Shown here one piece after another: positions 1-64,000 of a DNA stretch of 64,000 nucleotides. Made by a program: the position numbers and the translations under genes. The stretch spans positions 20,235 through 84,234 of the forward strand of contig PMAE01000041.1 of assembly GCA_003152485.1 (NCBI GenBank), given 5' to 3'. The notes beneath the pieces were generated by a model. The model did no database searches. It saw nothing but the letters and a program-made list of their open reading frames with translations, and had not been told where the DNA came from. The DNA is from Gemmatimonadota bacterium (GTDB taxonomy: Bacteria > Gemmatimonadota > Gemmatimonadetes > Gemmatimonadales > Gemmatimonadaceae). The number at the start of each line of letters is the position of its first letter. Positions within the stretch are counted from its first letter, which is position 1.

Positions 1-561
1 ACGATGGCGGCTCTACTGCGGGCGGCCCCAGCGGCCGTGCAAGACTGACCCTCGCGTCGCTCCGGTGCGCGCCGTCCGGGCATTTTTGCGAGCTCGTCAG
101 CAGATGCCGACTTCAACCGAAACGGCTTGTTCTGCTTCCAGTCTGCGCTCTTGTAGTAGTAGTACGCGCGGAGGAAAGCGCGGAGGTTCACCCGAAAATT
201 GTGAATACTGCAGGGATATTACGTGCCCGAGTCAGGCGGGTTAGAACTCGAGATAGCCGACGAGAAGGCCGCTGTTGATGCGAAGCTGGGGGGGGTCTCG
301 TGCGGTCGCGCGCGTCGAGCGTCGTTCCGGACGAAGTGTGGGGTCGTAGCTTTAGCGCAACGGGTGCCCCGGCTATTCCGCTGATCCGAAGTGAGTCGTT
401 ATCTCTTACCGCGACCAGAGATTGTTAGGGGCGATGGCCAACTCGAGTGAGTAGGTCGTAATGGCTCTCTGTACACTCTATAAACTTCCGCAGCCCGCGT
501 TCTGCGACGACCGGCGGCTACTGCCGGGGGGACGGGGTCTGAAGCATCGGTAGCCTCGCCG

Positions 562-1239
562 ATGCCAACTCACGAGTGCCTACTCCACACGACTGGAACG
601 GAGAATAAAGTGGAAAACCCAAGAGTGGTTGCAATAGGAGCTTCGGCGGGAGGTCTAGACGCCTTTCGGAAGCTCATCGAAAACTTGCCAGTCGATACGG
701 ATATGGCGTTTGTTTTGCTCACACATATTTTACGCGGGTCCAACAGTTTACTTCCTGAAATTCTCGCCCGCGCGACCAGGATGCAAGTCATTCAAGTGAC
801 GGAAGGCATACATCTTCGCCCCAATCATATCTATGTTCTTCCACCGGATAAATTTATGGAAATTCGGCGGGGATCGCTTCATTTGGTGCCGCGTCCCAAC
901 AAGCCGGTGAATAGTGTCATAAATCATTTCCTTTTTTCATTGGCGAAAGACCATGTTCATGGGTCCATAGGAATTATTCTCTCCGGGGAAGGGTCCGATG
1001 GTGCTGAGGGAATTAAGGTTCTGAAAGAGAAAGGCGGTGGCGTAACGATGGCCCAGCTACCCGAATCTGCAGGATCCCAATCCATGCCCATTAACGCAAT
1101 TCAGATTGACCATGTAGACTACGTCCTTTCGCCTCAGGATATAGCCCATAGACTTGCCTCGATGAGCCGGTATGACTCAAACATTGTGAAAAAACCGTTG
1201 AAGGTCCTTTGGATGAGAAGTCCAACACTTCGCTCTTAA
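562..1239 (+). CDS. stand-alone CheB-type protein-glutamate methylesterase domain protein
   Basis: 225-aa ORF with VVAIGASAGGLDAF (nucleophile Ser), LLTHI (His) and SGEGSDGAEG (Asp) motifs of the CheB_methylest domain that usually opens CheB/CheR-PAS-kinase fusions. No REC, CheR or kinase part follows. Hand counts on several 60-nt lines give roughly 37-53% GC versus about 65-70% elsewhere. Confidence 0.75.
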   Translation: MPTHECLLHTTGTENKVENPRVVAIGASAGGLDAFRKLIENLPVDTDMAFVLLTHILRGSNSLLPEILARATRMQVIQVTEGIHLRPNHIYVLPPDKFMEIRRGSLHLVPRPNKPVNSVINHFLFSLAKDHVHGSIGIILSGEGSDGAEGIKVLKEKGGGVTMAQLPESAGSQSMPINAIQIDHVDYVLSPQDIAHRLASMSRYDSNIVKKPLKVLWMRSPTLRS

Positions 1240-1893
1240 AAGTGTGGTCGTTCACCCTACGGTCTGCGCACAGGCCGCCGTCACGCGGTGGGGCTCTGGG
1301 AACCCCGTTTCTTTACCCGTTTCTTGCAGCAAGGTCCAGGATTTTTCGAGAGAACTGCGGCACCGATGCCCGGTTCTCCCTTCCATGAGAGCCATCAAGT
1401 TGTTGGAGTTCGTGTCCCCTGGCCCGGGAATGGGGTGCAGGACCCGACCGCGTGGCCGTCCTGTGGAAACGTTTGCCGGACGCGGATGCCCGGATTAGCC
1501 AGTGGTTCCGCCCTGGAAACCACAACTTTCTCCGCCTGACCCGGATCATGCGCTCCCTCAACGTGCTCGGCCTCCCCGAGTACGCGCGGTCCCTCCTCGG
1601 CCAGCTTGAGCAGCTCTACAGTGAGCACCCGGAGGTTGTGGGCGAGCGGACGATCGGATACGGGAGAAGGGCGGTGGGCTAGAGGCGTCGGCCTGCGACA
1701 CTGTTGAGTCACGTGCCGGGCAAATGTCGATCACGGCTGCGGTTAGAGTCTTCAGCCGCCCGCCGCGAGCTGCCCGCCGCCAGCCCAGTTGCGGTTCGCC
1801 CGTCGATTCCTGCCCCCCTCGTTCGACGCCACTATACGGGGACACCTCCGATCCCCGGTTCGTGGTCCCGATCTCTAGCTGAGGATGCCGACA

Positions 1894-2352
1894 ATGAAGT
1901 TCATGCTGATAATCAAGTCGACGAAGGACAGTGAGGCCGGCGTGCCGCCGACCACCGAGCAGATGACGACGATGATGACATACCACGAGGAGATGGTCAA
2001 AGCGGGCGTGCTCCTGGCCGCCGAAGGCGTGCATGCGAGCTCGAAGGGCGCTCGGGTGAGGTTCTCCGGGACGAAGCGCACGGTCATCGATGGGCCGTTC
2101 ACCGAAACGAAGGAGCTCATTGCGGGATTCTGGCTCATTCAAGCGCGATCCAAGGAGGAAGCGATCGAGTGGGTCAAGCGCTTCCCCAACGTCTGGCGGG
2201 AAGACACCGAGATCGAGATCCGTCAGGTCGCCGAGGCCGAGGATTTCGGGCCGTCGTTCACTCCCGAGGTGGGCGCGCAGCTTGATCGGATACACGAAGA
2301 AGGAACCGCCCAGGAGGCCAAGCGCCGCGCACAGAGCGCCGGCGCTCGGTAG
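1894..2352 (+). CDS. YCII-related / DGPF domain protein
   Basis: MKFMLIIKSTKDSEAG...VIDGPFTETKELIAGFWLIQ (DGPF motif). GAGGA lies 8 nt upstream of ATG 1894; the track start 1885 is also possible. The stop is 1 nt before the sigma-factor GTG. Confidence 0.85.
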   Translation: MKFMLIIKSTKDSEAGVPPTTEQMTTMMTYHEEMVKAGVLLAAEGVHASSKGARVRFSGTKRTVIDGPFTETKELIAGFWLIQARSKEEAIEWVKRFPNVWREDTEIEIRQVAEAEDFGPSFTPEVGAQLDRIHEEGTAQEAKRRAQSAGAR

Positions 2353-2353
2353 C

Positions 2354-3616
2354 GTGACGGCACCCGACGTCCGGCGCACGATCGAGGCGGTCTGGCGGAT
2401 CGAGTCACCTCGACTCATCGCCGGGCTTGCCCGAATGGTGCGCGACGTCGGGGTCGCCGAGGATTTGGCACAGGATGCCCTCGTCGCCGCGCTCGAGCGA
2501 TGGCCGGAAGTCGGCATTCCCGACAGTCCCGGGGCGTGGCTCATGGCGACAGCGAAACACCGCGCCATCGATACCCTGCGCCGCACGGCGCGGCTCGATC
2601 GCACGCATGAGGTACTCGATGCCGACGCTGAGGAGAGGATCGAAGCCCCTTCCGTGGACATCGATGCGGCGCTGGACGACCACATCGGGGATGATCTCCT
2701 GCGCCTCATCTTTACCGCGTGCCACCCCGTGCTCTCCTCCGACGCGCGGGTAGCACTCACGCTTCGCCTCCTCGGCGGTCTCACGACCGACGAGATCGCG
2801 CGGGCATTTCTCACCTCGGAGGCGACCATCGCCCAGCGGATCGTGCGCGCCAAACGCGCGCTTCGCGAAGCACGCGTGTCATTCGAGGTACCGCGGGGCG
2901 ACGAGATGGCGATGCGGCTCTCATCCGTGCTGGAGGTGATCTACCTCATCTTCAACGAGGGCTACTCGGCCACCATGGGCGATGACTGGATGCGTCCAGC
3001 GCTGTGCGAGGATGCGCTGCGGGTAGGGCGCGTGCTGGCGGAGCTTCTGCCGAGCGAGCCCGAGGTGCACGGACTGGTCGCGTTGATGGAGATCCAGGCG
3101 TCTCGCGCGGCGGCCCGAGTCGGGCCGATAGGGGAGCCGATTCTCTTGCTCGATCAGGATCGCGGTCGATGGGATCAGATGCTCATCCGCCGCGGGTTGA
3201 CGGCGCTGGCGCGCGCATCAGCTCTCGACCGTCCGCGTGGACCGTACGTGCTGCAGGCGGAGATCGCCGCCTGCCACGCCAGGGCAGGAACACCCGGCGA
3301 AACGGACTGGCCCCGGATCGTCGCACTCTACGACGTGCTGGCAGAGGTGACGCCCAATCCGGTTGTGGAGCTCAATCGTGCGGTCGCGGTGGGGATGGCG
3401 TTTGGACCGGCCACGGGACTCGAGCTGGTCGAGGCCCTCAGCACCGAGCCCTCACTCGCCAACTATCATCGGCTGCCCAGCGTCCGCGGCGACCTACTCG
3501 CGAAGTTGGGGCGCCACGAAGAGGCCCAGCAGGAGTTCCTGCGCGCAGCGTCACTGACGCGGAACGCGCGCGAACGCACCCTTCTGCTCGACCGCGCGCG
3601 GACGGTGCGAGACTGA
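2354..3616 (+). CDS. ECF sigma factor with long C-terminal TPR-like extension (ECF42-type)
   Basis: In-frame GTG 2354 inside track ORF 2090..3616. Sigma region 2 (DLAQDALVAALERW) and region 4 HTH (LTTDEIARAFLTSEATIAQRIVRAKRAL) are present. A helical extension of more than 200 aa follows (FNEGY..., YVLQAEIAACHA, NRAVAV, YHRLPSVRGDLLAKLGR). Confidence 0.85.
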   Translation: MTAPDVRRTIEAVWRIESPRLIAGLARMVRDVGVAEDLAQDALVAALERWPEVGIPDSPGAWLMATAKHRAIDTLRRTARLDRTHEVLDADAEERIEAPSVDIDAALDDHIGDDLLRLIFTACHPVLSSDARVALTLRLLGGLTTDEIARAFLTSEATIAQRIVRAKRALREARVSFEVPRGDEMAMRLSSVLEVIYLIFNEGYSATMGDDWMRPALCEDALRVGRVLAELLPSEPEVHGLVALMEIQASRAAARVGPIGEPILLLDQDRGRWDQMLIRRGLTALARASALDRPRGPYVLQAEIAACHARAGTPGETDWPRIVALYDVLAEVTPNPVVELNRAVAVGMAFGPATGLELVEALSTEPSLANYHRLPSVRGDLLAKLGRHEEAQQEFLRAASLTRNARERTLLLDRARTVRD

Positions 3617-3617
3617 G

Positions 3618-4052
3618 TTGGAGCTGAGCGGTGGGCGATGGAATCGAACGGGGACGCCGGTCGTCTACGCCGCGACTTCTCGAGCGCTCGCATGCTTAGA
3701 GACGCTGGTGCATCTCGGAGCTACGGATTTGCCGCTCAACCGGTATCTTGTCGAGATAGACCTGCCGATCGCTGCGTGGATCGCGCGGACCGTCTTCGAT
3801 AGCACGGTCCATGTGGGTTGGGATGCCGAACCCGCGGGCATGATCTCGCTGGATTGGGGTACCGACTGGGCGACAGGTCGCGGCACATTGCTCGCGGAGG
3901 TTCCGTCGGTGATCGTACCGGAAGAGTCCAACATCCTGATCAACCCGCGACACCCCGACGCCCCGTTAGCAACCGCCGTCAAGATGCGCAAATGGACGTA
4001 CGACGCATGCCTAAGGGTCGATGCGTTAGGCCGAATCGACCCGGTAAGGTAG
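3618..4052 (+). pseudogene. N-terminally truncated RES-domain toxin, no cognate antitoxin gene
   Basis: GGRWNRTGTPVVYAATSRALACLE and VPSVIVPEESNILINP are RES-domain signatures with R, E and S all present. Only 5 codons precede GGRWN, the only start is TTG, and an in-frame stop lies at 3555. The ORF begins 2 nt after the sigma-factor stop. Confidence 0.6.
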
Positions 4053-4231
4053 TAGACAGATCAACGGCAGCACTTGCTGCCGAGTGCGCCGCTCGCGCGG
4101 GCTCATTTGAGGCATTCCACGACTTATTGTTTGCTCAGCCCGACTCAATCGGCGGGAAGGCGTGGACTCTGTTAGCGCTCGAGGCGGGGGTAGCCAGTAG
4201 AATCGGGACGGGTGGGGGGCAGTTGAGCTGA
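4049..4231 (+). pseudogene. DsbA/thioredoxin-like C-terminal fragment
   Basis: ALAAECAARAGSFEAFHDLLFAQPDSIGGKAWTLLALEAGV resembles the helical-insert/C-terminal part of DsbA-family oxidoreductases. There is no N-terminal CxxC part and no start codon. Confidence 0.4.
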
Positions 4232-4258
4232 GCCTCAGCTCAGCTAGTCGACGTACAG

Positions 4259-4540
4259 CTACTTCACTTCGCTAGGCATATCTTGAGCTGCCACAATCTG
4301 CCAAGTGCCGCGCCGTTTAAGCCAAGTGTCCGTCCAAGTGAGTTTGATCGTGTGCTTTCGCCCGTCAGCCTCAGTGCGTACCGCGCTTTCACTGCCGTAC
4401 AAAAATGGCCATGGCGTCACCAAAAAATGGACCGTCACCTCGTACATCGTGCACGCTTCTTCGGGAACCCCGCTTTGGGCATGCGCGACCGCCTCCTTTT
4501 TCGAGTAGCGCGGGGCGGCGGATAGGCTGACGATCTTCAC
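4259..4540 (-). pseudogene. DUF4440/SnoaL-like C-terminal fragment
   Basis: The ORF ends ...TIKLTWTDTWLKRRGTWQIVAAQDMPSEVK, a typical last beta-strand region of NTF2-like DUF4440 proteins. It is too short for a full domain and sits in an AT-richer segment. Confidence 0.35.
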
Positions 4541-4566
4541 ATCTTCCACACCGGGAGTGCCACGCG

Positions 4567-5058
4567 ATGCGCACAGCTCACCACACACTCGCCACCCTGG
4601 CGATCCTCGCCGCAGTCGGTGGCTGCGGTGCACCGACCTCCCACGCGACGGTCGATGGTGCGGCTGCCGACACGACGGCACGCCACGCGCACGAGGCCTA
4701 CACGACGGCAATCAATTCGAACAACCTGGATTCGTTACTCGCAATGGTCACTGAGGATGTCGTCTTTCTGTCGCCCAACGAGCCCGTGATAGTGGGCAAG
4801 GCCGCGGTCCGTGCATGGTCCGAATCGTACCTTAAGGCCTTCACCATACACTGGGACAAGACCGTGTCGGAATTCATAGTCGCCGGTGAATGGGCGTTCG
4901 AGCGCTATTCATACGCAGAGCACGACACCCCCGCCGGCGGTGGCGCCGCGGTCACGGACACGGGAAAGGGCCTCATCATCTATCACCGGGACTCCGACGG
5001 GAAGTGGCGCGTCGCCCGCGATGCTTGGAGCTCGGATCTGCCGCTCCCAAAAAAGTAG
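4567..5058 (+). CDS. SnoaL-like/DUF4440 (NTF2-fold) lipoprotein
   Basis: Signal peptide with lipobox (LAAVGGCG). NTF2-like core (AYTTAINSNNLDSLLAMVTEDVVFLSPNEP...KGLIIYHRDSDGKWRVARDAW). Confidence 0.8.
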   Translation: MRTAHHTLATLAILAAVGGCGAPTSHATVDGAAADTTARHAHEAYTTAINSNNLDSLLAMVTEDVVFLSPNEPVIVGKAAVRAWSESYLKAFTIHWDKTVSEFIVAGEWAFERYSYAEHDTPAGGGAAVTDTGKGLIIYHRDSDGKWRVARDAWSSDLPLPKK

Positions 5059-5242
5059 CGGCCGCGTCGGGCCAGAGCGGTGCTGGAGTACGCGCGACTG
5101 CTGGCACTGCGCGGCTGGCCGAATCATATTAGGTCGCCGCCAGCCCCTTCGCGCCCAGCCGCCATCTTTCTCCTGCTGTGTACCCCGATTGGACGAGGCA
5201 CTTTGGAAGGCGTCGGTTGGCTTTTCAAAGGAGAGTGATGCC

Positions 5243-5335
5243 ATGGAAACGCATCGCCGGGGATCGGACGGGCGACGGCGGTTTACGCCGGAGTTTAAGC
5301 GAGGCCAGTTAGGGCGCGTACTCCGGGGCGAGCGC
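5243..5335 (+). mobile_element. IS3-family transposase OrfA N-terminal stub
   Basis: AAGGAG-N8-ATG followed by METHRRGSDGRRRFTPEFKRGQLGRVL. RRRFTPEFKR is the characteristic opening of the IS3-family OrfA HTH. The reading frame then runs into tRNA-like sequence. No DDE part and no inverted repeats were seen. Confidence 0.45.
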
Positions 5336-5339
5336 CGCA

Positions 5340-5381
5340 CTGAAAATCCGCGTGTCGACGGTTCGATTCCGCCCCTAGCCA
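5340..5381 (+). other. tRNA-Phe(GAA) 3'-half-like fragment (not an intact tRNA)
   Basis: CTGAAAATCCGCGTGTCGACGGTTCGATTCCGCCCCTAGCCA contains an anticodon loop with GAA, a 3' anticodon stem, a GTGTC variable loop, a T arm with the GGTTCGATTCC box (one stem mismatch) and a 3' acceptor strand. The 5' half does not fold: there is no D arm and the acceptor pairs only 5/7. Confidence 0.5.
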
Positions 5382-5452
5382 CTGTTGGAACAAATTAAAG
5401 TATCAAGGCTTACCAATGCGAACGGGTACCCATGCAGGTACCCGTTCTGTAC

Positions 5453-5484
5453 AAAAAAGCCTGCAAAATTCCCTAATTGCAGGC
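5453..5484 (-). terminator. intrinsic terminator of the Big_2 lipoprotein gene
   Basis: On the minus strand GCCTGCAA-(10 nt)-TTGCAGGC is followed directly by TTTTTT. A second perfect 11-bp hairpin lies at 5420..5447. Confidence 0.6.
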
Positions 5485-5639
5485 GACGTGTTGCTTCAGT
5501 AGGTAACCCGAGTCGAACCGGCTCTAGCCAAGCGAGTCGCCGGTGATCAACCCGTTGGTCGGCAGTCATTACTCGCGTCCGACTCCGATGCGGCCGCCGA
5601 CAGCCGACTATTGCGCGGACGCCCGCGAATTTCTTCGAC

Positions 5640-6800
5640 TCAGTAACTGTCCGGAAAGTCACCCCAGTTCTGTTTGATGGCCTGCGCTCCGGCTTTGATT
5701 CCGCCACTGACCGTAAAGGACGGCGCCCACCACAACACGAGAGTGTTGTGGTCGTGCAGTTGACCCCCGATGGAGATCGAACCGTGAGAGTGGAGCTTCA
5801 CCTGAACGCCGCCCTGTATGTTGCCGGCGACGGTGAGCGAGCTGCAATTCCACACGGTCAGCGTCGATGCCGTGCCCATGTTATTGCCGGTGACGTCGTT
5901 GCCCAAACTGAAACCTGCTCCCGCGGTAACTTGGACCTGGCTGCCCCCGTCGATCTGGTCGTCAATCGAGATACTCGTCGCCGCAGTGAGATCGGCCGTA
6001 CTCGCATGGTCGATCTTGCCGCGTATCTCGATGGAGCCCGACGTGCTCCGGAGGGTAGCCGTGCATTGACCGTCGATGTCGCCATTCACGACCAAGTTCC
6101 CGGGAACGGTCTGGCTGAGTGTGCCACCGTTACACCCCGCGATGTCAACTTCCGGCGGTGTCGCCACGAGGATGGTGGCCGACGCCACGCGGCCGGCAAT
6201 GGCGGCGGTCACGGTCGCCGTCCCGGGGCTGACGCCCGTCACCGTGCCCGATGAATTGACCGTCGCAACCGATTGCTCGCTGCTGCCCCAGGTCGCGGAC
6301 AATCCACTAACTACGTTGCCGGAGGCATCGTACGCGGTAGCCCGGAGCTGACCCATAGCGTCTGGCGCCACCGTCAGAGTCTCGGGCACAACGACGACCT
6401 CGGCGACGGTCACCGCCGAGACGGTGACGATGGCGATGCCCGTCACACCGTCTGCGCTCGCCCCGATCCTTGCACGTCCCGGCGTTACAGCGGTCACAAC
6501 GCCGCTAGAGGACACGGTCGCGATGCTCGGGTCCTCACTCGACCAGTACACTTGGTCCATCGCGAGCACGCGTCCCGCGACATCCACGGCAGTCGCGCTC
6601 AGGGTCGTCTGCCGAGGGACGAGCAGCGCTATCGCCGAGGGTTGGACGTGGATCGCGGAAACAGTCTGGATGTCGGTTGCGGCCGAACATCCACCGCCAA
6701 TGATGATCAGGGACGCAAACGCGGCGATCGCGATCGGCCACCGGTGGTCACTGCCCTGATTAACCGCCGTTCGGCTAGCCATGGGGACAGACCTCCTCAC
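5640..6800 (-). CDS. lipoprotein with two bacterial Ig-like (Big_2) domains and a repetitive beta-helix-like C-terminal part
   Basis: Lipobox IIIGGGCS. Two Big_2-type repeats (LSATAVDVAGRVL...ATVSSSGVVTAVTPGRARI and LRATAYDASGNVV...ATVNSSGTVTGVSPGTATV). The C-terminus has a periodic G-x-I/V pattern. Confidence 0.8.
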   Translation of the reverse strand: MRRSVPMASRTAVNQGSDHRWPIAIAAFASLIIIGGGCSAATDIQTVSAIHVQPSAIALLVPRQTTLSATAVDVAGRVLAMDQVYWSSEDPSIATVSSSGVVTAVTPGRARIGASADGVTGIAIVTVSAVTVAEVVVVPETLTVAPDAMGQLRATAYDASGNVVSGLSATWGSSEQSVATVNSSGTVTGVSPGTATVTAAIAGRVASATILVATPPEVDIAGCNGGTLSQTVPGNLVVNGDIDGQCTATLRSTSGSIEIRGKIDHASTADLTAATSISIDDQIDGGSQVQVTAGAGFSLGNDVTGNNMGTASTLTVWNCSSLTVAGNIQGGVQVKLHSHGSISIGGQLHDHNTLVLWWAPSFTVSGGIKAGAQAIKQNWGDFPDSY

Positions 6801-7372
6801 TGAAAATATCCGTGGGCCGAGAGCTGTTCCAGTGGCCGACGCCGCCGTCGCGCCGCCATCGCCGCGCTAGAGTCGCGTCATTCGTTTGTCGAGGGAGGTC
6901 AGCGGCGGGGAAGCCGCGCCCGTGCGGAGCCGGCGGCAATCGGCGAGCGCCGCAAGTTGACGCGACGCAGCGTCGAACAATTGCCGCGAGCCCCAAATTC
7001 GTGAGGCGTATTGACCTAAGTCATGGCGGGCACGTGTGACAACTTGACCGAGGTCATCGCACTCCCCGGTAACGTTCTCCCGGTAGAGGTGGGGCGAACG
7101 ACAGCCTGGCACCTGCCGGAAACTGCCGCGAGGGGCCACGCAAATACGACGAGCCTAGCGATGCCCGATTGGTTCATTGGCTCGGCACGGACAATCGGCC
7201 GCGATAGTCGCCGGTTGATCACGGAGCGCTGTGGCCAGTGCACTACCCAGGTACCCGGGTAAACACTGGGCGCACTCGGTCGCGGGACCATCCGGCAGCA
7301 CGTCACCCAGCCGGAACTCCGCCACTCACGAGGCGGCTTGGAACCAGTGCGAAATACGATCGCGTACGAATG

Positions 7373-7402
7373 GAAACGGGCATCGTTGCGGATGCCCGTT
7401 TC
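7373..7402 (-). terminator. 12-bp perfect hairpin downstream of the 89-aa gene
   Basis: GAAACGGGCATC-(6 nt)-GATGCCCGTTTC lies 57 nt past the stop of 7459..7728. There is no clear T tract. Confidence 0.4.
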
Positions 7403-7458
7403 GTGAAAACACGCCGAGAACGTCGGCGCACGTTGGATCCGGGTCAGCGTCCGAGTGC

Positions 7459-7728
7459 TCAGCGACCGCCTTCGACCTCGACGTAAAGCTCACCGGGCTC
7501 GCGCACCGTGTGCTTCGCCTTCGCCTTGTCCGTGTCGGGATGCGCCAACGCGGCTTCGAACTTTTTCATATCTACGTTTTCCCACACGATGGCGATCTTG
7601 TTCTCTTTATTGTGGCGGTAGATTCGGTAGGAACTCGAGAACGTCTTGAACAGTTCTTTTCGCTCCTCTCCACCAGCGAGCCAAGTCTCCATGTTTCCGA
7701 CGGGGTGCGTGATCATGACACGGGGCAT
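7459..7728 (-). CDS. small hypothetical protein (Dabb/ABM-like by pattern)
   Basis: 89-aa ORF in an AT-richer patch. Sensible composition (MPRVMITHPVGNMETWLAGGEERKELF...). The competing plus-strand ORF 7231..7815 looks like an antisense artefact. Confidence 0.6.
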   Translation of the reverse strand: MPRVMITHPVGNMETWLAGGEERKELFKTFSSSYRIYRHNKENKIAIVWENVDMKKFEAALAHPDTDKAKAKHTVREPGELYVEVEGGR

Positions 7729-7811
7729 TTTGGATCCTCCAGTGACAAACGTGAGTATTCGTGGCTTCGGGCGGCGACACTACCATTCGTATGCGCCGCA
7801 CGCCGCGGCTG

Positions 7812-8264
7812 CTAGTTCGTGATGCCGAGCTGTTGCAGCAAGGTACCGATGTCGTTGTACTGCCGCGACATTTTCGCCTTTCCCTGCTCCGTGTCGATCT
7901 CAACCACGGTGCACGCGCGCCACTCGATGCGCTTGCCGGTCGCCGCGATCGAGCCCTTGGGCGTCACCAACGGTCCCGTGTGGGTGCCTTGCCATGTCAG
8001 CTCCATCACGACCGTATTTCCGCTGACCAGGGCGTTGTGGATCTTCGCCTTGGAGTCGGGGAACGCGGTGGCCCACCCGCGCCACACGGCCATGACGGCG
8101 TCGAGTCCCTTAACCCGACGATCGGTGGCGACTTCGTCGTAGACGTAGTCGGGCGTGATACTCGCTTCCACCGCTTTCCAATCCTTGTGCCCGTAGGCCA
8201 GAAGGGGGGCCCTGGCGGCATCGATGAGCTGCTCTGGCGAGAGCATCGTCGAGTGCGCAGTCAT
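7812..8264 (-). CDS. SnoaL-like ester cyclase family protein
   Basis: ATG 8264 is preceded by GAGGAG. ...ITPDYVYDEVATDRRVKGLDAVMAVWRGWATAFPD...ELTWQGTHTGPL... matches the NTF2/SnoaL polyketide-cyclase pattern. Confidence 0.8.
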   Translation of the reverse strand: MTAHSTMLSPEQLIDAARAPLLAYGHKDWKAVEASITPDYVYDEVATDRRVKGLDAVMAVWRGWATAFPDSKAKIHNALVSGNTVVMELTWQGTHTGPLVTPKGSIAATGKRIEWRACTVVEIDTEQGKAKMSRQYNDIGTLLQQLGITN

Positions 8265-8583
8265 GATCGTTCTCCTCATTTGGTGTGGGCAGGACAGGTG
8301 ACCCGCGCCGCCGACGCCCAGCACGGGGCCACGTTGTCCGCCGTTCGACCGCTGAGAACCGCGCTCGGGCGTTCGTGCCGCCTGCCTAACGTCGCCGTTT
8401 ACGGGACTGACCCAGCCCTCGGCGCCGTCTTCGAACGACGCAGCTGCGCGGCTCGACGGCAGGGGCAGTCGTCTAGGTAATCGCAGAATTCCCTACCGAG
8501 CCGACACCGCTCACCCGCGGATCGTGCCAGGCATCCTATAGGCCGGCTGTTGGGCGATCGAAGCGCATCGATCATGTCCGCCG

Positions 8584-8655
8584 TCATACTCCAGCGCCGA
8601 ATCCGTCTCGCTGGAACGGATCGATCTGGTAGCGGATCACGCACGCGATCGTCAT
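8584..8655 (-). pseudogene. possible NIPSNAP-family N-terminal stub
   Basis: Minus-strand ATG 8655 gives MTIACVIRYQIDPFQRDGFGAGV*. The first ~19 residues look like the conserved opening of NIPSNAP proteins. The frame then terminates and no continuation was found in any frame. Confidence 0.3.
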
Positions 8656-8839
8656 GGGTGCCCTCTGAGTGGTCGGTCCGGCTGAAGGGTCGCCGTAGCC
8701 AAGCGTGAGCGCTGCACCCGTCGCCACGAGAACCCCGATGGCCCCGCGACGGCTGATCTACTCGGTTGACGGCGCCTTCGGATGCATGCCAGACAAGATG
8801 CGAGTTGCCGTACAGGAACGCTTCGTTTACAATCGAAGT

Positions 8840-9544
8840 ATGAATGTCGACCATCACGCCGAGGCCGCCGTGTCCAGAATCGCGGCCGCCATCGGCGAGC
8901 CGGCACGCGCTCGTATGCTTTACTGCCTGGTGGACGGCCGCGCGCGCACTAGCACCGAGCTCGCGATGGTCGCTGACGTCGCCCCGTCAACGGCCAGCGT
9001 GCACCTGCAGCGGCTGAAGACCCAGCGCCTGGTGAAGGTGCTCGCCCAGGGGAAGCACCGATACTACAGCCTGGACGGGGCCAATGTGGCTGCCACGCTC
9101 GAAGCCCTGAGCGTGTTGGCCGGCGGCTCCCGCGATGCATTCGTGCCCGATACGCCAGGCCCGCTGCGCGCGGCACGGACCTGCTACGATCACATCGCGG
9201 GCACCCTGGGCGTGGCGCTGTATGACCGGTTCACGACGCTGGGATGGCTGGCATCCAATTCGAAGGGTGGCGACAATGCATGCGACCTCACCGTCAATGG
9301 GACGCAGGCGTTTGAGGCGCTGCGCATAGACATCGAGGCCATGCGGCCGCTCCGTCGCCGGTTCGCGTACGCCTGTGTGGACTGGAGTGAGCGGCGGCCC
9401 CATCTCGGCGGGGCGCTCGGCGCAGTCCTACTGGACGCCGCGCTGAAGAGAAAATGGGTGCTCCAGCATCGCGACAGTCGGATCTTGGCCGTCACGAACT
9501 ATGGGCGACGTGAAATGTTGACTCGGTTCGGCGTACAATGGTGA
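8840..9544 (+). CDS. ArsR/SmtB-family transcriptional regulator with C-terminal extension
   Basis: ATG 8840. wHTH: ARMLYCLVDGRARTSTELAMVADVAPSTASVHLQRLKTQRLVKVLAQGKHRYYSL. Confidence 0.8.
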   Translation: MNVDHHAEAAVSRIAAAIGEPARARMLYCLVDGRARTSTELAMVADVAPSTASVHLQRLKTQRLVKVLAQGKHRYYSLDGANVAATLEALSVLAGGSRDAFVPDTPGPLRAARTCYDHIAGTLGVALYDRFTTLGWLASNSKGGDNACDLTVNGTQAFEALRIDIEAMRPLRRRFAYACVDWSERRPHLGGALGAVLLDAALKRKWVLQHRDSRILAVTNYGRREMLTRFGVQW

Positions 9545-9562
9545 ACGATGCAGGCGCGATCC

Positions 9563-10330
9563 CTACGCTTGTTGCTCGGCGGCGCTCGGACCGGTCGCCG
9601 TCACTGGCAGCAGGTCGCAGAACACGAACCCATCACGCAGCACGACCGCGCCGATGTCGATGGGCACCGGGTGCTGGAACCCGGGTCCGTTGAACACGAA
9701 GGTGTGGAACTCCCCGTTCTCCCCACAGGGATCGACACCGCTGGGTAGCTCCCGAAGCAATGCCGCATCAAAGAGCCGCCCGGCGAACGATGGATCGAGC
9801 TGCCCAGGATCGACGCACACGAGCACGGCCTGAAAGCCGCGCGCGATGAATTCGCGCGCCAATGCGGCGGTGTCGCGCAACCACAACGGGAATAGTCCCC
9901 GCATCCCGAGCACGCCAAGTTGTCGCTCGCGATACGTACGGACGTCCGTCAGAAACAAGTCCCCGTACGCCACCCGCGTCACTCCCCGTGCACGGGCGGG
10001 CGCGAGCGCCGCGGCGAACGCGGCTTCATATGCGTCGTTGGACGCCTGTACCGGAATGCGCGCCTCGAGCAGCGGGAGCCCAACCGCCTTCGCCTGTGCG
10101 GCGAGCAACGTTCGCCGGACGCCATGCATGCTGATCCGTTCGTAGCCGGCCGTGACCGTCGTCACGAGCGCGTCGACACGCACCGCGTCGTCGGCCCGCA
10201 GCGCCTCGAGCGCCAGCGCGCTGTCTTTGCCGCCGCTCCAGGCGAGGAGCACCGCCTCACGTGGATCCTCCGCTCGCACGGCCACCGCTGGTTGCTCACC
10301 GGCCGTTGGCCGATCGGTCACTGATCGCAC
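9563..10330 (-). CDS. PP-loop ATP pyrophosphatase, Dph6/MJ0570-related (ATP_bind_4)
   Basis: LLAWSGGKDSALAL PP-loop and C-terminal ...GENGEFHTFVF motif. GTG 10330 or 10321 lies just downstream of the kinase stop at 10351. The track start 10570 would overlap the kinase gene. Confidence 0.75.
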   Translation of the reverse strand: MRSVTDRPTAGEQPAVAVRAEDPREAVLLAWSGGKDSALALEALRADDAVRVDALVTTVTAGYERISMHGVRRTLLAAQAKAVGLPLLEARIPVQASNDAYEAAFAAALAPARARGVTRVAYGDLFLTDVRTYRERQLGVLGMRGLFPLWLRDTAALAREFIARGFQAVLVCVDPGQLDPSFAGRLFDAALLRELPSGVDPCGENGEFHTFVFNGPGFQHPVPIDIGAVVLRDGFVFCDLLPVTATGPSAAEQQA

Positions 10331-10350
10331 GAGTCCCCGCCGATCGCTGT

Positions 10351-12558
10351 TCAGAGCTGCTTCCGGACCGCCTCGAACCGCGGGTCGCCGCGCAAGGAAT
10401 TGAGGTCGGCGTCGTTCTCCAGCCATTCCCGATGCCCGAAGCCATTCTGGACCGCTTTCTCCAGACACATGATCGCGTCCTCGGTCTCCCCCAGGATCGC
10501 ATAGCTGCAGGCGACGTTGTACAGCACGCCTGAGTCCTCCGGGTCGATAGTGAACGCACGCCGTACCCACTCGAGACCCCGATCCCGGTCTCCGAGCATC
10601 ACCAACGCGCTCGCACCCAAGTACAAGGCACGGGCGTCATCGGGGTTGAGCTCCAGGTGCTTCTCCACCACGGCCAGTCCGCGGCGGAGCACCGCCTGCG
10701 CATCTGTCACGCGGCCCAGGCTGGTGAGCGGGCCCTGCATCAACAGGAGGGCCTGATAGTCTTCCGGGCGCACGCGGGCGGCATCCTCGTAGCGCCGCGC
10801 GGCCTCCTCCAGCTTGCCCTCTTGCATGCATGCGCGTGCGTACAAGTAGTGGGCCTCATACAGCTTTGGGTTGAGCCGGATCGCCGTCTCGAACTCGCGC
10901 CGTGCCTCGTCATACCGCTTGCTCAGGGAGACGGCGAAGCCCCGGGATGCGTGCGCTTCCGCTAACTCAGGGCCGAGCTCGAGCGCCTTCTTGCTGTATG
11001 TGTCGGCCCCGTCGAGGTTGGCCTTGCTCGCGTCCCAATACATGTAGAGAAACGAGCAACAGTCGGACGCGCCGGCATAGGCGAGCGCGTAACTGGGGTC
11101 GATCTCCATTGCGCGCTCGAACATGCGCCGGGCAAACTGGATGCCCGTCCGACGAAATTGGTGGAAGAACTGGCGACCGCGGAGGTAGTAGTCGTAGGCC
11201 TCGATGTCGGTGGTGGGCGCGGCTTCGATCGCCCGCTTTTCCTCCTCGCTGAGCACGACCCGAAGCGCCCGCACGATGTTCTCCGCGATCTCATCCTGGA
11301 TCGCGAAGACGTCCTCCAACTGCCGATCGTAGCGCTCTGACCACAGATGATAGCCGTCACCGACGTTGACCAGTTGGGCCGTCACCCGAAGCTTGTTGCC
11401 GGCCTTGCGCACGCTCCCTTCCAGTACCGTGGCCACCTTGAGCGCCGCCCCGATCTCGCCGATGTCCTTGCTCTTGCCCTTGAAGGCGAACGACGACGTG
11501 CGCGACGCGACCCGCAGTGACTGAATCTTGCTCAACGCGTTGATGATCTCCTCGGCAATGCCGTCGGTGAAGTATTCGTTCTCCGGATCGGCGCTCATAT
11601 TGACGAAGGGCAACACCGCGATCGACTTCGCGGCGACGGTCGTGGGCGCGACCGATGGGGATCGCGCCATCGCTGGCGGCGTACTCCCGGCGTGCACCAC
11701 CAGCGCCTGCGCCAACTGCGCGGCCGTGGCGAACCGGTCGGCTGGCACTCTGGCTAAGGCTTTGGTTACCGCGTGCTCGATCTCCTCCGACGCGGTGGGC
11801 CGGGCCGCACGGAGCACGGGTACCGGTTCGGTGAAGCGCTTGCTGATGACCGCCTGTGCGGTCGGGCCCGTGAACGGTGGCGTCCCGGCCAGCATCTCGT
11901 AGAGCACGCACCCCAGGCTGTAGATGTCGCTCCGGCCATCAGGCTCAGCCTCGCCCGCCGCTTGCTCGGGACTCATGTACGCCGGCGTGCCAACCACCAT
12001 CCCCGTTTGCGTCAGCGTCTGTCCAGCGGATGCACTGATGGCCTTGGCGATCCCGAAGTCGGTCACTAGTGCCTCGCCCTCGTGCAGCATCACGTTCTCG
12101 GGCTTGATGTCGCGGTGCACGACTTGGTGGCGATGGGCATAGTCGAGAGCCCCCGCCACGTTGCGGGCGATCTGGACGGCGTCCTCGATCGGCAACTGCT
12201 TCTCTCGGTTTAACCGCTGACGGAGTGACTCCCCCTCCACGAAGGGCATGACGTAGTAGAGAAGCTCGCCGGCCTGACCGGAGTCGTAGAGCGGAACGAT
12301 GTGCGTGTGGTTGAGCCGGGCCGCGACCTTGATCTCGCGGAGAAACCGCTCCGGTCCCAAGCTCACGGCGAGTTCGGGATGGAGGACCTTGAGCGCCACC
12401 ATCCGATCGTGTTTGAGATCCTGGGCCAGGTAGACAGTCGCCATCCCCCCACGCCCGAGCTCGCGCTCGAGCCTGTAGCGATCTTGGAGTGCGTCGGTCA
12501 ACGCAGGAGTCGCGAGCGCCACGAGGACAACCGGGGATCGGGGAATTGGAATCTGCAC
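10351..12558 (-). CDS. Ser/Thr protein kinase with TolB_N-like module and C-terminal TPR repeats
   Basis: GRGGMATVYLAQDLKHDRMVALKVL, HRDIKPENV, DFGIA and SPEQ motifs. These are followed by IAVLPFVNMSADPENEYFTDGIAEEI and multiple TPRs. Confidence 0.9.
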   Translation of the reverse strand: MQIPIPRSPVVLVALATPALTDALQDRYRLERELGRGGMATVYLAQDLKHDRMVALKVLHPELAVSLGPERFLREIKVAARLNHTHIVPLYDSGQAGELLYYVMPFVEGESLRQRLNREKQLPIEDAVQIARNVAGALDYAHRHQVVHRDIKPENVMLHEGEALVTDFGIAKAISASAGQTLTQTGMVVGTPAYMSPEQAAGEAEPDGRSDIYSLGCVLYEMLAGTPPFTGPTAQAVISKRFTEPVPVLRAARPTASEEIEHAVTKALARVPADRFATAAQLAQALVVHAGSTPPAMARSPSVAPTTVAAKSIAVLPFVNMSADPENEYFTDGIAEEIINALSKIQSLRVASRTSSFAFKGKSKDIGEIGAALKVATVLEGSVRKAGNKLRVTAQLVNVGDGYHLWSERYDRQLEDVFAIQDEIAENIVRALRVVLSEEEKRAIEAAPTTDIEAYDYYLRGRQFFHQFRRTGIQFARRMFERAMEIDPSYALAYAGASDCCSFLYMYWDASKANLDGADTYSKKALELGPELAEAHASRGFAVSLSKRYDEARREFETAIRLNPKLYEAHYLYARACMQEGKLEEAARRYEDAARVRPEDYQALLLMQGPLTSLGRVTDAQAVLRRGLAVVEKHLELNPDDARALYLGASALVMLGDRDRGLEWVRRAFTIDPEDSGVLYNVACSYAILGETEDAIMCLEKAVQNGFGHREWLENDADLNSLRGDPRFEAVRKQL

Positions 12559-12879
12559 CTACTAGCACCATCGGTGCTAGCGCGGATCACGGACGATCAG
12601 GAGCGGGTCAAGCATAGGGCCCCACAGGCTCCACAGCTAGCTACGCGGTGCCCATCGACGTGCTGAACGCGTATCCACGGGCGCCAGCCGGCCCCGACCT
12701 CGTCGCGTACGTCAACACGGTCACGCTGTCGCTCGACAACTGGTAGTATCCAGCCACCACGCGCGGGCTGCACGGGCCAGCCACATTTGAAATTCGAGGC
12801 GAGACCCAACAACGTTCGAGTCTCAGCCTGAGACCGAGACAGTCAACACCTCTTCAGGACCTAGGCGGCCACTTCCTAT

Positions 12880-13116
12880 ATGAATCACGTCGTGGACTTT
12901 CCGCTTCTCGTTTTCGCGACCTCGTTCATCGCGCTGTGGCTCTCGGCGCTGATCGGCAGCGTCGTTCGCCGGCGGCTACGGCCGTTCAACGAAGACCAGC
13001 GGGACGCGTACGGGGTTGTTCAGACCGCCGCCCTGTCGCTGCTGGGCCACGGCTGTGGCGTGCGCTCCTCAGTCGAGCGCAGTCCAGACTTCGGCCCCTG
13101 GGCGACTCAGCCGTGA
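12880..13116 (+). pseudogene. DUF4239-like membrane protein, N-terminal fragment
   Basis: MNHVVDFPLLVFATSFIALWLSALIGSVVRRRLRPFNEDQRDAYGVVQTAALSLLG resembles the first TM and loop of DUF4239 proteins. It then degenerates and runs into the 3' end of the convergent GT gene. Confidence 0.4.
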
Positions 13117-14348
13117 CCACCTGCGAACCGCTCAATGCGCTCGGCGGCCTCCCGGGCCCCGCCAAAACTCCGCATTGATTCGGCGACCCGGCGAGCGGAC
13201 TTCCTATAACAGGGCTCGTTCAACACGCGGTGCACCTTGGCGCTAAAGTCGGCCACATCGATGCGTTTTTCACCGTCCACGCCATCGACTGGCAATACAA
13301 TCTCGCCCGCGCCTAATGCTACCACACGGCGGGCATTGCTCTCGCGCTCCGTGATGGTCGGGATGATCACCGCCGGCGTGCCGGCCGACAATCCCGTCAT
13401 GACCGAGCTGTGACCCCCATGATGCACCATGAGGTCGCAGCGCTCAGCCATCGCGCGACCTGGCAGATAGGCGGCGTGATGAAAGTTTGACGGCAGCGTG
13501 CCAATGTCCTTCGGCACCTCCTGGTAGCCGGTGGTCAGCACGACTTGCGCGGGCGAATCACCCAACGCTGCGATGGCCGCGCGAATCACCACGACCGAGT
13601 CCAGACGAGTCGGAACGCTGCCGTATCTGGGATTGCCGGAGTAGACCCAGATCACGGGCTTGTCGCGACTGAGCGTGGTGACCCAGTCTGGCAGCGTGGC
13701 ATTGCCGCGCTGCCAGATAATTGGTCCGACGTACCTGACAGCTGCCGTCGCGGGCAGCGGATCCGTTTCCGGTGTGCCGACGATCAGGGACAGGTCGCCC
13801 GCCAGCAGATCGACGCAGCGCGCAACCGGGGCCACGCCGTGTTCCGCCGCCACTTTGTTGATGACCGCCACCGCGCTGGGCAATCCGGCCGGCCGCTCAC
13901 CCTTCCACCAGAGAAACCCATCGCTCGCCGGATGGAAATTGCCCTGGAGCACGGTGGCGAGTGGCACCTCGAGAATGCGGGCGGCGAGACACGTGAGCAG
14001 TCCAAACGAATCGACCACGACATCGGGGCCGAAATCACGCACTACATCGACGTGGAGATTGGTCGCCGCCCGCACATACTCCTCATCGCCATACAGCGTG
14101 GCAAACATTTGCTCCGCATCCCACGACGCGCTCACTTGCGCGAAGTCGAACACGGGAGTTGGCAGAGCCCGCGATGGTATGGGGAGGTTGGCCAGCCCTG
14201 CATCATCGATCAGTCGGGCCGGCGCCGGCGCGGGGTTGAACACGGCGACGTCGTGCCCACGATCGGCGAGCGCCCGCGCGATGGGCACCAGACGCGTCGG
14301 CAGACCGAGGTCGTTCGCCGGCATCATGGTAAACAAGAACTTGGCCAT
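13107..14348 (-). CDS. GT1-family (MGT/UGT-type) glycosyltransferase
   Basis: ATG 14348 is preceded by GGAGGGA. GT-B signature HHGGHSSVMTGLSAGTPAVIIP. N-terminal MAKFLFTMMPANDLGLPTRLVPIARALADRGHDV. Confidence 0.85.
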   Translation of the reverse strand: MAKFLFTMMPANDLGLPTRLVPIARALADRGHDVAVFNPAPAPARLIDDAGLANLPIPSRALPTPVFDFAQVSASWDAEQMFATLYGDEEYVRAATNLHVDVVRDFGPDVVVDSFGLLTCLAARILEVPLATVLQGNFHPASDGFLWWKGERPAGLPSAVAVINKVAAEHGVAPVARCVDLLAGDLSLIVGTPETDPLPATAAVRYVGPIIWQRGNATLPDWVTTLSRDKPVIWVYSGNPRYGSVPTRLDSVVVIRAAIAALGDSPAQVVLTTGYQEVPKDIGTLPSNFHHAAYLPGRAMAERCDLMVHHGGHSSVMTGLSAGTPAVIIPTITERESNARRVVALGAGEIVLPVDGVDGEKRIDVADFSAKVHRVLNEPCYRKSARRVAESMRSFGGAREAAERIERFAGGHG

Positions 14349-14406
14349 CGAGTCCCTCCACGATTTGTCTACGTGCAGTTGCGAACCCCGGGATTCGATC
14401 TCTCGC

Positions 14407-17400
14407 CTACCCACTGACCGCGACCGCTCGCACGTTGTCCTCCGGTGTTCGGTCGATCAGCTTGTTGTACGGATCGATCCCCGCCTTGAGCGGACGTTCC
14501 GGCACCACGAAGTCGACCGACATCCGATCGCTGGTCACGTGTACTTTGCGCACCGCCAGTGGTTTCCCCAGCGCGTTGCCCGGCTCCGGTGCGCCGAACA
14601 CGCCGACGTCGATGTAGTCAGCCACCGGGATTTCGGTCTGGTTGCCCAGGCTGTCCGCGCGCAACTTGCGGGCTGAAAAGGCGAGATGGACGGCATAGGT
14701 GCCATCGGGCCGCTTGCGCGCCGTCGCGGTGTCCGCCCGGTTGTCATACAGGGTAATCGTCTCGAACAGATCGTGGATCACGTACTGCAGCGAATCGGGC
14801 GTGACGGCGCGGATGTATTGCAGCAGGTCCGTCGAGATCGTGTAGGGCGGGTTCTGGAACGCCTTGGCCCGTATGTACCGGCGGAGCGCCACGTTGAGCG
14901 AATCTTCGCCGATGTAGTCGCGTAGTGCATAGAACGCCAGTGAGCCCTTGTTGTAGTGGATGTAGGGCTGGCCCTCCACCAGCATCAACGGCATTTCCTT
15001 TTTCTTTTCCGCGCTGCGGCCGCGAAGGTACATGTCGAGCTCGTAGCGCAGGAACTTCTTGGCGCGCGAGGCGCCGTATCTGTGCTCCATCACCGTCAGC
15101 GCAGAATACTCGGCCAGCGATTCGGTAAGCATCGCCGCGCCTTGCACGTTGGCGGGGACGATCTGATGACCCCACCACTGGTGAGCCAGCTCGTGGGCAG
15201 TGACGAACAACGGCGTATCGAGGTCGTCGTCTCCGTCGCGGACCCGGGCCACGAAGCCGATGCCTTCCGAGTACGGGACCGTGTTGGGGAAGGACTCGGC
15301 GAACGTTTGATACCGCGGAAACTCGATGATGCGGTACTGACGGAACTGGTATGGGCTGAAATTCGTCGTGTAGTAGTCCAGGCCCCGCTTTGTCGCGTCG
15401 ATCATGCGATCGACGTCGTATTCGTGCCCCAGGTGGTAGTAGACGTCGATCGCGACGCCCTTGTACTGATCGTGGCGCACCTGGTAGCGACCCGATTGGA
15501 TCGAGTACAGGTTGACCATCGGCACGTCCATGTGGTAGGAGAACACACGGCGCCCGTTCTCGATGGAGTCGCGCTGTAAGTAGCCCGGCGCAATTGCGAT
15601 CTGGTCTGGCGCGGTGCTCACGTCAGCATCGAAGGTGATCCAGTCGGCATCGCCCGACAACGCGTTGTCTTCCCGCGCCGCCGTATCACTGATCGACGGC
15701 GAGCGCGCCTTGGGCCCGAGTTTGTGCTCTTTTCGCTTGTCATCATCCCCGAGCTCGGGAGTATCGTCGTATCCCAGCCCTGGGAAATACGTGTTGTTCA
15801 GGAACGTTCCGTTCGCCACGATGTCGTTGTTCGGGTGCGCGTTGGGGAACCCAGGCGCTGAGAAATGTCCGCCGAATGTCAACGTCATCGAGTCCCCGGG
15901 GGCGAGCGGCGTCGTCAGCCGGTACAGGTAGACGCCGCGCGCGCTGTCCGTCACCAGCACACGGGTTGGCCGGCTCCACACCAGCGAGTCAACGCGGTAC
16001 CCGGACGATGACCAAACGCCGCCGCCGATATTCCCTCCGAACCCGACCGCGGGGAGAGCGACGAACAGGCTATCGATGGGACGGCCGTGCTTGTTGACGA
16101 TGCGATAGACGCTCTGCAGGGCAAACGCCCGACGCTCGGGGACCAGGTCGGCGCGGATGCGCACACCCACGATCCGCGGCTGCGCGAGATCTTTGAAGCG
16201 CCGGTAATCTTGCTCGTACGCCACCCGGCGCCGCTCGATGTCCTTGGTGCTGGCGAAGGGATTGAGGACGGCGGTGTTGTAGAATACGAACCCGCCCGCG
16301 GCGACCGCGCCGACCGCCGTCACGCCGCCGAGCAGGCGAGTCACGCCGCTCCGCCAGCGCTCGCCGGCTTCGCGGAGCCGCGATGGCCACCCGTCGTCGC
16401 TGCCCCGAATCCAGAAGAGGTAAACGACGACCAGCAGCACCGCGGCGATCGCCGAATTGTAGACACCGACCCACGTTAGGAACGGCGCATAATGGCCGAA
16501 CCGGTTCATGTCCGAGTAGATGAACTCGGGCGGCTGCCCATACTGATACAGCACGCGTTCGAAGCCCCAAGCGCTCAGCACGGCAGTCAGTACGTAGAAC
16601 ACGATCATGACCATGTGGCCAACGTATTTGTTGTTGACCAGCGTGTGCACGAGGAGCGCCAACACCGTGAGTTGCACCGTGGTCGGCCACACGACGCCCA
16701 ACAAGACTTGTGCGTACAGCGGGAATTCGTAGTGGTGATAGCCCTTGAGAGTCTGCACTCCCAGTGTTGAAAGCCCGACGACCATCAGCATGACGGCCAT
16801 CGCGGCGAGGAAGCCGAGCAGCTTGCCGCCGACCACAACGGTCGTCGGGACCGGCAGCGCGTCGGTGGCACCATCCGCACGCAGTTGCCGCTCGCGCCAC
16901 ACCAGTTCTCCAGCGTAGATCGTCGTCAAGAGAATGACGAACAGAACCACGCCGCCATTGAGCCAGCGGATCATCTCCGCGGTCACCGGCCAGATCGGCG
17001 TGCCATAGAGTCGGTCGGAATACCACGCACCCAGGCCAGTGTTGACTAAGGCGATGATCGAGAGCGCAAGGAACACCGGCTCGCGCACGATCGAGGCAAA
17101 GAAGAATCGCCCGAGCCCGATGAGTTGACTCACTCGAGCCCGACCGTCGTACCGAAGGGTCACCGCCGGGAGCGCGAGTCCCGCCGCCGAGTTTGCCGGC
17201 CGACGTGGAGCCTCGGGATGCACCGGCGTCCGTGATCCCCGCCGCCACCAACGCGGGATGAGGGTCCGCGCCTCGACTTCGAGCCGCACGAACCCGAACG
17301 CAAACGCCAGAATCGCGACCGCGATCCCGACCCACAGCAGCCGGTTCCAGAGCATCGGGCCGGCCTGCGGGATGAAGCGGGCATTCTTTTCCGCCACCGT

Positions 17401-18069
17401 CCAGTACCGGGTCGCGATGCCGATCGTGGTCAGCGCGAACGGGTCCACCACGGCGGCCAGCGACAGCTTGTCGAGGTCACCGAGGATGTTCTGTGAGATG
17501 GCCCAGATGGCGAGCAGCGCCACGCCCTGGACGTAGATGGCGAGCAGATTTCGGGTAAGGGCGCCGATGGCGAAGAACAGCGCGCTGATGAACAGGATGT
17601 TGGGCACGACGATGAGCACGAATGGCTGTACGTAACTCATCAGGTGGAACGCCTGCAGCTTGTCGTGATCCACCCAGGGCATGAGGGTGCCGACCAAGGA
17701 CCCCAGTGGCAGCGCGAGATAGACGCACAGCATGACGAGGAAGGCCCCGACGAACCGGCCAGCCAGATAGCCACTGCGTGTCACCCGCGTGGTGAAAAGC
17801 AGTTCGTGCGACTTGAGCTGCACGTCACGCAGAATCGCCGTTCCCATGAGCGCCGTCGTAATGACCTGTCCCACCGCGCACACGACGGCCATCGTTTGGG
17901 CCAGCACGACTGGCGCGTTCTTATTCACCTGCCCCTGGTTGTCGAACAGGACGACGGCGTCGGACGCCATGGCGAAGTACGTGAACAGGAACAGCGTGGC
18001 GAAAAACAGGTAGGTGGAGGCGCGCCGCCTGTGATAGGCCAGCTCGAAACGGAGGACGGTCCAGAACAC
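14407..18069 (-). CDS. ABC-2 type permease fused to M1-family aminopeptidase domain
   Basis: The N-terminal ~560 aa are polytopic membrane segments. The C-terminal part carries HELAHQWWGH (HExxH) and ESLAEY (third zinc ligand) of M1 gluzincins. Confidence 0.9.
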   Translation of the reverse strand: MFWTVLRFELAYHRRRASTYLFFATLFLFTYFAMASDAVVLFDNQGQVNKNAPVVLAQTMAVVCAVGQVITTALMGTAILRDVQLKSHELLFTTRVTRSGYLAGRFVGAFLVMLCVYLALPLGSLVGTLMPWVDHDKLQAFHLMSYVQPFVLIVVPNILFISALFFAIGALTRNLLAIYVQGVALLAIWAISQNILGDLDKLSLAAVVDPFALTTIGIATRYWTVAEKNARFIPQAGPMLWNRLLWVGIAVAILAFAFGFVRLEVEARTLIPRWWRRGSRTPVHPEAPRRPANSAAGLALPAVTLRYDGRARVSQLIGLGRFFFASIVREPVFLALSIIALVNTGLGAWYSDRLYGTPIWPVTAEMIRWLNGGVVLFVILLTTIYAGELVWRERQLRADGATDALPVPTTVVVGGKLLGFLAAMAVMLMVVGLSTLGVQTLKGYHHYEFPLYAQVLLGVVWPTTVQLTVLALLVHTLVNNKYVGHMVMIVFYVLTAVLSAWGFERVLYQYGQPPEFIYSDMNRFGHYAPFLTWVGVYNSAIAAVLLVVVYLFWIRGSDDGWPSRLREAGERWRSGVTRLLGGVTAVGAVAAGGFVFYNTAVLNPFASTKDIERRRVAYEQDYRRFKDLAQPRIVGVRIRADLVPERRAFALQSVYRIVNKHGRPIDSLFVALPAVGFGGNIGGGVWSSSGYRVDSLVWSRPTRVLVTDSARGVYLYRLTTPLAPGDSMTLTFGGHFSAPGFPNAHPNNDIVANGTFLNNTYFPGLGYDDTPELGDDDKRKEHKLGPKARSPSISDTAAREDNALSGDADWITFDADVSTAPDQIAIAPGYLQRDSIENGRRVFSYHMDVPMVNLYSIQSGRYQVRHDQYKGVAIDVYYHLGHEYDVDRMIDATKRGLDYYTTNFSPYQFRQYRIIEFPRYQTFAESFPNTVPYSEGIGFVARVRDGDDDLDTPLFVTAHELAHQWWGHQIVPANVQGAAMLTESLAEYSALTVMEHRYGASRAKKFLRYELDMYLRGRSAEKKKEMPLMLVEGQPYIHYNKGSLAFYALRDYIGEDSLNVALRRYIRAKAFQNPPYTISTDLLQYIRAVTPDSLQYVIHDLFETITLYDNRADTATARKRPDGTYAVHLAFSARKLRADSLGNQTEIPVADYIDVGVFGAPEPGNALGKPLAVRKVHVTSDRMSVDFVVPERPLKAGIDPYNKLIDRTPEDNVRAVAVSG

Positions 18070-18113
18070 GACGGATGCCTCGGGACGAGGAAGTGGAACG
18101 GGCGAGCGGTACT

Positions 18114-18995
18114 TTAGGCGGTAGCCGCCTGCGCGCCCAACCGATGGAAGTAGACGTCCTCCAACCCCGCTTCGACGGGCGTGAACCCGGTGCCGGGGTC
18201 CGCGTCGCTATACACGTGCACGACGGGCGTGCCGGCGACCAACCGGGTGGAGATCACCTCGTGCGCGGCCGCGAATGCCGCCAGGTCCGCTCGCGGCACG
18301 ACGCTTCGCCAGACTCGCCCGCGTAGCTCCTCGATGACCGCCGCCGGATCCCCCGACAGCACGACGGCGCCCTGATTGATGATGGCCATCCGATGGCAGA
18401 GTTCTCGGACATCATCGACGATGTGCGTGGAGAGGATCACGATGACGCCCTCGCCAATCTCGCCGAGCAGATTGAGGAACCGCCGTCGCTCCGTCGGGTC
18501 GAGACCCGCCGTCGGCTCGTCGACGATCAGCAGTCGCGGGCTGCCCGCCAGCGCAATGGCGATCCCCAACCGTTGCTTCATGCCGCCCGAGAACCCGCCG
18601 ACTTTCTTGTGTCGCAGCTCGTACAGGTTGGTCTGCTGCAACAGGGCGCTCACCAGGTCGCGTCGCTCCCCGGACGCGGTCACGCCTTTGAGCTCGGCGA
18701 AATGATCGAGTACGGCCTCCGCCGATTGGTTGGGATAGAGTCCGAACTCCTGGGGGAGATAGCCGAGCTGCTTGCGGAGTTCGGCTGGCTGCGCCAGCAC
18801 GTCGATGTCACCGAGCCGGATCGCGCCAGAATCGGGGCGTTGGAGCGTCGCGATGGTGCGCATCAGCGTGGACTTGCCGGCCCCGTTCGGGCCCAGCAGT
18901 CCAAACATCCCTGGCGCGACGGTCAGCGTCACATCGCGGAGCGCCTGCACACCGTTGGCGTAGGTCTTGGACAACCCCTCGATCACCAGTTCCAC
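18114..18995 (-). CDS. ABC transporter ATP-binding protein
   Basis: GTG 18995 is preceded by GAGGAG. Walker A GPNGAGKST, signature FSGGMKQR, Walker B LLIVDEPTAGLD. Confidence 0.9.
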   Translation of the reverse strand: MELVIEGLSKTYANGVQALRDVTLTVAPGMFGLLGPNGAGKSTLMRTIATLQRPDSGAIRLGDIDVLAQPAELRKQLGYLPQEFGLYPNQSAEAVLDHFAELKGVTASGERRDLVSALLQQTNLYELRHKKVGGFSGGMKQRLGIAIALAGSPRLLIVDEPTAGLDPTERRRFLNLLGEIGEGVIVILSTHIVDDVRELCHRMAIINQGAVVLSGDPAAVIEELRGRVWRSVVPRADLAAFAAAHEVISTRLVAGTPVVHVYSDADPGTGFTPVEAGLEDVYFHRLGAQAATA

Positions 18996-19220
18996 GTATG
19001 CTCCTCTCGGGCCGAGTTGAGTGACGCTTGGTCCGGCTACGAGGATGATACTCACTGTGGCCAGCGCCCAATAGGAACGATTCGCCCCTGGCCATTTGCC
19101 GGCCTGGATGGGACGATGGTGGTCGTGATCGATGGCGGTGGACAGCACAGCTATGACTTTGAATACACCTTACCATAGTGTTCGAACCTGCTCCTCCCTG
19201 GATACCCCTGGACGAGTTCC

Positions 19221-19985
19221 ATGGCAACCCTTGGCTACTCAATTTTGGTCCCCGGGCTCGCGGCTCTCGTGGTTGCGGGTTGCGCCGGGTCACGTAATCT
19301 CGCGGCGCGCCAACCGCGGGCGTCACAGTCCGCCATTGAGGGGCAACTTCGGGTCAACACCCAGGCCCTACTCGATGCGATAGCGCCCGGCGACACCGCG
19401 GTGTGGAACCGACTCCTCGACTCCGCGGCGATCCAGGTGGATGAGAATGATGTCGTCCGGGGGAAGTCGGAAATCCTCGCTGCGCTCAGCCCGCTGCCGC
19501 CCGGGCTGGTTGGCCATCTCACGATCGACGACTTCAGGGTAGTGGTCCACGGCACCGTTGCGGTCGTGACCCACGAGGACGCCGAATATCTCGACTATCA
19601 CGGGCAGGTCATTCTCAGTCGATTCCGCATGACCGACACCTGGCTGGCCGAACGCGCGGGTTGGCGCGAAGTTGCGTCGCAGACGATGGCCGTGCAGCAG
19701 GACCCTCCGTCGATCCATCTCGATCATGCGACACTGTGCAGTTACGCAGGCCGATACGCGATGACGGATTCCATCGTTGCAACGATCCAGTGCGCGGGTG
19801 ACTCGCTGATTGTGCACCGGCAGGGCCGCCCCGACCGCGGGTTCCTACCCGAGGCGCGCGACGCGTTTTTCGAGCGGGGCCAGCCGCGCACGCGTCGCAT
19901 CTTTCAGTATGATGCGCAGGGTCGAGTCGTCGGTTTCGTCGATCGTCGCGAGGCACGCGACGTCATATGGAAGCGCGTTGGCTAG
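19221..19985 (+). CDS. DUF4440 (NTF2-like) lipoprotein with extra C-terminal domain
   Basis: Lipobox LVVAGCAG. The DUF4440-like core ends ...RMTDTWLAERAGWREVASQ and an extra domain of ~100 aa follows. Confidence 0.75.
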   Translation: MATLGYSILVPGLAALVVAGCAGSRNLAARQPRASQSAIEGQLRVNTQALLDAIAPGDTAVWNRLLDSAAIQVDENDVVRGKSEILAALSPLPPGLVGHLTIDDFRVVVHGTVAVVTHEDAEYLDYHGQVILSRFRMTDTWLAERAGWREVASQTMAVQQDPPSIHLDHATLCSYAGRYAMTDSIVATIQCAGDSLIVHRQGRPDRGFLPEARDAFFERGQPRTRRIFQYDAQGRVVGFVDRREARDVIWKRVG

Positions 19986-20312
19986 TCCACGCGTGCGTTG
20001 CCCTCGGCGATCGCTGCACTAGCTTTCCAATCGCGGCTATCACAGCATTCGGCCGACCAGATCGTCAACGCAATGTACGCGCGCGCGCCCAGTCGCCATC
20101 GTCAGCCGTCGCGCGTACCGTGTAGCACCCGGCGCGGAGGGGGTGACCCTCCGCGCGACGACGGTTAGTGGATCGAGTAGCGAGTCACACGCCACTGCGG
20201 GGAGGTCATCGCCAGCACTCCGTGGTACGCGCCGCAACGCTCGGGCTGCCCATGGCGCCGGCCATCATCGGTGGTGCGCCGGAGCTCCTCGGCACCCGGG
20301 TCGCCCCCGTCG

Positions 20313-20831
20313 TCAGGCGCGAGACGATGCAAGCGGTCGCGCCTGACCCGGAGTGAGGCACCCAGAATCGCTCGACTCGACCCGGGCCATGAAGCAACCC
20401 GCCTCACCGTTTCTGATGTGGCCGTATTCAGTCCCCGGCGTCGCGAGCACGTCCTCCAACACCTCCTCGATGCCCCGCGCACCGACCCGGAGTTGACGGA
20501 GCAGCTGCCCCTCGTTCCCATACGCTTCCACGACGAGCGGGATACTCCGGAAATCAGCGGGCACTTCCGACGCGTCGTACCGCGTGCACTCCGCGGCGTG
20601 CACGAAGACGGGTCCCGGAGCAGGGAGGCTCCCGGGAGCGGTGAACGGCTGGTACGTGAACAGCAATCGGTCCTCGTGGCCGACTGCGAACGTCCGTAAG
20701 CAGTGGCGGCACGGTCCGTACCCGGTCGCCGTGTCGCGATGCACAGGATGGCCGTATCCCGGCGCATGGCCGGTCGTTCGTACCGCGGTCGCAACGTCAG
20801 TTGGAATGCCGAGAAAGCGAAACACGGTCAT
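20313..20831 (-). CDS. DUF1203 domain protein
   Basis: ATG 20831. GYGPCRHCLRTFAVGHEDRLLFTYQPF...GPVFVHAAEC...GCFMARVE matches the DUF1203 pattern. Confidence 0.7.
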   Translation of the reverse strand: MTVFRFLGIPTDVATAVRTTGHAPGYGHPVHRDTATGYGPCRHCLRTFAVGHEDRLLFTYQPFTAPGSLPAPGPVFVHAAECTRYDASEVPADFRSIPLVVEAYGNEGQLLRQLRVGARGIEEVLEDVLATPGTEYGHIRNGEAGCFMARVESSDSGCLTPGQARPLASSRA

Positions 20832-20982
20832 GCTCACTCCTGGGAGGGGTGAGGCCAACGTACCGGGGGCGAGCTATGCCGGTCTATCCGATTGTTGCTC
20901 GCATATTCGGCGACGGCCCGAGGGCGGACCCGTGCACGGAGGCATGACTGGGGCGCCATCCCGGCGCCCGTCGCCACGCGAC

Positions 20983-21582
20983 CTATTTAGACCAGGGCGG
21001 CTTGATCCCGTTCATCCGGCAGTACGCGATGAGCTGACCCAGATGTTCGTGCATGTCGGCGAGCATCCCGTCCGACGTGGCCACGATCGTATAGTCGCCG
21101 CCGAAGAGCTTCTTCGTGCCGGTGAGGGTCGAGGGGTCGAGCCCGTTTACCGCGGTCGTGGCGTACGCAAATCCTTCCTTGAGGTGTTTGAGCACGTCAT
21201 CCTTCGTCGACATCTTCTCAAACGCGTCCATGGCCGGCTGTCCCTTGGCGATGGCCGGGGACCGGGCGGCGCCAAACGACATCGGCGTATACACGTAGTA
21301 CTCGCTCGCCACGTGCATGAATACCTCGCCTACCGACCGCACGCCGGGAGCCGGACGCCACGAGTACTTATCCGCGGGGATCGCCTGCGCGAGCGCCAGA
21401 AACTTTGACTGCAGCGTATCGAGGTCGAGCAGGTACTCCTTCCGCACCAAGATGGCGGCATCGCGGTCCGGCGCTGCCTGGGCACCAACAGTCCCCGAAA
21501 CGCCGGCCAGCCCGACCACGACCGCCAACGTCGCGATACACCGCTGTCCGAGCCACCGCGTGGATCTGGCAAGCTGCCGCAT
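20983..21582 (-). CDS. DinB-family protein with signal peptide
   Basis: ATG 21582 is preceded by GAGGAG. ...KYSWRPAPGVRSVGEVFMHVA...DMHEHLGQLIAYCRMNG is a DinB_2 four-helix pattern with His ligands. Confidence 0.8.
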   Translation of the reverse strand: MRQLARSTRWLGQRCIATLAVVVGLAGVSGTVGAQAAPDRDAAILVRKEYLLDLDTLQSKFLALAQAIPADKYSWRPAPGVRSVGEVFMHVASEYYVYTPMSFGAARSPAIAKGQPAMDAFEKMSTKDDVLKHLKEGFAYATTAVNGLDPSTLTGTKKLFGGDYTIVATSDGMLADMHEHLGQLIAYCRMNGIKPPWSK

Positions 21583-21724
21583 GGTACATCTCCTCGTCGT
21601 GAGATCGTGGTGGACCAATGTGCCCGAATGGGTACTTGGACCCCGCAGGCGAATCGACGGTTGTCCATACGAGACGCTGACGCTTCGAACCAGGCCGTGC
21701 GCACTGCGGACGCCAGCCCCCCGA

Positions 21725-22582
21725 TCACTCGATCTTCGCGACTCCGTCGCCCGGCGTGGGGAACCGGACGAACACGTCGGGATCGTGGCCCGGAATGATG
21801 AGCCGCGGGCTCGACGCGATGTGGCGCATCCGGTCTTGGGCTTGGAGGTTCGAGGTCGAATCGCCGGGAACGTACGTCGCGCCGATCGGCACGTGCTTGG
21901 CCAGGTTCTCGAACATGTACATGTTGTCCGACGCCAGGACAACGACACCCGCCGCCGTCTGGACGCCGACGTACTCGGACGCGTAGGTGTGCCGGCCACC
22001 CGTGTACACGGTGATGCCAGGAATCACTTCCCGCGCATCCCCATCCACGAGCTGGACGCGACCGGCGCGATGCAGCTGCGCCAACATGTGCGCATCCACG
22101 GTGTCGATGGCGTTATCCAGCGGCTCGCCATTCGACCCCACATAGTGGTCGTACTCGGCCTTCTGGATCCAGATGCGCGCCTTGGGGAAGAGGTCAGCCC
22201 CGTCGAGATGGTCCCAATGGATGTGCGAGATGATGATGTCGGTGATGTCCTCGGGCTTGAGTCCGACTTTGGCGATCGCCGCTGATGGCCGCTGCCAGTC
22301 AAATGGCTTCCACGCGGTGAGGAATTGCTCCCGGTAGAATCCGGCATCGAGTAGGACGTTGCGTCCGTTTCCCTTTATGACCCCGACCATGAACGCCAGG
22401 TCGGTGCGCCGGCTCGTATCGGCACCCCGCACGAGTTCGGACACCGGAAACGAATGAAAGCCGGCGAATCGCACCATGTAGACCTCGTACGGCGGTCCCG
22501 AATGCGACGGCTGCGCCTGAAGCGTCGCCCCGCAGGCGAGCACGCCGACCACAGCCACCGCGAAGGCACAACGGGTAGTCAC
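21725..22582 (-). CDS. MBL-fold metallo-hydrolase (AHL-lactonase-like), exported
   Basis: IISHIHWDHLDG (HxHxDH). The N-terminus is hydrophobic and signal-like after GTG 22582. The start is uncertain and ATG 22681 is also possible. Confidence 0.8.
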   Translation of the reverse strand: MTTRCAFAVAVVGVLACGATLQAQPSHSGPPYEVYMVRFAGFHSFPVSELVRGADTSRRTDLAFMVGVIKGNGRNVLLDAGFYREQFLTAWKPFDWQRPSAAIAKVGLKPEDITDIIISHIHWDHLDGADLFPKARIWIQKAEYDHYVGSNGEPLDNAIDTVDAHMLAQLHRAGRVQLVDGDAREVIPGITVYTGGRHTYASEYVGVQTAAGVVVLASDNMYMFENLAKHVPIGATYVPGDSTSNLQAQDRMRHIASSPRLIIPGHDPDVFVRFPTPGDGVAKIE

Positions 22583-22694
22583 GAGAGGAGGCTCCGGACG
22601 AGGTGTACGGGGATGACCTTCGGCGAGTCGGGCGACGTAGTCCGGCTGGATTCTAGGCTCCGGGCGCTGGCGCCGCCACATGCGACATAGCACG

Positions 22695-22710
22695 TGCCAT
22701 AGCTCTGCCA
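22695..22710 (-). promoter_or_regulatory. candidate sigma54 (-24/-12) promoter facing the MBL hydrolase gene
   Basis: The minus strand reads TGGCAG-AGCTA-TGGCA, with GG and GC in the canonical 12-nt register (consensus TGGCAC-N5-TTGCW). Confidence 0.35.
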
Positions 22711-22835
22711 GATGGCTGCATGCCTCGCGTGCGCGGATGGGATCGCTCCCGCGGCGCGCCACCCTTGCTGCCTGTCACGACTGCGGGTAACCTCACCCCG
22801 ACGCTCACTCCCTCCCTGGCCGGGCCGCCTCCTCC

Positions 22836-24407
22836 ATGACTTTCCAGCGCAAGCTGCTGCTGGGGTTCTCGCTCATGGCCCTGCCCGCGCTCCTCGTCGC
22901 GGGTGAGGCGATCCGCACCAATCTGCTCGAGCGGGCCGCGCTCCGGGCGCTGGGTGAGGATCTGGCGCGTTCGCGCACCTACGGCGAGTTGGAGACGGCC
23001 ATGTTCAACCAAACCGAAACGGTCTGGCGATACCTGACCGGGATGGACCCCACCGCGCGCCAGGAGTTCGATCTCAACGGACAGGTCATCGACTACTGGC
23101 AGCAACGATGGCGCTCGGAGCTCCGCCCTGATGAGATGGGGCTCGCCAACGATGTCCACGAAGTGCAGCGACAGATTCGCGTCACCGTCGTCCATGTCTT
23201 CGCGGTCTACGATTCCGGCCAGCACGAAGCCGCGTATCGCTTGGCACAGCTGGAGATTCGCGACCGACTGCTCCCCGTGCTCGACGACCTGAATCGCAAC
23301 ATCTATCGACGAGCCCGTGAATCGAGCGTCCGCGGTGCGTATGCGCATCTGGCGGACATCGTCGCCGATGAGAACCGCGCGCTGGTCGCCATCCTCGTGC
23401 TCGCGCTGGCGACCGCCTTCGTCGCGTCCTGGCTCATCGCGCGCAGTGTGGCGCGCCCCATCAGCCAACTCCGGGAAGCGATGGCCGTCGTCGGCACCGG
23501 ACGACTGGACTATCCGATCGAGACCCGCTCGTCGGATGAGATCGGCGATCTCGCGCGCGCATTCGCGACGATGACCGAGCACCTGCGCCAGTCGCGCGCA
23601 GACATGGACCGTCTCAACATTGAGCTCGAGGCCAAGGTCGCGCAACTCGAGCGCACACAAGCGCAGCTCGTGCACTCCGAGCGGCTGGCCTCGATCGGCG
23701 AGATGGCCGCCGCGGTCGCCCATGGTATTCGCAACCCGCTCGCCAGTCTGCGCGCCGCCGCGCAACTCGCCCTCCGGCAGGCCCAGCACCAAGGCCCGCG
23801 AGAGCACCTGGGCGTCATCATCGGCGAAGTGGATCGCCTCGATCGGCGGGTCAGCCACCTGCTCAACTTCTCGCGGCCAGCGCCCGTACATCAGATGCGA
23901 GAGAGCGTCGCGCGGTTGATCGAGGACCTGACGCCGCCCTTTACCGAGCTGCTTCGCGAACGGCGCATCACGCTCGAGGTCCAGGTCGCGCCGTCGCTCC
24001 CCGATGTCCAGGTCGATCCCATGCAGGTGGAGCAGGCGCTGGTCGAAATCGTCTCCAATGCGCTCGACGCCATGCCGTCGGGCGGCCATCTGCGAATAGC
24101 TGCCCGCGCCGACACCACGGATGGACAGCCGGGCGTCGTCATCGAGATCGCCGACACCGGCGTCGGTATCCCGGAACACGTGATGCCATCGATTTTCGAC
24201 CCCTTCTTTACGACCCGCCCGGAAGGCACCGGCCTTGGGCTCGCCGTCGCGAAGCGATTCATCGAGCAGAACGGCGGGCAACTCGCGATCGCGAGCGCCC
24301 CCGGCATCGGCACTACTATCCAATTGCGGCTGGTCGCGGCGGCAGACCACGACTCAGCGCCAGTCACGATCTCGGCCGCGAATTCCACGTCCACGAGTTC
24401 CACGTGA
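22836..24407 (+). CDS. sensor histidine kinase (TM - helical sensor - TM - HAMP - HisKA - HATPase_c)
   Basis: H-box SIGEMAAAVAHGIRNPL. G boxes EIADTGVGI and GTGLGLAV. HAMP-like ARSVARPISQLREAMAVVGTGRLD. Confidence 0.9.
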   Translation: MTFQRKLLLGFSLMALPALLVAGEAIRTNLLERAALRALGEDLARSRTYGELETAMFNQTETVWRYLTGMDPTARQEFDLNGQVIDYWQQRWRSELRPDEMGLANDVHEVQRQIRVTVVHVFAVYDSGQHEAAYRLAQLEIRDRLLPVLDDLNRNIYRRARESSVRGAYAHLADIVADENRALVAILVLALATAFVASWLIARSVARPISQLREAMAVVGTGRLDYPIETRSSDEIGDLARAFATMTEHLRQSRADMDRLNIELEAKVAQLERTQAQLVHSERLASIGEMAAAVAHGIRNPLASLRAAAQLALRQAQHQGPREHLGVIIGEVDRLDRRVSHLLNFSRPAPVHQMRESVARLIEDLTPPFTELLRERRITLEVQVAPSLPDVQVDPMQVEQALVEIVSNALDAMPSGGHLRIAARADTTDGQPGVVIEIADTGVGIPEHVMPSIFDPFFTTRPEGTGLGLAVAKRFIEQNGGQLAIASAPGIGTTIQLRLVAAADHDSAPVTISAANSTSTSST

Positions 24408-24417
24408 AGCCGACCGT

Positions 24418-24501
24418 ATGAGCGCCACGGCATGAGCGTCTCCGCATGAGCGTCTCCGCATGAGCGCCACAGCATGAACTCCGCAGCATGAGCGCCTCCA
24501 C
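24418..24501 (+). repeat. six tandem 14-bp units (ATGAGCGYC-type), the last containing the regulator start codon
   Basis: ATG at 24418, 24432, 24446, 24460, 24474 and 24488. Units 1-5 each read ATG + 4 codons + TGA, and each TGA overlaps the next ATG (ATGA). Confidence 0.9.
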
Positions 24502-25900
24502 CGTCCTCATCATCGACGATGAGCGCACCCTCGCGCGATCGATCAAGGCGTTTCTGATTGATTCGGGCTACGACGCCGAGGTCGCCGGAAGCGGAGAGCA
24601 GGCACTCGAGCAGCTCGAGCGCATCCGGCCGGACGTGATCTTCGCGGATATGCGACTCCCCGGTATGAATGGCATCGAGCTCCTGCGCCGCATCCGGGAA
24701 TTCGATCCCGCAGTGCCCGTCATCATGATGACGGCCTACGGCACGATTGAAGGCGCGGTCGAGGCGGTCAAGCTCGGCGCCTTCGACTACCTGAAGAAAC
24801 CCGTCGATTTGGACGAGCTCAAATTGCTCACCGACCGGGCGCGTGAATCCTCGCGGTTGAAACAGGAGCTGTCGTACTATCGACGTCGTGGGACTCCCGA
24901 GGTGCGATTCGCGGAGATCGTCGGTCAGTCGCCCGCGATGCTGGCGGTGCTGGATCGCGCGAGACAGATCGCGGTCCTCGACGATGTGCCGCCGGTGTTG
25001 ATCACGGGCGAGACGGGCACTGGCAAGGGCCTGCTCGCCCGCAGCATCCATGCGTCGGGTCCACGCGCGGCCAAGCCATTCATTGAAGTCAACTGTACCG
25101 CGTTGCCGGCCACGTTGATGGAGGCCGAGCTCTTTGGCCACGAGCGTGGCGCCTTCACCGACGCCAAGGAATCGAAGATCGGTCTCTTCGAAGCCGCCGA
25201 AGGCGGATATCTCTTTCTCGACGAAGTCGGCGACATCGAGCTGCCGCTCCAAGGGAAATTGCTGCGCGCGATCGAAGACCGGGTGGTCCGCCGCGTCGGC
25301 GGAATCCGCGACCGCAAGATCGATACGCGAATCTTCGCCGCTACCAATCGCGACCTGGAGCGCGACGCGCAGCTCGGACGGTTCCGCAAAGACCTGTATT
25401 TCCGGCTCGCCGTCATTCTGCTCCGATTGCCGCCCCTGCGAGAGCGCGGTGACGATGTCCTCCTACTCGCCGAGCAGTTCCTGCACCAGTTCGGGGCCAA
25501 ATACGGCAAGGATGTGCGAGAGCTCAGTCCCCGCGCCCGTGCGCTGTTGCTCACCTACCCGTGGCCCGGCAACGTGCGCGAGCTCAGTCACGTGATCGAG
25601 CGTGCGGTGCTCTGGAGCCGCGGCCCGGTCCTGGACGCCGACCATCTCTCGCTCACCGAGCCCGCGCCGCCCGAGACCGCCGCCGCCGATGATCTCCATC
25701 CGATTGCGAACGGCAGTGACGCGTCCAATATCGGATTCGGCATTCCGCCCGGCGCCGGCGACCTCCCCCAATGGGAGAAATCGGTGATCGAGCATGCATT
25801 GCGCGAAGCCGGCGGCAACCAAACGAAAGCCGCCCACCGACTCGGCATCAGCCGCGACACGCTACGCTATCGTTTGAAGAAGTTCGGGATCCAAGCGTAG
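24488..25900 (+). CDS. sigma54-dependent response regulator (NtrC family: REC-AAA+-Fis HTH)
   Basis: REC (VLIIDDE...FADMRLPGMNG), Walker A GETGTGKG, GAFTDA (GAFTGA-type sigma54 contact loop) and C-terminal HTH NQTKAAHRLGISRDTLRYRLKKFG. Confidence 0.92.
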   Translation: MSASTVLIIDDERTLARSIKAFLIDSGYDAEVAGSGEQALEQLERIRPDVIFADMRLPGMNGIELLRRIREFDPAVPVIMMTAYGTIEGAVEAVKLGAFDYLKKPVDLDELKLLTDRARESSRLKQELSYYRRRGTPEVRFAEIVGQSPAMLAVLDRARQIAVLDDVPPVLITGETGTGKGLLARSIHASGPRAAKPFIEVNCTALPATLMEAELFGHERGAFTDAKESKIGLFEAAEGGYLFLDEVGDIELPLQGKLLRAIEDRVVRRVGGIRDRKIDTRIFAATNRDLERDAQLGRFRKDLYFRLAVILLRLPPLRERGDDVLLLAEQFLHQFGAKYGKDVRELSPRARALLLTYPWPGNVRELSHVIERAVLWSRGPVLDADHLSLTEPAPPETAAADDLHPIANGSDASNIGFGIPPGAGDLPQWEKSVIEHALREAGGNQTKAAHRLGISRDTLRYRLKKFGIQA

Positions 25901-25994
25901 TCAGCCGGGAGCCCGCAGCCGCCAAGAGGCTCCGAATTGCGAATCAGCGCGCTTAGCGCCTGTCCCCTACCGGGTGCCAATGGACTACGCAGCA

Positions 25995-26016
25995 GGGGCC
26001 GTTCCCGAACGGCCCC
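25995..26016 (+). terminator. GC hairpin after the regulator gene
   Basis: GGGGCCGTT-CCCG-AACGGCCCC. The T tract is weak. Confidence 0.4.
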
Positions 26017-26090
26017 TACCTTCCCGATGCATCAATCCTCATGTCATCGCGACGGACGCCGCCGGCGCCTGTGGTGTACATTCGCGAGCT

Positions 26091-26124
26091 GGGTCATTTC
26101 ACCCAATTACCAGCCAAATGACCC
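26091..26124. promoter_or_regulatory. 9-bp inverted repeat, candidate enhancer (UAS) for the pqqA promoter
   Basis: GGGTCATTT-N16-AAATGACCC is centred about 120-130 bp upstream of the sigma54-like promoter. Confidence 0.3.
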
Positions 26125-26224
26125 TCCCCGCCCCAGAAATCTAACTCGACAGCTACAACCAGCCAGATCGCATAAGACGCAACGCAACAACTAGTTAGGC
26201 GACGTCTCGAGGCCGTCAATGCCG

Positions 26225-26240
26225 TGGCATGCGGCGTGCT
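26225..26240 (+). promoter_or_regulatory. candidate sigma54 (-24/-12) promoter upstream of pqqA
   Basis: TGGCAT-GCGGC-GTGCT against consensus TGGCAC-N5-TTGCW. GG and GC are in the correct register. It lies 74 nt upstream of ATG 26314. Confidence 0.5.
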
Positions 26241-26313
26241 TATATGCGAGGCAGAGTCGAGCCATCCAATGATTCGGCCAGATGCTGCATCATGATCAAC
26301 CTCGGAGCGCCAT

Positions 26314-26385
26314 ATGTGGACCAAGCCTGAATTCGAAGTCGTAGAAGTCACGATGGAAGTGACCGCCTACGTCGCCCGGCGCTAA
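26314..26385 (+). CDS. pqqA: coenzyme PQQ precursor peptide PqqA (orphan copy)
   Basis: A 23-codon ORF absent from the 60-aa-threshold track: MWTKPEFEVVEVTMEVTAYVARR. It has the MWTKP opening and the E-x-x-x-Y cross-link pair (EVTAY). GGAG lies 6 nt upstream of the ATG and a terminator follows. Confidence 0.8.
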   Translation: MWTKPEFEVVEVTMEVTAYVARR

Positions 26386-26410
26386 GAGCCGGACGTAGCG
26401 TGCAAGTAAA

Positions 26411-26444
26411 GGGGCCCGCGAACGCGGGCCCCTTGTTCGTTTCT
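26411..26444. terminator. bidirectional intrinsic terminator between pqqA and the convergent dioxygenase gene
   Basis: GGGGCCCGCGAACGCGGGCCCC followed by TTGTTCGTTTCT on the plus strand and by TTTACTT on the minus strand. Confidence 0.7.
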
Positions 26445-26449
26445 GGAAG

Positions 26450-28114
26450 TTAGGAGCGCGCGCTGCGCCCACTGGTGAGCACGCGTTCGAGCCACGCTCG
26501 AGCCGCGGCCACTTCGCCCTCCGTGATCGAATGGCCACCCTCCTCCCAGTGGATGGTGACCTCGGCCCCGGCTCGGCGTAGCAGATCAGCGAGCTGCTCC
26601 GATTGTGCTGGGCTCGCGATCTGATCGCCGCGGCCCGCTCCGATAAACACCGGCATCCCGGCCAAGTCGGGCAGCGGGTCCGCGTCGAACGGAACCATCG
26701 GACTCAATAAGACAGCGGCTCGCAGCAGTCCCGGACGGCGCAGGAGCAGGCTTGCCGCGATGTTTGCGCCGTTCGAGAACCCGACCGCTACGATCCCGTC
26801 GCGGTCCAATCCGTAGGTCGTGGCGGCCGCCGTGATGAATTCCGCGAGCTCGCTCGTGCGACGCGCCAGGTCTTCCTGATCGAACACGCCCTCCGCGATC
26901 CGGCGAAAGAATCGCGGCATGCCGCGCTCCAAGACCTGACCGCGAGGGCTCAACAGACCGGCGCCGAGGACCAGCGCACGACCCAACGGAACGAGGTCCT
27001 CCTCGTTGCCGCCGGTGCCGTGGAGCAGGAGCAGTGTTGTACCGCCGGCGTACTCCGAGCCGGGCGCGGGCGGTACGTACCGATGGACGAAGCCGAGTGC
27101 ATCGCCGCTCACATCTTCGGGGCCGCCCCCCGCCTTCGCGATGCTGAGCTCCGCGCCCGTCACCGGGAGGTGTATCGGCGGCAGCACGGCCTCGATCTGC
27201 GGCCGATACGACTCGTACTGCGGCGGCAACATGAGGCGTTCCCCAAGGTGCTCGATCGGCTCGTCGATCGCGAAGCCTGGGCCATCGGTCGCGATCTCGA
27301 ACAACACGCCGCCGGGTTCGTGAAAATAGACCGAATGGAAATACGTGCGATCGATGACCGGGGTCGGCGTGGGGCCCGCCGCGACCACCTGCTCGCGGAT
27401 CGCGAGTTGGGCCGCGTCGTCCGCCGCGCGAAACGCGACGTGGTGGACGATCCCACTCCCGCCCGCGCCGCCCGCGAATCCGCCGATCTCCCGCACGTCG
27501 ACCAATGTCCCCGCGCCGCCATCGCCCACCGCGTATCGCCGGGTCGTCTGGTCCTCGCCGACCGCGCGAAATCCCAGCGTATCGATGAGCAAGCGCTCGG
27601 TCGCGTCGTGCTTCTCCTCCCACAGTGTGACGCTATGAAATCCCCGGATCGCGTGTGCGGCGTCGATCCCCGGCGCGCCACGCCACGCGGGTCGAGTCTC
27701 CGCGCTCGCGTGCGCGACGATCTCCAACATCAGCCCGTCGTGGTCGCGAAACGCGAGCACGCGCTCCGTCGCTGCGCCCACCTCGCGCTTCGTCGGCCCC
27801 TCGAACGGCACGCTGTGGCGGACCAATCGCTCGACCCAGAAGCCGAGTGCCGCGGGCGATACCGCGAACGCGGTGACCGCGACCTGACCCGCGCTCTGGC
27901 GCCCCCGCCGAGCGCCCGGCCATGGAAAAAAAGTCAGGACGCTGCCCGGCGTCCCCGTCTCATCCGCAAAGTAGAAATGGTAGGTCTGCGGGTCATCGAA
28001 GTTCACCGTGCGCTTGATGAACCGCAGCCCGAGCAGACCGACGTAGAAGTCGAGGTTCCGCTGTGGGTCGCCGGCGATCGCGGTAACGTGATGGATTCCG
28101 AGGACGCTGGTCAT
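26450..28114 (-). CDS. VOC-family ring-cleaving dioxygenase fused to phospholipase/carboxylesterase-type hydrolase
   Basis: The N-terminal VOC modules (GIHHVTAIAGDPQRNLDFYVGLLGL, IVHHVAFRA) resemble MhqO-type extradiol dioxygenases. The C-terminal ~200 aa form an alpha/beta hydrolase (LLLLHGTGGNEEDL, GFSNGANIA), like MhqD-type esterases. Confidence 0.85.
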   Translation of the reverse strand: MTSVLGIHHVTAIAGDPQRNLDFYVGLLGLRFIKRTVNFDDPQTYHFYFADETGTPGSVLTFFPWPGARRGRQSAGQVAVTAFAVSPAALGFWVERLVRHSVPFEGPTKREVGAATERVLAFRDHDGLMLEIVAHASAETRPAWRGAPGIDAAHAIRGFHSVTLWEEKHDATERLLIDTLGFRAVGEDQTTRRYAVGDGGAGTLVDVREIGGFAGGAGGSGIVHHVAFRAADDAAQLAIREQVVAAGPTPTPVIDRTYFHSVYFHEPGGVLFEIATDGPGFAIDEPIEHLGERLMLPPQYESYRPQIEAVLPPIHLPVTGAELSIAKAGGGPEDVSGDALGFVHRYVPPAPGSEYAGGTTLLLLHGTGGNEEDLVPLGRALVLGAGLLSPRGQVLERGMPRFFRRIAEGVFDQEDLARRTSELAEFITAAATTYGLDRDGIVAVGFSNGANIAASLLLRRPGLLRAAVLLSPMVPFDADPLPDLAGMPVFIGAGRGDQIASPAQSEQLADLLRRAGAEVTIHWEEGGHSITEGEVAAARAWLERVLTSGRSARS

Positions 28115-28150
28115 GAGAGCGGGAGCAGAGGTCAGAGTGAAGGCCAGGAA

Positions 28151-28714
28151 TCAGTGGATCAAAGCCCGACGGAGCACAAGAGGAATCCGCTCACGCCAGG
28201 CGTTCTCCACAAAAGCATCCTTCCGGGCGCGCCGCGAGTCGAACTCCTCACGCGCAAAAGCCGTGTAATTGATTTCGCGACCAAGGCGGCGCTCGAGCGT
28301 TGCAATCACCTGCGCGAGTTCCTCGGCGCTCGGGGTGCCGATCAACAGGATATCAATGTCGCTCGAAGCGTCTTGCTGATCGCGCGCGAATGAACCGTAC
28401 AGATACGCCTCGTGAACCCGATCGACGGTTTTGAGGGCCTGCCCGAGCAACGGCACGGCTCCGATGGTCTTCTCGACGATGCCGCGAACTTCCGCGTACA
28501 GCGGATACTCGCTGTTGAGACGAAAGTACTTTTGGCGGCCGCTGACTACCGAAACGAATAAGCCGTCTCGTTCCAGGTCGCGAAGCTCCTTCGACAGATT
28601 CGACGGGTCGACGTCCAGTCGCCCGGCCAAATCGCGTAGATGGATCGAGACCGTCGGATTGGTGAAATAGTACGCTAGCAGCCTCTGACGGGCCTTTGAC
28701 CGCAAGTTCAACAT
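28151..28714 (-). CDS. winged-helix + nucleotidyltransferase (MNT-like) domain protein
   Basis: N-terminal wHTH (IHLRDLAGRLDVDPSNLSKELRDLERDGL). NTase motif YLYGSFARDQQDASSDIDILLIG. The segment is AT-richer. Confidence 0.75.
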   Translation of the reverse strand: MLNLRSKARQRLLAYYFTNPTVSIHLRDLAGRLDVDPSNLSKELRDLERDGLFVSVVSGRQKYFRLNSEYPLYAEVRGIVEKTIGAVPLLGQALKTVDRVHEAYLYGSFARDQQDASSDIDILLIGTPSAEELAQVIATLERRLGREINYTAFAREEFDSRRARKDAFVENAWRERIPLVLRRALIH

Positions 28715-28756
28715 GTGGTAATATTATACCTCATATGTGGTAAAGTAAAGCCACAT
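28713..28756. promoter_or_regulatory. repeat motifs at the start of the wHTH-NTase gene (candidate operator)
   Basis: ATGTGGTAA occurs at 28713 and 28735, with the partial inverse CCACAT at 28751. The first copy overlaps the start codon. Confidence 0.35.
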
Positions 28757-28877
28757 AAGAAGTGCCCAGCGTCACGCAGTGGTTCCTGCACGAGCGTGCA
28801 GCCTAGGGCAGGCCACATATTCACCGTCGCACCGCCGCCGCGCCCCCACATCGTCCGACTTGGCGTCCTCCACAACC

Positions 28878-29855
28878 ATGAGACCCGCTCTCTTGATCTC
28901 CGCCGCCCGCACTTCGGCGTCGCTCGCCCTCGCCGTCATGGCCATGGCCATGGCCGCCACCGCCCAGCCTCCCCGGGCACACGACGGCTGGATCACTACC
29001 ACGGACTCCACCCGCCTCTACTATCGCGTGATCGGACGCGGATCAGACACCGTGATCGCGATTCACGGTGGGCCCGGCGTCGACCTCGAGAGCATTGCGG
29101 GCGACTTCGCGCCGCTCGCCGAGCACCACGTCGTCATCTTCTACGATCAACGCGGGACGGGTCGCTCCACGTTGCCGACCGATACGACGCGACTGGGTGC
29201 GGACCAACAGGTCGCCGACCTCGACGCGGTCCGCCGGCATTTCGGACTGGCCCGGGTGACGCTGATCGCCCACTCCTACGGCCCGCTCCTCGCGGCGACC
29301 TACGCGCTCGCACACCCCGACGCCGTCCGCCGGATGGTGTTCTTCGGTCCGGTCCCACCGCGGCGCGGCGATTTCTGGACGCGCTTCGGAAAAGTCATGG
29401 CGTCGCGACTCGACAGCACACAGCAAGCACGTATGGCCGATGCCAACCGTCGACTCGGCGACTCCTCGGCCGACGCCCGCCAAGCCTGTCGCGACCTGTG
29501 GGCCATCGCGATGCGGCCGCGGCTCGCCGAACCGGATCGCACCCTCCCCCTCATCCGGTCGGACCTCTGCGCCTCTGATCCCGCCGGCATCAGATACGGA
29601 CTCACGGTCACGAATCGTGTGGTGATGGCCACGTATGGCAATTGGGATCTCCGCGCGCGATTACGCGGACTCACGGTGCCGGTCCTCGTCGTACACGGAG
29701 AGCAGGACGCGATCCCCATGGACCTCGTGGAGGAGTGGACGACGTCGCTCCCGCACGGTCAACTCCTCCGCGTGCCGGGTGCCGCGCACTTCACCTATGC
29801 GGAACAGCCCCAACTCGTGTGGCCCGCCGTCGAACGCTTCCTCGGATCCCCGTAA
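28878..29855 (+). CDS. alpha/beta hydrolase (proline iminopeptidase-like), exported
   Basis: ATG 28878. Signal peptide ...AMAMAATAQP. HGGPG oxyanion motif, DQRGTGRS and the AHSYG nucleophile elbow. Confidence 0.85.
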   Translation: MRPALLISAARTSASLALAVMAMAMAATAQPPRAHDGWITTTDSTRLYYRVIGRGSDTVIAIHGGPGVDLESIAGDFAPLAEHHVVIFYDQRGTGRSTLPTDTTRLGADQQVADLDAVRRHFGLARVTLIAHSYGPLLAATYALAHPDAVRRMVFFGPVPPRRGDFWTRFGKVMASRLDSTQQARMADANRRLGDSSADARQACRDLWAIAMRPRLAEPDRTLPLIRSDLCASDPAGIRYGLTVTNRVVMATYGNWDLRARLRGLTVPVLVVHGEQDAIPMDLVEEWTTSLPHGQLLRVPGAAHFTYAEQPQLVWPAVERFLGSP

Positions 29856-29913
29856 CGGACCCGCGACGCCTCCAGCATGTCTCTCCGTTCGCTTTCCCCT
29901 CTCTCTGCTCCGC

Positions 29914-30867
29914 GTGAATATCACGCTCGCTGACATCGAGGACGCCCGCCGGCGCCTGCGCGGCTTTGCCCTGCGCACACCGCTCGTCCGACTCACGCTT
30001 CCCGATAGCTCGCACGAGGTCGGCCTCAAACTCGAGACGCTTCAGCCGATCGGGTCGTTCAAGATCCGCGGCGCGGGTGCGGCCATGACCGCGGCGGATC
30101 CCGCGGTGCTCGCACGCGGTGTCTACACCGCGAGCGCTGGCAACATGGCGCAGGGCGTCGCGTGGTGTGCACGCGCGCTGCACGTACCCTGCACCGTGAT
30201 CGTCCCCGACCACGCGCCCGCGACCAAGATCGCGGCGGTCGAGCGACTCGGCGCGACGGTCATCCGCGTTCCCTTCGAACGGTGGTGGCAAGTGCTCGTC
30301 GAGCACTCGTATCCCGGCCTCGATGGTCTGTTCGTCCATCCGGTGTCGGATCCCGCCGTCATCACGGGCAACGCCACGACCGCGCTCGAGATTCTCGAGG
30401 ATGTGCCCGACGTGGATACGGTGCTCGTCCCCTATGGTGGCGGCGGCCTGTCATGTGGGATCGCCCTCGGCCTTCGGGCCAGCGGCTCGACCGCGCGCGT
30501 GATTGCCTGTGAGGTGGAGACCGCGGCGCCCCTCGCCGCGTCGCTTCGTGCCGGTCACGCATCACAGATCGAGTACCATCCGAGTTTCGTGGACGGGATC
30601 GGCGGTCGGAGCGTCCTCGCCGAGATGTGGCCGCTCGCGAGCACGTTGCTGAGCGGCAGTGTTGTGAGCAGTGTCGCGCAGATCGCTGACAGTGTCCGTG
30701 TGCTCGCCGAGCGAGCGCATATTGTCGCCGAGGGCGCCGGTGCCGCCTCGGTCGCCGCAGCGATGTCCGGCACCGTCACGGGGAAGTCGATCGTCTGCGT
30801 GATCTCGGGCGCGAACATCGACCTGGGCAAACTGGCGACGATTCTCGCGGGTGGCATACCCACGTAG
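29914..30867 (+). CDS. PLP-dependent threonine/serine dehydratase-family enzyme
   Basis: GTG 29914. PLP-lysine motif GSFKIRGA and glycine loop PYGGGGL. Confidence 0.85.
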   Translation: MNITLADIEDARRRLRGFALRTPLVRLTLPDSSHEVGLKLETLQPIGSFKIRGAGAAMTAADPAVLARGVYTASAGNMAQGVAWCARALHVPCTVIVPDHAPATKIAAVERLGATVIRVPFERWWQVLVEHSYPGLDGLFVHPVSDPAVITGNATTALEILEDVPDVDTVLVPYGGGGLSCGIALGLRASGSTARVIACEVETAAPLAASLRAGHASQIEYHPSFVDGIGGRSVLAEMWPLASTLLSGSVVSSVAQIADSVRVLAERAHIVAEGAGAASVAAAMSGTVTGKSIVCVISGANIDLGKLATILAGGIPT

Positions 30868-30993
30868 GGAGGGAGCCACGACGACGCCACGGTCGCGCTC
30901 TTCGCAACTATCGGGCTTGTGGATACCGATCTGCATCCCAAGCCCGCGCTCGCCGTATGGGACAGCACGTTCACGCGACGTTACGCGCCGTAG
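30868..30993 (+). pseudogene. possible glycoside-hydrolase C-terminal stub
   Basis: This 41-codon stretch is bounded by a stop codon at each end and has no start codon: ...VALFATIGLVDTDLHPKPALAVWDSTFTRRYAP*. GLVD-x-D-x-x-PKPA is a common C-terminal motif of TIM-barrel glycosidases. Confidence 0.3.
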
Positions 30994-31060
30994 CACAGCC
31001 CGCCGCCGCCCGCCCGCCCGCCGATCGAGTGATCGGCGCCCGAGAGACGCCGTCGCCGGG

Positions 31061-31852
31061 TTAGATCAGGCTCTGGATTTGCCCGCCATCAACTTGGATC
31101 GCGGTGCCCGTTACGAAACTCGCCCGATCGGACGCCAGGAACGCGACCACGGCCGCCATCTCGCGCGGATCGCCCGCACGACCGAGCGGAATCCCGCCGG
31201 TGCGCTGCCGTAGGATCTCGTCGATCGGGCGTTTCTCACGCTCCGCCCGCATCCCGGCCAACTCGGTTGCGCGCGCCGTGTCGAAGTGCCCGGGCAACAC
31301 GGTGTTGACGAGTACGCCGTCCTTGGCCACCTCGCTCGCCAACGTCTTGGCGAAGCCAAGCAGTCCACTGCGCGCGGTGTTCGACAGGATCAGGCCCGGA
31401 ACGGGCTGCTTCGCGGCCATGGAAGTGAGGAAAATCACCCGTCCCCAATGCCGTGCCCGCATCCCTGGCACGCAGGCGTGCGCAAGCCAAATCGAGGAGA
31501 GCAGATTGAGCTCGATCGCCGCCCGATATTGTGCGTCGGTCGTGCTTTCGAAGGTCGTGGACGGCGGACCGCCCGCGTTCGCAACGAGAATATCGATGGG
31601 CCCGAGCTCGGCCTCCGCAACCCGGACGAACTGCTTCGCTGCGCCATCCACCGTGACGTCGCCGACGATCGGGAACGCGCGCCCCTTCGACGACGCGGCG
31701 ATCTCCCGTGTGCGCTGGGTGAGCTCTGCATCGCGTCGCGCGACCATCGCGACGGACGCGCCCTCCGCCGCCAGCTCGCGGGCGATGGCCAGACCGAGTC
31801 CCGACGATGCGCCGGTGACGAGAGCGACTTTGTTCGTGAGTCCGAGATCCAT
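31061..31852 (-). CDS. short-chain dehydrogenase/reductase (SDR)
   Basis: ATG 31852. TGASSGLGLAIA cofactor motif and classical SDR layout. Confidence 0.88.
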   Translation of the reverse strand: MDLGLTNKVALVTGASSGLGLAIARELAAEGASVAMVARRDAELTQRTREIAASSKGRAFPIVGDVTVDGAAKQFVRVAEAELGPIDILVANAGGPPSTTFESTTDAQYRAAIELNLLSSIWLAHACVPGMRARHWGRVIFLTSMAAKQPVPGLILSNTARSGLLGFAKTLASEVAKDGVLVNTVLPGHFDTARATELAGMRAEREKRPIDEILRQRTGGIPLGRAGDPREMAAVVAFLASDRASFVTGTAIQVDGGQIQSLI

Positions 31853-31868
31853 GGCGTTGGTCCAGTGG

Positions 31869-32861
31869 TCAGAGAGAATCAATCTGAGGCGCGGGAATCC
31901 CGCGTGTTCCAATCTCTAGCCGATGCGCGCGCGCCGGAGATCGGCGCGGCACACGATCGAGCGCCGCCGCGATGCCGGCCGCGAAGCGTCCCGCCGCGCC
32001 GCGATCCGTCGTCAGGAACAGTTGCGGCTCGATGCATTCCAATTCGATGAGCAATAGTCGCCCCTGACGGTCGATGCCGTCTACCCGGGCATAGAGAATG
32101 TCATCGGCCGCCACGCGGGTCATAGGGGGGACGGCGCCGAGCGCGCGCGCGGCGTCGGCGATCAACGGCGCCGCGGGTGTCTCGGAGGTGACTGATCCAC
32201 CAAACGCGGATTGCACCAGAAAATCTCCGGCCGCCGGGCGCTTGCGGACAGCGTGACTGTATTGCCCGCTCAGAAACATCAACGACCACTCGCCATCCCG
32301 TTCGATTTCCGGGAGAAATGCCTGCACCAGTACCGCACCGTTCGCGAGCAGCGCATCGAGGTGCCGTTGGTCCCGGTGGCCCGCTTCGCCCACGATCCGC
32401 CGGGTGCCATACGCGCTGGCCGCGATGGCGGGCTTGATCACCGCCCCCGATTCCCATCCCCGGTCGCGGAGGATCGCGGCAAGCGACGCGGATGCGCCTG
32501 GCTCGACCCACTCGGTGGGCGCGACGGGTATCCCATGCGCGGCGAGGTCACGCAGGTAGCGTTTGTCACAATTCCACCGTACGAGGGCCGGAGGATTCCA
32601 GATCGGGATGCCGGCGCCGTGGACTGCGTCGAGCCACTCGAGGAACGCGTCCGGCCGCAGATGATAGTCCCAACACGACCGGATCACGATCCCGGCGTAC
32701 GACGTCCAGTCGATCGCCGATGCGTCCCACACGACCGCCTCCGCCGCGATGCCAAGCGCGATGCACGCATTGATCAGCGGGGCATCGTCGTCAGTCAGAT
32801 CCGGGAGCTCGCTACTCGTGGCCAGCGCGAGACGGCGGTGATGGGATCGAGCCAGTGACAT
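31869..32861 (-). CDS. ATP-grasp domain protein (RimK/GSH-synthetase-like)
   Basis: KRYLRDLAAHGIPVAPT...AVIKPAIAASAYGT...LVQAFLPEI...GEWSLMFLSG...ARVDG fits the ATP-grasp pattern. Confidence 0.7.
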   Translation of the reverse strand: MSLARSHHRRLALATSSELPDLTDDDAPLINACIALGIAAEAVVWDASAIDWTSYAGIVIRSCWDYHLRPDAFLEWLDAVHGAGIPIWNPPALVRWNCDKRYLRDLAAHGIPVAPTEWVEPGASASLAAILRDRGWESGAVIKPAIAASAYGTRRIVGEAGHRDQRHLDALLANGAVLVQAFLPEIERDGEWSLMFLSGQYSHAVRKRPAAGDFLVQSAFGGSVTSETPAAPLIADAARALGAVPPMTRVAADDILYARVDGIDRQGRLLLIELECIEPQLFLTTDRGAAGRFAAGIAAALDRVPRRSPARAHRLEIGTRGIPAPQIDSL

Positions 32862-33052
32862 CGGGTCGCCTGTAGCAGACGCGGTAGGGCATCGGTGATG
32901 AGCGGTGGCGCGCTGCGACGCGCCTCGGTGAGAGACATCTGTAATCTCTCAGTGTCACCGACCCGACACAAATGACTCCGACCCAACCCGGGCGCACGCG
33001 ACGCACGCGCGCAGCCCGATCTCGTCGTTACTGCACCCTCAGCCAGAAATGG

Positions 33053-33640
33053 TCAAGTCGTGGAGTCGCGGTGGAACAGGAGCTCGTATACCAGCGGCTT
33101 AGGGAGTCGGTGGCTGGTCACCGTCACCCGGAGACGGACCCTGACGCTCCCATCGTCGAAGATCAGCGCGTTCTCCCGGTCGCCGTCCGAGGCGACCAAT
33201 GTCTGACGCACGGTGTCGCCCGCGACCACCACGTGCGCCTGATCGGTCTCCTTCGCGAGCGCATTGACCCAGGGCACGACATGGCCGTCGACCGGCGTCA
33301 TTACGGGGTCGCCATCGTCGAAGGCGACGCTCACCGTATCCGGGACGAGCCGCAGGCGCACGCGGTGCGGTAGCGGGTTGATCTTGTTGAGACGCGACCG
33401 GGCGATCGGCCGGGTGATGAAGTTCATCGACGACACCGTCTCGTTGATCGCCGCTTTGATGTCGGCGCTGGAGTCTGGGACGAGCGTGTACGTATAGGAG
33501 CCCGCGCCAGGAATCCCCTGCGCCGGCCCATGAGCGGTCGTGTCGGCCGTCGCCCCGGCCGGCTGTCCCCCAGCTGGGCGGCCCACGATGAGCATGACAC
33601 ACATGGTCACCCATCCTGTGGCCCGCGCTGCGCGCGCCAC
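33053..33640 (-). CDS. hypothetical exported protein
   Basis: Coding-like composition with no recognised domain. The start is uncertain (GTG 33640 or ATG 33604). Confidence 0.45.
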   Translation of the reverse strand: MARAARATGWVTMCVMLIVGRPAGGQPAGATADTTAHGPAQGIPGAGSYTYTLVPDSSADIKAAINETVSSMNFITRPIARSRLNKINPLPHRVRLRLVPDTVSVAFDDGDPVMTPVDGHVVPWVNALAKETDQAHVVVAGDTVRQTLVASDGDRENALIFDDGSVRVRLRVTVTSHRLPKPLVYELLFHRDSTT

Positions 33641-33865
33641 ACGTCCCGCACGCTGCCGCTGATGATGGTGGGACGGCCCGCGATGACGTTGTGTGAACAC
33701 CTGGTGAATTCTCCGCTCGGGTGGTGGCACCGACCGAGGATGTCGGTTGTTCCCGAATCGTAGGACGGTCGCCGACGGCCCGCGCCGGTGCTGGGGCGGA
33801 CGACCACTCGCGGGGGGTGAATCGCCACGCCGAGCGCGCTACGGAGCGCGGGCGCTCTGGGCCGC

Positions 33866-34033
33866 CTAGCTCGTCCCGCCGCTCCGCTCCGCCAACCGCC
33901 GCGCGACCCGCGACCGAAAATCCGCGGGGACGTCGATGCGCTGAAGTTTGACGCGCACGTCGCGGATCACGCTCGCCTCGAACGCGAACTCAGCGGAACA
34001 CGGCGCGCACGCCTCGAGTCGGCAGTCATGGCG
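33866..34033 (-). pseudogene. zf-HC2 anti-sigma factor fragment
   Basis: The minus frame reads *RHDCRLEACAPCSAEFAFEASVIRDVRVKLQRIDVPADFRSRVARRLAERSGGTS*. It has H-x3-C-x2-C-type spacing and a typical downstream helix. A stop lies 3 codons before the motif, there is no start codon, and no sigma gene lies upstream. Confidence 0.45.
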
Positions 34034-34367
34034 TCATAGGAACAGGGAGCGCCGCGGGGCGGCCGGACGGCGCGCGCCCGTAGACCGGGCGCCGCCACTC
34101 GCGGAATGGTCGGCTTGGGAGACGTAATGCGCCGACACCCGTGACGTCAACTTGCGGGGCCGCGGCGCCCGCCACACCTTCCCGCGATGGGCGACACGAC
34201 CGAGACCTGGTATCGAGTTGGCGGCGTCGCCGAGGTGCGCGCGGCGGCGCCCACAGCCGTCACGGCCGGCGGCCGAATGGTGGATCAGGGCCGCGGAACC
34301 GGCGTGCAACCGGTGGAGCGAGCCGGCCGTAAAGCCAACTCGGTTGCCGATACCATGGCGATGCCCA

Positions 34368-34850
34368 ATGGCTGATCACAAACCACCCGAATCGTTGATC
34401 GCTGCCGATCCTGAGTCCCGCCTCGCCATCGGCCACGCGTATGAGCGCGCGCTGTTCGGTGGGCGCATGGACGAGCTGGCCGAGTACCTGACGGAAGATG
34501 TGAGCTATTGGGTTGCCGGCGCCCCCCCGATCGGCGGCACGTGGCACGGCCGCGACGCCGTGCTCCACGCGTTCACCAACCGCGAGTTTGGGCTCGGGGC
34601 AGCCGATTGGGGGTACGAAGAGCTGAAGCGCGAATGGTCAGCCCCGGGCGATGACCGCGTGGTCGTCGAGATTCACGAGCGGAGCTGGCTCAAATCGGAT
34701 CCCGCGGATGTCATGGATCAACGGACGTACTCTGTCCTACGATTTCGCGGGGATCGGATCGCGGCCCTCGAGGACTACAGTGACGCTGAGGTGTATGAGG
34801 AGTTCGTGGACCGGCACCGGTCCCAACTCCCGAAGTTTCGGGGATCCTGA
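34368..34850 (+). CDS. SnoaL-like / ketosteroid-isomerase-related (NTF2-fold) protein
   Basis: ATG 34368. ...MDELAEYLTEDVSYWVAG...VVVEIHERSW...VLRFRGDRIAALEDYSD fits the NTF2-fold pattern. Confidence 0.75.
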   Translation: MADHKPPESLIAADPESRLAIGHAYERALFGGRMDELAEYLTEDVSYWVAGAPPIGGTWHGRDAVLHAFTNREFGLGAADWGYEELKREWSAPGDDRVVVEIHERSWLKSDPADVMDQRTYSVLRFRGDRIAALEDYSDAEVYEEFVDRHRSQLPKFRGS

Positions 34851-34985
34851 GGCCGAGGGCATGGCTGGAGCCGAAGATCATGGGAACCGGTTCGACCGGC
34901 GTGGCATATTCGCTGTGTGTAGGCCATCGCCGGACCGACGACTTGAAGCACTCGGTCACGACGGACGCATTCGGAGGGGTACCTC

Positions 34986-36062
34986 ATGAACCGCCTTGTC
35001 CCGATTCTCGCAGCCACGATCCTCACCGTCGGTGGTGGATTGGCACTGGTCATCGCGCCCCCGCACCCGGCGAGCGTCGCGACGCACGCGACAGGCCGCC
35101 CAGCAGCACCGCTCGACGACGAAGGACCATTCACGGGCTTCGACGGCAATACCGGCTGGATCAACTCGCGGCCACTCTCCGTCGAGGGGCTCCATGGGCG
35201 GGTGGTGGTCGTTGGTTTTTGGGCATTCGAGTGTAGCAACTGCTTGGCGGCGCTTCCCCACGTGAAATCGCTCGAGTCCAAGTTTCGCGACCGAGGTGTG
35301 GTGGTCGTCGGCGTGCACACACCGGAGCTCTCTCAGGAGCGGGTGGAGTCCAATGTGCGCGACGCCGTCCGGCGTTACGGGGTCGTCTACCCGGTCGCGC
35401 TCGACGGCAACAACCGGATCTGGAACGCCTTCAACAATCGGTACTGGCCCGCCATATACATCGTCGATACGCGTGGCCGCGTCCGGTACCACCACTTCGG
35501 AGAAGGCGCGTACGACGAGCAGGAGCAGGTGGTCCAAACGCTGCTCGACGAGGCCACGCACGAGCAGGCCGACAGCGGGCACGCCCATAAGTTCGCGGGC
35601 TACCACAAGCCGAGCGACACGGAACTCAAGAAGCGACTCACGCCGATTCAGTACTCGGTGACGCAGCACGATGACACGGAGCTGCCCTTCCGCAACCAGT
35701 ACTGGGACAATCACGAGCCGGGTATCTACGTCGATGTGGTGTCCGGCGAACCGTTGTTCAGCTCTCTCGACAAGTTCGAGTCGGGGACCGGATGGCCAAG
35801 TTTTACCAAGCCACTGGATTCCGCCAACGTGCAAACCCGGGGCGACAATTCGGCCGGCATGGCGCGCACCGAGGTTCGATCCGCCCACGCGGATTCACAC
35901 CTCGGACATGTCTTCGATGATGGACCGGAACCCTCCGGCCTGCGCTACTGCATGAACTCGGCGGCCATGCGTTTCATCCCGGTCAAGCAGTTGACCGCGG
36001 ACGGCTACGGCGAGTACGCTCGGCTGTTCACGAGCTCCGAGGGAACTGCCGCACACCGCTGA
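34986..36062 (+). CDS. msrB: exported thioredoxin-like (redoxin) domain fused to methionine-R-sulfoxide reductase MsrB
   Basis: N-terminal TM/signal segment. [10 protein letters not shown] (CxxC). MsrB motifs [17 protein letters not shown] and RYCMNS. Confidence 0.9.
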
Positions 36063-36104
36063 CGGGCGCTCGGATCCACGCACGACGCGCGGACCGCCGG
36101 ACGC

Positions 36105-37868
36105 TCAGGGCCCGAACGACACCGTGTAGTCGTGGATGCTGCTTCGCCGCGCGACCGGAAAATGCCAGACGAATACGCGGTGCACGATGCAGGACTCGAC
36201 GTCCGTGGGGACCGCGGCGCTCCAGCTCCGATCGACCACCGTGGCACGCATCACCTCGCCGGAATCGCTAAGTGAGATGCGGACGGTGACGTGTCCGCTC
36301 AACGACGGGTTGATGCTCAGGCCGTATTGCGCGTAGCACGCGGTCACCGATGACTCGCGGCGGTGTGTCTCGGTCGTGAACTCGGCGTCGGACAACCCGC
36401 CGTCATCGACCGCGGCCGCTGCGGCCGGCGGGCCTGTAGCAGGTGCGGGTGTCAGGGGCGACGACGCGGGTGCTGTCGCGATCGCCGGAGATGGAGATGT
36501 TGTCGCAATCGCCGGCGGAGGTGGCGTGGCCCGTGCTGGAGCCGGCGGCACGTTCGAGGATGCGGTAGATGTGGGCGCGGGCGCGATCACCGGCGTGGTC
36601 GTAGCGACGAGCCCCACGGTAATGGTACGAACCGGCGCGCGAACATTGACGGTAGTGGTGCGTGCCGCCGACGGTCGAGCGGTATCTCGCGCCGCAATGG
36701 CCGCGGTCACGGCGGCTGGCGGCGATGGAGGAGCGGCGACACGCAAGGTCGCTGACGCCGGGACAGGTCGCTGTACGACGTTCGTCGTCGGCGCGGCCAC
36801 CGTCGGTGCGGTCATGGCCGGTAGTGAACGGGCATCCACTGATGGGACGGCAGGAGCCGCCACTTTGACCGCAGGTGCCGCTGCCAATGTCGCCGTAGTG
36901 AGCACCGCTGCAGGGACCGAGGGCGGCGGTGCAATCAACGGTTGTGCGACGGCCGACTCCGGCACGAGGGGCGGCTCGGGTGGTCCCGCTACCGGCTGCG
37001 CCGGCGCCAACGTGACCAACGACGGCGCCGCTGACGCAATCTCCGTCACGCGAACCGGTGCAGACGGTACGGTCGGAGCGGGCGGCGCGGCGGCTGGCGA
37101 GCTGTTGCCGGTCACGCGCGGTGTTGCGGGCGATGGTGTTGCGGGCGATGGTGCGGGTTGCGGCGGGGCTGTTGCCACGACGAGCGCAGCGGCTCGCGCC
37201 GTGCTGTCCGACACTCGGCTCGCCATCATCTCACGCGCCGCGCGCGCTGCCTCCCGAATCGCGGGCACGACAGGGCGGAGCGCCGGAGCGAAGAACGTCG
37301 TGGACACTACGTCGGGGCCCAACTCGCCGATCTTCACGACAAGGGTCGGCGGGTCGGTCCGCGGCCGCGAGATGAGAACGAAATCTCCGAACGCGAGTTG
37401 GTCGCGGGTGGAGGTGGTATCGGGCCGCTCGCGGCGCGTGACGGCTTGCTGCAGGCTGTCAGCCATTAGTGGCTCGGCGAGCGCGGCCCACCGGTCGGCC
37501 TCTTCCGCGGTCAGCGTCACCGGCTGCGCAAAGGCGTTCCGGAATCCCGACGAGGCGTACACCAGCACGGTGCCTTCGTCGGTCGCCCGAAGCCACACGT
37601 AGACGTTGGCGTTCTGAAACATCACCATCTCGCGCATGTCGGTCACGCGCGATGGCGAACGCACGGGGACTGCGGATTGCGAAATGGCCAGACGCGGCCA
37701 ACACACCAGCGTCGCCATCGCCGCGAGGGCGACGAGCGGGACCCGCACTCGCCGTAGTGATGGCGCGCGACTCGCGCACGCCGATCGATGCGTCGGGTAC
37801 CGTCGCGCTAGCCGAGTCCCAACGAGACACCGCACAATGGCTGACGCGCAGCCAGGTCGCGAGGTCAC
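36105..37868 (-). CDS. Pro/Ala-rich exported protein with AgmX/PglI-type (TonB_C-like) C-terminal domain
   Basis: The C-terminus ...SVTACYAQYGLSINPSLSGHVTVRISLSDSGEVMRATVVDRS...VESCIVHRVFVWHFP resembles the AgmX/PglI C-terminal domain. A long low-complexity P/A/T linker precedes it. The start is uncertain. Confidence 0.65.
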   Translation of the reverse strand: MTSRPGCASAIVRCLVGTRLARRYPTHRSACASRAPSLRRVRVPLVALAAMATLVCWPRLAISQSAVPVRSPSRVTDMREMVMFQNANVYVWLRATDEGTVLVYASSGFRNAFAQPVTLTAEEADRWAALAEPLMADSLQQAVTRRERPDTTSTRDQLAFGDFVLISRPRTDPPTLVVKIGELGPDVVSTTFFAPALRPVVPAIREAARAAREMMASRVSDSTARAAALVVATAPPQPAPSPATPSPATPRVTGNSSPAAAPPAPTVPSAPVRVTEIASAAPSLVTLAPAQPVAGPPEPPLVPESAVAQPLIAPPPSVPAAVLTTATLAAAPAVKVAAPAVPSVDARSLPAMTAPTVAAPTTNVVQRPVPASATLRVAAPPSPPAAVTAAIAARDTARPSAARTTTVNVRAPVRTITVGLVATTTPVIAPAPTSTASSNVPPAPARATPPPPAIATTSPSPAIATAPASSPLTPAPATGPPAAAAAVDDGGLSDAEFTTETHRRESSVTACYAQYGLSINPSLSGHVTVRISLSDSGEVMRATVVDRSWSAAVPTDVESCIVHRVFVWHFPVARRSSIHDYTVSFGP

Positions 37869-37944
37869 TCGTGACGCTGTCGCCTACGCCGCCGACGCGC
37901 GGCGTTCTACGCCAATCCCCTCCGCGTTCCACGCCAGACCGGCC

Positions 37945-40125
37945 TCACGGGCTGGGACGCGCCGCGGTCGACAGCTCGGGGACGAGATACTTGGCGTACC
38001 AGTCGAGATACCGTCGCAGCCGATCGACGCGGAAGCTCGGTCGGGTGATGCCGTGAAACTGACCGGGATAGATGATGAGCTGCGTCGGGATGTTGCGCGC
38101 GCGCAGTGCCTGGTACATCTGTTCGCCGCCGATCAGCGGCACGTTGAAATCTTTGTCGCCACCAAGGAACAGTGTGGGAGTTGTGATGCGCGTGACATGG
38201 AAAAACGGATAGGACAGCTTGATCCAGAGGTCGGGGTGTTCCCAGGGCTGACCCAATTCCGCCACGTATTGCAGGATGTATTCATCCTCCCCGTACATCG
38301 AAAGCTGGAGCGCGCTGCCAGCTCCGCTGGTCGCCGCTTTGAACCGCGGATCGGTCGCGATCGTATAGTCGGTGAGAATGCCGCCGTAGCTCCATCCGCC
38401 GATGCCGAGCTTGGCCGGATCCGCAATGCCAGCCGCCACGACATGATCCACCGCGCCCAACAGATCGACGACTTCCTTGTGCCCCCAATCGGCCAGGATC
38501 GCCCGCTGGTATTGCGCGCCCCGACCCGCGCTCCCGCGGTAGTTCGGCGAGATGACGAGATACCCGTTGGCCGCGAATAGCTGGCGCTCGAAGCTGAAGT
38601 CGTGTTGGTCCTGGCCGTTCGGGCCGCCATGGATGCGGAGCAGCATGGGGTAGCGTCGGCCGGCCATTGATCGGGCTGGTTTGACGAGGATACCGTGCAC
38701 GTCGGTCCCATCCTTGCTGCGCGACGCGAAATCCTCGGTGGTCCCCAGTTGGATCCCGGCGAGCCATGCGTCGTTCCGATGCGTGAGCCGACGTACCGTC
38801 CCGTGCTCGATGGCGCACACCTCGGGCGGGGTGCTGTCCGTCGAGACGAGTGCCGTGAGCGCGTCGTCGTGCCCGAGCGAGATGCCCGCGACGACGAGCG
38901 GGCCGGGGAGGAGTCGTGTCACTGTCCCGCTTCCCGCGTCGACCCGCGCCGGATAGACGGACCGGTCATCCTCGACGAGCACCGTGATCGCGTGGCCGTC
39001 AGCCGACCATTGCGGCTCGGAGGCCCCGCGGTCGAGCGGCGTCGTCAATACTCGGGGCTCCCCTCCCGATGCGGGCACCACGGCAAGCTGGAATTGGTCG
39101 TAGGCGTTCATCTTCGGGTCGGCGCTGCCTCGCACGTACGCGATCGCGGCACCGTCGGGACTCCACGCCAGCCGTCCGGCAGTGGGCGGGTTATCCGGTC
39201 CTGCCCACGTCGTGAGTTGGACGGGTACCGAGCCTGGCGCCGTGTCCACGACGTAGACATCCCAGTTTTCCGCGCGATCCACGTCCGCCGGCGCCCGTTT
39301 GCTTACGAACGCGAGTCGTCGCCCATCGGGAGACCATGACGGGTCGCCCTCATCGAACGCGCCGGGTGTGAGAATCCGGGTCGCGTGCGTCGCGACGTCG
39401 AAGATGTAGAGGTGGTCGCGCTTCTTGCCGAGATATCCGACGATGTCTTCTTTGAAGTGAAATCGGTCGATGACGATTGGCTTCGGCTTAGTGCCCGCGG
39501 CTCGCGCTTTTGCGGCGCTGGTGTCTGTCCGCGTCGAGTCAGTGCTCGCGGCGTCGGGGTCATCTTCCACGACCAGCGCGATCCGCCGTCCGTCGGGCGA
39601 CCAACTATAGTCATCCACGTCGCCGCTGAAGTTGGTGACTCGTATACCTTCGCCGCCCTGCCGGCTCATCAGCCAGAGCTGTGTCGTCTCGTCGGCGTTG
39701 TCGCGGGCCGACAGAAATCCGATGTACCGACCGTCAGGGCTCCAGCGAGGTTCCGACTCGTTCGCGGTGTCGGTCGTGAGCTGGACTGTGGTGGCGCCGT
39801 CCCAGCTCGTCATCCAGAGCTGCGTGTGCGCCTTGTCCTGCGCTGAGTCGAGCGCGCCGACCGTATATGCCACCCACAGCCCATCCGGCGAGCGTTCTGG
39901 ACTGCGCACATCCTGCAGCCGATAGAGATCCTCGACGCGGAGTGGGCGTCGGGTGCCGCCGGTGTGGGCCGGCGCAGGTTGGGCCGGCGCTTGAGCGTCG
40001 GCCGACATGATCGCCGACCCCGTCGTGATTACCAGCAGGCACCCGGCGGCCGGACACCGGAAACGGGCAGCAGAATTGTAGAAGTGCATGGATCGAGTGA
40101 TTGATGTGAAGAGGAACCCGGACAC
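37945..40125 (-). CDS. S9-family serine peptidase (TolB-like propeller + prolyl-oligopeptidase domain)
   Basis: Repeated ...SPDG...A/F... propeller blades. Nucleophile elbow GGWSYGG. ATG 40089 is an alternative start. Confidence 0.9.
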   Translation of the reverse strand: MSGFLFTSITRSMHFYNSAARFRCPAAGCLLVITTGSAIMSADAQAPAQPAPAHTGGTRRPLRVEDLYRLQDVRSPERSPDGLWVAYTVGALDSAQDKAHTQLWMTSWDGATTVQLTTDTANESEPRWSPDGRYIGFLSARDNADETTQLWLMSRQGGEGIRVTNFSGDVDDYSWSPDGRRIALVVEDDPDAASTDSTRTDTSAAKARAAGTKPKPIVIDRFHFKEDIVGYLGKKRDHLYIFDVATHATRILTPGAFDEGDPSWSPDGRRLAFVSKRAPADVDRAENWDVYVVDTAPGSVPVQLTTWAGPDNPPTAGRLAWSPDGAAIAYVRGSADPKMNAYDQFQLAVVPASGGEPRVLTTPLDRGASEPQWSADGHAITVLVEDDRSVYPARVDAGSGTVTRLLPGPLVVAGISLGHDDALTALVSTDSTPPEVCAIEHGTVRRLTHRNDAWLAGIQLGTTEDFASRSKDGTDVHGILVKPARSMAGRRYPMLLRIHGGPNGQDQHDFSFERQLFAANGYLVISPNYRGSAGRGAQYQRAILADWGHKEVVDLLGAVDHVVAAGIADPAKLGIGGWSYGGILTDYTIATDPRFKAATSGAGSALQLSMYGEDEYILQYVAELGQPWEHPDLWIKLSYPFFHVTRITTPTLFLGGDKDFNVPLIGGEQMYQALRARNIPTQLIIYPGQFHGITRPSFRVDRLRRYLDWYAKYLVPELSTAARPSP

Positions 40126-40209
40126 GGCTGTTGAAGGCGGTGCGGCGGATCGGCGATATTTGAAAATGTGTCTATGCTGTAGCGGCGACTCCGCGGGTCG
40201 CCACTCAGG

Positions 40210-41016
40210 TCAGCTACGCGTATCGACAGAATGCGCGTGGCGCCACATCGCGCCGACGAACGAGCCACGCGTCACGAGTCGAGCGGCAGATTTTTCGAGG
40301 ACACCCCAGCGACCGACCACGGGGGGCGTTGCCGACCATGCGTACACCGGCGTCCGCGGCACCGCCAGCGCATCGCCGCTCCACCGCGTGCACACCACGA
40401 AGCCAAGTCGATAGCCCGCGGCCCGAGCCAGTGCCCGCTCGCGCGGACCGGCCGCTCCATACGGGTAGGCGATCGCGAGCACGGGGGTGCCGAGCGCCGC
40501 CTCCAATGTCGCGCGCGACCGCGTCAGCTCGATGGCCGCCTGGTCCGCTTCGAGCCAGGAGAGCCGGGGATGTGTGGCGGTATGCGAGATGAACTCGATC
40601 CCCCGTCGTTGCCAGCGAACCACGTCGCGCCACGCCAGATGCGCGAAGCGCCGGCCACCAATTGCCACGTCCCATCGGTTGAGTCGGCCCGCATACTCCG
40701 TGATCACGGCGCATGCGGCCGTAAACCCCACATCCGCCAACGCCGGGAACGCGTAGTCCCTGAGCCCCCGATATGCATCGTCGAATGTGATCGCGAACTC
40801 ACGGTCACCCACCGGTCGTGTCCCCGCCACCGTGCCCGCGAGCTCGCGGAGGGTCAGCGTACGCCACCCGGCGGCGGCGAGCGCTTCGATCTGCCGCGCA
40901 AATCGACGCGGCGAGAGCCGGGTCAGCCCGATTTCGCTGCGGCAGTCCACTTTGTGATACACCAGGACTGGCGGGATACGCCGCGGCGGCATCTGCATAT
41001 AGGTCAGCTGGCCCAT
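40210..41016 (-). CDS. polysaccharide deacetylase (NodB-homology) family protein
   Basis: ITFDDAYRG and HTATHP motifs. The start lies among ATG 41016, 40998 and 40992. Confidence 0.8.
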   Translation of the reverse strand: MGQLTYMQMPPRRIPPVLVYHKVDCRSEIGLTRLSPRRFARQIEALAAAGWRTLTLRELAGTVAGTRPVGDREFAITFDDAYRGLRDYAFPALADVGFTAACAVITEYAGRLNRWDVAIGGRRFAHLAWRDVVRWQRRGIEFISHTATHPRLSWLEADQAAIELTRSRATLEAALGTPVLAIAYPYGAAGPRERALARAAGYRLGFVVCTRWSGDALAVPRTPVYAWSATPPVVGRWGVLEKSAARLVTRGSFVGAMWRHAHSVDTRS

Positions 41017-41165
41017 TCGCGCCCACCAAATCGAAGATCGTTCCCCGCCGCCCGCTATATAATGGTGCACGTCCCGACGCCTCACTGCGCGTCGTCCGCC
41101 CGCACCGCACGCGGGGAGCCAGCTTGACCACCATCGATCCACCGAAGAATCAGGTGACGCAGATT

Positions 41166-42587
41166 GTGAGACATTCCACGCCCCGGGTCAATCCCTACGC
41201 CGGCTGCAAGGGCGCCCCCGCGCGATTCGTCTCGCTGCCCCGCGTCCTGGCGACCATGGCCGTTGCGGCGACGCTGGCTGTGGCCGCGCCGCCCGCGCTC
41301 CGCGCGCAGTCCCCGGCACCGTCGAACGAGCTGAGCGCCGCGATCGATCGCGCCGTGATCGCGGTCTCGGCCAAGGTGGTCGCGTGGCGGCGTGATATCC
41401 ACGAACACCCTGAGCTGGGCAACCGCGAATTCCGTACGTCCAAGCTCGTCGCCGATCACCTTCGGTCGCTTGGCATGACCGTGCGGACCGGCGTAGCCCA
41501 CACCGGCGTCGTCGGCATCCTGCGGGGCGGACGCCCCGGCCCCGTCGTCGCGCTGCGCGCCGACATGGACGCGCTACCCGTCACCGAGCCCGCGGGCCTT
41601 GCCTTCGCGTCTACCGTGCGCACCACGTACAACGGTCAAGACGTGGGAGTCATGCACGCGTGTGGCCACGATACCCACACCGCGATGCTCATGGGTGTGG
41701 CCGAGGTGCTCGCCAGCGTACGGCGCGACCTGCCCGGCACCGTGGTCTTTCTGTTTCAGCCCGCCGAGGAGATGGCGCCGGCCGGTGAGGACGGCGGCGC
41801 GGAGCTGATGGTCCGCGAAGGCGCGCTCGACGACCCGAAGCCGGACGCGGTGTTCGGCCTGCACGTGGTCCCATACGTGATGGGCCACGTGCTCTATCGA
41901 TCGGGCCCATTCATGGCGAGTAGCGATCACATCACCATCGTCGTCCACGGTCGCCAGACGCACGGCGCACTACCGTGGAAGGGCGTGGACCCGATCGTCG
42001 TCGCGGCGCAGATCGTGACTGGACTCCAGACGGTCATCAGCCGGCAGACCGATCTGACGGCCGGTCCGGCAGTCGTCACGATTGGCAGCATCCACGGCGG
42101 CGTCCGCGACAACATCATTCCCGACAGCGTCGTCATGCTGGGCACGATCCGAACCTTCGACTCGACGGCCCGCCGCGAGATCCGCGAACGCGTCAAACGC
42201 ACGGCCGAGATGATCGCCCAGAGCGCCGGCGCCACGGCGGACGTCAACGTCGAGCTCCACTACCCGGTCACGGTCAACAACCCCGCGCTCACCGCGGAAA
42301 TGCTACCGACGCTCCGGCGGGTCGTCGGTGACAGCGGTGTGGTCCAAGGGCCGCTCGTGACGGGCTCCGAAGACTTCTCATTCTATGGCCTGCGCGCGCC
42401 CGCGATGTACGTCCATTTGGGCATCACCCCGCCGGATTCCAATTGGAGGACTGCGGCGCCGAACCACTCGCCCAAGTTTTACGTGGATGAGGACGCGTTT
42501 CCGACAGGCATGCGGGTCCTCGCCCACCTCGCGGCAGACTATCTGCAGACGGGACACGCAGCGTCGAGCACGACTGGCTCACCCTGA
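41166..42587 (+). CDS. M20D-family amidohydrolase, exported
   Basis: HEHPELGNRE, DMDALP and MHACGHDTH motifs. The N-terminus is signal-like. The start is uncertain (GTG 41166 or ATG 41256). Confidence 0.85.
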   Translation: MRHSTPRVNPYAGCKGAPARFVSLPRVLATMAVAATLAVAAPPALRAQSPAPSNELSAAIDRAVIAVSAKVVAWRRDIHEHPELGNREFRTSKLVADHLRSLGMTVRTGVAHTGVVGILRGGRPGPVVALRADMDALPVTEPAGLAFASTVRTTYNGQDVGVMHACGHDTHTAMLMGVAEVLASVRRDLPGTVVFLFQPAEEMAPAGEDGGAELMVREGALDDPKPDAVFGLHVVPYVMGHVLYRSGPFMASSDHITIVVHGRQTHGALPWKGVDPIVVAAQIVTGLQTVISRQTDLTAGPAVVTIGSIHGGVRDNIIPDSVVMLGTIRTFDSTARREIRERVKRTAEMIAQSAGATADVNVELHYPVTVNNPALTAEMLPTLRRVVGDSGVVQGPLVTGSEDFSFYGLRAPAMYVHLGITPPDSNWRTAAPNHSPKFYVDEDAFPTGMRVLAHLAADYLQTGHAASSTTGSP

Positions 42588-42626
42588 CCGACCGAGGGCC
42601 AGCGGCACTGTTCCCCGCGGCGCCGC

Positions 42627-43301
42627 TCAGGGAACGCCGCGGTTGGTCACCGTGACGCTGTCGGCCATCCGGTTGATTTCGTTCGTAATCGCGATCCAGG
42701 TGCTTTCGTTGGCCTGATTGATCCGATCCAGCTTGGTCAGGATGTTGAGGCGCTCGCTCTGGCTGACTCGGGGTTGTTGCGCGGAGTCGAATGACGCGGT
42801 GATGCGTTCGAGGATCGCGTGGTGTGCGCTCTCGGCCGCTTCCAGAGCTGATCGCCGCCATTCGATGATCTCGAGTCGCGCGGCGTCGCCCGGTGGGCGA
42901 CCCGGTGCGAAGGTCGCGGATCGTGCCGCGATGGTGCCTGCCCGCGCTCGCGCCATCGCCGCCCGGATGCCCACTTGGTCCAGGTACTGGCGCGTGAGCG
43001 TGTCCCGCGCGTCTTGCTGGTCTTCCGCATCCCGGGCCATCGCTTCCCGGTGCAGCCATTCAGCGGGCCACGCCGAGCCGGAGTACAATCGGTTCGTGCC
43101 CGTCGAGTGCCTAGTCGACGACGCCATTGGCGTGAGGTTCCCCGTGGTCGGCGGACATTCAGGCGGCCGGGGCTGCGGCGGCACCACGGCGCATGCCGCG
43201 CCGGGCAAGGGACGGGGCGGTCCGGATGGCGTGGCGGATTGACTCGATGCGCCGGCCGCCGAACACACCAGCGCGCACAGCGCGACTCGTATTGTCTTCA
43301 T
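42627..43301 (-). CDS. hypothetical secreted protein
   Basis: ATG 43301. Signal peptide MKTIRVALCALVCSAAGASS, then a helical charged C-terminal half. No recognised domain. Confidence 0.55.
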   Translation of the reverse strand: MKTIRVALCALVCSAAGASSQSATPSGPPRPLPGAACAVVPPQPRPPECPPTTGNLTPMASSTRHSTGTNRLYSGSAWPAEWLHREAMARDAEDQQDARDTLTRQYLDQVGIRAAMARARAGTIAARSATFAPGRPPGDAARLEIIEWRRSALEAAESAHHAILERITASFDSAQQPRVSQSERLNILTKLDRINQANESTWIAITNEINRMADSVTVTNRGVP

Positions 43302-43366
43302 GGCGTGGGGTGGATAGCGTCGTCGGACAACCAACCCCTTTGCCCATTGTATACTAGTTCAGACCA

Positions 43367-43402
43367 GACGACAGGCACGACGACAGGCACGACGACACGG
43401 AC
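43367..43402. repeat. three tandem 12-bp units plus a downstream inverted copy
   Basis: GACGACAGGCAC x2 followed by GACGACACGGAC. GTGCCTGT at 43422..43429 is the reverse complement of ACAGGCAC. Confidence 0.85.
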
Positions 43403-43443
43403 CCGCGTTTCCCGTATCGCCGTGCCTGTTCCCGCCGCGGCAC

Positions 43444-44481
43444 TCACGGATTGGGCGATCCGGCGGGATCGACCGACGTCTGCGACCGCGCCCCGCTCCC
43501 CCCGGTCGCCGGACTGACAGACGTCGCGGGTGCGCCACATGCAGCGGTCGCCACGCCTGAATCCCGTTCTGCGCGCCAGCCATCGACTTGGTCGGCGAAC
43601 TGCTGGCCAAGCGCGGCAACATCGACCGGCTGGATATCCGCCGCATCGCGACGCCCCGCCACCCGAGCCAGGCTGACCCCGGCCTTCGCGTAGGAACTGT
43701 CGGCATTGAGCGCGTCCTGATACGCGGCCGCCGCGGCAGTCACGTATCCGCTGCGCTCGAGCGCAATGCCGAGATTGTTGTGAAACACGGCCTGTCCGGA
43801 GTCGAGCTGCACTGCGCGGGCGAGTGGTCCCGTCGCATCACCGTACTTCCCTCCGTCGATCAATAGGAGGCCCATGTTGTTCATCGACCAGCTATCTGTC
43901 GAGTCGAGCATGATGGCCGACCGGTACGCGTCGATGGCTTCGTCTCGATGACCGAGACCGGCCTGGACTCGGCCGAGCACGCGCCATGCTTCACCTGAGC
44001 TGGAGTCGGTCGCAAGGACTTGGTTGATACGATCCAGCGCATCGCCCGGACGCTGCTCTTCGAGCAGCACTCGGCTCAAGTTGATGAGACTCTTGGCGTG
44101 CGTCGGATCGCGAGCGAGCGCCGCCTCGAACGCGTCGCGTGCCTTGTCGAGCTGTCCCGCCTTCCAGGCCGAGACGCCGAGCATGTAGTGGCCCCACACG
44201 TTCTCCGGATGCCGGACCGTGTATGCGTCGAACATGGGGACCGCGTCGGCATACCGATGCGCCGTGAACGCCGATTCCGCCGTCGCGTACGACACATTTG
44301 CGGGGACGGTTGGTGTCGTGGACGACGGAGTGGACGTCGGCGCCGGACTGGTCGTCGCCGCAGCGTTCGACACGTCGCTGTCCGCCGGCCGACGGGTGCC
44401 GCGCGAGCCGCCGCATGCGGCCGCCAATAGGGTTGCCATCACGGTGATCGCGATGGCTCGGGCTTGGGTGTGCGCGTACAT
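43444..44481 (-). CDS. TPR-repeat lipoprotein
   Basis: Lipobox LLAAACGG followed by several TPR units (...YADAVPMFDAY..., GQLDKARDAFEAALARDP...). Confidence 0.85.
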   Translation of the reverse strand: MYAHTQARAIAITVMATLLAAACGGSRGTRRPADSDVSNAAATTSPAPTSTPSSTTPTVPANVSYATAESAFTAHRYADAVPMFDAYTVRHPENVWGHYMLGVSAWKAGQLDKARDAFEAALARDPTHAKSLINLSRVLLEEQRPGDALDRINQVLATDSSSGEAWRVLGRVQAGLGHRDEAIDAYRSAIMLDSTDSWSMNNMGLLLIDGGKYGDATGPLARAVQLDSGQAVFHNNLGIALERSGYVTAAAAAYQDALNADSSYAKAGVSLARVAGRRDAADIQPVDVAALGQQFADQVDGWRAERDSGVATAACGAPATSVSPATGGSGARSQTSVDPAGSPNP

Positions 44482-44557
44482 AAATCCTCCTGCAGTATCG
44501 CGCTCGCCGGTGGTACTCGAGCGCTCGTCTGGTGATGCAGTGAACGACGCTCAGAAG

Positions 44558-44573
44558 GGCAAGGGGATGACCG
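44558..44573 (-). promoter_or_regulatory. weak candidate sigma54 promoter upstream of the TPR lipoprotein gene
   Basis: The minus strand reads CGGTCA-TCCCC-TTGCC, with GG/GC in the correct register and a good -12 TTGC. It lies 77 nt upstream of ATG 44481. Confidence 0.25.
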
Positions 44574-44670
44574 CGCCACACCGCGTTCCGACGAGTACAT
44601 CGAACTGCGTAGTACGCTAGGAGTTACGACGGCAGCGCGGTGGTCGGCCAGCAGCCGCGGGGGCCGCGTT

Positions 44671-44720
44671 GTGTCGAATCGGACACGTCCAGGGAGCGGC
44701 CACGTGTCCATCCGGACACG
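44671..44720. promoter_or_regulatory. cluster of GTGTCC/GGACAC inverted repeats (candidate enhancer)
   Basis: GTGTC-N6-GACAC at 44671..44686 and CGTGTCC-ATCC-GGACACG at 44703..44720. The cluster sits between the RR2 stop and the TPR gene. Confidence 0.3.
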
Positions 44721-44745
44721 GGCCACCGCTGGGAACGTCGCCGAG

Positions 44746-46119
44746 CTAGGCGGCCGATGACCGAGTGAGCCCGTGCCGCCGCATGATCTTCAACAAGCTG
44801 GCGTGGTCGGCGAGCTCGAGATCCTGCGCCGCACGCGTGACGTGCCAATCGTGGCGGTCGAGCGCAGCGATGATGATCTGCCGCTCGGCTTCGGCTTTCC
44901 GCTCGAGAAAGGTGCGCCCGATCGATGCCGGCGCAGCGACCCGAGACGCGCCCTCGTCTCGGACCTCGAGCGGTACGTGCTCCGGACCGATCGTGTCGCC
45001 ATCCGACGCGATCACCATCCGCTCCACCACATTGCGTAGCTCACGGACATTGTTCTGGCGCCAGTCGTACGCCATGAGCAGTGGGAGGACCGACGTACCC
45101 AGTCGCTTCGGGCGGCACCGGAACCGATCACACGTCGTCGCCAGCAGTCGTGCCACCAGGTCCGGCAGATCGGAGAGCCGGTCGCGCAGCGGCGGGACGC
45201 GCAGGATGTGTACGTTGAGCCGGAAGTAGAGATCCTTCCGGAATCGGTCGGAGCGCACGTCCGCGTCCAGATCCCGATTCGTCGCCGCGACAACGCGCGC
45301 GGGAACGGCGACACCGCGGGTGCTACCCAGCCGAACCACGACGCGTTCCTCCAGCACGCGCAGAAGCTTGGCCTGCGCCGCCAACGGCAGGTCGCCGATC
45401 TCGTCGAGAAAGAGGGTACCCCGCCCCGCGCTCTCGAAGGCGCCCTTTCGCTGCGCGATCGCTCCGGAAAACGCGCCCCGCTCGTGACCAAACAACTCGC
45501 TCTCCACCAGATGCTCCGGCAGCGCGGCGCAGTTGACGGCCACGAACGGTTCTCGGGGATTGGCCCCTAGCCGGTGTACCTCACGTGCGACGAGTTCCTT
45601 GCCCGAGCCGCTTTCGCCCATGATGAGCACCGCGCTCGGGATCGGCGCCACACGCGCGATGGCATCCTTGAAGGCACGCATGGCCGGGCTCGACCCGAGG
45701 AGCGCGCTCTCGTCGTCCGCGTACCGGCGCAGCATCGCGATCTCATCCAGCATCCGCCGCCGCTCGATGGCCAACTCGATCTCCCGGGCGACCCGCTCGA
45801 CAGGCTCTTCCTTGTCGATGAACGCCGACGCGCCACGCCGAATGGCATCCGCGCACCGGTCGTAGCTGCCGGTGCCCGTGTACACGATGACCGGAACCGC
45901 CAGGCCACGCTCCCGCATCGCCTGCAGGACGCCGAATCCGTCCATGCCAGGCATCTCGAGATCGAGCACGACGCAGTCGACGGCGTCTCGACTCAGCACG
46001 TCGAGCGCCGCGGCCCCCGAACCGACGACTTGGACTTGGTGGTCGCCCAGGCGCCGGAGATCATAGGCGTACTGTTCGGCCACCAGGATGTTGTCGTCAC
46101 ACACGAGAATGGTAGACAT
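44746..46119 (-). CDS. sigma54-dependent response regulator (NtrC family)
   Basis: REC (ILVCDDN...VLDLEMPGMDG), Walker A GESGSGKE, the GAFSGA loop and a C-terminal HTH. Confidence 0.92.
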   Translation of the reverse strand: MSTILVCDDNILVAEQYAYDLRRLGDHQVQVVGSGAAALDVLSRDAVDCVVLDLEMPGMDGFGVLQAMRERGLAVPVIVYTGTGSYDRCADAIRRGASAFIDKEEPVERVAREIELAIERRRMLDEIAMLRRYADDESALLGSSPAMRAFKDAIARVAPIPSAVLIMGESGSGKELVAREVHRLGANPREPFVAVNCAALPEHLVESELFGHERGAFSGAIAQRKGAFESAGRGTLFLDEIGDLPLAAQAKLLRVLEERVVVRLGSTRGVAVPARVVAATNRDLDADVRSDRFRKDLYFRLNVHILRVPPLRDRLSDLPDLVARLLATTCDRFRCRPKRLGTSVLPLLMAYDWRQNNVRELRNVVERMVIASDGDTIGPEHVPLEVRDEGASRVAAPASIGRTFLERKAEAERQIIIAALDRHDWHVTRAAQDLELADHASLLKIMRRHGLTRSSAA

Positions 46120-46128
46120 GATCGATCC

Positions 46129-47886
46129 TCAGGATGGGCGCGTCTGGAGAGGTGTCGCTGTGGACGTGCTCGGACCGGCAAGCGTGACGATGACCCGCGT
46201 CCCGGTACCGGGTGCTGTCTCCACTCGAAGCTCACCATGGATGTCGCGAACCAGACGACTCACGATGGAGAGTCCGAGACCGGTGCCGGTGGGCTTCGTG
46301 GTGTAGAAGTCGTTGAACGCCATACGGAGCTCGTCAGAAGTCATCCCACATCCGCCGTCGGCGACCGTGACGCGGACCCCGCCCTGCAGCGATTCGGTCG
46401 TGATCATCACCGCATCGGACCGCTGACCGGCCGCCTCGCAGGCGTTCGCGACGAGATTCTCCAGGATACGGCGCACGACAAGCGCGTCCACAGCCATCGC
46501 GGGGACCGCGGCGTCGAGGTGGAGCGCGATGGACGCGCCAATATTGGAAGATCCGTCTGCGTCAGACCTGGTGTAGCCAGCCGCCACTGCGTGCGCCACG
46601 GCGTTGACATCGCACGGACCGACGTCGAGCGGCGGACTGAGGCGCGCGTAGGTCCGTGCGAGTTCGTCGAGATAGGCGATGCTCGCGTCGAGCGTGGGGC
46701 GGCGCTGTGCGAAGACGGTCGCCAGCCGGTCCGGCTGCGTGTGCTGGACCTCTGTGAGATGGCGGACGACGTGACGGATCGGCACGAGGCCGTTCTTCAC
46801 GTCGTGGGTCACCTGCCGTGCGAGGTCGCCAACGGTTGCGCGCCGTTCGGCATCACGCAATCCCGTCGCGTTCGTGCGGAGTCGGCGCACCATGGCGGCC
46901 AGGACTCGAGAGAGCGCCCCAATCTCATCGTCACGATCATTAGGGAAGTCGCCGGCCGGCGCCTCGAGATTGACTCGCGTGGATTGCTCGGCGAGCGACC
47001 GCAAGGGGCGCGAGATGCGATCGGCCAACCAGTTGGCCGTGAGCAGCGCCGCGGCAGCGGCCAGGCCGACGGATGCGAAGCACCACCAGACTATCGCGGC
47101 GCGCAATGCGTGGAGCCCGGTCAATGATTGCGTAACCTCGAAGCGGGCAGACGCGACAGCACGGCCGCCTCCCGCTGCGGCGGTAATCACCGGGAAGGGA
47201 AATGATGCGACGATCGCGGTACGAGGCGACACGGGTGATGGCCCCGTCGCGATCGTGGCGGGTGCTCCAGCCATACCGCTGGGCACGATGAGGGCCACCG
47301 AGAGCTCGCTGTCGGCTACCAGATGGCCGAGTAATCGCGGGCTGGCCTCGATCCCGCCGACGAGCGCGAAGCGTCGGCCTCCAAGTCGCAAAGAATCAAC
47401 ACCCGCGAGGATCAGCATCGCGCCGTCTGGCGTCCGAGCCGACACCAGGGCGGTGCCGCCTGGCGCGGACACGAGCAGTGGGACGAGATCGGGCTCCATT
47501 CGATCGAATTCGTTTCGATAGTGGCCCGAGCTCAGGATCCGGCCGCTGTCGTTGTCGATCTGGAGCATCGCGAGGCCTGAGAGCCGCATGGCATGTACGG
47601 CGTAGTCGAGGAGATAGCGTCGCTCGGACGGTGCGTCCTGGACCGCAGCAAGCCGAAATCGATCGTCGTCAACGACGCCGTCGCGCACCGACGCCAACCG
47701 GGCCGCGACGGTCGAGCCAGCGCTCGCCAAGTCGCCACGGGTCCGTGCGGCGAGTCCAGTGACGCGGCGCTGATAGGCAGCGGTGAGCTGTCGGTCTACC
47801 TCGTGCCCGATGCCAACGCCCAAGACGACCAACGGCACGACCGCGGTCGTCGCAAAGGCGACAAAGAGGCGAGTCCGGAATGTCAT
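46129..47886 (-). CDS. sensor histidine kinase (periplasmic sensor - HAMP - HisKA - HATPase_c)
   Basis: Two TM segments flank a ~270-aa sensor. H-box ARQVTHDVKNGLVPI. G boxes TVADGGCGM and GTGLGLSIV. Confidence 0.88.
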   Translation of the reverse strand: MTFRTRLFVAFATTAVVPLVVLGVGIGHEVDRQLTAAYQRRVTGLAARTRGDLASAGSTVAARLASVRDGVVDDDRFRLAAVQDAPSERRYLLDYAVHAMRLSGLAMLQIDNDSGRILSSGHYRNEFDRMEPDLVPLLVSAPGGTALVSARTPDGAMLILAGVDSLRLGGRRFALVGGIEASPRLLGHLVADSELSVALIVPSGMAGAPATIATGPSPVSPRTAIVASFPFPVITAAAGGGRAVASARFEVTQSLTGLHALRAAIVWWCFASVGLAAAAALLTANWLADRISRPLRSLAEQSTRVNLEAPAGDFPNDRDDEIGALSRVLAAMVRRLRTNATGLRDAERRATVGDLARQVTHDVKNGLVPIRHVVRHLTEVQHTQPDRLATVFAQRRPTLDASIAYLDELARTYARLSPPLDVGPCDVNAVAHAVAAGYTRSDADGSSNIGASIALHLDAAVPAMAVDALVVRRILENLVANACEAAGQRSDAVMITTESLQGGVRVTVADGGCGMTSDELRMAFNDFYTTKPTGTGLGLSIVSRLVRDIHGELRVETAPGTGTRVIVTLAGPSTSTATPLQTRPS

Positions 47887-49046
47887 GGGCCGTGCCCCCG
47901 CATCTGGGCGAGCGACGCACTGTCACCTCCAGCCCCGATCCACGCAACCGCGTTGCGGCTCACGATTGCCCGTGCGCGGGTCTCGATCAACGGGACGATG
48001 TCGCCTGTCCGACCATCGGCGGGGAGGGGCAGCCACGGGACCGCGTCCGCGAGCAGCCGTTCGTCTCGACATGACGGCGCCATTCGCGACGGAACCGCGA
48101 CGACATATGCGGCCGCTGTACCTGCGGCGAGCGCACGCGTGAATTGGTCTGCGGGCACGCCGACGACGTGCATCTCGTGGGCCATCGGGTCAAGCCCCGG
48201 TGCGAGCGCGGAGAGTGACCGACTGCCGGTCGCGGCGAGAACAGCAACGCGCTCAGCGAGTGCGCGCCCCACGGCGTCGCCACGCGGGTAGAGGATGCTC
48301 GTCACCGCGGGCGACGCCGCCGGCGACACCGCACGCGATTCCGCAGGCCGCGCCCCGGACGATCCTTCGGACACGACATGCGAGCCGGCCTCCGGCCGCG
48401 ACAGCAGCGCCGAGTCCTCCCGACAGGGCGTGCGTGCCATCCACCAAGGCGTCGACGCAAACGGCCGTGATTCGGCTGGCACCGCGTCGCTCGCGAGTTC
48501 TGACCGTAATGTGATACCCGATGAGTCCGACGGAGGCGCGGCGGCAGCCGATATCGTCCCGGGCACGAGAAGCAGGTATGCGCGGTCCCAGGAGAGGGGG
48601 ATCGATATCAGATCGCCACGGGTCGCCGCATACGCGATCACCGCCACATCGCGCGTCACGAGCACGTCGACTCCCAGGTCGAGCGCATCACGTGCGTCTC
48701 GCTCGACGACCTGACGGACGTCGAACGACGTGTCCGGTGCGGGGCTCTGACCACCGTACGAGGCGGTCGCGCGATTGTCGCACTGCGTCGGCCGTAGCGC
48801 CGCGGCGACCTGATCGAGCACGCGCGACGCAAGGCCGACACGCATTTCGGCCGTCACGCCGGAATCCGTCGGGGCAGCGATCGCAACGACGATCCGGCCA
48901 GTCTGGCTCGCTGCTGCTGCACACGAATCGCCCCGTGCGCTACGCGTCAGTGCCAACGGCGACCGGACCCCTGTCCTACCGCACGCCACGATCCCAGTGA
49001 CCACCGCGCAGCCGCCCAAACGAGCCAACCGATCGACCCAATCCAT
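47883..49046 (-). CDS. lipoprotein, solute-binding-protein-like, first gene of the TCS2 operon
   Basis: Lipobox GIVACG. The stop overlaps the kinase ATG (ATGA at 47883..47886). No confident domain call. Confidence 0.6.
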   Translation of the reverse strand: MDWVDRLARLGGCAVVTGIVACGRTGVRSPLALTRSARGDSCAAAASQTGRIVVAIAAPTDSGVTAEMRVGLASRVLDQVAAALRPTQCDNRATASYGGQSPAPDTSFDVRQVVERDARDALDLGVDVLVTRDVAVIAYAATRGDLISIPLSWDRAYLLLVPGTISAAAAPPSDSSGITLRSELASDAVPAESRPFASTPWWMARTPCREDSALLSRPEAGSHVVSEGSSGARPAESRAVSPAASPAVTSILYPRGDAVGRALAERVAVLAATGSRSLSALAPGLDPMAHEMHVVGVPADQFTRALAAGTAAAYVVAVPSRMAPSCRDERLLADAVPWLPLPADGRTGDIVPLIETRARAIVSRNAVAWIGAGGDSASLAQMRGHGP

Positions 49047-49264
49047 GATTGCCGGCGCTAGGCGGCCGCCGGGCGAGGGGATTCGCGGCTACTCGCGATC
49101 CTGCCTGCGCCCGCGGCGTCTGCGCCCTCCTCGTGGGTCGTACCCCGAATGGCTGAGTTCGGGATTACGGCCGGATTAGGACTGCATGATCAGTCGATTG
49201 TTCGCGCGGAGTCGCCATGCGGACGGGCTGAGCGATCCGACGGCCGTCGGGGTCGCCAACAGAA

Positions 49265-49280
49265 CGGCTCGCCCGTTGCA
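49265..49280 (+). promoter_or_regulatory. candidate sigma54 promoter upstream of the small Met-rich protein gene
   Basis: CGGCTC-GCCCG-TTGCA against TGGCAC-N5-TTGCW. It lies 176 nt upstream of ATG 49456, and a second weaker match lies at 49389..49404. Confidence 0.35.
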
Positions 49281-49455
49281 TAGCCTTTCCTACACAATGG
49301 CGACTCCGTTCAATCGTGCCCGGCGTATTCTCTCGCTGCCGATCTCGCTTCTTAGCGAACTGATCTGCTGGAGTTCGAGGGAACCCACGGGCACAATTCC
49401 GGCGTACTAGTCGCGGGTATCATCACGTTACTGAACGCACCTGAGGAGGTACTAC

Positions 49456-49839
49456 ATGCTTCGAAAGGTTTCTACCGTCGCTGTACTGGCTGGCGTCTTC
49501 ACGTTGGGCGCTGTCTACTCGGCGCACGCCTCCACCACGAGTGGCGCGGCCCCAATCCGCGGCATGGCGGCTGACAGCGTCACGGGCTGCCTACAAAAGG
49601 GCAACCGCAAAGACATGTACTCGGTCACTGATGCCTCTGGCAAAAAGCACTGGGTATCGAGCACGTCGGTGCCCCTCGATAAGCACGTCGGACATACGGT
49701 GACGCTGACCGGAACCACAGCGGCGAACGACAACAAGATGACGACCGATACCGGCATGAAAATGTCTGGTGACAAGATGACAATGACGGGACCGATGACA
49801 GTCACCGCCTTGAGCATGGTGAGCCCGACCTGTAAGTAA
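49456..49839 (+). CDS. small secreted Met-rich protein
   Basis: GAGGAGG lies 6 nt upstream of the ATG. Signal peptide ...AVYSAHAS. C-terminal tract MTTDTGMKMSGDKMTMTGPM and two Cys residues. GC is lower than in the flanks. Confidence 0.7.
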   Translation: MLRKVSTVAVLAGVFTLGAVYSAHASTTSGAAPIRGMAADSVTGCLQKGNRKDMYSVTDASGKKHWVSSTSVPLDKHVGHTVTLTGTTAANDNKMTTDTGMKMSGDKMTMTGPMTVTALSMVSPTCK

Positions 49840-49858
49840 TGACCGTTCGACGATCGCG

Positions 49859-49896
49859 ATGAGGGTCGGCTGCGGAAGCTTGCAACCGACCCTCAT
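49859..49896 (+). terminator. long hairpin after the small secreted protein gene
   Basis: ATGAGGGTCGG...CCGACCCTCAT forms an 11-bp perfect stem, extendable with one mismatch. There is no T tract. Confidence 0.45.
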
Positions 49897-50038
49897 GCGT
49901 TGGCCACGCTGTCGCCAACCGCCCCGATCGGCCCGCCGCATCCCGCCGGGCTCGACCGGATCACCCGAATGCCGCCCCGTACCCGTAGTACGTAGATTGC
50001 ATCGTTCCGAGCCGACCCCGTCCCGAAAGGAGCACCGC

Positions 50039-50533
50039 GTGGCCACCACCCGACCCGATGAAGCCGCCCTTCGAAAGCAGCTCGTGCAAGGCCTCCAAGA
50101 GGACCTGGCCCGCGAGTACAAGGCGCTGATCCAGTACATCATCTTCAGCCAGAAGCTCGACAAGGCGCAGTACATGAACATCGCCGACCAGCTCAAGGAG
50201 CACGCGCACCAAGAGCTCGACCACGCGTTAGCGGTCGCGCGGCAGCTCGACTACCTGGGCGTGTATCCAGTGCACACGCCGAAGCCGATCGAAGTCTCGG
50301 AAGACAACGAGGAGATGTTGTGGGCGGATCTCCGAGGCGAGGATGATACGATCAACAACTACCGTGAGCGCATCCGCCAGGCTGAAGCGCTCGGTGAGAT
50401 CGCGCTTGCTGAGATCTTGAAAGGGATTATCACGCAGGAGCAGGACCACCAGATCGACCTCGCGACCGCACTCGGTGTGGTCCCCGATTCCCGCCTCCGT
50501 CCAGAGAAGGACGACAAGAAGGGAAAGAAGTAG
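50039..50533 (+). CDS. ferritin-like (bacterioferritin-family) protein
   Basis: GTG 50039 is preceded by AAGGAG. Di-iron-type helices with EYKALIQY, HAHQELDHA and QEQDH. Confidence 0.8.
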   Translation: MATTRPDEAALRKQLVQGLQEDLAREYKALIQYIIFSQKLDKAQYMNIADQLKEHAHQELDHALAVARQLDYLGVYPVHTPKPIEVSEDNEEMLWADLRGEDDTINNYRERIRQAEALGEIALAEILKGIITQEQDHQIDLATALGVVPDSRLRPEKDDKKGKK

Positions 50534-50555
50534 GTCGTGGTGGTACGGGAGTGCA

Positions 50556-50596
50556 AACGCCGGCTGCGTGACACCGCAGCCGGCGTTCGTTCTTTC
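50556..50596. terminator. intrinsic terminator between convergent genes
   Basis: AACGCCGGCTGCG-TGACAC-CGCAGCCGGCGTT followed by CGTTCTTTC. Confidence 0.75.
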
Positions 50597-50607
50597 AGGC
50601 GCACTGG

Positions 50608-51477
50608 TTAGCCGCTGCCGATGGCCGCTCGTTCGAGCAATATGTACCCCGCCATCCGACGGTACTGCTCGCGCTGTTTTTTCGGCGACAGTCGTGCCAT
50701 CAACCGCCAGACCCACGCGATGCGCATCTCGCGGTGCAGCCGATGGGCTTCTTCGAGCGACGAGCGGAACGTGACTTCACGCCAGCCGAAGGGCACAAAG
50801 AATTGCGTGCCATCGGCGGGCCCGAAACGGAAGGGGGCGTTGCCGGCGTGTAGCGCCGGTCCCCACCGTCGTTGCAACATCTTTAAGAGACGCGGGCTCG
50901 CCAAATCACTCGTCCACCACCGAAAGCTCCCCACGCTGTACAGATCGCGCGCGAGCTCGCTGACCTGTTCCGGCGTGAGATAGATCAGTAACCCTTCCGT
51001 CACGACCAGTGCTCGCTGTGACTCGGCGCCGAGGCGCGTCAACAGCGCCATCCGCGCCGTGGAGTCCGTGAGATCCGTGGTGATCGCCTCGTAGCGGCAT
51101 ACCGGGTGCTCGCCCTGGAGCATTTCGGTCTTGTAGTTGAGGATCGCGGGCAGATCGACATCCACCCACCGCAGCGTGGGTGGCAGTGGCAGTCGCCACG
51201 CCCGAGCATCGAGACCAGCCGCCAAATTCACGACCAGGTCCACATTCTGGCGAGCAATCGTCTCGAGGATGGTCTCATCGAGCACCGCCGTGCGCACGAT
51301 CATCGCCCACGCCGTGGCCCGACCGCCGGGCATCGTATCCACGATCTGCGCTCCGCGGTCGCCCGCCAGCCGCCGCGCGTACGGGTCACGAAACAAGGCG
51401 TCCGGCCGGTCGGTCTCCATCGCGCGGTACATCGCCACCCAGCGCGCCGTGTCCGAGATGTGCTCGATGATCGCCAT
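50608..51477 (-). CDS. class I SAM-dependent O-methyltransferase (LCMT / TIGR00027-type)
   Basis: ATG 51477. SDTARWVAMYRA..., VVNLAAGLDAR and TEGLLIYL motifs. Confidence 0.85.
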   Translation of the reverse strand: MAIIEHISDTARWVAMYRAMETDRPDALFRDPYARRLAGDRGAQIVDTMPGGRATAWAMIVRTAVLDETILETIARQNVDLVVNLAAGLDARAWRLPLPPTLRWVDVDLPAILNYKTEMLQGEHPVCRYEAITTDLTDSTARMALLTRLGAESQRALVVTEGLLIYLTPEQVSELARDLYSVGSFRWWTSDLASPRLLKMLQRRWGPALHAGNAPFRFGPADGTQFFVPFGWREVTFRSSLEEAHRLHREMRIAWVWRLMARLSPKKQREQYRRMAGYILLERAAIGSG

Positions 51478-51682
51478 CAGAGTTGCCCCCCACACATGGT
51501 CGGGATTGGGCCTGTCGAGCGACTGGTGGCGCGGTAGTTCGTACGGGGGGTCTCGCGAGCGCGTCCCATACGTGATGCGGGCACCGGTCGCCGCATCAAT
51601 TGTCGCTGCCGAGGCCGCGCTCCGGTAGATCCACCCATTTCGACCCACCGCCGTCGCCGCGACCTGCGTGGTACCGAACCCA

Positions 51683-52156
51683 TCAGGGTAGGCGAAGTTT
51701 GCGTGCAGTCGACGCCTCGGCGAAGCGCTCGAAATGGCGGAGGTTCCAAGTGTAGATGATGTCGGCATCCGATTTGGCGGCCGCCGCGAGGATTAGGGCG
51801 TCGTAGACTTGACCGGTCGTTGCGCTCCGCGCAGCAGCCGTCAGTACCGCTTGCAATTGTTCCTCGGCCGAAAGCGCGACCGTGTGTAGCGATTGCGCAC
51901 GATGTCGGACCGCGGCCGCAGCGTCGGCCGGGTGAATTCGCGGGACTATTGGGAGCGCGGTCAGCGTCGCGTACAACTCGGCCAGCGAATGCGCGGCACA
52001 GAAGCCAGTTCTCGGACCGAGTGCGGAGAGTACGGCACTCGAGCGATCATGGTGTGGATGCGCGCGAACTGCGGCGGCTACCAGCACCGTCGTATCCACG
52101 AACACCGAGTGGTGCGATGCGGCGGCCGTCGCGCCCCGCCGCTTGGTGCTTACCAT
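51683..52156 (-). CDS. vapC: PIN-domain toxin (VapC-like)
   Basis: VFVDTTVLV (first acidic residue)...DALILAAAAKSDADIIYTWNLRHF. Its start overlaps the antitoxin gene by 7 nt. Confidence 0.8.
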   Translation of the reverse strand: MVSTKRRGATAAASHHSVFVDTTVLVAAAVRAHPHHDRSSAVLSALGPRTGFCAAHSLAELYATLTALPIVPRIHPADAAAAVRHRAQSLHTVALSAEEQLQAVLTAAARSATTGQVYDALILAAAAKSDADIIYTWNLRHFERFAEASTARKLRLP

Positions 52157-52413
52157 CCCGTCCGCGTACGCGCTGCGCGCACCGCATCAACGGCGCCCAC
52201 GATGTCGAAGTCGGGCGGCAGGTCGCCGTCAAAGGAAATGCCACCGTCCGCGTCTCGTCTAACTGCAGTATGCATCGACTGAAGCCTGAGCCGGAGCTCA
52301 TCCCCACCCTCGATTAACTCCAGGGGTTCGCCCGGCCAAAGGCCGTATCGCTCGCGCACCGCCTTCGGAATGACAAGCCTGCCGGCGCGGTCAACATATA
52401 GAACATGTGGCAT
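52150..52413 (-). CDS. vapB: AbrB/SpoVT-type antitoxin (VapB-like)
   Basis: ATG 52413. GRLVIPKAVRERYGLWPGEPLEL is a swapped-hairpin motif. Confidence 0.75.
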   Translation of the reverse strand: MPHVLYVDRAGRLVIPKAVRERYGLWPGEPLELIEGGDELRLRLQSMHTAVRRDADGGISFDGDLPPDFDIVGAVDAVRAARTRTGW

Positions 52414-52448
52414 AATACCATAATCTAATGGCATTATGCCATTATGCA
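52409..52448. promoter_or_regulatory. AT-rich inverted/direct repeats at the vapB start (candidate operator)
   Basis: GGCATAAT at 52409, its inverse ATTATGCC at 52433, and ATTATGCA at 52441. Confidence 0.4.
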
Positions 52449-52635
52449 ATGCCATCCATTTCTGTGGGACACGCCAGGATTGGCGCTCGTGGGTGGTCGC
52501 ATGAGGCGATTAATGGTGTCCCCACATCAGCCCGGCGACGACTCCACCGCTGGTGTCCACACCCACGGCACAGCCTCGGCACAGCCCCTCCCACCGGCCG
52601 GCCCTGCTCCATAGACTACGCGGCGGATCCGGCGA

Positions 52636-53184
52636 TTGGCCGGAGCACTCACCGGAGGCCGATTGGCCGCTCCCGTCCGAGACGGTCTGCTCGACCGCTG
52701 GTATCCGCGGCTCCTCCGGTTCGCACGGGCGAGGCTCGGCGACACGCACGATGCCGAGGATGTCGTGCAGGAGGCGTTCGCCCGCCTCGCTCAACTCCCG
52801 GATGCTCCCCCTCGACACACTCTCGCGTGGCTCGTCACCGTCACCCGGAACCTCGTCCGAGACCGTGAGCGACATCGAGCTGTGGAAGATCGAGCCCGCG
52901 ATTCGTTCTCCGTCACCGATGCGCCGCAGTCGAATAACCCGGAGGACGAGTTCCTCGCCACCGAGCGGGCCGCGACCGTGCACCGGACGCTCGACGCACT
53001 CTCGCCGCGCGACCGATCGCTCCTCCTGCTGCACCACGATGATGTGCCATACGCAGAGATTGCTATTCGGCTCGGCGTTTCCGCTGGGTCGGTTGGTCCC
53101 CTCCTGACCCGGGCCCACCGCCGATTTCTGCGCGAATATCATTCGCGACGCGGGGTCGGGGGCTCAGATCTCGAAACCCTATAG
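52636..53184 (+). CDS. ECF-type sigma-70 family sigma factor
   Basis: Region 2 (DAEDVVQEAFARL...LVTVTRNLVRD) and region 4 (VPYAEIAIRLGVSAGSVGPLLTRAHRRF). The TTG start is uncertain. No anti-sigma gene follows. Confidence 0.75.
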   Translation: MAGALTGGRLAAPVRDGLLDRWYPRLLRFARARLGDTHDAEDVVQEAFARLAQLPDAPPRHTLAWLVTVTRNLVRDRERHRAVEDRARDSFSVTDAPQSNNPEDEFLATERAATVHRTLDALSPRDRSLLLLHHDDVPYAEIAIRLGVSAGSVGPLLTRAHRRFLREYHSRRGVGGSDLETL

Positions 53185-53284
53185 CGAATACTGGAATAAA
53201 TCGGGGATCTCGAGATTCGGGCCTGATCCAGGACTGCCCATGAGCATGTAGCCCAGATCTCGCTCCGAGCCATCGGGCCCGGTA

Positions 53285-53524
53285 TCAGCGCTCTGCACGC
53301 ACGATGTCGGACCGGCCGCACAGCACGCATTGGAGCGTCGTGCCCAAGTGGCCGACCCGGCCAACGTCAGTAGTCACCCACTCGCGGACCTGCCACGGCG
53401 GATCGTGACGGACGTGCTGCGTATGCCCGCAGTCGAGGTCCGCAACCCAGTCACCGTCGGAATCCTGATGGAAGCCGACGACGACCCGGGGGACCGACGG
53501 TCCGGCCGCTGGATCCGGACGCAT
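53285..53524 (-). CDS. DUF3565 domain protein
   Basis: VVGFHQDSDGDWVADLDCGHTQHVRHDPPWQVREWV...LQCVLC matches the DUF3565 pattern. Confidence 0.7.
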   Translation of the reverse strand: MRPDPAAGPSVPRVVVGFHQDSDGDWVADLDCGHTQHVRHDPPWQVREWVTTDVGRVGHLGTTLQCVLCGRSDIVRAER

Positions 53525-53626
53525 GCGTGGTCGGTCAGCGGTACGAAGGAGCAGTCGAGGGACCCTTGATGGTCACTGACGCCGCGCGCCGCGCACGCGG
53601 GTCGCGCACGCGCGTCGCGTAGCGGA

Positions 53627-53848
53627 TCATCGCCGCCAGCTGAGCGCTTCTAATTCCTTCGCGGTCAGCAGCCGCCAATTGTCCGGATAATGCACGACCC
53701 GACGCATGGCGGATGCCGACATGAACACCAGTGTGCTGCCAGCCTCCGCCTCGTGTTCCGTCACCTGCCATTCGAGGCCCGCCACGTCGTCAAACGTCCG
53801 CGCTGGAGGCGCCGCAACCCGACGCCCGCGCGATATACCGCCGTCCAT
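53627..53848 (-). CDS. small hypothetical protein
   Basis: 73-aa ORF with reasonable composition and no recognised domain. Confidence 0.4.
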   Translation of the reverse strand: MDGGISRGRRVAAPPARTFDDVAGLEWQVTEHEAEAGSTLVFMSASAMRRVVHYPDNWRLLTAKELEALSWRR

Positions 53849-54131
53849 AAGTATCCTGAGTCAGCCCGGTTCGACGGCGTCGCTGAGTCCCAACGCCATT
53901 GCCACAAAATAGGAGGTGCTGTCGCAAATCCCGCGCCTGGACTATTCCGGGCGGCCGATCCTGTCCCGTCCACCCAACCCTCCGGGTGCCAAGTCGCCAG
54001 GAAGCCAGATCTGGCGCATCGGATCGGCGCGCCCGGACCGCGGGGCCCCAGGCGAAGCCCCCGCAGAACGCCGACAATCCTGCAATATTCAGCGTTCTTC
54101 CTTATAGTATGCGACGGCTGGCAATCACGAT

Positions 54132-55091
54132 GTGCTGATCAGCGTGCCAGCCCTACCGCTACCCGATTACCTCCCACTACTCGCCGAGCACGTGGACGGA
54201 CGCACAACTACGCAATCAGGACATCGACGCGACCCGCAGCCCACGACCGTCGCCTCCAAACCTCCCAGCCTCGACCCAGGCGCGCTGGACATCCGCCGAA
54301 TCTCAACGTGGGAGGAATACGAAGCGTGCGTCGCACTCCAGCGCGAGGTGTGGGGTCCCGAGTTTACGGAATGCGTCCCCGCCGCGATCCTCATGGTCAC
54401 CCAGCGGATCGGCGGCGTGGTCGCCGGTGCGTTCGATCGTGATGATCAGCTGATCGGGTTCGTATTCGGGATGACCGGCGTCGAGCGCGGGCATTTCGTT
54501 CACTGGTCCGACATGCTGGCCGTGCGAACGAGCGCACGTGGTCTGGGCATTGGCCGCCAGCTCAAGCTGTTTCAACGGGAAGCCGTACGCGCCGTCGGCG
54601 TCAGCACCATCTATTGGACATTTGATCCGTTGGTCGCCCGGAACGCACATCTCAATCTCGTGACCCTGGGTGCGGACGTCGTCGAATATGTACCTGATAT
54701 GTACGGGCACGAGACCACGAGCGTATTGCACCAAGGATTGGGCACCGACCGATTCATCGTCGCCTGGCACGTTGGGGACGGCGCGCGATCCCGGCCGCGG
54801 ACGGAAACACCCGCCGCGCAGTGCGCCGGCCTTCCCGCACTCAACGCCATGCCCGCCATCGCCGATGGCACCCCAGCGGTGCGCATCACGGTCCCCCTGC
54901 ACATCGACCAGGTCCAACGACATTCCCTCACCGTCGCCGCCCGCTGGCGGTCCGACACGCAGCGCGCATTCCTCTGGTGCGTCGAGCACGGCTACCGAGT
55001 CACGGGCTTCTACCGGGACGAGCCGTCCGAGACCGCAGGCTACATCCTGAGCTCTGCTGCGACTGCTTCCCACGACTCTTCACCGCGCTGA
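54132..55091 (+). CDS. GNAT-family N-acyltransferase
   Basis: ...HWSDMLAVRTSARGLGIGRQLKLFQRE is a CoA-binding R/Q-x-x-G-x-G/A loop. The GTG start is uncertain. It is the first gene of the three-gene cluster. Confidence 0.75.
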   Translation: MLISVPALPLPDYLPLLAEHVDGRTTTQSGHRRDPQPTTVASKPPSLDPGALDIRRISTWEEYEACVALQREVWGPEFTECVPAAILMVTQRIGGVVAGAFDRDDQLIGFVFGMTGVERGHFVHWSDMLAVRTSARGLGIGRQLKLFQREAVRAVGVSTIYWTFDPLVARNAHLNLVTLGADVVEYVPDMYGHETTSVLHQGLGTDRFIVAWHVGDGARSRPRTETPAAQCAGLPALNAMPAIADGTPAVRITVPLHIDQVQRHSLTVAARWRSDTQRAFLWCVEHGYRVTGFYRDEPSETAGYILSSAATASHDSSPR

Positions 55092-55102
55092 CCGCGCACC
55101 AC

Positions 55103-56245
55103 ATGCTTCTCGTCGATCGCATCATCCTGCGCGAGGTCCGACTCCCGCTCAAGGAACCGTTCCGAATCTCGTCCGGCGTGGTCACGGAGCGCCGCATCTT
55201 CCTACTCGAGCTTCACGACGCCAACGGCGCGACGACCTGGTCGGAGTGCGTTGCCGGAGAACAACCCAACTACACTGCGGAGACGATCGACACCGCGTGG
55301 TTCGCGATGCAACAATGGATCGCGCCGCGTGTCCTCGGCGTGCGGTTCGAACGGCCCGACGATGTGCACGTCGCGTTGGACCGTGATTTTCGCGGTCACC
55401 CAATGGCCAAAGCCGCCGTCGAGATGGGGTGCTGGGGACTCGCCGCAACCAGCGACGGCGTCCCGCTGGCCACCCGGATCGGTGGAACCCGGGACCGAGT
55501 CGCGACCGGAATCTCCCTCGGCATCCAGGCGACCCCTGCGGCCCTCGTCGAACGCGCACACGCCGCCCTCGCCCAAGGGTACCGCAAGATCAAGGTCAAG
55601 ATCGCCCCCGGCGCCGACGTGGCGTTCGTGCGAGCGGTTCGCGACGCGCTCGGTGCCGACGTCCACCTCATGGCCGATGCCAACTCGGCATATCGACTCC
55701 ACGACGCCGACCACCTCGCGGAGCTCGATGCCTTCAACCTGATCATGATCGAACAGCCGCTGGGTGTCGACGACCTGCGGCAGCACGCGGAGCTGCAACG
55801 GCGACTCCGGACCCCGATCTGTCTCGATGAATCGATCACGAGCGTGGATCGCGCCCTCGATATGATTGCGCTCGGCAGCGGGCGAATCGTCAATATCAAG
55901 CCGGGTCGGGTCGGGGGATACGCCGCATCCCGCGCGATACATGACGTGTGTCAACAGCACAAGATTCCCGTCTGGTGTGGCGGGATGCTCGAGAGCGGCG
56001 TCGGCCGCGCATACAACGTGGCCCTCGCCTCGCTGCCGAACTTCACGCTTCCCGGTGACCTCTCGCCGAGCGCACGCTACTGGGCCCGCGACCTCGTGAC
56101 GCCAGAATGGACGATGGATGCGGAAGGTATGGTACCCGTCCCCCGCTCCGCGCCCGGCATTGGCGTCACTGTCGATATGAATCGCGTCGATGACCTCACC
56201 GCGCGCACGACAACCCTGACCGCGGCCGCCCGCGCCATCGCGTGA
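55103..56245 (+). CDS. enolase-superfamily enzyme, o-succinylbenzoate synthase / N-succinylamino acid racemase (MLE subgroup)
   Basis: ATG 55103. KIKVKI (KxK), MADANSAY, IEQP, LDES and NIKPGRVGG are the catalytic and metal-ligand motifs. Confidence 0.88.
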   Translation: MLLVDRIILREVRLPLKEPFRISSGVVTERRIFLLELHDANGATTWSECVAGEQPNYTAETIDTAWFAMQQWIAPRVLGVRFERPDDVHVALDRDFRGHPMAKAAVEMGCWGLAATSDGVPLATRIGGTRDRVATGISLGIQATPAALVERAHAALAQGYRKIKVKIAPGADVAFVRAVRDALGADVHLMADANSAYRLHDADHLAELDAFNLIMIEQPLGVDDLRQHAELQRRLRTPICLDESITSVDRALDMIALGSGRIVNIKPGRVGGYAASRAIHDVCQQHKIPVWCGGMLESGVGRAYNVALASLPNFTLPGDLSPSARYWARDLVTPEWTMDAEGMVPVPRSAPGIGVTVDMNRVDDLTARTTTLTAAARAIA

Positions 56246-57480
56246 CCGGAACGGTCCAACCACCCACGACCGCGACGCCCGGTGTCGGGCCGCTTTCGCT
56301 GCAGTCACAGTTCCGTGGACCGCTCTCTAGCCAACTCGTAACCCTCCGCCGCGCACTCCACCAGCATCCGGAATTGTCGGGCCTCGAAATCGAAACCGCC
56401 CGACGGCTCGCGACCGCCTTGACCGATGTTGCCGGGTTGCGACCCGCGGACGTGCGATGCATCGGAACTGCCGTCATCGGTCGCATCCCGGGGCGGCGAT
56501 CCGGCGGACCGGTCGTCGCCGTGCGCGGGGACATCGACGCGTTGCCCATCCAGGAAGCGACAGGCCTGCCCTACGCCTCGGAAGTGGCGGGCGTGATGCA
56601 TGCCTGCGGTCACGACGTCCATGCGACGTGGGCGATCGGCGCGGCCGCGCTGCTCATTGCCGCGCCCGCAGCGGGCGATGTGTTGATCGTATTGCAGCCC
56701 GCCGAAGAGATCGACCGTGGCGCGGCCGCTGTCCTCGATTCAGGGGTACTCGACGGCGTGGCCGCGATCTTCGGCGCGCATGTAGACCGGCGGTTCACGG
56801 TCGGCCAGGTGGTCGCGGATGACGGACCACTCGCGGCATCGGCGGATACGTTTTTGATCGAGCTCGTGGGACGTGGCGCGCACGCGGCCCGCCCGCAGGA
56901 GTCAGCGGACCCGATCGTCGGCGCGGGCGCGTTGATCGGCGCCCTCCAATCGATCGTCGCCCGACGACTCCACCCGGCGACACCGGGCGTCGTCACGATC
57001 GGAACCATCCACGCCGGCACGGCCAACAATATCATCCCCGATCGCGCGATACTCACGGGAACGCTACGCACCGTCGACCCGGCCACCCGTCGCCTGCTTC
57101 GCGATGAGGTCGAACGCATCGCCACCGCGACGGCCGCCGCGTATCGACTCGAGGCCAAGGTCACGATGGAGCTCGGCCCGCCACCGATCGTCAATCCACC
57201 GGGTCCGACCGCGTGGGCCCGCGAGGCCGTCCGAACCACACTCGGCGATCACGCCCTGGTGCCCTTGGGGATCGTCAATCTCGCCGCCGAGGATTTCGCC
57301 CGCTACATGGAGCGCATCCCCGGCTGCTTCCTTCGCGTCGGCGCCCGCGAACCAGACGGCGTTCCCATCGCCGCCCACTCCCCACACTTCGCGGCCGCCG
57401 AAGACAGCATCTTCGTCGGAGCCGCGGTATTGGCGGAATCGGCTCGCGTCGCGTCGGAAGCGCTGGCGGCTCGCGGTTAG
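56242..57480 (+). CDS. M20D-family amidohydrolase (N-acyl-L-amino acid hydrolase type)
   Basis: GTG 56242 overlaps the preceding TGA (GTGA). HQHPELSGLE, DIDALP and MHACGHDVH motifs. Confidence 0.88.
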   Translation: MTGTVQPPTTATPGVGPLSLQSQFRGPLSSQLVTLRRALHQHPELSGLEIETARRLATALTDVAGLRPADVRCIGTAVIGRIPGRRSGGPVVAVRGDIDALPIQEATGLPYASEVAGVMHACGHDVHATWAIGAAALLIAAPAAGDVLIVLQPAEEIDRGAAAVLDSGVLDGVAAIFGAHVDRRFTVGQVVADDGPLAASADTFLIELVGRGAHAARPQESADPIVGAGALIGALQSIVARRLHPATPGVVTIGTIHAGTANNIIPDRAILTGTLRTVDPATRRLLRDEVERIATATAAAYRLEAKVTMELGPPPIVNPPGPTAWAREAVRTTLGDHALVPLGIVNLAAEDFARYMERIPGCFLRVGAREPDGVPIAAHSPHFAAAEDSIFVGAAVLAESARVASEALAARG

Positions 57481-57534
57481 TCGGTAGCCCTGTTACGAGA
57501 CCGCCGTGACGGGAGCCGTGACGGGAGCATGCAC

Positions 57535-57570
57535 ACGGGGCCGACTGCGTTACACCGCAGCCGGCCCCGT
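57535..57570. terminator. palindromic terminator between convergent genes
   Basis: ACGGGGCCGACTGCG-TTACAC-CGCAGCCGGCCCCGT, with one A.C mismatch. It is preceded by a 12-bp tandem duplication, CCGTGACGGGAG x2, at 57504..57527. Confidence 0.65.
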
Positions 57571-57602
57571 CCGTGTTACTGCTGACCGCCCATCGCTACG
57601 CG

Positions 57603-59069
57603 CTAATTCCCCGCTGCCGCTTTCGCGGGCGTCGCGGGCGCCGTCGGATGACTCGATCCCGGCGGCCCATGATCCCAGTCCTGGGCGCTCGAGATGTTCG
57701 GCATCGACCAATCGTCCCCGTTCCAGCCACTGAAGCCATCCATCTTGAACAGCCACGCTCCGGTGTTTGAGTCGGTGATCAGGATCAGGCCGTCGGCGTT
57801 GCGCACCATGACGCCGAACGCGCCGTTATAGATGCTCGTACCTTGCCAATCGGGCAGACCACCGAAGCCCTGCCCGTGGGAGCATTCGCAGGTGTAGTAC
57901 CATCCCACCGTCTTCGGGCGCTTCGGGTCCTGCATGTTGAATACCTGCAGTCCGTCTTCGTACGCCGATACGAAGACGTAGGGCCAGCGGACCTCATGAT
58001 TGTGTGCCAGGTCGTTCCAGTCGGCATTCCACACTGAGATCGGCTGCGTGATCGCCTGGACTTTCCCCGTGAGACCCGGACGCAGATCGAAGATCCGGAG
58101 CGGCGCCCACTGGTATTCCGACTCCGTGACCGCGAACTCGCCGTCCGGCGTCGGGGTGAACGTGTGCCCCCAACTCACGCCGGCCGCGCCGACGATCGAG
58201 GTGAGGAGCTTCGGCGCGTCCGTGTGCGTCACGTCGAAGATGTAGTAGCCGCCCGCGCCCGCGCCGTAGAACTTGTCCTGATGCGTTGCGGGGTCGTAGC
58301 CGACGTAAAAATCGTGGTAGCCTGAGATGGAGAGCGGCTTCGAGCTGTTCATCCCGGGGAGCGCTTCGTCCCAGTGCGGACCCGGTGGGATGGGGACCGT
58401 GCCCACCAACCCCTGGTCCTTGTCGCCCGCCAGCAGCTTGTCCATGTCGTAGATGTTGGCGACGCTGGACGTCGTGGTGGTGAATAGCAGCACCCGTCCA
58501 TCCGAGTGCTTGTACGGGAACAAGTTATGAAATCCCCCGGGCGTCGCGGGGGCATGGATCCGCGCAACGACCTTGACCTTGCTTGTGTCGGGCAAGCCCG
58601 TGACGTCAAAGATCACCGCCCCCAACTCCGCGTCCGGCGATCCCTGAAGGAACTGGAAGCACACCGCCACGTAGTACTTGTTGTGCAGCTTGAAGTACTT
58701 CGCGCGGAGGCCGCCGTCTCCGGAATGCAGCGCGGCATTCTCGATTTTCCACTTGTAGAGGACCTTGATGTTGTTGAGGTCCTTGAGATCGAGAATCGTG
58801 AAACCGGGCCGGTCGCGGAGCTGGCCCACGTACGCGTACGGTCGCGACATCTCCTGCTCGAGGTCCGCATCCCCGACGCGGAAATACCCGCCTAATGGGA
58901 TGTGCCCGAGCAGATGGATGTTCGGACTTCCACCCACCTTCTCGAGCAACGGCGCGCCGGGCGCGGTGGCGTTGCGCGGGTCCTGCGCGCCTGCCGCGGA
59001 TGCCCCGGCGAGCACCAATGCCGCGCACGCGAGCGACGCGGGAAGACGGTTTCGTCGTGTCTGCAACAT
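57603..59069 (-). CDS. exported LVIVD-repeat beta-propeller protein
   Basis: ATG 59069 is preceded by GGGAG. Signal peptide ...ASAAGAQ. Repeats of the type YAYVGQLRDRPGFTILDLKDLNNIKVL and YVFVSAYEDGLQVFNMQDPKRPKTV. Confidence 0.75.
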   Translation of the reverse strand: MLQTRRNRLPASLACAALVLAGASAAGAQDPRNATAPGAPLLEKVGGSPNIHLLGHIPLGGYFRVGDADLEQEMSRPYAYVGQLRDRPGFTILDLKDLNNIKVLYKWKIENAALHSGDGGLRAKYFKLHNKYYVAVCFQFLQGSPDAELGAVIFDVTGLPDTSKVKVVARIHAPATPGGFHNLFPYKHSDGRVLLFTTTTSSVANIYDMDKLLAGDKDQGLVGTVPIPPGPHWDEALPGMNSSKPLSISGYHDFYVGYDPATHQDKFYGAGAGGYYIFDVTHTDAPKLLTSIVGAAGVSWGHTFTPTPDGEFAVTESEYQWAPLRIFDLRPGLTGKVQAITQPISVWNADWNDLAHNHEVRWPYVFVSAYEDGLQVFNMQDPKRPKTVGWYYTCECSHGQGFGGLPDWQGTSIYNGAFGVMVRNADGLILITDSNTGAWLFKMDGFSGWNGDDWSMPNISSAQDWDHGPPGSSHPTAPATPAKAAAGN

Positions 59070-59118
59070 AAGCTCCCTCGGAATTGTGGAGAGGTACGAC
59101 AACACGCGAACGAACTGG

Positions 59119-60885
59119 CTACGGGGTCGGATCGACGGTGAACATCATGTGCATGCCTGCTTCGAGGTGCTCCGCGATGTGGCAATGCGCCATCCACGTC
59201 CCTGGATTCGACGCATCGAGGAGGAGATCCTCGACCGACCCCACGGGAATGAGCTCCGTATCCTGCCACGCCAGGTTCGCATTGGGCATGCCATCGCGCG
59301 TGAGCACCAGGAACCGCTGGCCGTGAAAATGGATCGGATGCCCCATCGGATGCATGGACGTGGCGTCGTTGCGGATCCGGATCTTGGCGACGTCGCCTTG
59401 CTTGAAATGCCAGTTGATATCCATGTTCTCCTTACCGGTCGCCACGTCGCGCATGATCCAGTGGACCTCCTTAGCCGTGGAGACCCAGTTCATGTCCGGC
59501 ATCCCATCGTTCCATTCGACGGGCGAGAAGTACATCGTGTCCACGATCATGAACGACACGATGGAGTTGGGCAGCCCCTGGATGTTGACCGTCAACGCCA
59601 GCTCGTGATCCACGGGCTTTGCGAACATCGGCCGATAGTGGTCGATGTCGCTGGTGACGGCAGGGTTGGCCCGAAGCGTCGCGAACTCCCGGCCGTGATC
59701 CGCCGTGGTGGGGTCGGGTGAGACAGTGATCGTGCCCAACGTATCCACCTCGGGGAAATACTCGCCCGCGTAGTTGTTGACCGCCTGCACGCGGTTCGTC
59801 AGCGCGATCGTCCCCGGCGTGTCGAAGCGCACTTCGGCGATGTAGCGTTGCGCGGGCGAGATCACGACACTGCTGACCATCTGCTCACGCTCGTACCGAC
59901 TCAGGTCAGTCGCCACCAGCTTGATCGGCGCGCCACCAAAATTCACGTTGTAGCTACGGGCGTTAGACGCGTTCGTCAGGAAGAACCGGATCACATCGCC
60001 TCGGTGTACGGCGAGATGATAGTTCGGTTCCCCGTTGACCAGGAACAGGTTGCCGAACCGCCCCATGATCGCGAAGTCGGCCGCGTCTTTGCCGAACGGG
60101 ATGATCCCCTGCTTGTCCACGAGCAGATCGTCGAGCAGCAGCATCGCTTCCGCGTTGACGGGGTTGTAGTAATGCGGATCGGGTGAGGTGACGACCGCGT
60201 TGCCGAACAACCCCAAGTTCTGCTCGATGTCCTCGCGCACGTGCGGGTGGTACCAATAGAGTCCCGCGTCCGGGAAATGGACCTGGTAGACGAAGGTGCC
60301 GCCAGGCGCCACCGCGTCCTGCGTGACACCGACCGCGCCGTCGAAGCGATTTGCCAACCGGACGCCGTGCCAATGGATCGACGAGGGCAGATCGATGTGG
60401 TTGGTGAATCGCACGTAGATCGTCGCGTTCTGATGGACGCGGATGAGCGGACCAGGGTACTGGCCGTTGAACGCGTACATCGCGTACGTCGCTCCCTTGA
60501 TCGTGCGGCGGATGAGACGCGCGTCGAGGGTGAGCGTGTCGCCATCGGCGACCTCCACCGGCGTGCTGGCCACACCGGCTGGGAGCGCCGACACATCCGT
60601 TCCGGTGCCCGCGATGTAGGGAATCGCCTGCGGATGCAGCCCCTCCATTCCCGGCATCATTGGGATGTCGTTTGGCATCGGCGGCATCCGGTGGGCACCG
60701 CTCGCCGCTGAGCCCGTGGACATGCCGGGCATTCCGGCCATCCCACTCATCCCCTGACCAGCAGTGCCCGCGCCCCGGGGTGTCGTGTCCGCGGGCGCGG
60801 TGGCCTGCGCGGCCGCCGCCACCGCCATCGTCCAGCCAGCGAAGGACGCGATCAGCGGGGCGCCAAGCCGGCCGAGGCGCATCAT
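59119..60885 (-). CDS. multicopper oxidase (CopA/laccase-like) with Met-rich N-terminal tract
   Basis: HWHG, HPHV, HPIHFHG and HCHIAEHLEAGM copper-site motifs. GQGMSGMAGMPGMS...MPPMPNDIPMMPGMEG tract. Confidence 0.92.
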   Translation of the reverse strand: MMRLGRLGAPLIASFAGWTMAVAAAAQATAPADTTPRGAGTAGQGMSGMAGMPGMSTGSAASGAHRMPPMPNDIPMMPGMEGLHPQAIPYIAGTGTDVSALPAGVASTPVEVADGDTLTLDARLIRRTIKGATYAMYAFNGQYPGPLIRVHQNATIYVRFTNHIDLPSSIHWHGVRLANRFDGAVGVTQDAVAPGGTFVYQVHFPDAGLYWYHPHVREDIEQNLGLFGNAVVTSPDPHYYNPVNAEAMLLLDDLLVDKQGIIPFGKDAADFAIMGRFGNLFLVNGEPNYHLAVHRGDVIRFFLTNASNARSYNVNFGGAPIKLVATDLSRYEREQMVSSVVISPAQRYIAEVRFDTPGTIALTNRVQAVNNYAGEYFPEVDTLGTITVSPDPTTADHGREFATLRANPAVTSDIDHYRPMFAKPVDHELALTVNIQGLPNSIVSFMIVDTMYFSPVEWNDGMPDMNWVSTAKEVHWIMRDVATGKENMDINWHFKQGDVAKIRIRNDATSMHPMGHPIHFHGQRFLVLTRDGMPNANLAWQDTELIPVGSVEDLLLDASNPGTWMAHCHIAEHLEAGMHMMFTVDPTP

Positions 60886-60918
60886 CCGCGCCCGGTTGGC
60901 GGAGTCACCACTGCCGAA

Positions 60919-61440
60919 TCACCACTGCGGATTGCCGCCGTTGTTGAGGGTGTGGCTCTGGTACCGCTGCATCCAGGTGCTGGGTGATGCGCCCTTGAGT
61001 AGGATCGCCCCGGCCCAGTGCGGAGCCACCCCCGGCTTTTCCGCCGTCACCAGCACGATGAACTTGTTCCACTCCACATGCCCCGCGGCCGAGCCGTCCG
61101 TGCCGACTGGGCCTAGGCGGCGCGCGATGCTGAGATCGGGGACCGTCGCCCACGCGACGTACGATGACGCGCCGTCATAGACGTGCGGGTCGGCCGGCAA
61201 TCCACTCACCTGCAGGTGGACGTCGTACATGACGTGCCCGTCGGCCGACAGCGACATCCCGAACGGCGACGGTGTCCGCGTCAGGACCGCGACGCCGGTT
61301 GCCCCGCGCGCATCGGTCGTGGCTTCGAGTGCGATGCTGTCGATCGCCGGCCGGCCGGTGACGCTACGCACGCGCGGACCATAGCCCGCGGCCGACGTCA
61401 GAAGTACGGCGGACGCCGCGACCACGACATCGAGTCTCAC
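60919..61440 (-). CDS. hypothetical exported protein co-oriented with the multicopper oxidase
   Basis: The GTG start overlaps the stop of the upstream peptidase gene (GTGA). Signal-like N-terminus. No recognised domain. Confidence 0.6.
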   Translation of the reverse strand: MRLDVVVAASAVLLTSAAGYGPRVRSVTGRPAIDSIALEATTDARGATGVAVLTRTPSPFGMSLSADGHVMYDVHLQVSGLPADPHVYDGASSYVAWATVPDLSIARRLGPVGTDGSAAGHVEWNKFIVLVTAEKPGVAPHWAGAILLKGASPSTWMQRYQSHTLNNGGNPQW

Positions 61441-63401
61441 GGCGTGGAGCCCGCGCCGCCCGCGGACACAGTATGCTGTTCCGGCTCCCGCACACCGTCC
61501 TTGAGATATTGGTCGAAGTATTCCAGCATGTCCCCGAGCATCACGCGGATGTTCTCGGGGCTCCGGATGTAATAGTTCTCGTTGGGATACGCCTTGAACT
61601 TCCCGGGCTTGTATCGAAACTCGAGCCGATCGGCGAACTGGCGCCCGGCGTTCGAGCGGGGGAGTTGCTTTCCCTCTCCATTGATGAGAAAGAGCGGCGT
61701 CTGAATGCTGTCGACGTAATAGATCGGCGAAAGTGAACGGTACAGCTTCTCATGTGTGGCAAGCGGCCCGAGCTCGTAGTCGAGCAGCTTGATGTGCCGA
61801 AGCTCTTGCTCTTGGTAGAAGGCGGGCCAGTCGCCGTACCCGGACGCGGCGATGCCCGCCTGGAAGACGCCCGGCGCGAACGCGGCCGCATCAAGTGTCA
61901 TGCATGCCCCGTAACTGGTACCCGTGATCCCCATGCGCGTCGGCTGGATGTATGGCTGCCGCTTGAGAAAGTCGGCTCCGGCAACGACGTCTTTCAAATC
62001 GCAGCGTCCCCAACACCCGTTATTCGCGTCCTCGAATGGCCGGCCATATCCGGAGCTGCCCCGGATGTTGGGTAGCAACACGGCGTATCCCCGCATGGCG
62101 AAGTACTGGGCCTGGGCCTGATAGGTGTCGTTGAACGAGGCCGTTGGCCCACCATGAATCAGCAGGATGCCGGGTGCCTTCTCGCTCGGGCGCAGCACGG
62201 GCTCGTAGAGATACGCCGCGATCGCGAGGCCGTCGGGTGACCGATAACTCACTTTCTTGGGATGGATGAGCGCGGGTGCGAGGTACGACGGGCCCGCGGA
62301 GTTCGTGAGCGCCGTCGGCGCTCCACCGGCCGCCGCCACGACGAATAGGTCCTCGGCGGACGTCGGTGTCTCGAGGGTATAGCTGATGTGCATGCCGTCG
62401 GGCGACCAGGCGCCATTGTTCACGACGCCCATGTCCTCGGGCTTCGCCACGACGCGCGGTGCACCGCCGGCCGCGCCGACGACGCGGAGGTCCTGCGTAC
62501 CGTTCCACAACGCCTGATAGAGGATGGATTTGCCGTCCGGCGACCAGCGCGCGCCGCTCTGATTCGCGGCTTCGGGGGCGATCGCCCGCGGTGCCCCGCC
62601 ACTCATGGACACCGCCCAGTAGTTGACCCACCCGCTACGCTGCGACCGGAATAGGAGCGTCCCGCCGTCGGGAGAGATCGCGGGATACCCGAAATTCCCC
62701 CCCTCGGCGTAGTCGAAGAAATCCGTGTCCTTGGTGATCATCCGCGGACTGGATCCGCCGGCGGCATCGATGAGCAACACGGTATGATCGGCCCACCGAT
62801 CGTCGAGCTGGACGTAGACGATGTGCTTGCTGTCCGGCGTCCACGTCGGAAACACTTCGTTGAGGGCATCGGTCGTCAGGCGCGTGACCGCGCCGCCTGG
62901 GACCGCGACAGTGTAGATGTCGAAGCTCCCGAACTTGTCGCCAGCCACGGCGATCCCGTGGCCGTCGGGCGCCCACGAGTAGGAATTGATCCGCGCGCCC
63001 AGCTTCGTGAGCTGCATCTCGCGGCCGTCCTGCAGCGACCGGAGGTACACCTCGGCCGGCCCGGACCGCGTCGAGATGTACGACACCCACTTGCCGTCCG
63101 GTGAGTACACGGCCTGATGCGTCTGGAGGAACGCGATGTCCCCCATGTCGATGTGGAGCGACCGTGGGAATCCGCCCGTCGGTGCCACTGACCACAGGTC
63201 CGAGCCGCCCAGTGCGCCGCCGAACATGATGCTCGCTCCATCAGGTGACCACTGGGGAGCTGCGCCAGAGACCAGTGAATGGACCGACACGAGATCCGCG
63301 GCGCTGAGCACCAACGGATCGGACCCGGCCTGCGCCGATGCCCGAGGAGCGACCGCGAGGGTCAGCGCGGCCGCGCCAACCGCGATCAGGACGCGCTGCA
63401 T
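61437..63401 (-). CDS. S9-family serine peptidase (TolB-like propeller + prolyl-oligopeptidase domain)
   Basis: Signal peptide ...APRASAQA. SPDG-type blades, nucleophile elbow GTSYGA and LIHGGPT. Confidence 0.9.
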   Translation of the reverse strand: MQRVLIAVGAAALTLAVAPRASAQAGSDPLVLSAADLVSVHSLVSGAAPQWSPDGASIMFGGALGGSDLWSVAPTGGFPRSLHIDMGDIAFLQTHQAVYSPDGKWVSYISTRSGPAEVYLRSLQDGREMQLTKLGARINSYSWAPDGHGIAVAGDKFGSFDIYTVAVPGGAVTRLTTDALNEVFPTWTPDSKHIVYVQLDDRWADHTVLLIDAAGGSSPRMITKDTDFFDYAEGGNFGYPAISPDGGTLLFRSQRSGWVNYWAVSMSGGAPRAIAPEAANQSGARWSPDGKSILYQALWNGTQDLRVVGAAGGAPRVVAKPEDMGVVNNGAWSPDGMHISYTLETPTSAEDLFVVAAAGGAPTALTNSAGPSYLAPALIHPKKVSYRSPDGLAIAAYLYEPVLRPSEKAPGILLIHGGPTASFNDTYQAQAQYFAMRGYAVLLPNIRGSSGYGRPFEDANNGCWGRCDLKDVVAGADFLKRQPYIQPTRMGITGTSYGACMTLDAAAFAPGVFQAGIAASGYGDWPAFYQEQELRHIKLLDYELGPLATHEKLYRSLSPIYYVDSIQTPLFLINGEGKQLPRSNAGRQFADRLEFRYKPGKFKAYPNENYYIRSPENIRVMLGDMLEYFDQYLKDGVREPEQHTVSAGGAGSTP

Positions 63402-63444
63402 ACTGTCTCCTGTCTGATGATTCGGCCCTGCGCTGCCGGCTGGA

Positions 63445-64000
63445 TTAGGGAGCCCTGCGCCAGGACGCGGTGGGCTCCCCTGCTGGCGCGTCCTTCGCGA
63501 TCTGCGCCGCCATCTCGCGCAGTAGATCGGCGTTCGTCATCGGTTGCCACCCGTGACCCTTCATCGGCCGCCCGTATCGGAAGTCGCCCGCGTAGTAGGG
63601 ATTCTTCGTCGCCGAAAGGAAGTCCTCCATCATGTAGACCGCGGGCGCGAGGTAGAAATCGTCCATGTCGCCCGTGAGGATGTGCAGCTTCCCGACGAGC
63701 TGAGGTCCAATCCGCGGCCAGTTCTGCTCCGCGTAGTAGCGCAGGTCGTAGCCATGGTCGCGCATGTACGTCGAGACGGTGTGATCGATCACGCCCGTCC
63801 GGAAGTCGAACAGCTGACGCGGATACCCGTCGTCACCGACCGGGCCGTAGGTGGCGTTCCAGATGTCGAGCTGCGCAGCCGAGCGGCCATGCGTCCCGGA
63901 GGCCAATTCCATCTGCGCGATCGACCGCATCGCGGCGACGGGCTGCGCTTCCGGCGACTGCTGCATCATCCGCTCGGGCGCGCCGGGCGCCGCGTTTGGC
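63445..64000 (-). CDS. C-terminal part of a larger protein, open at the window edge, function not assigned
   Basis: The frame stays open from 63445 to position 64000 (...PNAAPGAPERMMQQSPEAQP...). The composition is coding-like. Confidence 0.55.
   Translation of the reverse strand, partial: PNAAPGAPERMMQQSPEAQPVAAMRSIAQMELASGTHGRSAAQLDIWNATYGPVGDDGYPRQLFDFRTGVIDHTVSTYMRDHGYDLRYYAEQNWPRIGPQLVGKLHILTGDMDDFYLAPAVYMMEDFLSATKNPYYAGDFRYGRPMKGHGWQPMTNADLLREMAAQIAKDAPAGEPTASWRRAP

Follow-up and report, generated by a model that had tools for sequence, protein, structure and literature searches.

Organization of the locus

The window is a stretch of 64,000 nucleotides from a Gemmatimonadota bacterium, and positions are counted from its first letter. 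The genes and control elements under study are given below in their order along the DNA, with HK denoting the sensor histidine kinase and RR the response regulator.

21725..22582, minus strand: MBL-fold metallo-hydrolase, probable lipoprotein; a neighbour, not supported as a target of RR
22650..22655, minus strand: -10-like hexamer TAGAAT within GGATTCTAGG; candidate sigma70-type element for the hydrolase gene
22695..22710, minus strand: -24/-12 look-alike TGGCAGAGCTATGGCA, off the consensus at two positions; regarded as a chance match
22765..22793, plus strand: candidate sigma70-type promoter of the HK-RR operon, TTGCTG-N17-TAACCT, proposed from conservation only
22836..24407, plus strand: HK, with TM1, periplasmic four-helix bundle, TM2, HAMP, HisKA and HATPase (Pfam domains)
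24488..25900, plus strand: RR, an NtrC-family enhancer-binding response regulator with REC, sigma54 AAA+ (GAFTDA loop) and HTH_8
26090..26105, no strand: upstream activating dyad TGGGTCATTTCACCCA, about 120-135 bp before the -24 box, where RR is predicted to bind
26110..26125, no strand: degenerate second dyad CCAGCCAAATGACCCT, of which only a half-site is retained in the window
26225..26240, plus strand: sigma54-type -24/-12 promoter TGGCATGCGGCGTGCT, with GG at 26226-7, GC at 26238-9 and a predicted transcription start at about 26251
26314..26385, plus strand: pqqA, encoding the PQQ precursor peptide MWTKPEFEVVEVTMEVTAYVARR (TIGR02107), in which E-x3-Y is EVTAY
26409..26444, plus strand: intrinsic-terminator hairpin 3' of pqqA, with 11 pairs and a T-rich tail (terminator scan)

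The genes named in the sequence-only reading are real: Pfam and TIGR02107 identify an MBL-fold hydrolase, a HAMP-containing kinase, an NtrC-type regulator and a true pqqA. Orthologues of the kinase, with 57-91% identity, occur exclusively in Gemmatimonadales. Its residues 1-262 were modelled by AlphaFold with a pLDDT of 84.7, and the best Foldseek matches of this N-terminal model are sensor-TM-HAMP fragments of NarQ (E 6e-4 to 2e-3). The regulator matches Response_reg over residues 6-112 (8.6e-33), Sigma54_activat over profile positions 1-166 of 168 (4.4e-61), AAA_lid_14 (3.8e-24) and HTH_8 (1.8e-16). The receiver domain has its phospho-acceptor, and the translation shows DD at 10-11 and D54 (FADMRLP). 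The loop of the AAA+ domain reads GAFTDA and not GAFTGA; the 14 orthologues with a regex match all keep it, a count that leaves out L014 (truncated) and L017 (no regex match). PqqA reaches 30.8 bits with TIGR02107 (cut-off 20 bits; E 1.8e-7).

Within 21600..26600, an Rfam scan returned nothing above threshold, and no canonical promoter emerged from a sigma70 pattern scan. The sigma70-like elements near the hydrolase and the kinase are proposed from conservation only. Upstream of the HK-RR genes, the blocks CCCTTGCTG and GTAACCTCA are invariant in five of five window-clade sequences, and both recur in L109. A search for the RpoN-box motif gave no match in the window and the fetched loci, and the presence of rpoN in the genome is only implied by two enhancer-binding protein genes in the window.

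The pqqA control region

Two -24/-12 matches had been reported on either side of the HK-RR pair. Both exist, at 22695..22710 and 26225..26240, but as bare consensus neither beats chance: 15 matches with at most two mismatches are observed in the window, against 21.6 expected. Due to this lack of enrichment, consensus counting alone supports neither site. A weight matrix was built from relatives alone. It ranks 26225..26240 first in the window with 17.5 bits, a score for which 0.055 sites are expected per 64 kb; the next site reaches 9.9. With the same matrix, the site facing the hydrolase scores -16 bits.

The box facing pqqA, GGCA(C/T)-N6-TGC, is kept in 27 of 28 Gemmatimonadales-type pqqA loci, with GG and GC invariant, and co-occurs with this RR in at least 24 loci. 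No such box occurs in 38 further pqqA loci, of which 36 belong to other lineages and two encode divergent PqqA peptides. The sole pqqA of this type without the box, in L038, has no HK-RR nearby and a sigma70-like promoter; the box is likewise missing where RR is missing in L034, L039 and the 36 controls. In L036 and L037, where pqqA is relocated between pqqD and pqqE, the box moves along with it, and the dyad is also found in L036. Judged by this conservation, the plus-strand site facing pqqA is real.

The control region has a common order: one or two dyads, the -24/-12 box, the leader, pqqA and a terminator hairpin. The dyad TGGGTCATTTCACCCA is the sole exact TGGGT-N6-ACCCA in the window, and almost every related locus has the motif at a corresponding place, with tandem dyads at a fixed distance of about 100-135 bp upstream of the box. 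Across 15 GTDB loci (~190 kb), dyads with at most one mismatch lie, with a single exception, within the pqqA control region. In the alignment, the degenerate CCAGCCAAATGACCCT corresponds to TTGGGTAAATGACCCA in L001 and to complete second dyads in L007, L008, L015 and L017. A dyad-like site at 21629..21644, near the spacer between the hydrolase gene and DinB, was considered as a second RR site but rejected, because sites with one mismatch are as frequent as chance predicts and relatives have not conserved this one. At the 3' end, every related locus has a comparable GC-rich hairpin behind pqqA, also where pqqB comes next.

Gene order across Gemmatimonadales

HK-RR and pqqA share one cluster in 24 Gemmatimonadales loci, with HK identity down to 57%. 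The order HK-RR-pqqA is present in each of the 15 GTDB species loci long enough to show it (HK identity 57-85%), as well as in L033, L035, L108 and L109. The co-conservation of HK-RR, dyads, box and pqqA across the order gives strong comparative support to the earlier claim that RR would act on the adjacent sigma54 promoter of pqqA and place the precursor under signal-dependent control. Part of the co-occurrence of HK-RR, box and pqqA reflects shared ancestry, because the related loci are not phylogenetically independent.

In 11 GTDB loci, PqqB, PqqC and PqqD/E are encoded downstream of pqqA, and an association with pqq genes is also found in L033 and L035. The description of pqqA as an orphan is correct for the 64-kb window: pqqBCDE are missing from the 22 kb upstream and the 38 kb downstream, and none of the 40 large ORFs scanned there matches the pqqB-E families. 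It does not extend to most relatives, in which the same promoter heads pqqABCDE. The gene is an orphan in the window because its clade lost the linkage with pqqBCDE, and this is a derived state, not the ancestral layout. In L001-L004 and L109, pqqBCDE are absent within 6-10 kb. A metagenome scan with a PqqB profile yielded related clusters (L028-L042), none of them assignable to the window clade. PQQ synthesis in this clade is assumed here.

The absence of pqqBCDE from the window and from the surroundings of pqqA in L001-L004 and L109 would also fit a relic, or a peptide with a role other than in PQQ, the remaining genes having been lost or not being co-regulated. The state of the gene makes this improbable. 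L001-L004 and L109 encode the identical peptide, which is 100% conserved across six species-level relatives; E-x3-Y, promoter, RBS and terminator are intact, and even synonymous sites are conserved. Moreover, the same type of peptide is found inside the complete pqq clusters of L036 and L037, and split pqq clusters are common in Gemmatimonadales (L108, L038).

Proposed dependence on sigma54

The GAFTDA loop is the reason for considering a regulator that works without sigma54, as a sigma70 activator or a repressor, with the box being coincidental or serving another enhancer-binding protein. VfmH, another GAFTDA protein, showed no detectable interaction with sigma54 in a pull-down, and the effect of the loop was called unknown (PMC10714721). 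However, a list of motif variants that should still permit activation includes GAFTDA, and an enhancer-binding protein with this loop, DVU2106, has an assigned sigma54 regulon (PMC4641369). A third dyad, located downstream of the promoter in many relatives, is in a position compatible with repression. Against this reading, the GG and GC of the box are invariant, and the box accompanies the regulator and is missing where the regulator is missing. The Pfam matches to the AAA+ sigma54-interaction domain and the AAA lid are full-length, and the pattern scan gave no sigma70-type promoter in 21600..26600. Sigma54-independent action is therefore very unlikely, and activation of pqqA from the sigma54-type box is the reading followed below.

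The hydrolase and the minus-strand site

The hydrolase had been described as exported and similar to AHL lactonases. It has an MBL fold (Lactamase_B 3.9e-14, 53.5 bits against a cut-off of 22.7), an HIHWDH motif of the HxHxDH type and a lipobox-like N-terminus (VLAC). The assignment as an AiiA-type AHL lactonase is not supported, as the score stays below the NCBIfam equivalog cut-off (71 bits against 375) and other lactonase models give at most 40-45 bits. AiiA-type enzymes share the fold and the HxHxDH motif. The closest solved structure is 8x78, a glyoxylase-annotated MBL protein (2.5e-28), with AHL lactonases after it among the best matches, and no functional link between the hydrolase and HK-RR was found. 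A displaced PqqB, likewise of MBL fold, was also rejected, since the NCBIfam matches include no PqqB model.

The earlier reading joined the hydrolase to the HK-RR pair in a three-part module, in which RR would drive both the exported hydrolase and pqqA from divergently oriented sigma54 promoters. TGGCAGAGCTATGGCA is indeed a GG-N10-GC match on the correct strand, about 110 nt before the point where the hydrolase begins, and the hydrolase gene adjoins HK in the six sequences of the closest clade (window, L001-L004 and L109). However, TGGCAGAGCTATGGCA lies within an insertion of ~80 bp specific to the window, and no minus-strand -24/-12 match of any kind is found in L001-L004 or L109 despite their identical gene order. 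Matches with two mismatches occur at chance frequency, and the spacer between the hydrolase gene and HK contains no TGGGT-N6-ACCCA dyad. The spacer instead holds GGATTCTAGG, invariant in the window and L001-L004 while its surroundings diverge, and the TAGAAT within it suggests a sigma70-type promoter. Of the expected co-conservation of three units, that of HK-RR with pqqA holds, whereas the hydrolase is absent beside HK in the 11 more distant GTDB loci, L033 and L108. A minus-strand sigma54 promoter is thus not upheld, the three-part module is most improbable, and the hydrolase gene is taken to be an unrelated neighbour, probably with its own sigma70-type promoter. A false lead is thereby removed from the regulon.

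Proposed circuit

The domain content, the gene order and the conservation of dyads, box and pqqA are observed directly. On this basis, HK-RR is very likely a two-component system, specific to Gemmatimonadales, that has the pqqA promoter as its direct target. The membrane-bound kinase would sense a periplasmic signal through its NarQ/Tar-like four-helix bundle and phosphorylate RR, which is predicted to bind the TGGGT-N6-ACCCA dyad(s) at 26090..26125. RR would then oligomerise, and its AAA+ domain would open the sigma54-RNA polymerase complex at the box 26225..26240; we infer phosphorylation, binding and sigma54 dependence in vivo from the conserved elements. From the predicted transcription start, the product would be a short pqqA transcript consisting of a leader of ~63 nt, the 23-codon gene and the terminator at 26409..26444.

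Because the same promoter heads pqqABCDE in most relatives, the system appears to control the synthesis of the PQQ cofactor. In the window clade, solely the precursor gene would still be under this control. A tentative extension, less probable than not by a clear measure, is a dedicated cofactor-supply circuit: the sensor reports PQQ demand, sigma54 gates only the supply of the RiPP precursor, and precursor transcription is the controlling step, an arrangement carried furthest in the window clade with its unlinked enzymes. Under such a circuit, candidate signals include PQQ itself, a quinoprotein substrate, and lanthanide or calcium status. In a more extreme version, pqqBCDE are missing from the clade, and the peptide, strongly conserved as it is, may serve another role.

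Relation to known systems

In its domain architecture, the HK-RR pair is the same as the NtrB/NtrC-type systems AtoS/AtoC and ZraS/ZraR. AtoC is the best NCBIfam match of the regulator, AtoS and ZraS match the core of the kinase, and those systems likewise have tandem dyads ~100-135 bp upstream of a -24/-12 promoter beside the regulator gene. However, the pair is not orthologous to AtoS/AtoC, as the scores fall short of the cut-offs for both AtoC (454 bits against 714) and AtoS (239 against 646). It further differs from both systems in the NarQ-like four-helix bundle of the sensor, in the GAFTDA loop and in its predicted target, which is pqqA or the pqq operon and not acetoacetate or zinc-stress genes. 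The predicted TM - periplasmic four-helix bundle - TM - HAMP fold of the kinase best matches fragments of NarQ (5jgp, 6yue and 5jeq), one of the NarX/NarQ nitrate sensors, but identity is just 17%, with TM-scores of 0.4-0.5, and the partner is of the NtrC type instead of the NarL type.

Periplasmic dehydrogenases for alcohols and sugars, some of them lanthanide-dependent, use PQQ as their cofactor, and the Gemmatimonadota of soil are barely cultured. PQQ-dependent dehydrogenases are abundant in soil Gemmatimonadota (bioRxiv 10.64898/2026.07.10.737718). The present analysis proposes a function for an HK/RR pair conserved throughout the order, with a concrete regulon that can be tested, comprising a predicted dyad, a sigma54-type promoter and a single tiny target gene. 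Together, these elements form a compact sigma54 promoter-enhancer cassette.

Signal-dependent transcription of pqqA or the pqq operon, as proposed here, is known from Pseudomonas (AgmR/ErbR), and the Mxb/Mxc systems of Methylobacterium extorquens are a further known case of regulation of PQQ biosynthesis. The described regulators of PQQ biosynthesis are of the LuxR/NarL type and act at sigma70 promoters (PMC12997753), and the effect of CbrAB on pqq is indirect only (PMC3480352). The searchable literature contains no prior description of pqqA linked to a sigma54 promoter, RpoN or an enhancer-binding protein, or of Gemmatimonadota pqqA. The circuit type is canonical for two-component/sigma54 regulation, while PQQ biosynthesis as its target was found undescribed in that literature. 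One further feature is shared with M. extorquens, in which a hairpin also follows pqqA: in both cases, the hairpin allows more precursor than enzyme transcript to be formed.

Genes and Gene Order at the pqqA Locus

The four genes named in the sequence-only reading (a hydrolase, a histidine kinase, a response regulator and pqqA) are present by their domain matches, and both -24/-12 matches quoted there, at 22695..22710 (minus strand) and 26225..26240 (plus strand), are found in the window.

Features of the locus (window coordinates, strand, description)
21725..22582, minus: MBL-fold hydrolase gene; Lactamase_B 3.9e-14, HIHWDH metal motif
22836..24407, plus: HAMP-HisKA-HATPase histidine kinase (HK), by domain matches
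24488..25900, plus: response regulator (RR); REC, Sigma54_activat 4.4e-61, AAA_lid_14, HTH_8
26090..26105: perfect dyad, predicted RR site, the sole exact match in 64 kb
26110..26125: degenerate second copy of the dyad
26314..26385, plus: pqqA, 23-codon ORF for the PQQ precursor peptide MWTKPEFEVVEVTMEVTAYVARR; passes curated TIGR02107 with 30.8 bits (cut-off 20)
26409..26444, plus: terminator-like hairpin and T tail 3' of pqqA, from a terminator scan
26450..28114, minus: convergent gene after pqqA; 554-aa fusion of VOC/glyoxalase domains and an MhqD-like carboxylesterase (163 bits for the latter part, cut-off 325)

Full-length homologues of the HK show 62-91% identity among the best matches, and the named ones belong to Gemmatimonadales or Gemmatimonadaceae. 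With one genome taken per GTDB species, a scan gave 16 Gemmatimonadales loci (L001-L015, L017; HK identity 57-85%); in each of the 15 that reach far enough, tblastn finds the gene order HK-RR-pqqA. The sequence-only reading joined three units, of which HK-RR and pqqA are thus kept together, while the hydrolase is shared by the closest clade only: among the GTDB loci, the hydrolase, a DinB-like gene, the VOC-esterase fusion and an alpha/beta-hydrolase are common to L001-L004 alone (HK ~84%). The fusion is also kept in L109, the nearest relative (HK 91%), whose layout matches that of the window.

In 11 more distant GTDB loci, pqqB, pqqC, pqqD and pqqE directly follow pqqA, as assigned by NCBIfam equivalog matches above cut-off in L009 and by tblastn in the other 10. 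Consequently, HK-RR-pqqABCDE is the ancestral unit, and the orphan pqqA of the window a derived state. Further Gemmatimonadales-type clusters came from metagenomes scanned with a PqqB profile. The order is HK-RR-pqqBCD-pqqA-pqqE in L036 and L037, and just HK-RR-dyads-box-pqqA-pqqE in L108 (HK 72%). Around a constant core of HK-RR, promoter box and pqqA, the arrangements are pqqA-BCDE, pqqBCD-pqqA-pqqE, pqqA-pqqE and pqqA alone; a stepwise break-up of the cluster can be read from L036, L037, L038 and L108 compared with window positions 22836..26444. In L038, which lacks HK-RR and has a sigma70-like promoter, pqqABCD is accompanied by two M16 peptidases (PqqF/G-like).

The Probable Sigma54-Type Promoter of pqqA

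Promoter matches are not, on their own, more frequent than chance: TGGCAC-N5-TTGCW with up to two mismatches occurs 15 times in the window against 21.6 expected from shuffles, and GGCAY-N6-TGC 5 times against 7.0. It therefore takes comparative data to decide, and these strongly support a sigma54-type promoter facing pqqA. The box GGCA(C/T)-N6-TGC lies ~70-125 nt before the pqqA ATG in every related GTDB locus. It accompanies 27 of the 28 pqqA genes that encode this type of peptide (GTDB and metagenome loci, L108 and L109), although these loci are related by descent and their counts are not independent trials. The weight-matrix scoring proposed with the sequence-only reading ranks the pqqA site (26223..26243) first in the window, with 17.5 bits, a score for which 64 kb of Markov-random sequence would be expected to hold 0.055 sites, against 9.9 for the next best; because the 23 boxes from other loci that make up the matrix were gathered by regular expression, it is strict, and its score serves to rank sites and gives no independent probability.

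This box and the dyads described below recur in metagenome loci L028-L031, L033, L035 and L042. The relocated pqqA of L036 and L037 has the box immediately upstream, accompanied by a dyad in L036. The sole exception among the 28 genes is L038, which has the sigma70-like TTGCGT-N18-TATAGT instead and no HK-RR within 4.5 kb. No box was found at L034 and L039, which encode divergent PqqA peptides and lack HK-RR. In the same metagenome scan, none of 36 pqqA-pqqB loci of other lineages has the strict box or the generic TGGYA-N7-YGCW within 200 nt, and no orthologous enhancer-binding protein was found near them. The core unit has been kept while the genes around it were rearranged in at least three different ways, and it is lost in loci without the regulator; both observations speak for a functional link.

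Alignment anchored on the box reveals one or two 16-bp dyads, TGGGT-N6-ACCCA, ~100-135 bp upstream of it. Paired dyads are 18-20 bp apart, and dyads often begin at the RR stop codon. Across the 15 GTDB loci (~190 kb), all dyads with at most one mismatch lie in the pqqA control region, except one in L010. Enhancer-binding proteins of the NtrC family bind as Fis-type HTH dimers at sites about one DNA loop from the sigma54 promoter. By analogy, the arrangement at pqqA is a textbook enhancer-binding-protein layout, with the dyads as predicted sites.

Further elements are found in this region. A third dyad, TGGGTG-N4-CACCCA, lies downstream of the box within the transcribed leader, 46-71 nt before the pqqA ATG, in L006, L009-L013, L028, L030, L031, L033, L035 and L042; it is missing in the window, and L001-L004 carry GACCCACCCGGGTC at that position. 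Its possible roles are those of an operator, of an additional enhancer site or, in the RNA, of a hairpin. Between dyads and promoter, ~35-45 bp ahead of the -24 box, many loci have a short element like ACTTAnG / GTTAyG (in the window at about 26183..26192, CTAGTTAGGC); a second regulator or a bending protein, for example IHF/HU, might bind there. Specific to the window is also a ~190-bp stretch that separates the dyad from the RR stop (25901..26085), with a hairpin at 25995..26016.

The Hydrolase Side

The proposed sigma54 control of the hydrolase is not supported. The minus-strand match at 22695..22710 sits in a ~80-bp window-specific insertion (within 22672..22760) that L001, L002 and L004 lack and of which L003 has just a fragment; L109 has a different insert there, with no -24/-12 match. 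In all five relatives of the window clade, the 400 nt upstream of HK are free of minus-strand -24/-12 matches, strict or generic, and no dyad was found in this stretch in any locus. Conserved instead in the hydrolase/HK spacer are GGATTCTAGG, with TAGAAT on the hydrolase strand, and, in front of HK, TTGCTG-N17-TAACCT, both candidate sigma70-type elements.

The enzyme falls far below the cut-off of every curated AHL-lactonase model (AiiA, 71 bits against 375), and the solved structure closest to it carries a glyoxylase-type MBL annotation. Its N-terminus is lipobox-like, provided that GTG 22582 is the translation start; the L109 counterpart is called as a 282 aa gene. The hydrolase is a clade-specific neighbour, and the lack of co-conservation that the sequence-only reading named as a refutation applies to this unit. 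A dyad-like TGGGTACTTGGACCCC at 21629..21644, past the hydrolase stop and ahead of the start of the DinB-like gene, was rejected as an RR site: it has one mismatch, occurs at chance frequency and reads TGGGTCGTTGGACACCC in relatives.

Regulator and Sensor

In the window, as in the 14 orthologues in which it was detected, the sigma54-contacting loop of the RR has the sequence GAFTDA instead of GAFTGA. GAFTDA is among the loop variants expected to retain activation, and DVU2106, which carries it, has an assigned sigma54 regulon (PMC4641369); for VfmH, the effect of the G-to-D change is called unknown by its authors (PMC10714721). The invariant neighbouring -24/-12 box is the stronger argument for sigma54 use. 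The rpoN gene was not found in the window or the related loci examined; its presence in this genome is likely because the window encodes a second NtrC-type regulator with a GAFSGA loop (44746..46119, minus). Next to it is a second HAMP histidine kinase (46129..47886, minus), and a 387-aa ORF without Pfam match precedes this pair; together they occupy 44746..49046 on the minus strand. Three other long minus-strand ORFs (330-587 aa; 31869..32861, 36105..37868, 57603..59105) have no Pfam match at E <= 0.001.

In an AlphaFold model of HK residues 1-262 (pLDDT 84.7), a periplasmic four-helix bundle lies between TM1 and TM2, and HAMP follows. Since the best Foldseek PDB matches of the model are NarQ sensor-TM-HAMP fragments (E 6e-4 to 2e-3, 17% identity), the signal is probably a small periplasmic ligand.

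Proposed Circuit

A signal would induce HK autophosphorylation, and phosphorylated RR would bind at the dyads and drive ATP-dependent opening of sigma54-RNAP at 26225..26240. Transcription from a predicted start at ~26251 would yield a 63-nt leader, pqqA and the terminator. In relatives, a hairpin between pqqA and pqqB would leave more precursor than enzyme transcript; in M. extorquens, a hairpin has this effect.

The circuit would work in the same way as AtoSC, ZraSR and NtrBC, although HK-RR is orthologous to no curated member. Described pqq regulators differ from the RR in being LuxR/NarL-type and acting at sigma70 promoters (PMC12997753), and the effect of CbrAB on pqq is indirect (PMC3480352). 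Searches for pqqA or PQQ with sigma-54, RpoN or enhancer-binding proteins, and for Gemmatimonadota with pqqA, found the arrangement undescribed in the literature covered, which included few subscription journals. HK-RR is a canonical kind of system with a seemingly new, order-wide target, pqqA. Mechanistically unsurprising, the circuit is of use to the study of PQQ and quinoproteins in Gemmatimonadota and as a clean sigma54 test case.

Codon Conservation in pqqA

Within sub-clades, pqqA codons are nearly frozen, with 18-21 of 20-21 informative codons identical (window, L001-L004, L007-L015), and conservation extends over the RBS and ~12 nt past the stop. In the adjacent HK gene, 55-68% of same-amino-acid codons are identical, rising to 79% in the closest pair, L009/L012. 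Between sub-clades, pqqA codon identity is at background level. This synonymous-site freeze within sub-clades is unusual.

What the first reader, a model, noticed from the sequence alone, without database searches (positions are those of the whole stretch)
26314..26385. Unannotated 23-codon pqqA gene, orphaned from any pqqBCDE
An ORF too short for the supplied track lies between the regulator stop (25900) and the convergent dioxygenase gene. It runs from ATG 26314 to TAA 26385 and encodes MWTKPEFEVVEVTMEVTAYVARR. It has the PqqA hallmarks: about 23 aa, an MW(T/K)KP opening, the Glu-x-x-x-Tyr pair (E15-V-T-A-Y19) that is cross-linked to form PQQ, and a basic C-terminus. GGAG sits 6 nt upstream of the ATG, and a GC hairpin plus T tract (26411..26444) follows. 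No pqqB, pqqC, pqqD or radical-SAM pqqE is recognisable anywhere in the 64 kb. The precursor gene is therefore embedded in a sigma54 regulatory locus rather than in a pqq operon. It could supply a distant pqq cluster, or it could be a PqqA-like peptide with another fate.
Basis: partly seen in the sequence, partly recalled or inferred. Interest (0 to 1): 0.8.

Follow-up and report, generated by a model that had tools for sequence, protein, structure and literature searches.

The report
Stand-alone, sigma-54-controlled PQQ precursor gene
The 23-codon ORF is a genuine pqqA (the precursor peptide of the cofactor PQQ), and it sits where it always sits in Gemmatimonadales, just downstream of a dedicated sensor kinase and sigma-54 regulator, but in this lineage the pqqBCDE enzyme genes that usually follow are not next to it.

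Summary
ATG 26314 to TAA 26385 encodes MWTKPEFEVVEVTMEVTAYVARR, which passes the curated cutoffs of both PqqA models. The identical peptide is already named PqqA in NCBI. No pqqB/C/D/E lies in the 64 kb.

The "sigma-54 regulatory locus" is not a foreign context. It is the conserved head of the pqq cluster in Gemmatimonadales. In about 100 species the same kinase and NtrC-type regulator are followed by TGGGT-N6-ACCCA palindromes, a -24/-12 promoter, pqqA and a GC hairpin with a T-tract. In most species pqqBCDE follow that hairpin.

The window belongs to a sublineage in which the cluster is fragmented:
- regulator-pqqA alone
- regulator-pqqA-pqqE
- regulator-pqqBCD-pqqA-pqqE
- promoter-less pqqA-pqqBCD elsewhere

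Two genomes demonstrably carry both halves.

The peptide is invariant across these arrangements, and nearly all nucleotide changes are synonymous. I read the ORF as a separately regulated precursor-supply gene for enzymes encoded elsewhere. I could not show that pqqBCDE exist elsewhere in this particular genome.

Orphan pqqA copies are already known in methylotrophs, so interest is modest. The dedicated sigma-54/two-component control appears undescribed in the literature I could search.

The parts
22836..24407 (+). Sensor histidine kinase (HAMP-HisKA-HATPase_c), partner of the regulator
   Evidence: Pfam domains. Orthologues at 59-85% identity lie immediately upstream of the regulator in all related loci. 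It reaches no NCBIfam equivalog cutoff.
24488..25900 (+). NtrC-type response regulator and sigma-54 activator (receiver, AAA+ sigma-54 interaction domain, Fis-type HTH)
   Evidence: Pfam: Sigma54_activat 205.9 bits, Response_reg, HTH_8. Orthologues at 70-90% identity are followed by pqqA in every locus with enough downstream sequence. None of 76 non-orthologous sigma-54 regulator loci (37-45% identity) has a PqqA-like ORF.
25995..26016 (+). GC hairpin GGGGCCG-N8-CGGCCCC after the regulator stop; possible end of the kinase/regulator transcript
   Evidence: Read directly from the sequence. Not tested further. It lies in a stretch of about 180 nt that relatives lack.
26090..26105 (.). Perfect palindrome TGGGTCATTTCACCCA; candidate upstream activator site for the regulator, about 127 nt upstream of the -24 element
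   Evidence: Found with 0 mismatches. TGGGT-N6-ACCCA (at most 1 mismatch) occurs in 94 of 100 regulator-linked pqqA upstream regions, mean 2.0 per locus against 0.014 in shuffles, mostly 100-140 nt upstream of the promoter. It occurs in 0 of 9 pqqA copies that lack the regulator.
26225..26240 (+). Sigma-54 type -24/-12 promoter TGGCATGCGGCGTGCT (GG-N10-GC)
   Evidence: It is the only match to TGGCAYN6TGCW in the 64 kb. On its own that is not significant, since 33 of 100 shuffles give at least one match. The comparative evidence is decisive. The element lies 58-136 nt before pqqA in 23 of 23 regulator-linked ARR-type loci and in 92 of 100 regulator-linked loci overall. It is absent from all 12 regulator-less ARR-type pqqA copies that head pqqB(CD) and from the 9 confirmed regulator-less loci scored. 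The consensus is YGGCACG-N4-CTGC-W-T.
26304..26307 (+). Shine-Dalgarno GGAG, 6 nt before the ATG
   Evidence: GGAG or GAGG sits at the equivalent position in relatives.
26314..26385 (+). pqqA: 23-codon PQQ precursor peptide MWTKPEFEVVEVTMEVTAYVARR, with Glu15 and Tyr19 as the E-x3-Y pair
   Evidence: Among 35 ARR-type loci, 16 codons vary only synonymously and 3 carry amino-acid changes. Variable sites by codon position are 2/1/19.
26409..26444 (+). Intrinsic terminator or attenuator: 11-bp GC-rich stem, 4-nt loop, T-rich tail
   Evidence: An equivalent hairpin with a T-tract follows pqqA in all arrangements, including where pqqB or pqqE comes next (mean dG about -30 to -37 kcal/mol over 70 nt).

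Best explanation
The ORF is a functional pqqA, the ribosomally made precursor whose Glu15 and Tyr19 are cross-linked and excised to give PQQ.

In Gemmatimonadales, pqqA forms a compact transcription unit: [TGGGT-N6-ACCCA activator sites, sigma-54 -24/-12 promoter, pqqA, GC hairpin with T-tract]. This unit sits directly downstream of a dedicated sensor kinase and NtrC-type activator. When the kinase senses its (unknown) signal, the phosphorylated regulator binds the palindromes about 100-140 nt upstream and opens the sigma-54 promoter. The hairpin then ends most transcripts after pqqA. As a result the stoichiometrically consumed precursor is made in excess over the catalytic enzymes.

In most of the order, pqqBCDE follow the hairpin. 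In the window's sublineage the cluster has been broken up repeatedly, while the regulator-promoter-pqqA unit stayed intact. Here that unit contains pqqA only.

Steps shown: PqqA family membership; protein-level conservation; conservation of the promoter, activator sites and hairpin and their exclusive association with this regulator orthogroup; fragmentation of the cluster in sister species, including two genomes that hold both halves.

Steps inferred: that sigma-54 and the regulator actually drive transcription; that the hairpin attenuates; that pqqB/C/D/E lie elsewhere in this genome and process this peptide.
For: 1. Family. TIGR02107 scores 30.8 bits against a cutoff of 20, and PF08042 scores 25.6 against 21.1. 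The identical peptide is named PqqA by NCBI. The TIGRFAMs authors state that every detectable PqqA homologue serves as a PQQ precursor and that the ~23-aa gene is often missed by gene callers (PMC3531188).

2. Canonical context. Regulator orthologues precede pqqA-pqqBCDE in L010-L013. The L012 genes pass the equivalog cutoffs for PqqB (355/245), PqqC (306/240), PqqD (80/46) and PqqE (528/381). Among 120 GTDB species loci, the ATL-type peptide (87 loci) is essentially always regulator-pqqA-BCDE.

3. Regulatory unit. The promoter is present in 92 of 100 regulator-linked loci and the palindrome in 94 of 100, against 0 of 9 for both in regulator-less copies.

4. Specificity. None of 76 loci carrying non-orthologous sigma-54 regulators has a PqqA-like ORF.

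5. Fragmentation in the window's (ARR-type) clade:
- regulator-[A] alone: 6-7 loci
- regulator-[A]-E: 7-8 loci
- regulator-BCD-[A]-E: 3-6 loci (also L137 and L138)
- [A]-BCD without regulator: about 9 loci
SMAG_U6300 (L042 + L087) and SMAG_U1941 (L029 + L105) each hold [A]BCD and regulator-[A]E on separate contigs.

6. Selection. The stand-alone copies keep all 22 post-Met residues that enzyme-adjacent copies have, apart from T->S and V->I, while 14 of 22 codons vary synonymously among six stand-alone loci. The two copies within one genome differ only synonymously, at 58/69 and 61/69 nt identity.

7. Precedent. Orphan pqqA2/pqqA3 in M. extorquens respond to conditions when the other pqq genes do not, and PqqA supply is reported as rate-limiting in Methylovorus MP688 (PMC11317620). 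pqqA mRNA is about 60-fold above pqqB-E in P. brassicacearum (PMC6722718).
Against: No pqqB/C/D/E was found for this genome, or for any of the six stand-alone-type genomes. The 64 kb window, 10 kb beyond it, and +/-10 kb around L007, L008 and L009 have none. With an estimated capture fraction of about 0.2, recovering 0 of 6 has a probability of about 0.2, so this is uninformative.

PQQ importers (PqqU) are reported as widespread in Gemmatimonadetes, and most PqqU carriers lack the biosynthetic genes (PMC12124388). Loss of the enzymes is therefore biologically plausible.

The window promoter departs from the sigma-54 consensus at three positions (TGGCAT-G-C...G-TGC), and as a single site it is not statistically significant.

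No expression data are available. rpoN was not looked for outside the window and is not in it.

Most comparison loci were found with a pattern derived from the peptide, which inflates apparent peptide conservation. A regulator-anchored locus (L141) has a divergent peptide, WTKPEFEVVELGMEVGAYAGNA.
Confidence: 0.7

Rival explanations
1. The stand-alone genomes have lost pqqBCDE, but the regulated peptide is kept for a PQQ-independent role. Possibilities include a substrate for a different maturase, a small signalling or metal-binding peptide, or an output reporter of the two-component system.
For: No pqq enzyme gene was found for any stand-alone genome. The stand-alone arrangement recurs in at least 3 branches of the regulator tree with ORF, promoter, SD and terminator intact. 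PQQ scavenging through PqqU is common in Gemmatimonadetes (PMC12124388). A PQQ-independent role for orphan PqqA in lanthanide uptake has been speculated for M. extorquens (PMC11317620).
Against: The peptide is residue-for-residue the same as copies adjacent to pqqE or pqqBCD. A changed function should relax or shift the constraints over the divergence seen here (regulators 74-80% identical). No alternative maturase or other gene is conserved next to stand-alone copies apart from the kinase and regulator. The absence of the enzymes is untested genome-wide.
Confidence: 0.12
2. The ORF is an evolutionary relic. The pathway was lost or is being lost (PQQ is imported), and the regulator-pqqA stub simply has not decayed yet.
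For: The enzyme genes are missing locally. The clade shows rampant rearrangement of the cluster. PQQ import is common in the phylum.
Against: Six stand-alone loci from at least 3 lineages keep an intact ORF. They show 14 synonymously varying codons and only 2 conservative replacements, with variable sites 2/0/16 by codon position. They also keep the promoter, activator site, SD and terminator. Neutral decay over that much synonymous divergence would have produced frameshifts, stops or non-conservative changes.
Confidence: 0.1
3. The ORF is not translated. The conserved element is a non-coding RNA or DNA feature downstream of the regulator, and the PqqA resemblance is coincidental.
For: The ORF is very short. 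No expression data exist.
Against: Both curated PqqA models are passed. The substitution pattern is that of a coding sequence, with third positions varying. A Shine-Dalgarno sequence is conserved. No Rfam family reaches its threshold in 25850..26500; the best match is 22 bits against a gathering score of 60. The same ORF heads bona fide pqq operons.
Confidence: 0.02

Closest known systems
PqqA of canonical pqqABCDE(F) operons (Klebsiella, Pseudomonas, Methylobacterium; TIGR02107 / PF08042)
   Same: Length of about 23 aa, an MW(T/K)KP N-terminus, an E-x3-Y pair near the C-terminus, HMM scores above the curated cutoffs, and a stable hairpin immediately downstream. High pqqA relative to pqqB-E mRNA is documented in Pseudomonas (PMC6722718).
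   Different: It is not followed by pqqB here. It has Glu11 and Thr13 where, from my memory of published proteobacterial sequences, Arg/Cys and Gly are usual. It comes from Gemmatimonadota, and a sigma-54 promoter is predicted upstream.
Orphan or multiple pqqA copies in methylotrophs (M. extorquens AM1 pqqA2/pqqA3; five copies in Methylovorus sp. MP688)
   Same: A pqqA gene separated from the enzyme genes. It is differentially regulated relative to them, and is thought to set precursor supply (PMC11317620).
   Different: In those organisms a full pqqABCDE cluster is known in the same genome; here that is not shown. Here the separated copy is the one that keeps the cluster's ancestral regulator and promoter, rather than being an extra copy elsewhere.
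NtrC-family two-component systems driving sigma-54 promoters (e.g. AtoSC, ZraSR, NtrBC)
   Same: HAMP-HisKA-HATPase kinase plus a receiver-AAA+-HTH_8 regulator. Inverted-repeat activator sites lie about 100-140 nt upstream of a GG-N10-GC promoter.
   Different: The kinase and regulator score far below every NCBIfam equivalog cutoff (AtoC 454 against 714; AtoS 239 against 646), so this is a distinct orthogroup. Its apparent target is a RiPP-type cofactor precursor gene, which I did not find described.

Membership tests
PqqA (PQQ precursor peptide; TIGR02107 / PF08042) | Profile-HMM score above the curated family cutoffs | tested here: met
   TIGR02107 scores 30.8 bits (cutoff 20, equivalog). 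PF08042 scores 25.6 bits (gathering 21.1).
PqqA (PQQ precursor peptide; TIGR02107 / PF08042) | Very small peptide (about 20-30 aa) with the conserved Glu-x-x-x-Tyr pair that becomes PQQ | tested here: met
   The peptide has 23 aa with E15-V-T-A-Y19. The motif is invariant in all 120+ related loci.
PqqA (PQQ precursor peptide; TIGR02107 / PF08042) | Genomic association with pqqB, pqqC, pqqD, pqqE | tested here: inconclusive
   This is not met within the 64 kb window or 10 kb beyond it. It is met for orthologous or identical peptides in sister species: adjacent to pqqBCDE, pqqE or pqqBCD. The rest of this genome could not be searched.
PqqA (PQQ precursor peptide; TIGR02107 / PF08042) | Bound by PqqD, cross-linked by the radical-SAM enzyme PqqE, and converted to PQQ | not testable with these tools
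   This needs biochemistry or LC-MS.
Sigma-54-dependent promoter with bacterial enhancer-binding protein | GG at -24 and GC at -12 with 10-nt spacing, conserved in orthologous positions | tested here: met
   The window has TGGCATGCGGCGTGCT at 26225..26240. The element is present in 92 of 100 regulator-linked loci and 0 of 9 regulator-less copies.
Sigma-54-dependent promoter with bacterial enhancer-binding protein | Cognate AAA+ activator with a sigma-54 interaction domain, and upstream activator sites about 80-150 nt upstream | tested here: met
   The regulator 24488..25900 scores 205.9 bits for Sigma54_activat. The palindrome at 26090..26105 lies about 127 nt upstream and is conserved in 94 of 100 loci. 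Binding itself is inferred.
Sigma-54-dependent promoter with bacterial enhancer-binding protein | rpoN present in the genome; transcription abolished without rpoN or the activator | not tested
   No Sigma54 core domains were seen in the window.
Orphan / extra pqqA copies (as in M. extorquens AM1, Methylovorus MP688) | pqqA located away from pqqBCDE, while a complete pqq enzyme set exists in the same genome | tested here: inconclusive
   The first half is met. The second half is shown only for relatives, where pqqA occurs at two loci that together hold B, C, D and E: SMAG_U6300 (L042 + L087) and SMAG_U1941 (L029 + L105). It is not shown for this genome.

The most novel reading that the evidence does not exclude
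In the stand-alone lineages (the window, L007/L122, L008/L036, L009) the pqqBCDE genes are absent from the whole genome. The kinase, sigma-54 regulator and pqqA unit is nevertheless kept under purifying selection. The PqqA peptide would then have a PQQ-independent function, or would be matured by unrelated or community-supplied enzymes, in bacteria that otherwise scavenge PQQ.
Probability: 0.1. Interest if true: 0.7.

Novelty: new member of a known kind. Interest (0 to 1): 0.33.

Why it matters
The practical points are modest.

1. A 72-nt gene that standard gene callers drop is real. It should be annotated, because it marks PQQ metabolism in an abundant, uncultivated soil and peat lineage.

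2. The comparison across about 120 species gives a concrete, testable regulatory model for PQQ synthesis in Gemmatimonadales. It names a dedicated kinase and sigma-54 activator, a defined binding palindrome (TGGGT-N6-ACCCA), a -24/-12 promoter and a post-pqqA attenuator. I found no description of this in the searchable literature.

3. In one sublineage the regulated unit carries only the precursor, or the precursor plus the first enzyme PqqE, while pqqBCD sit behind a different, sigma-54-independent pqqA copy. This fits the idea from methylotrophs that precursor supply is the control point of PQQ output.

If the stand-alone genomes truly lacked the enzymes, the finding would become much more interesting.

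Tried and rejected
- **Homologue search with the 23-aa peptide.** An exact-sequence look-up worked instead.
- **Matching contig lengths to find pqqC in stand-alone genomes.** I compared the 'longest_contig' values of PqqC homologues with 3,472,295, 5,116,566, 636,808 and 2,677,001. There were no matches, but the lists stop at 120 clusters (about 74-78% identity). The column is also not cluster-wide: the window's own regulator shows 8,370 although it occurs on contigs above 200 kb. This negative is uninformative.
- **Look-ups of two abundant ARR-clade PqqC clusters**, hoping to hit the window's MAG or the Stordalen assemblies. They landed on unrelated short contigs. L137 did confirm the regulator-BCD-pqqA-E order, with NCBI itself calling the pqqA there.
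- **Extending the view beyond the window**. There are no pqq genes 10 kb to the right. The left-end gene occurs only on contigs shorter than 2 kb.
- **MBL-fold gene 21725..22762 as a disguised PqqB.** Rejected. It matches Lactamase_B rather than the PqqB model, its best NCBIfam hits are AHL-lactonase-like and far below cutoff, and tblastn with PqqB finds nothing.
- **A riboswitch or known sRNA in the 413-nt spacer.** No Rfam match comes near threshold.
- **The idea that stand-alone and enzyme-linked regulators are ancient paralogues.** Rejected. ARR-type regulators nest within ATL-type ones on the NJ tree, and no genome showed two such regulators.
- **Regulator-anchored metagenome scan**. It was swamped by generic sigma-54 regulators and gave only 4 orthologues. 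I used the other 76 loci as a negative control.

Full report
**Observation**

ATG 26314 to TAA 26385 on the + strand encodes MWTKPEFEVVEVTMEVTAYVARR. GGAG lies at 26304-26307, six bases before the start. An 11-bp stem with 9 G-C pairs at 26409-26434 is followed by GTTCGTTTCT. The 65 nt after the stop fold at -34.4 kcal/mol, z = -4.1, and none of 200 shuffles folds as well. The upstream gene, ending at 25900, is a response regulator with a sigma-54 interaction domain. It is preceded by a HAMP/HisKA/HATPase kinase. The downstream gene is convergent and encodes a glyoxalase/dioxygenase fused to a hydrolase.

**Is it PqqA?**

The peptide scores 30.8 bits against NCBIfam TIGR02107 (equivalog, cutoff 20) and 25.6 bits against Pfam PF08042 (gathering 21.1). 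The exact sequence is already in NCBI as MFI5249978.1, 'pyrroloquinoline quinone precursor peptide PqqA [Gemmatimonadales bacterium]'. The authors of the TIGR model state that all detectable PqqA homologues appear to be PQQ precursors, and that the ~23-aa gene is commonly missed by gene callers (PMC3531188). That explains why the supplied track lacked it.

**Is it orphaned?**

Within the window, yes.
- I predicted about 50 genes by GC3 and scanned them against Pfam. There is no PqqB/C/D domain, no radical SAM/SPASM and no PQQ beta-propeller.
- tblastn with Gemmatimonadales PqqB-E against all six frames gave nothing better than E = 0.57.
- Ten kb beyond the right end has none either.
- The MBL-fold gene at 21725-22762 is not PqqB.

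**Source**

The regulator protein occurs identically on many assemblies of one population. These include Stordalen Mire 'WOOD18' assemblies, MAG GCA_003133725.1 and two JGI metagenomes. Named relatives are all Gemmatimonadales.

**Relatives anchored on the regulator or on PqqC, independently of the peptide**

| Locus | Regulator identity | Downstream of the regulator |
|---|---|---|
| L007 | 90% | Same small ORF, alone |
| L008 | 76% | Same small ORF, alone |
| L009 | 74% | Same small ORF, alone |
| L010 | 74% | ORF followed directly by pqqB, pqqC, pqqD, pqqE |

Three loci fetched through PqqC homologues (L011-L013) all read kinase, regulator, pqqA, pqqBCDE. The L012 genes pass the NCBIfam equivalog cutoffs for PqqB, PqqC, PqqD and PqqE. 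The kinase/regulator pair is therefore part of the pqq cluster in this order.

**Survey of species representatives**

I classified the loci with tblastn. Two peptide types emerged.

The 'ATL' type, WTKPEAE(V/I)VAVTMEVTAYVATL, covers 87 loci. Apart from chunk truncations it is always regulator-pqqA-pqqBCDE.

The 'ARR' type is the window's own, WTKPEFEVVEVTMEVTAYVARR, and covers 35 loci. Its arrangements are:
- regulator-pqqA alone: the window, L007/L090, L122, L008/L083, L009, L036, and probably L021
- regulator-pqqA-pqqE: 7-8 loci
- regulator-pqqA-pqqC?-pqqE: 3 loci
- regulator-pqqBCD-pqqA-pqqE: 3-6 loci, plus L137 and L138
- pqqA-pqqBCD with no kinase or regulator: about 9 loci
- pqqA-pqqBCDE without the regulator: L106

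Two assemblies carry two loci each: pqqA-pqqBCD on one contig and kinase-regulator-pqqA-pqqE on another. They are SMAG_U6300 (L042 + L087) and SMAG_U1941 (L029 + L105). Split pqq clusters with two pqqA copies therefore exist in this clade.

On a neighbour-joining tree of the regulators, the ARR loci form a sublineage nested among ATL loci. The stand-alone loci fall on at least three branches. That points to repeated rearrangement of one orthologous locus, not to an old paralogue pair.

**The regulatory unit**

All eight loci first compared share a GG-N10-GC element and TGGGT-N6-ACCCA palindromes between the regulator's stop codon and pqqA.

| Group | Loci | -24/-12 element | Palindrome (at most 1 mismatch) |
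|---|---|---|---|
| Regulator-linked | 100 | 92 | 94 (mean 2.0 per locus; 0.014 in shuffles) |
| Regulator-less | 9 | 0 | 0 |

- The palindromes lie mostly 100-140 nt upstream of the promoter.
- Within the ARR clade, the promoter is present in 23 of 23 regulator-linked loci and in 0 of 12 regulator-less loci.
- The window has a perfect palindrome at 26090-26105 and TGGCATGCGGCGTGCT at 26225-26240.
- The window's promoter is the only match to TGGCAYN6TGCW in 64 kb. As a single site that is not significant (33 of 100 shuffles give at least one match). Its weight comes from the comparison.
- None of 76 loci built around non-orthologous sigma-54 regulators (37-45% identity) holds a PqqA-like ORF.
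- A GC-rich hairpin with a T-tract follows pqqA in every arrangement, including where pqqB or pqqE comes next.

The conserved, portable unit is therefore [activator sites, sigma-54 promoter, pqqA, hairpin].

**Selection**

Among the 35 ARR loci, 16 codons vary only synonymously and 3 carry replacements. Variable sites by codon position are 2/1/19. Among the six stand-alone loci the figures are 14 and 2 codons, and 2/0/16 sites. The only replacements there are T->S and V->I.

Loci from L014 onward were found through the peptide pattern, which biases this result. However, the regulator-anchored set (the window, L007, L008, L009) shows the same pattern. A further regulator-anchored locus, L141, has a different peptide, WTKPEFEVVELGMEVGAYAGNA. 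Some diversity is therefore hidden by the pattern.

The two copies within one genome are 58/69 and 61/69 nt identical, and every difference is synonymous. Both copies are maintained as proteins.

**Interpretation**

I conclude that the ORF is a working pqqA. It is transcribed from a sigma-54 promoter under a dedicated two-component system and terminated right after the ORF. In this lineage it is physically separated from the enzymes.

This fits what is known elsewhere:
- Orphan pqqA2/pqqA3 of M. extorquens respond to conditions when the other pqq genes do not, and PqqA supply is reported as rate-determining in Methylovorus MP688 (PMC11317620).
- pqqA mRNA far exceeds pqqB-E mRNA in a Pseudomonas (log2 TPM 12.8 against 6-7; PMC6722718).
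- PQQ-dependent XoxF3 systems are reported in Gemmatimonadetes (PMC10875860).

**What is not shown**

I could not determine whether this genome, or any stand-alone genome, has pqqBCDE elsewhere. The attempts were uninformative, for the reasons given under 'tried and rejected'.

From 2 paired and about 14 unpaired split loci, I estimate that the capped scan captured roughly a fifth of all hits. Seeing no second pqqA in six stand-alone genomes then has a probability of about 0.2, which says nothing.

PQQ importers are common in Gemmatimonadetes, and most carriers lack the biosynthetic genes (PMC12124388). Loss of the enzymes is therefore a live alternative.

Against that alternative, the stand-alone peptide is identical to enzyme-adjacent copies and is clearly under purifying selection. 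This is best explained if the same enzymes still read it. I put about 0.7 on the split-cluster reading, about 0.1 on a relic, and about 0.1 on a repurposed peptide.

**Novelty and score**

The gene belongs to a known family, the exact peptide is already named in a public database, and orphan pqqA copies are known. What may be new is the order-wide kinase, sigma-54 regulator, palindrome, promoter, pqqA and attenuator architecture, together with its fragmentation pattern. My literature searches for pqqA with sigma-54 or rpoN found nothing relevant. The library is limited to open-access papers, so this is weak evidence of novelty. I rate the finding 'new member of a known kind', with interest about 0.33.

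Noticed in passing
L011-L013 and many ATL-type loci (e.g. L012 about 6870-6890); not present in the window: An additional TGGGT-N6-ACCCA palindrome lies 60-80 nt downstream of the -24 element, in the pqqA leader (59 occurrences in the histogram). It could be an autoregulatory or roadblock site for the same regulator.
   Followed up: partly
L117 (CAVRTU010000002.1), 2300..6531: Two pqqA genes lie in one 8-kb stretch, in the order pqqA (WKKPEFEVVAVTMEVTAYVATL), pqqB, kinase, regulator, pqqA, pqqCDE. The kinase/regulator pair appears to be inserted between pqqB and the rest of the cluster.
   Followed up: no
L030, L045, L074, L137, L138: These loci have the order regulator-pqqB-pqqC-pqqD-pqqA-pqqE. 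pqqB starts within a few bases of the regulator's stop codon, and the sigma-54 promoter sits in the ~320-nt pqqD-pqqA spacer. Only pqqA-pqqE would then be sigma-54 driven. No activator palindrome was found within 450 nt there.
   Followed up: partly
L141 (JACXTT010030335.1), 2999..3067: A third peptide variant, MTWTKPEFEVVELGMEVGAYAGNA, lies behind the same regulator, palindromes and promoter and ahead of pqqB. The peptide-pattern survey therefore hides some PqqA diversity in the phylum.
   Followed up: no
window 26450..28114 (-): The convergent neighbour is a fusion of a glyoxalase/ring-cleavage dioxygenase domain with an MhqD-like carboxylesterase domain (NF047577, 162.8 bits, below its cutoff of 325). 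That is a hydroquinone-degradation-like enzyme. It is conserved next to pqqA only in the closest relatives (L007, L122).
   Followed up: partly
window 562..1239 (+): A CheB-type methylesterase gene sits in a patch of unusually low GC3 (0.49, against about 0.8 elsewhere). The exact protein is found elsewhere only on contigs shorter than 2 kb. This suggests a variable or foreign region at the left end of the window.
   Followed up: no
window 44746..47886 (-): A second kinase and sigma-54 response-regulator pair is present. Its regulator is about 40% identical to the pqqA-linked one and lies next to a TPR protein. Its target is unknown.
   Followed up: no
window 2090..4052 (+): An ECF-type sigma factor with DUF6596 is immediately followed by a RES-domain protein, which is a toxin-like domain.
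   Followed up: no
window 25901..26085: The window has about 180 nt between the regulator's stop codon and the activator palindrome that relatives lack. The stretch includes the hairpin GGGGCCG-N8-CGGCCCC at 25995..26016. In relatives the palindromes start within about 10-40 nt of the stop codon.
   Followed up: no
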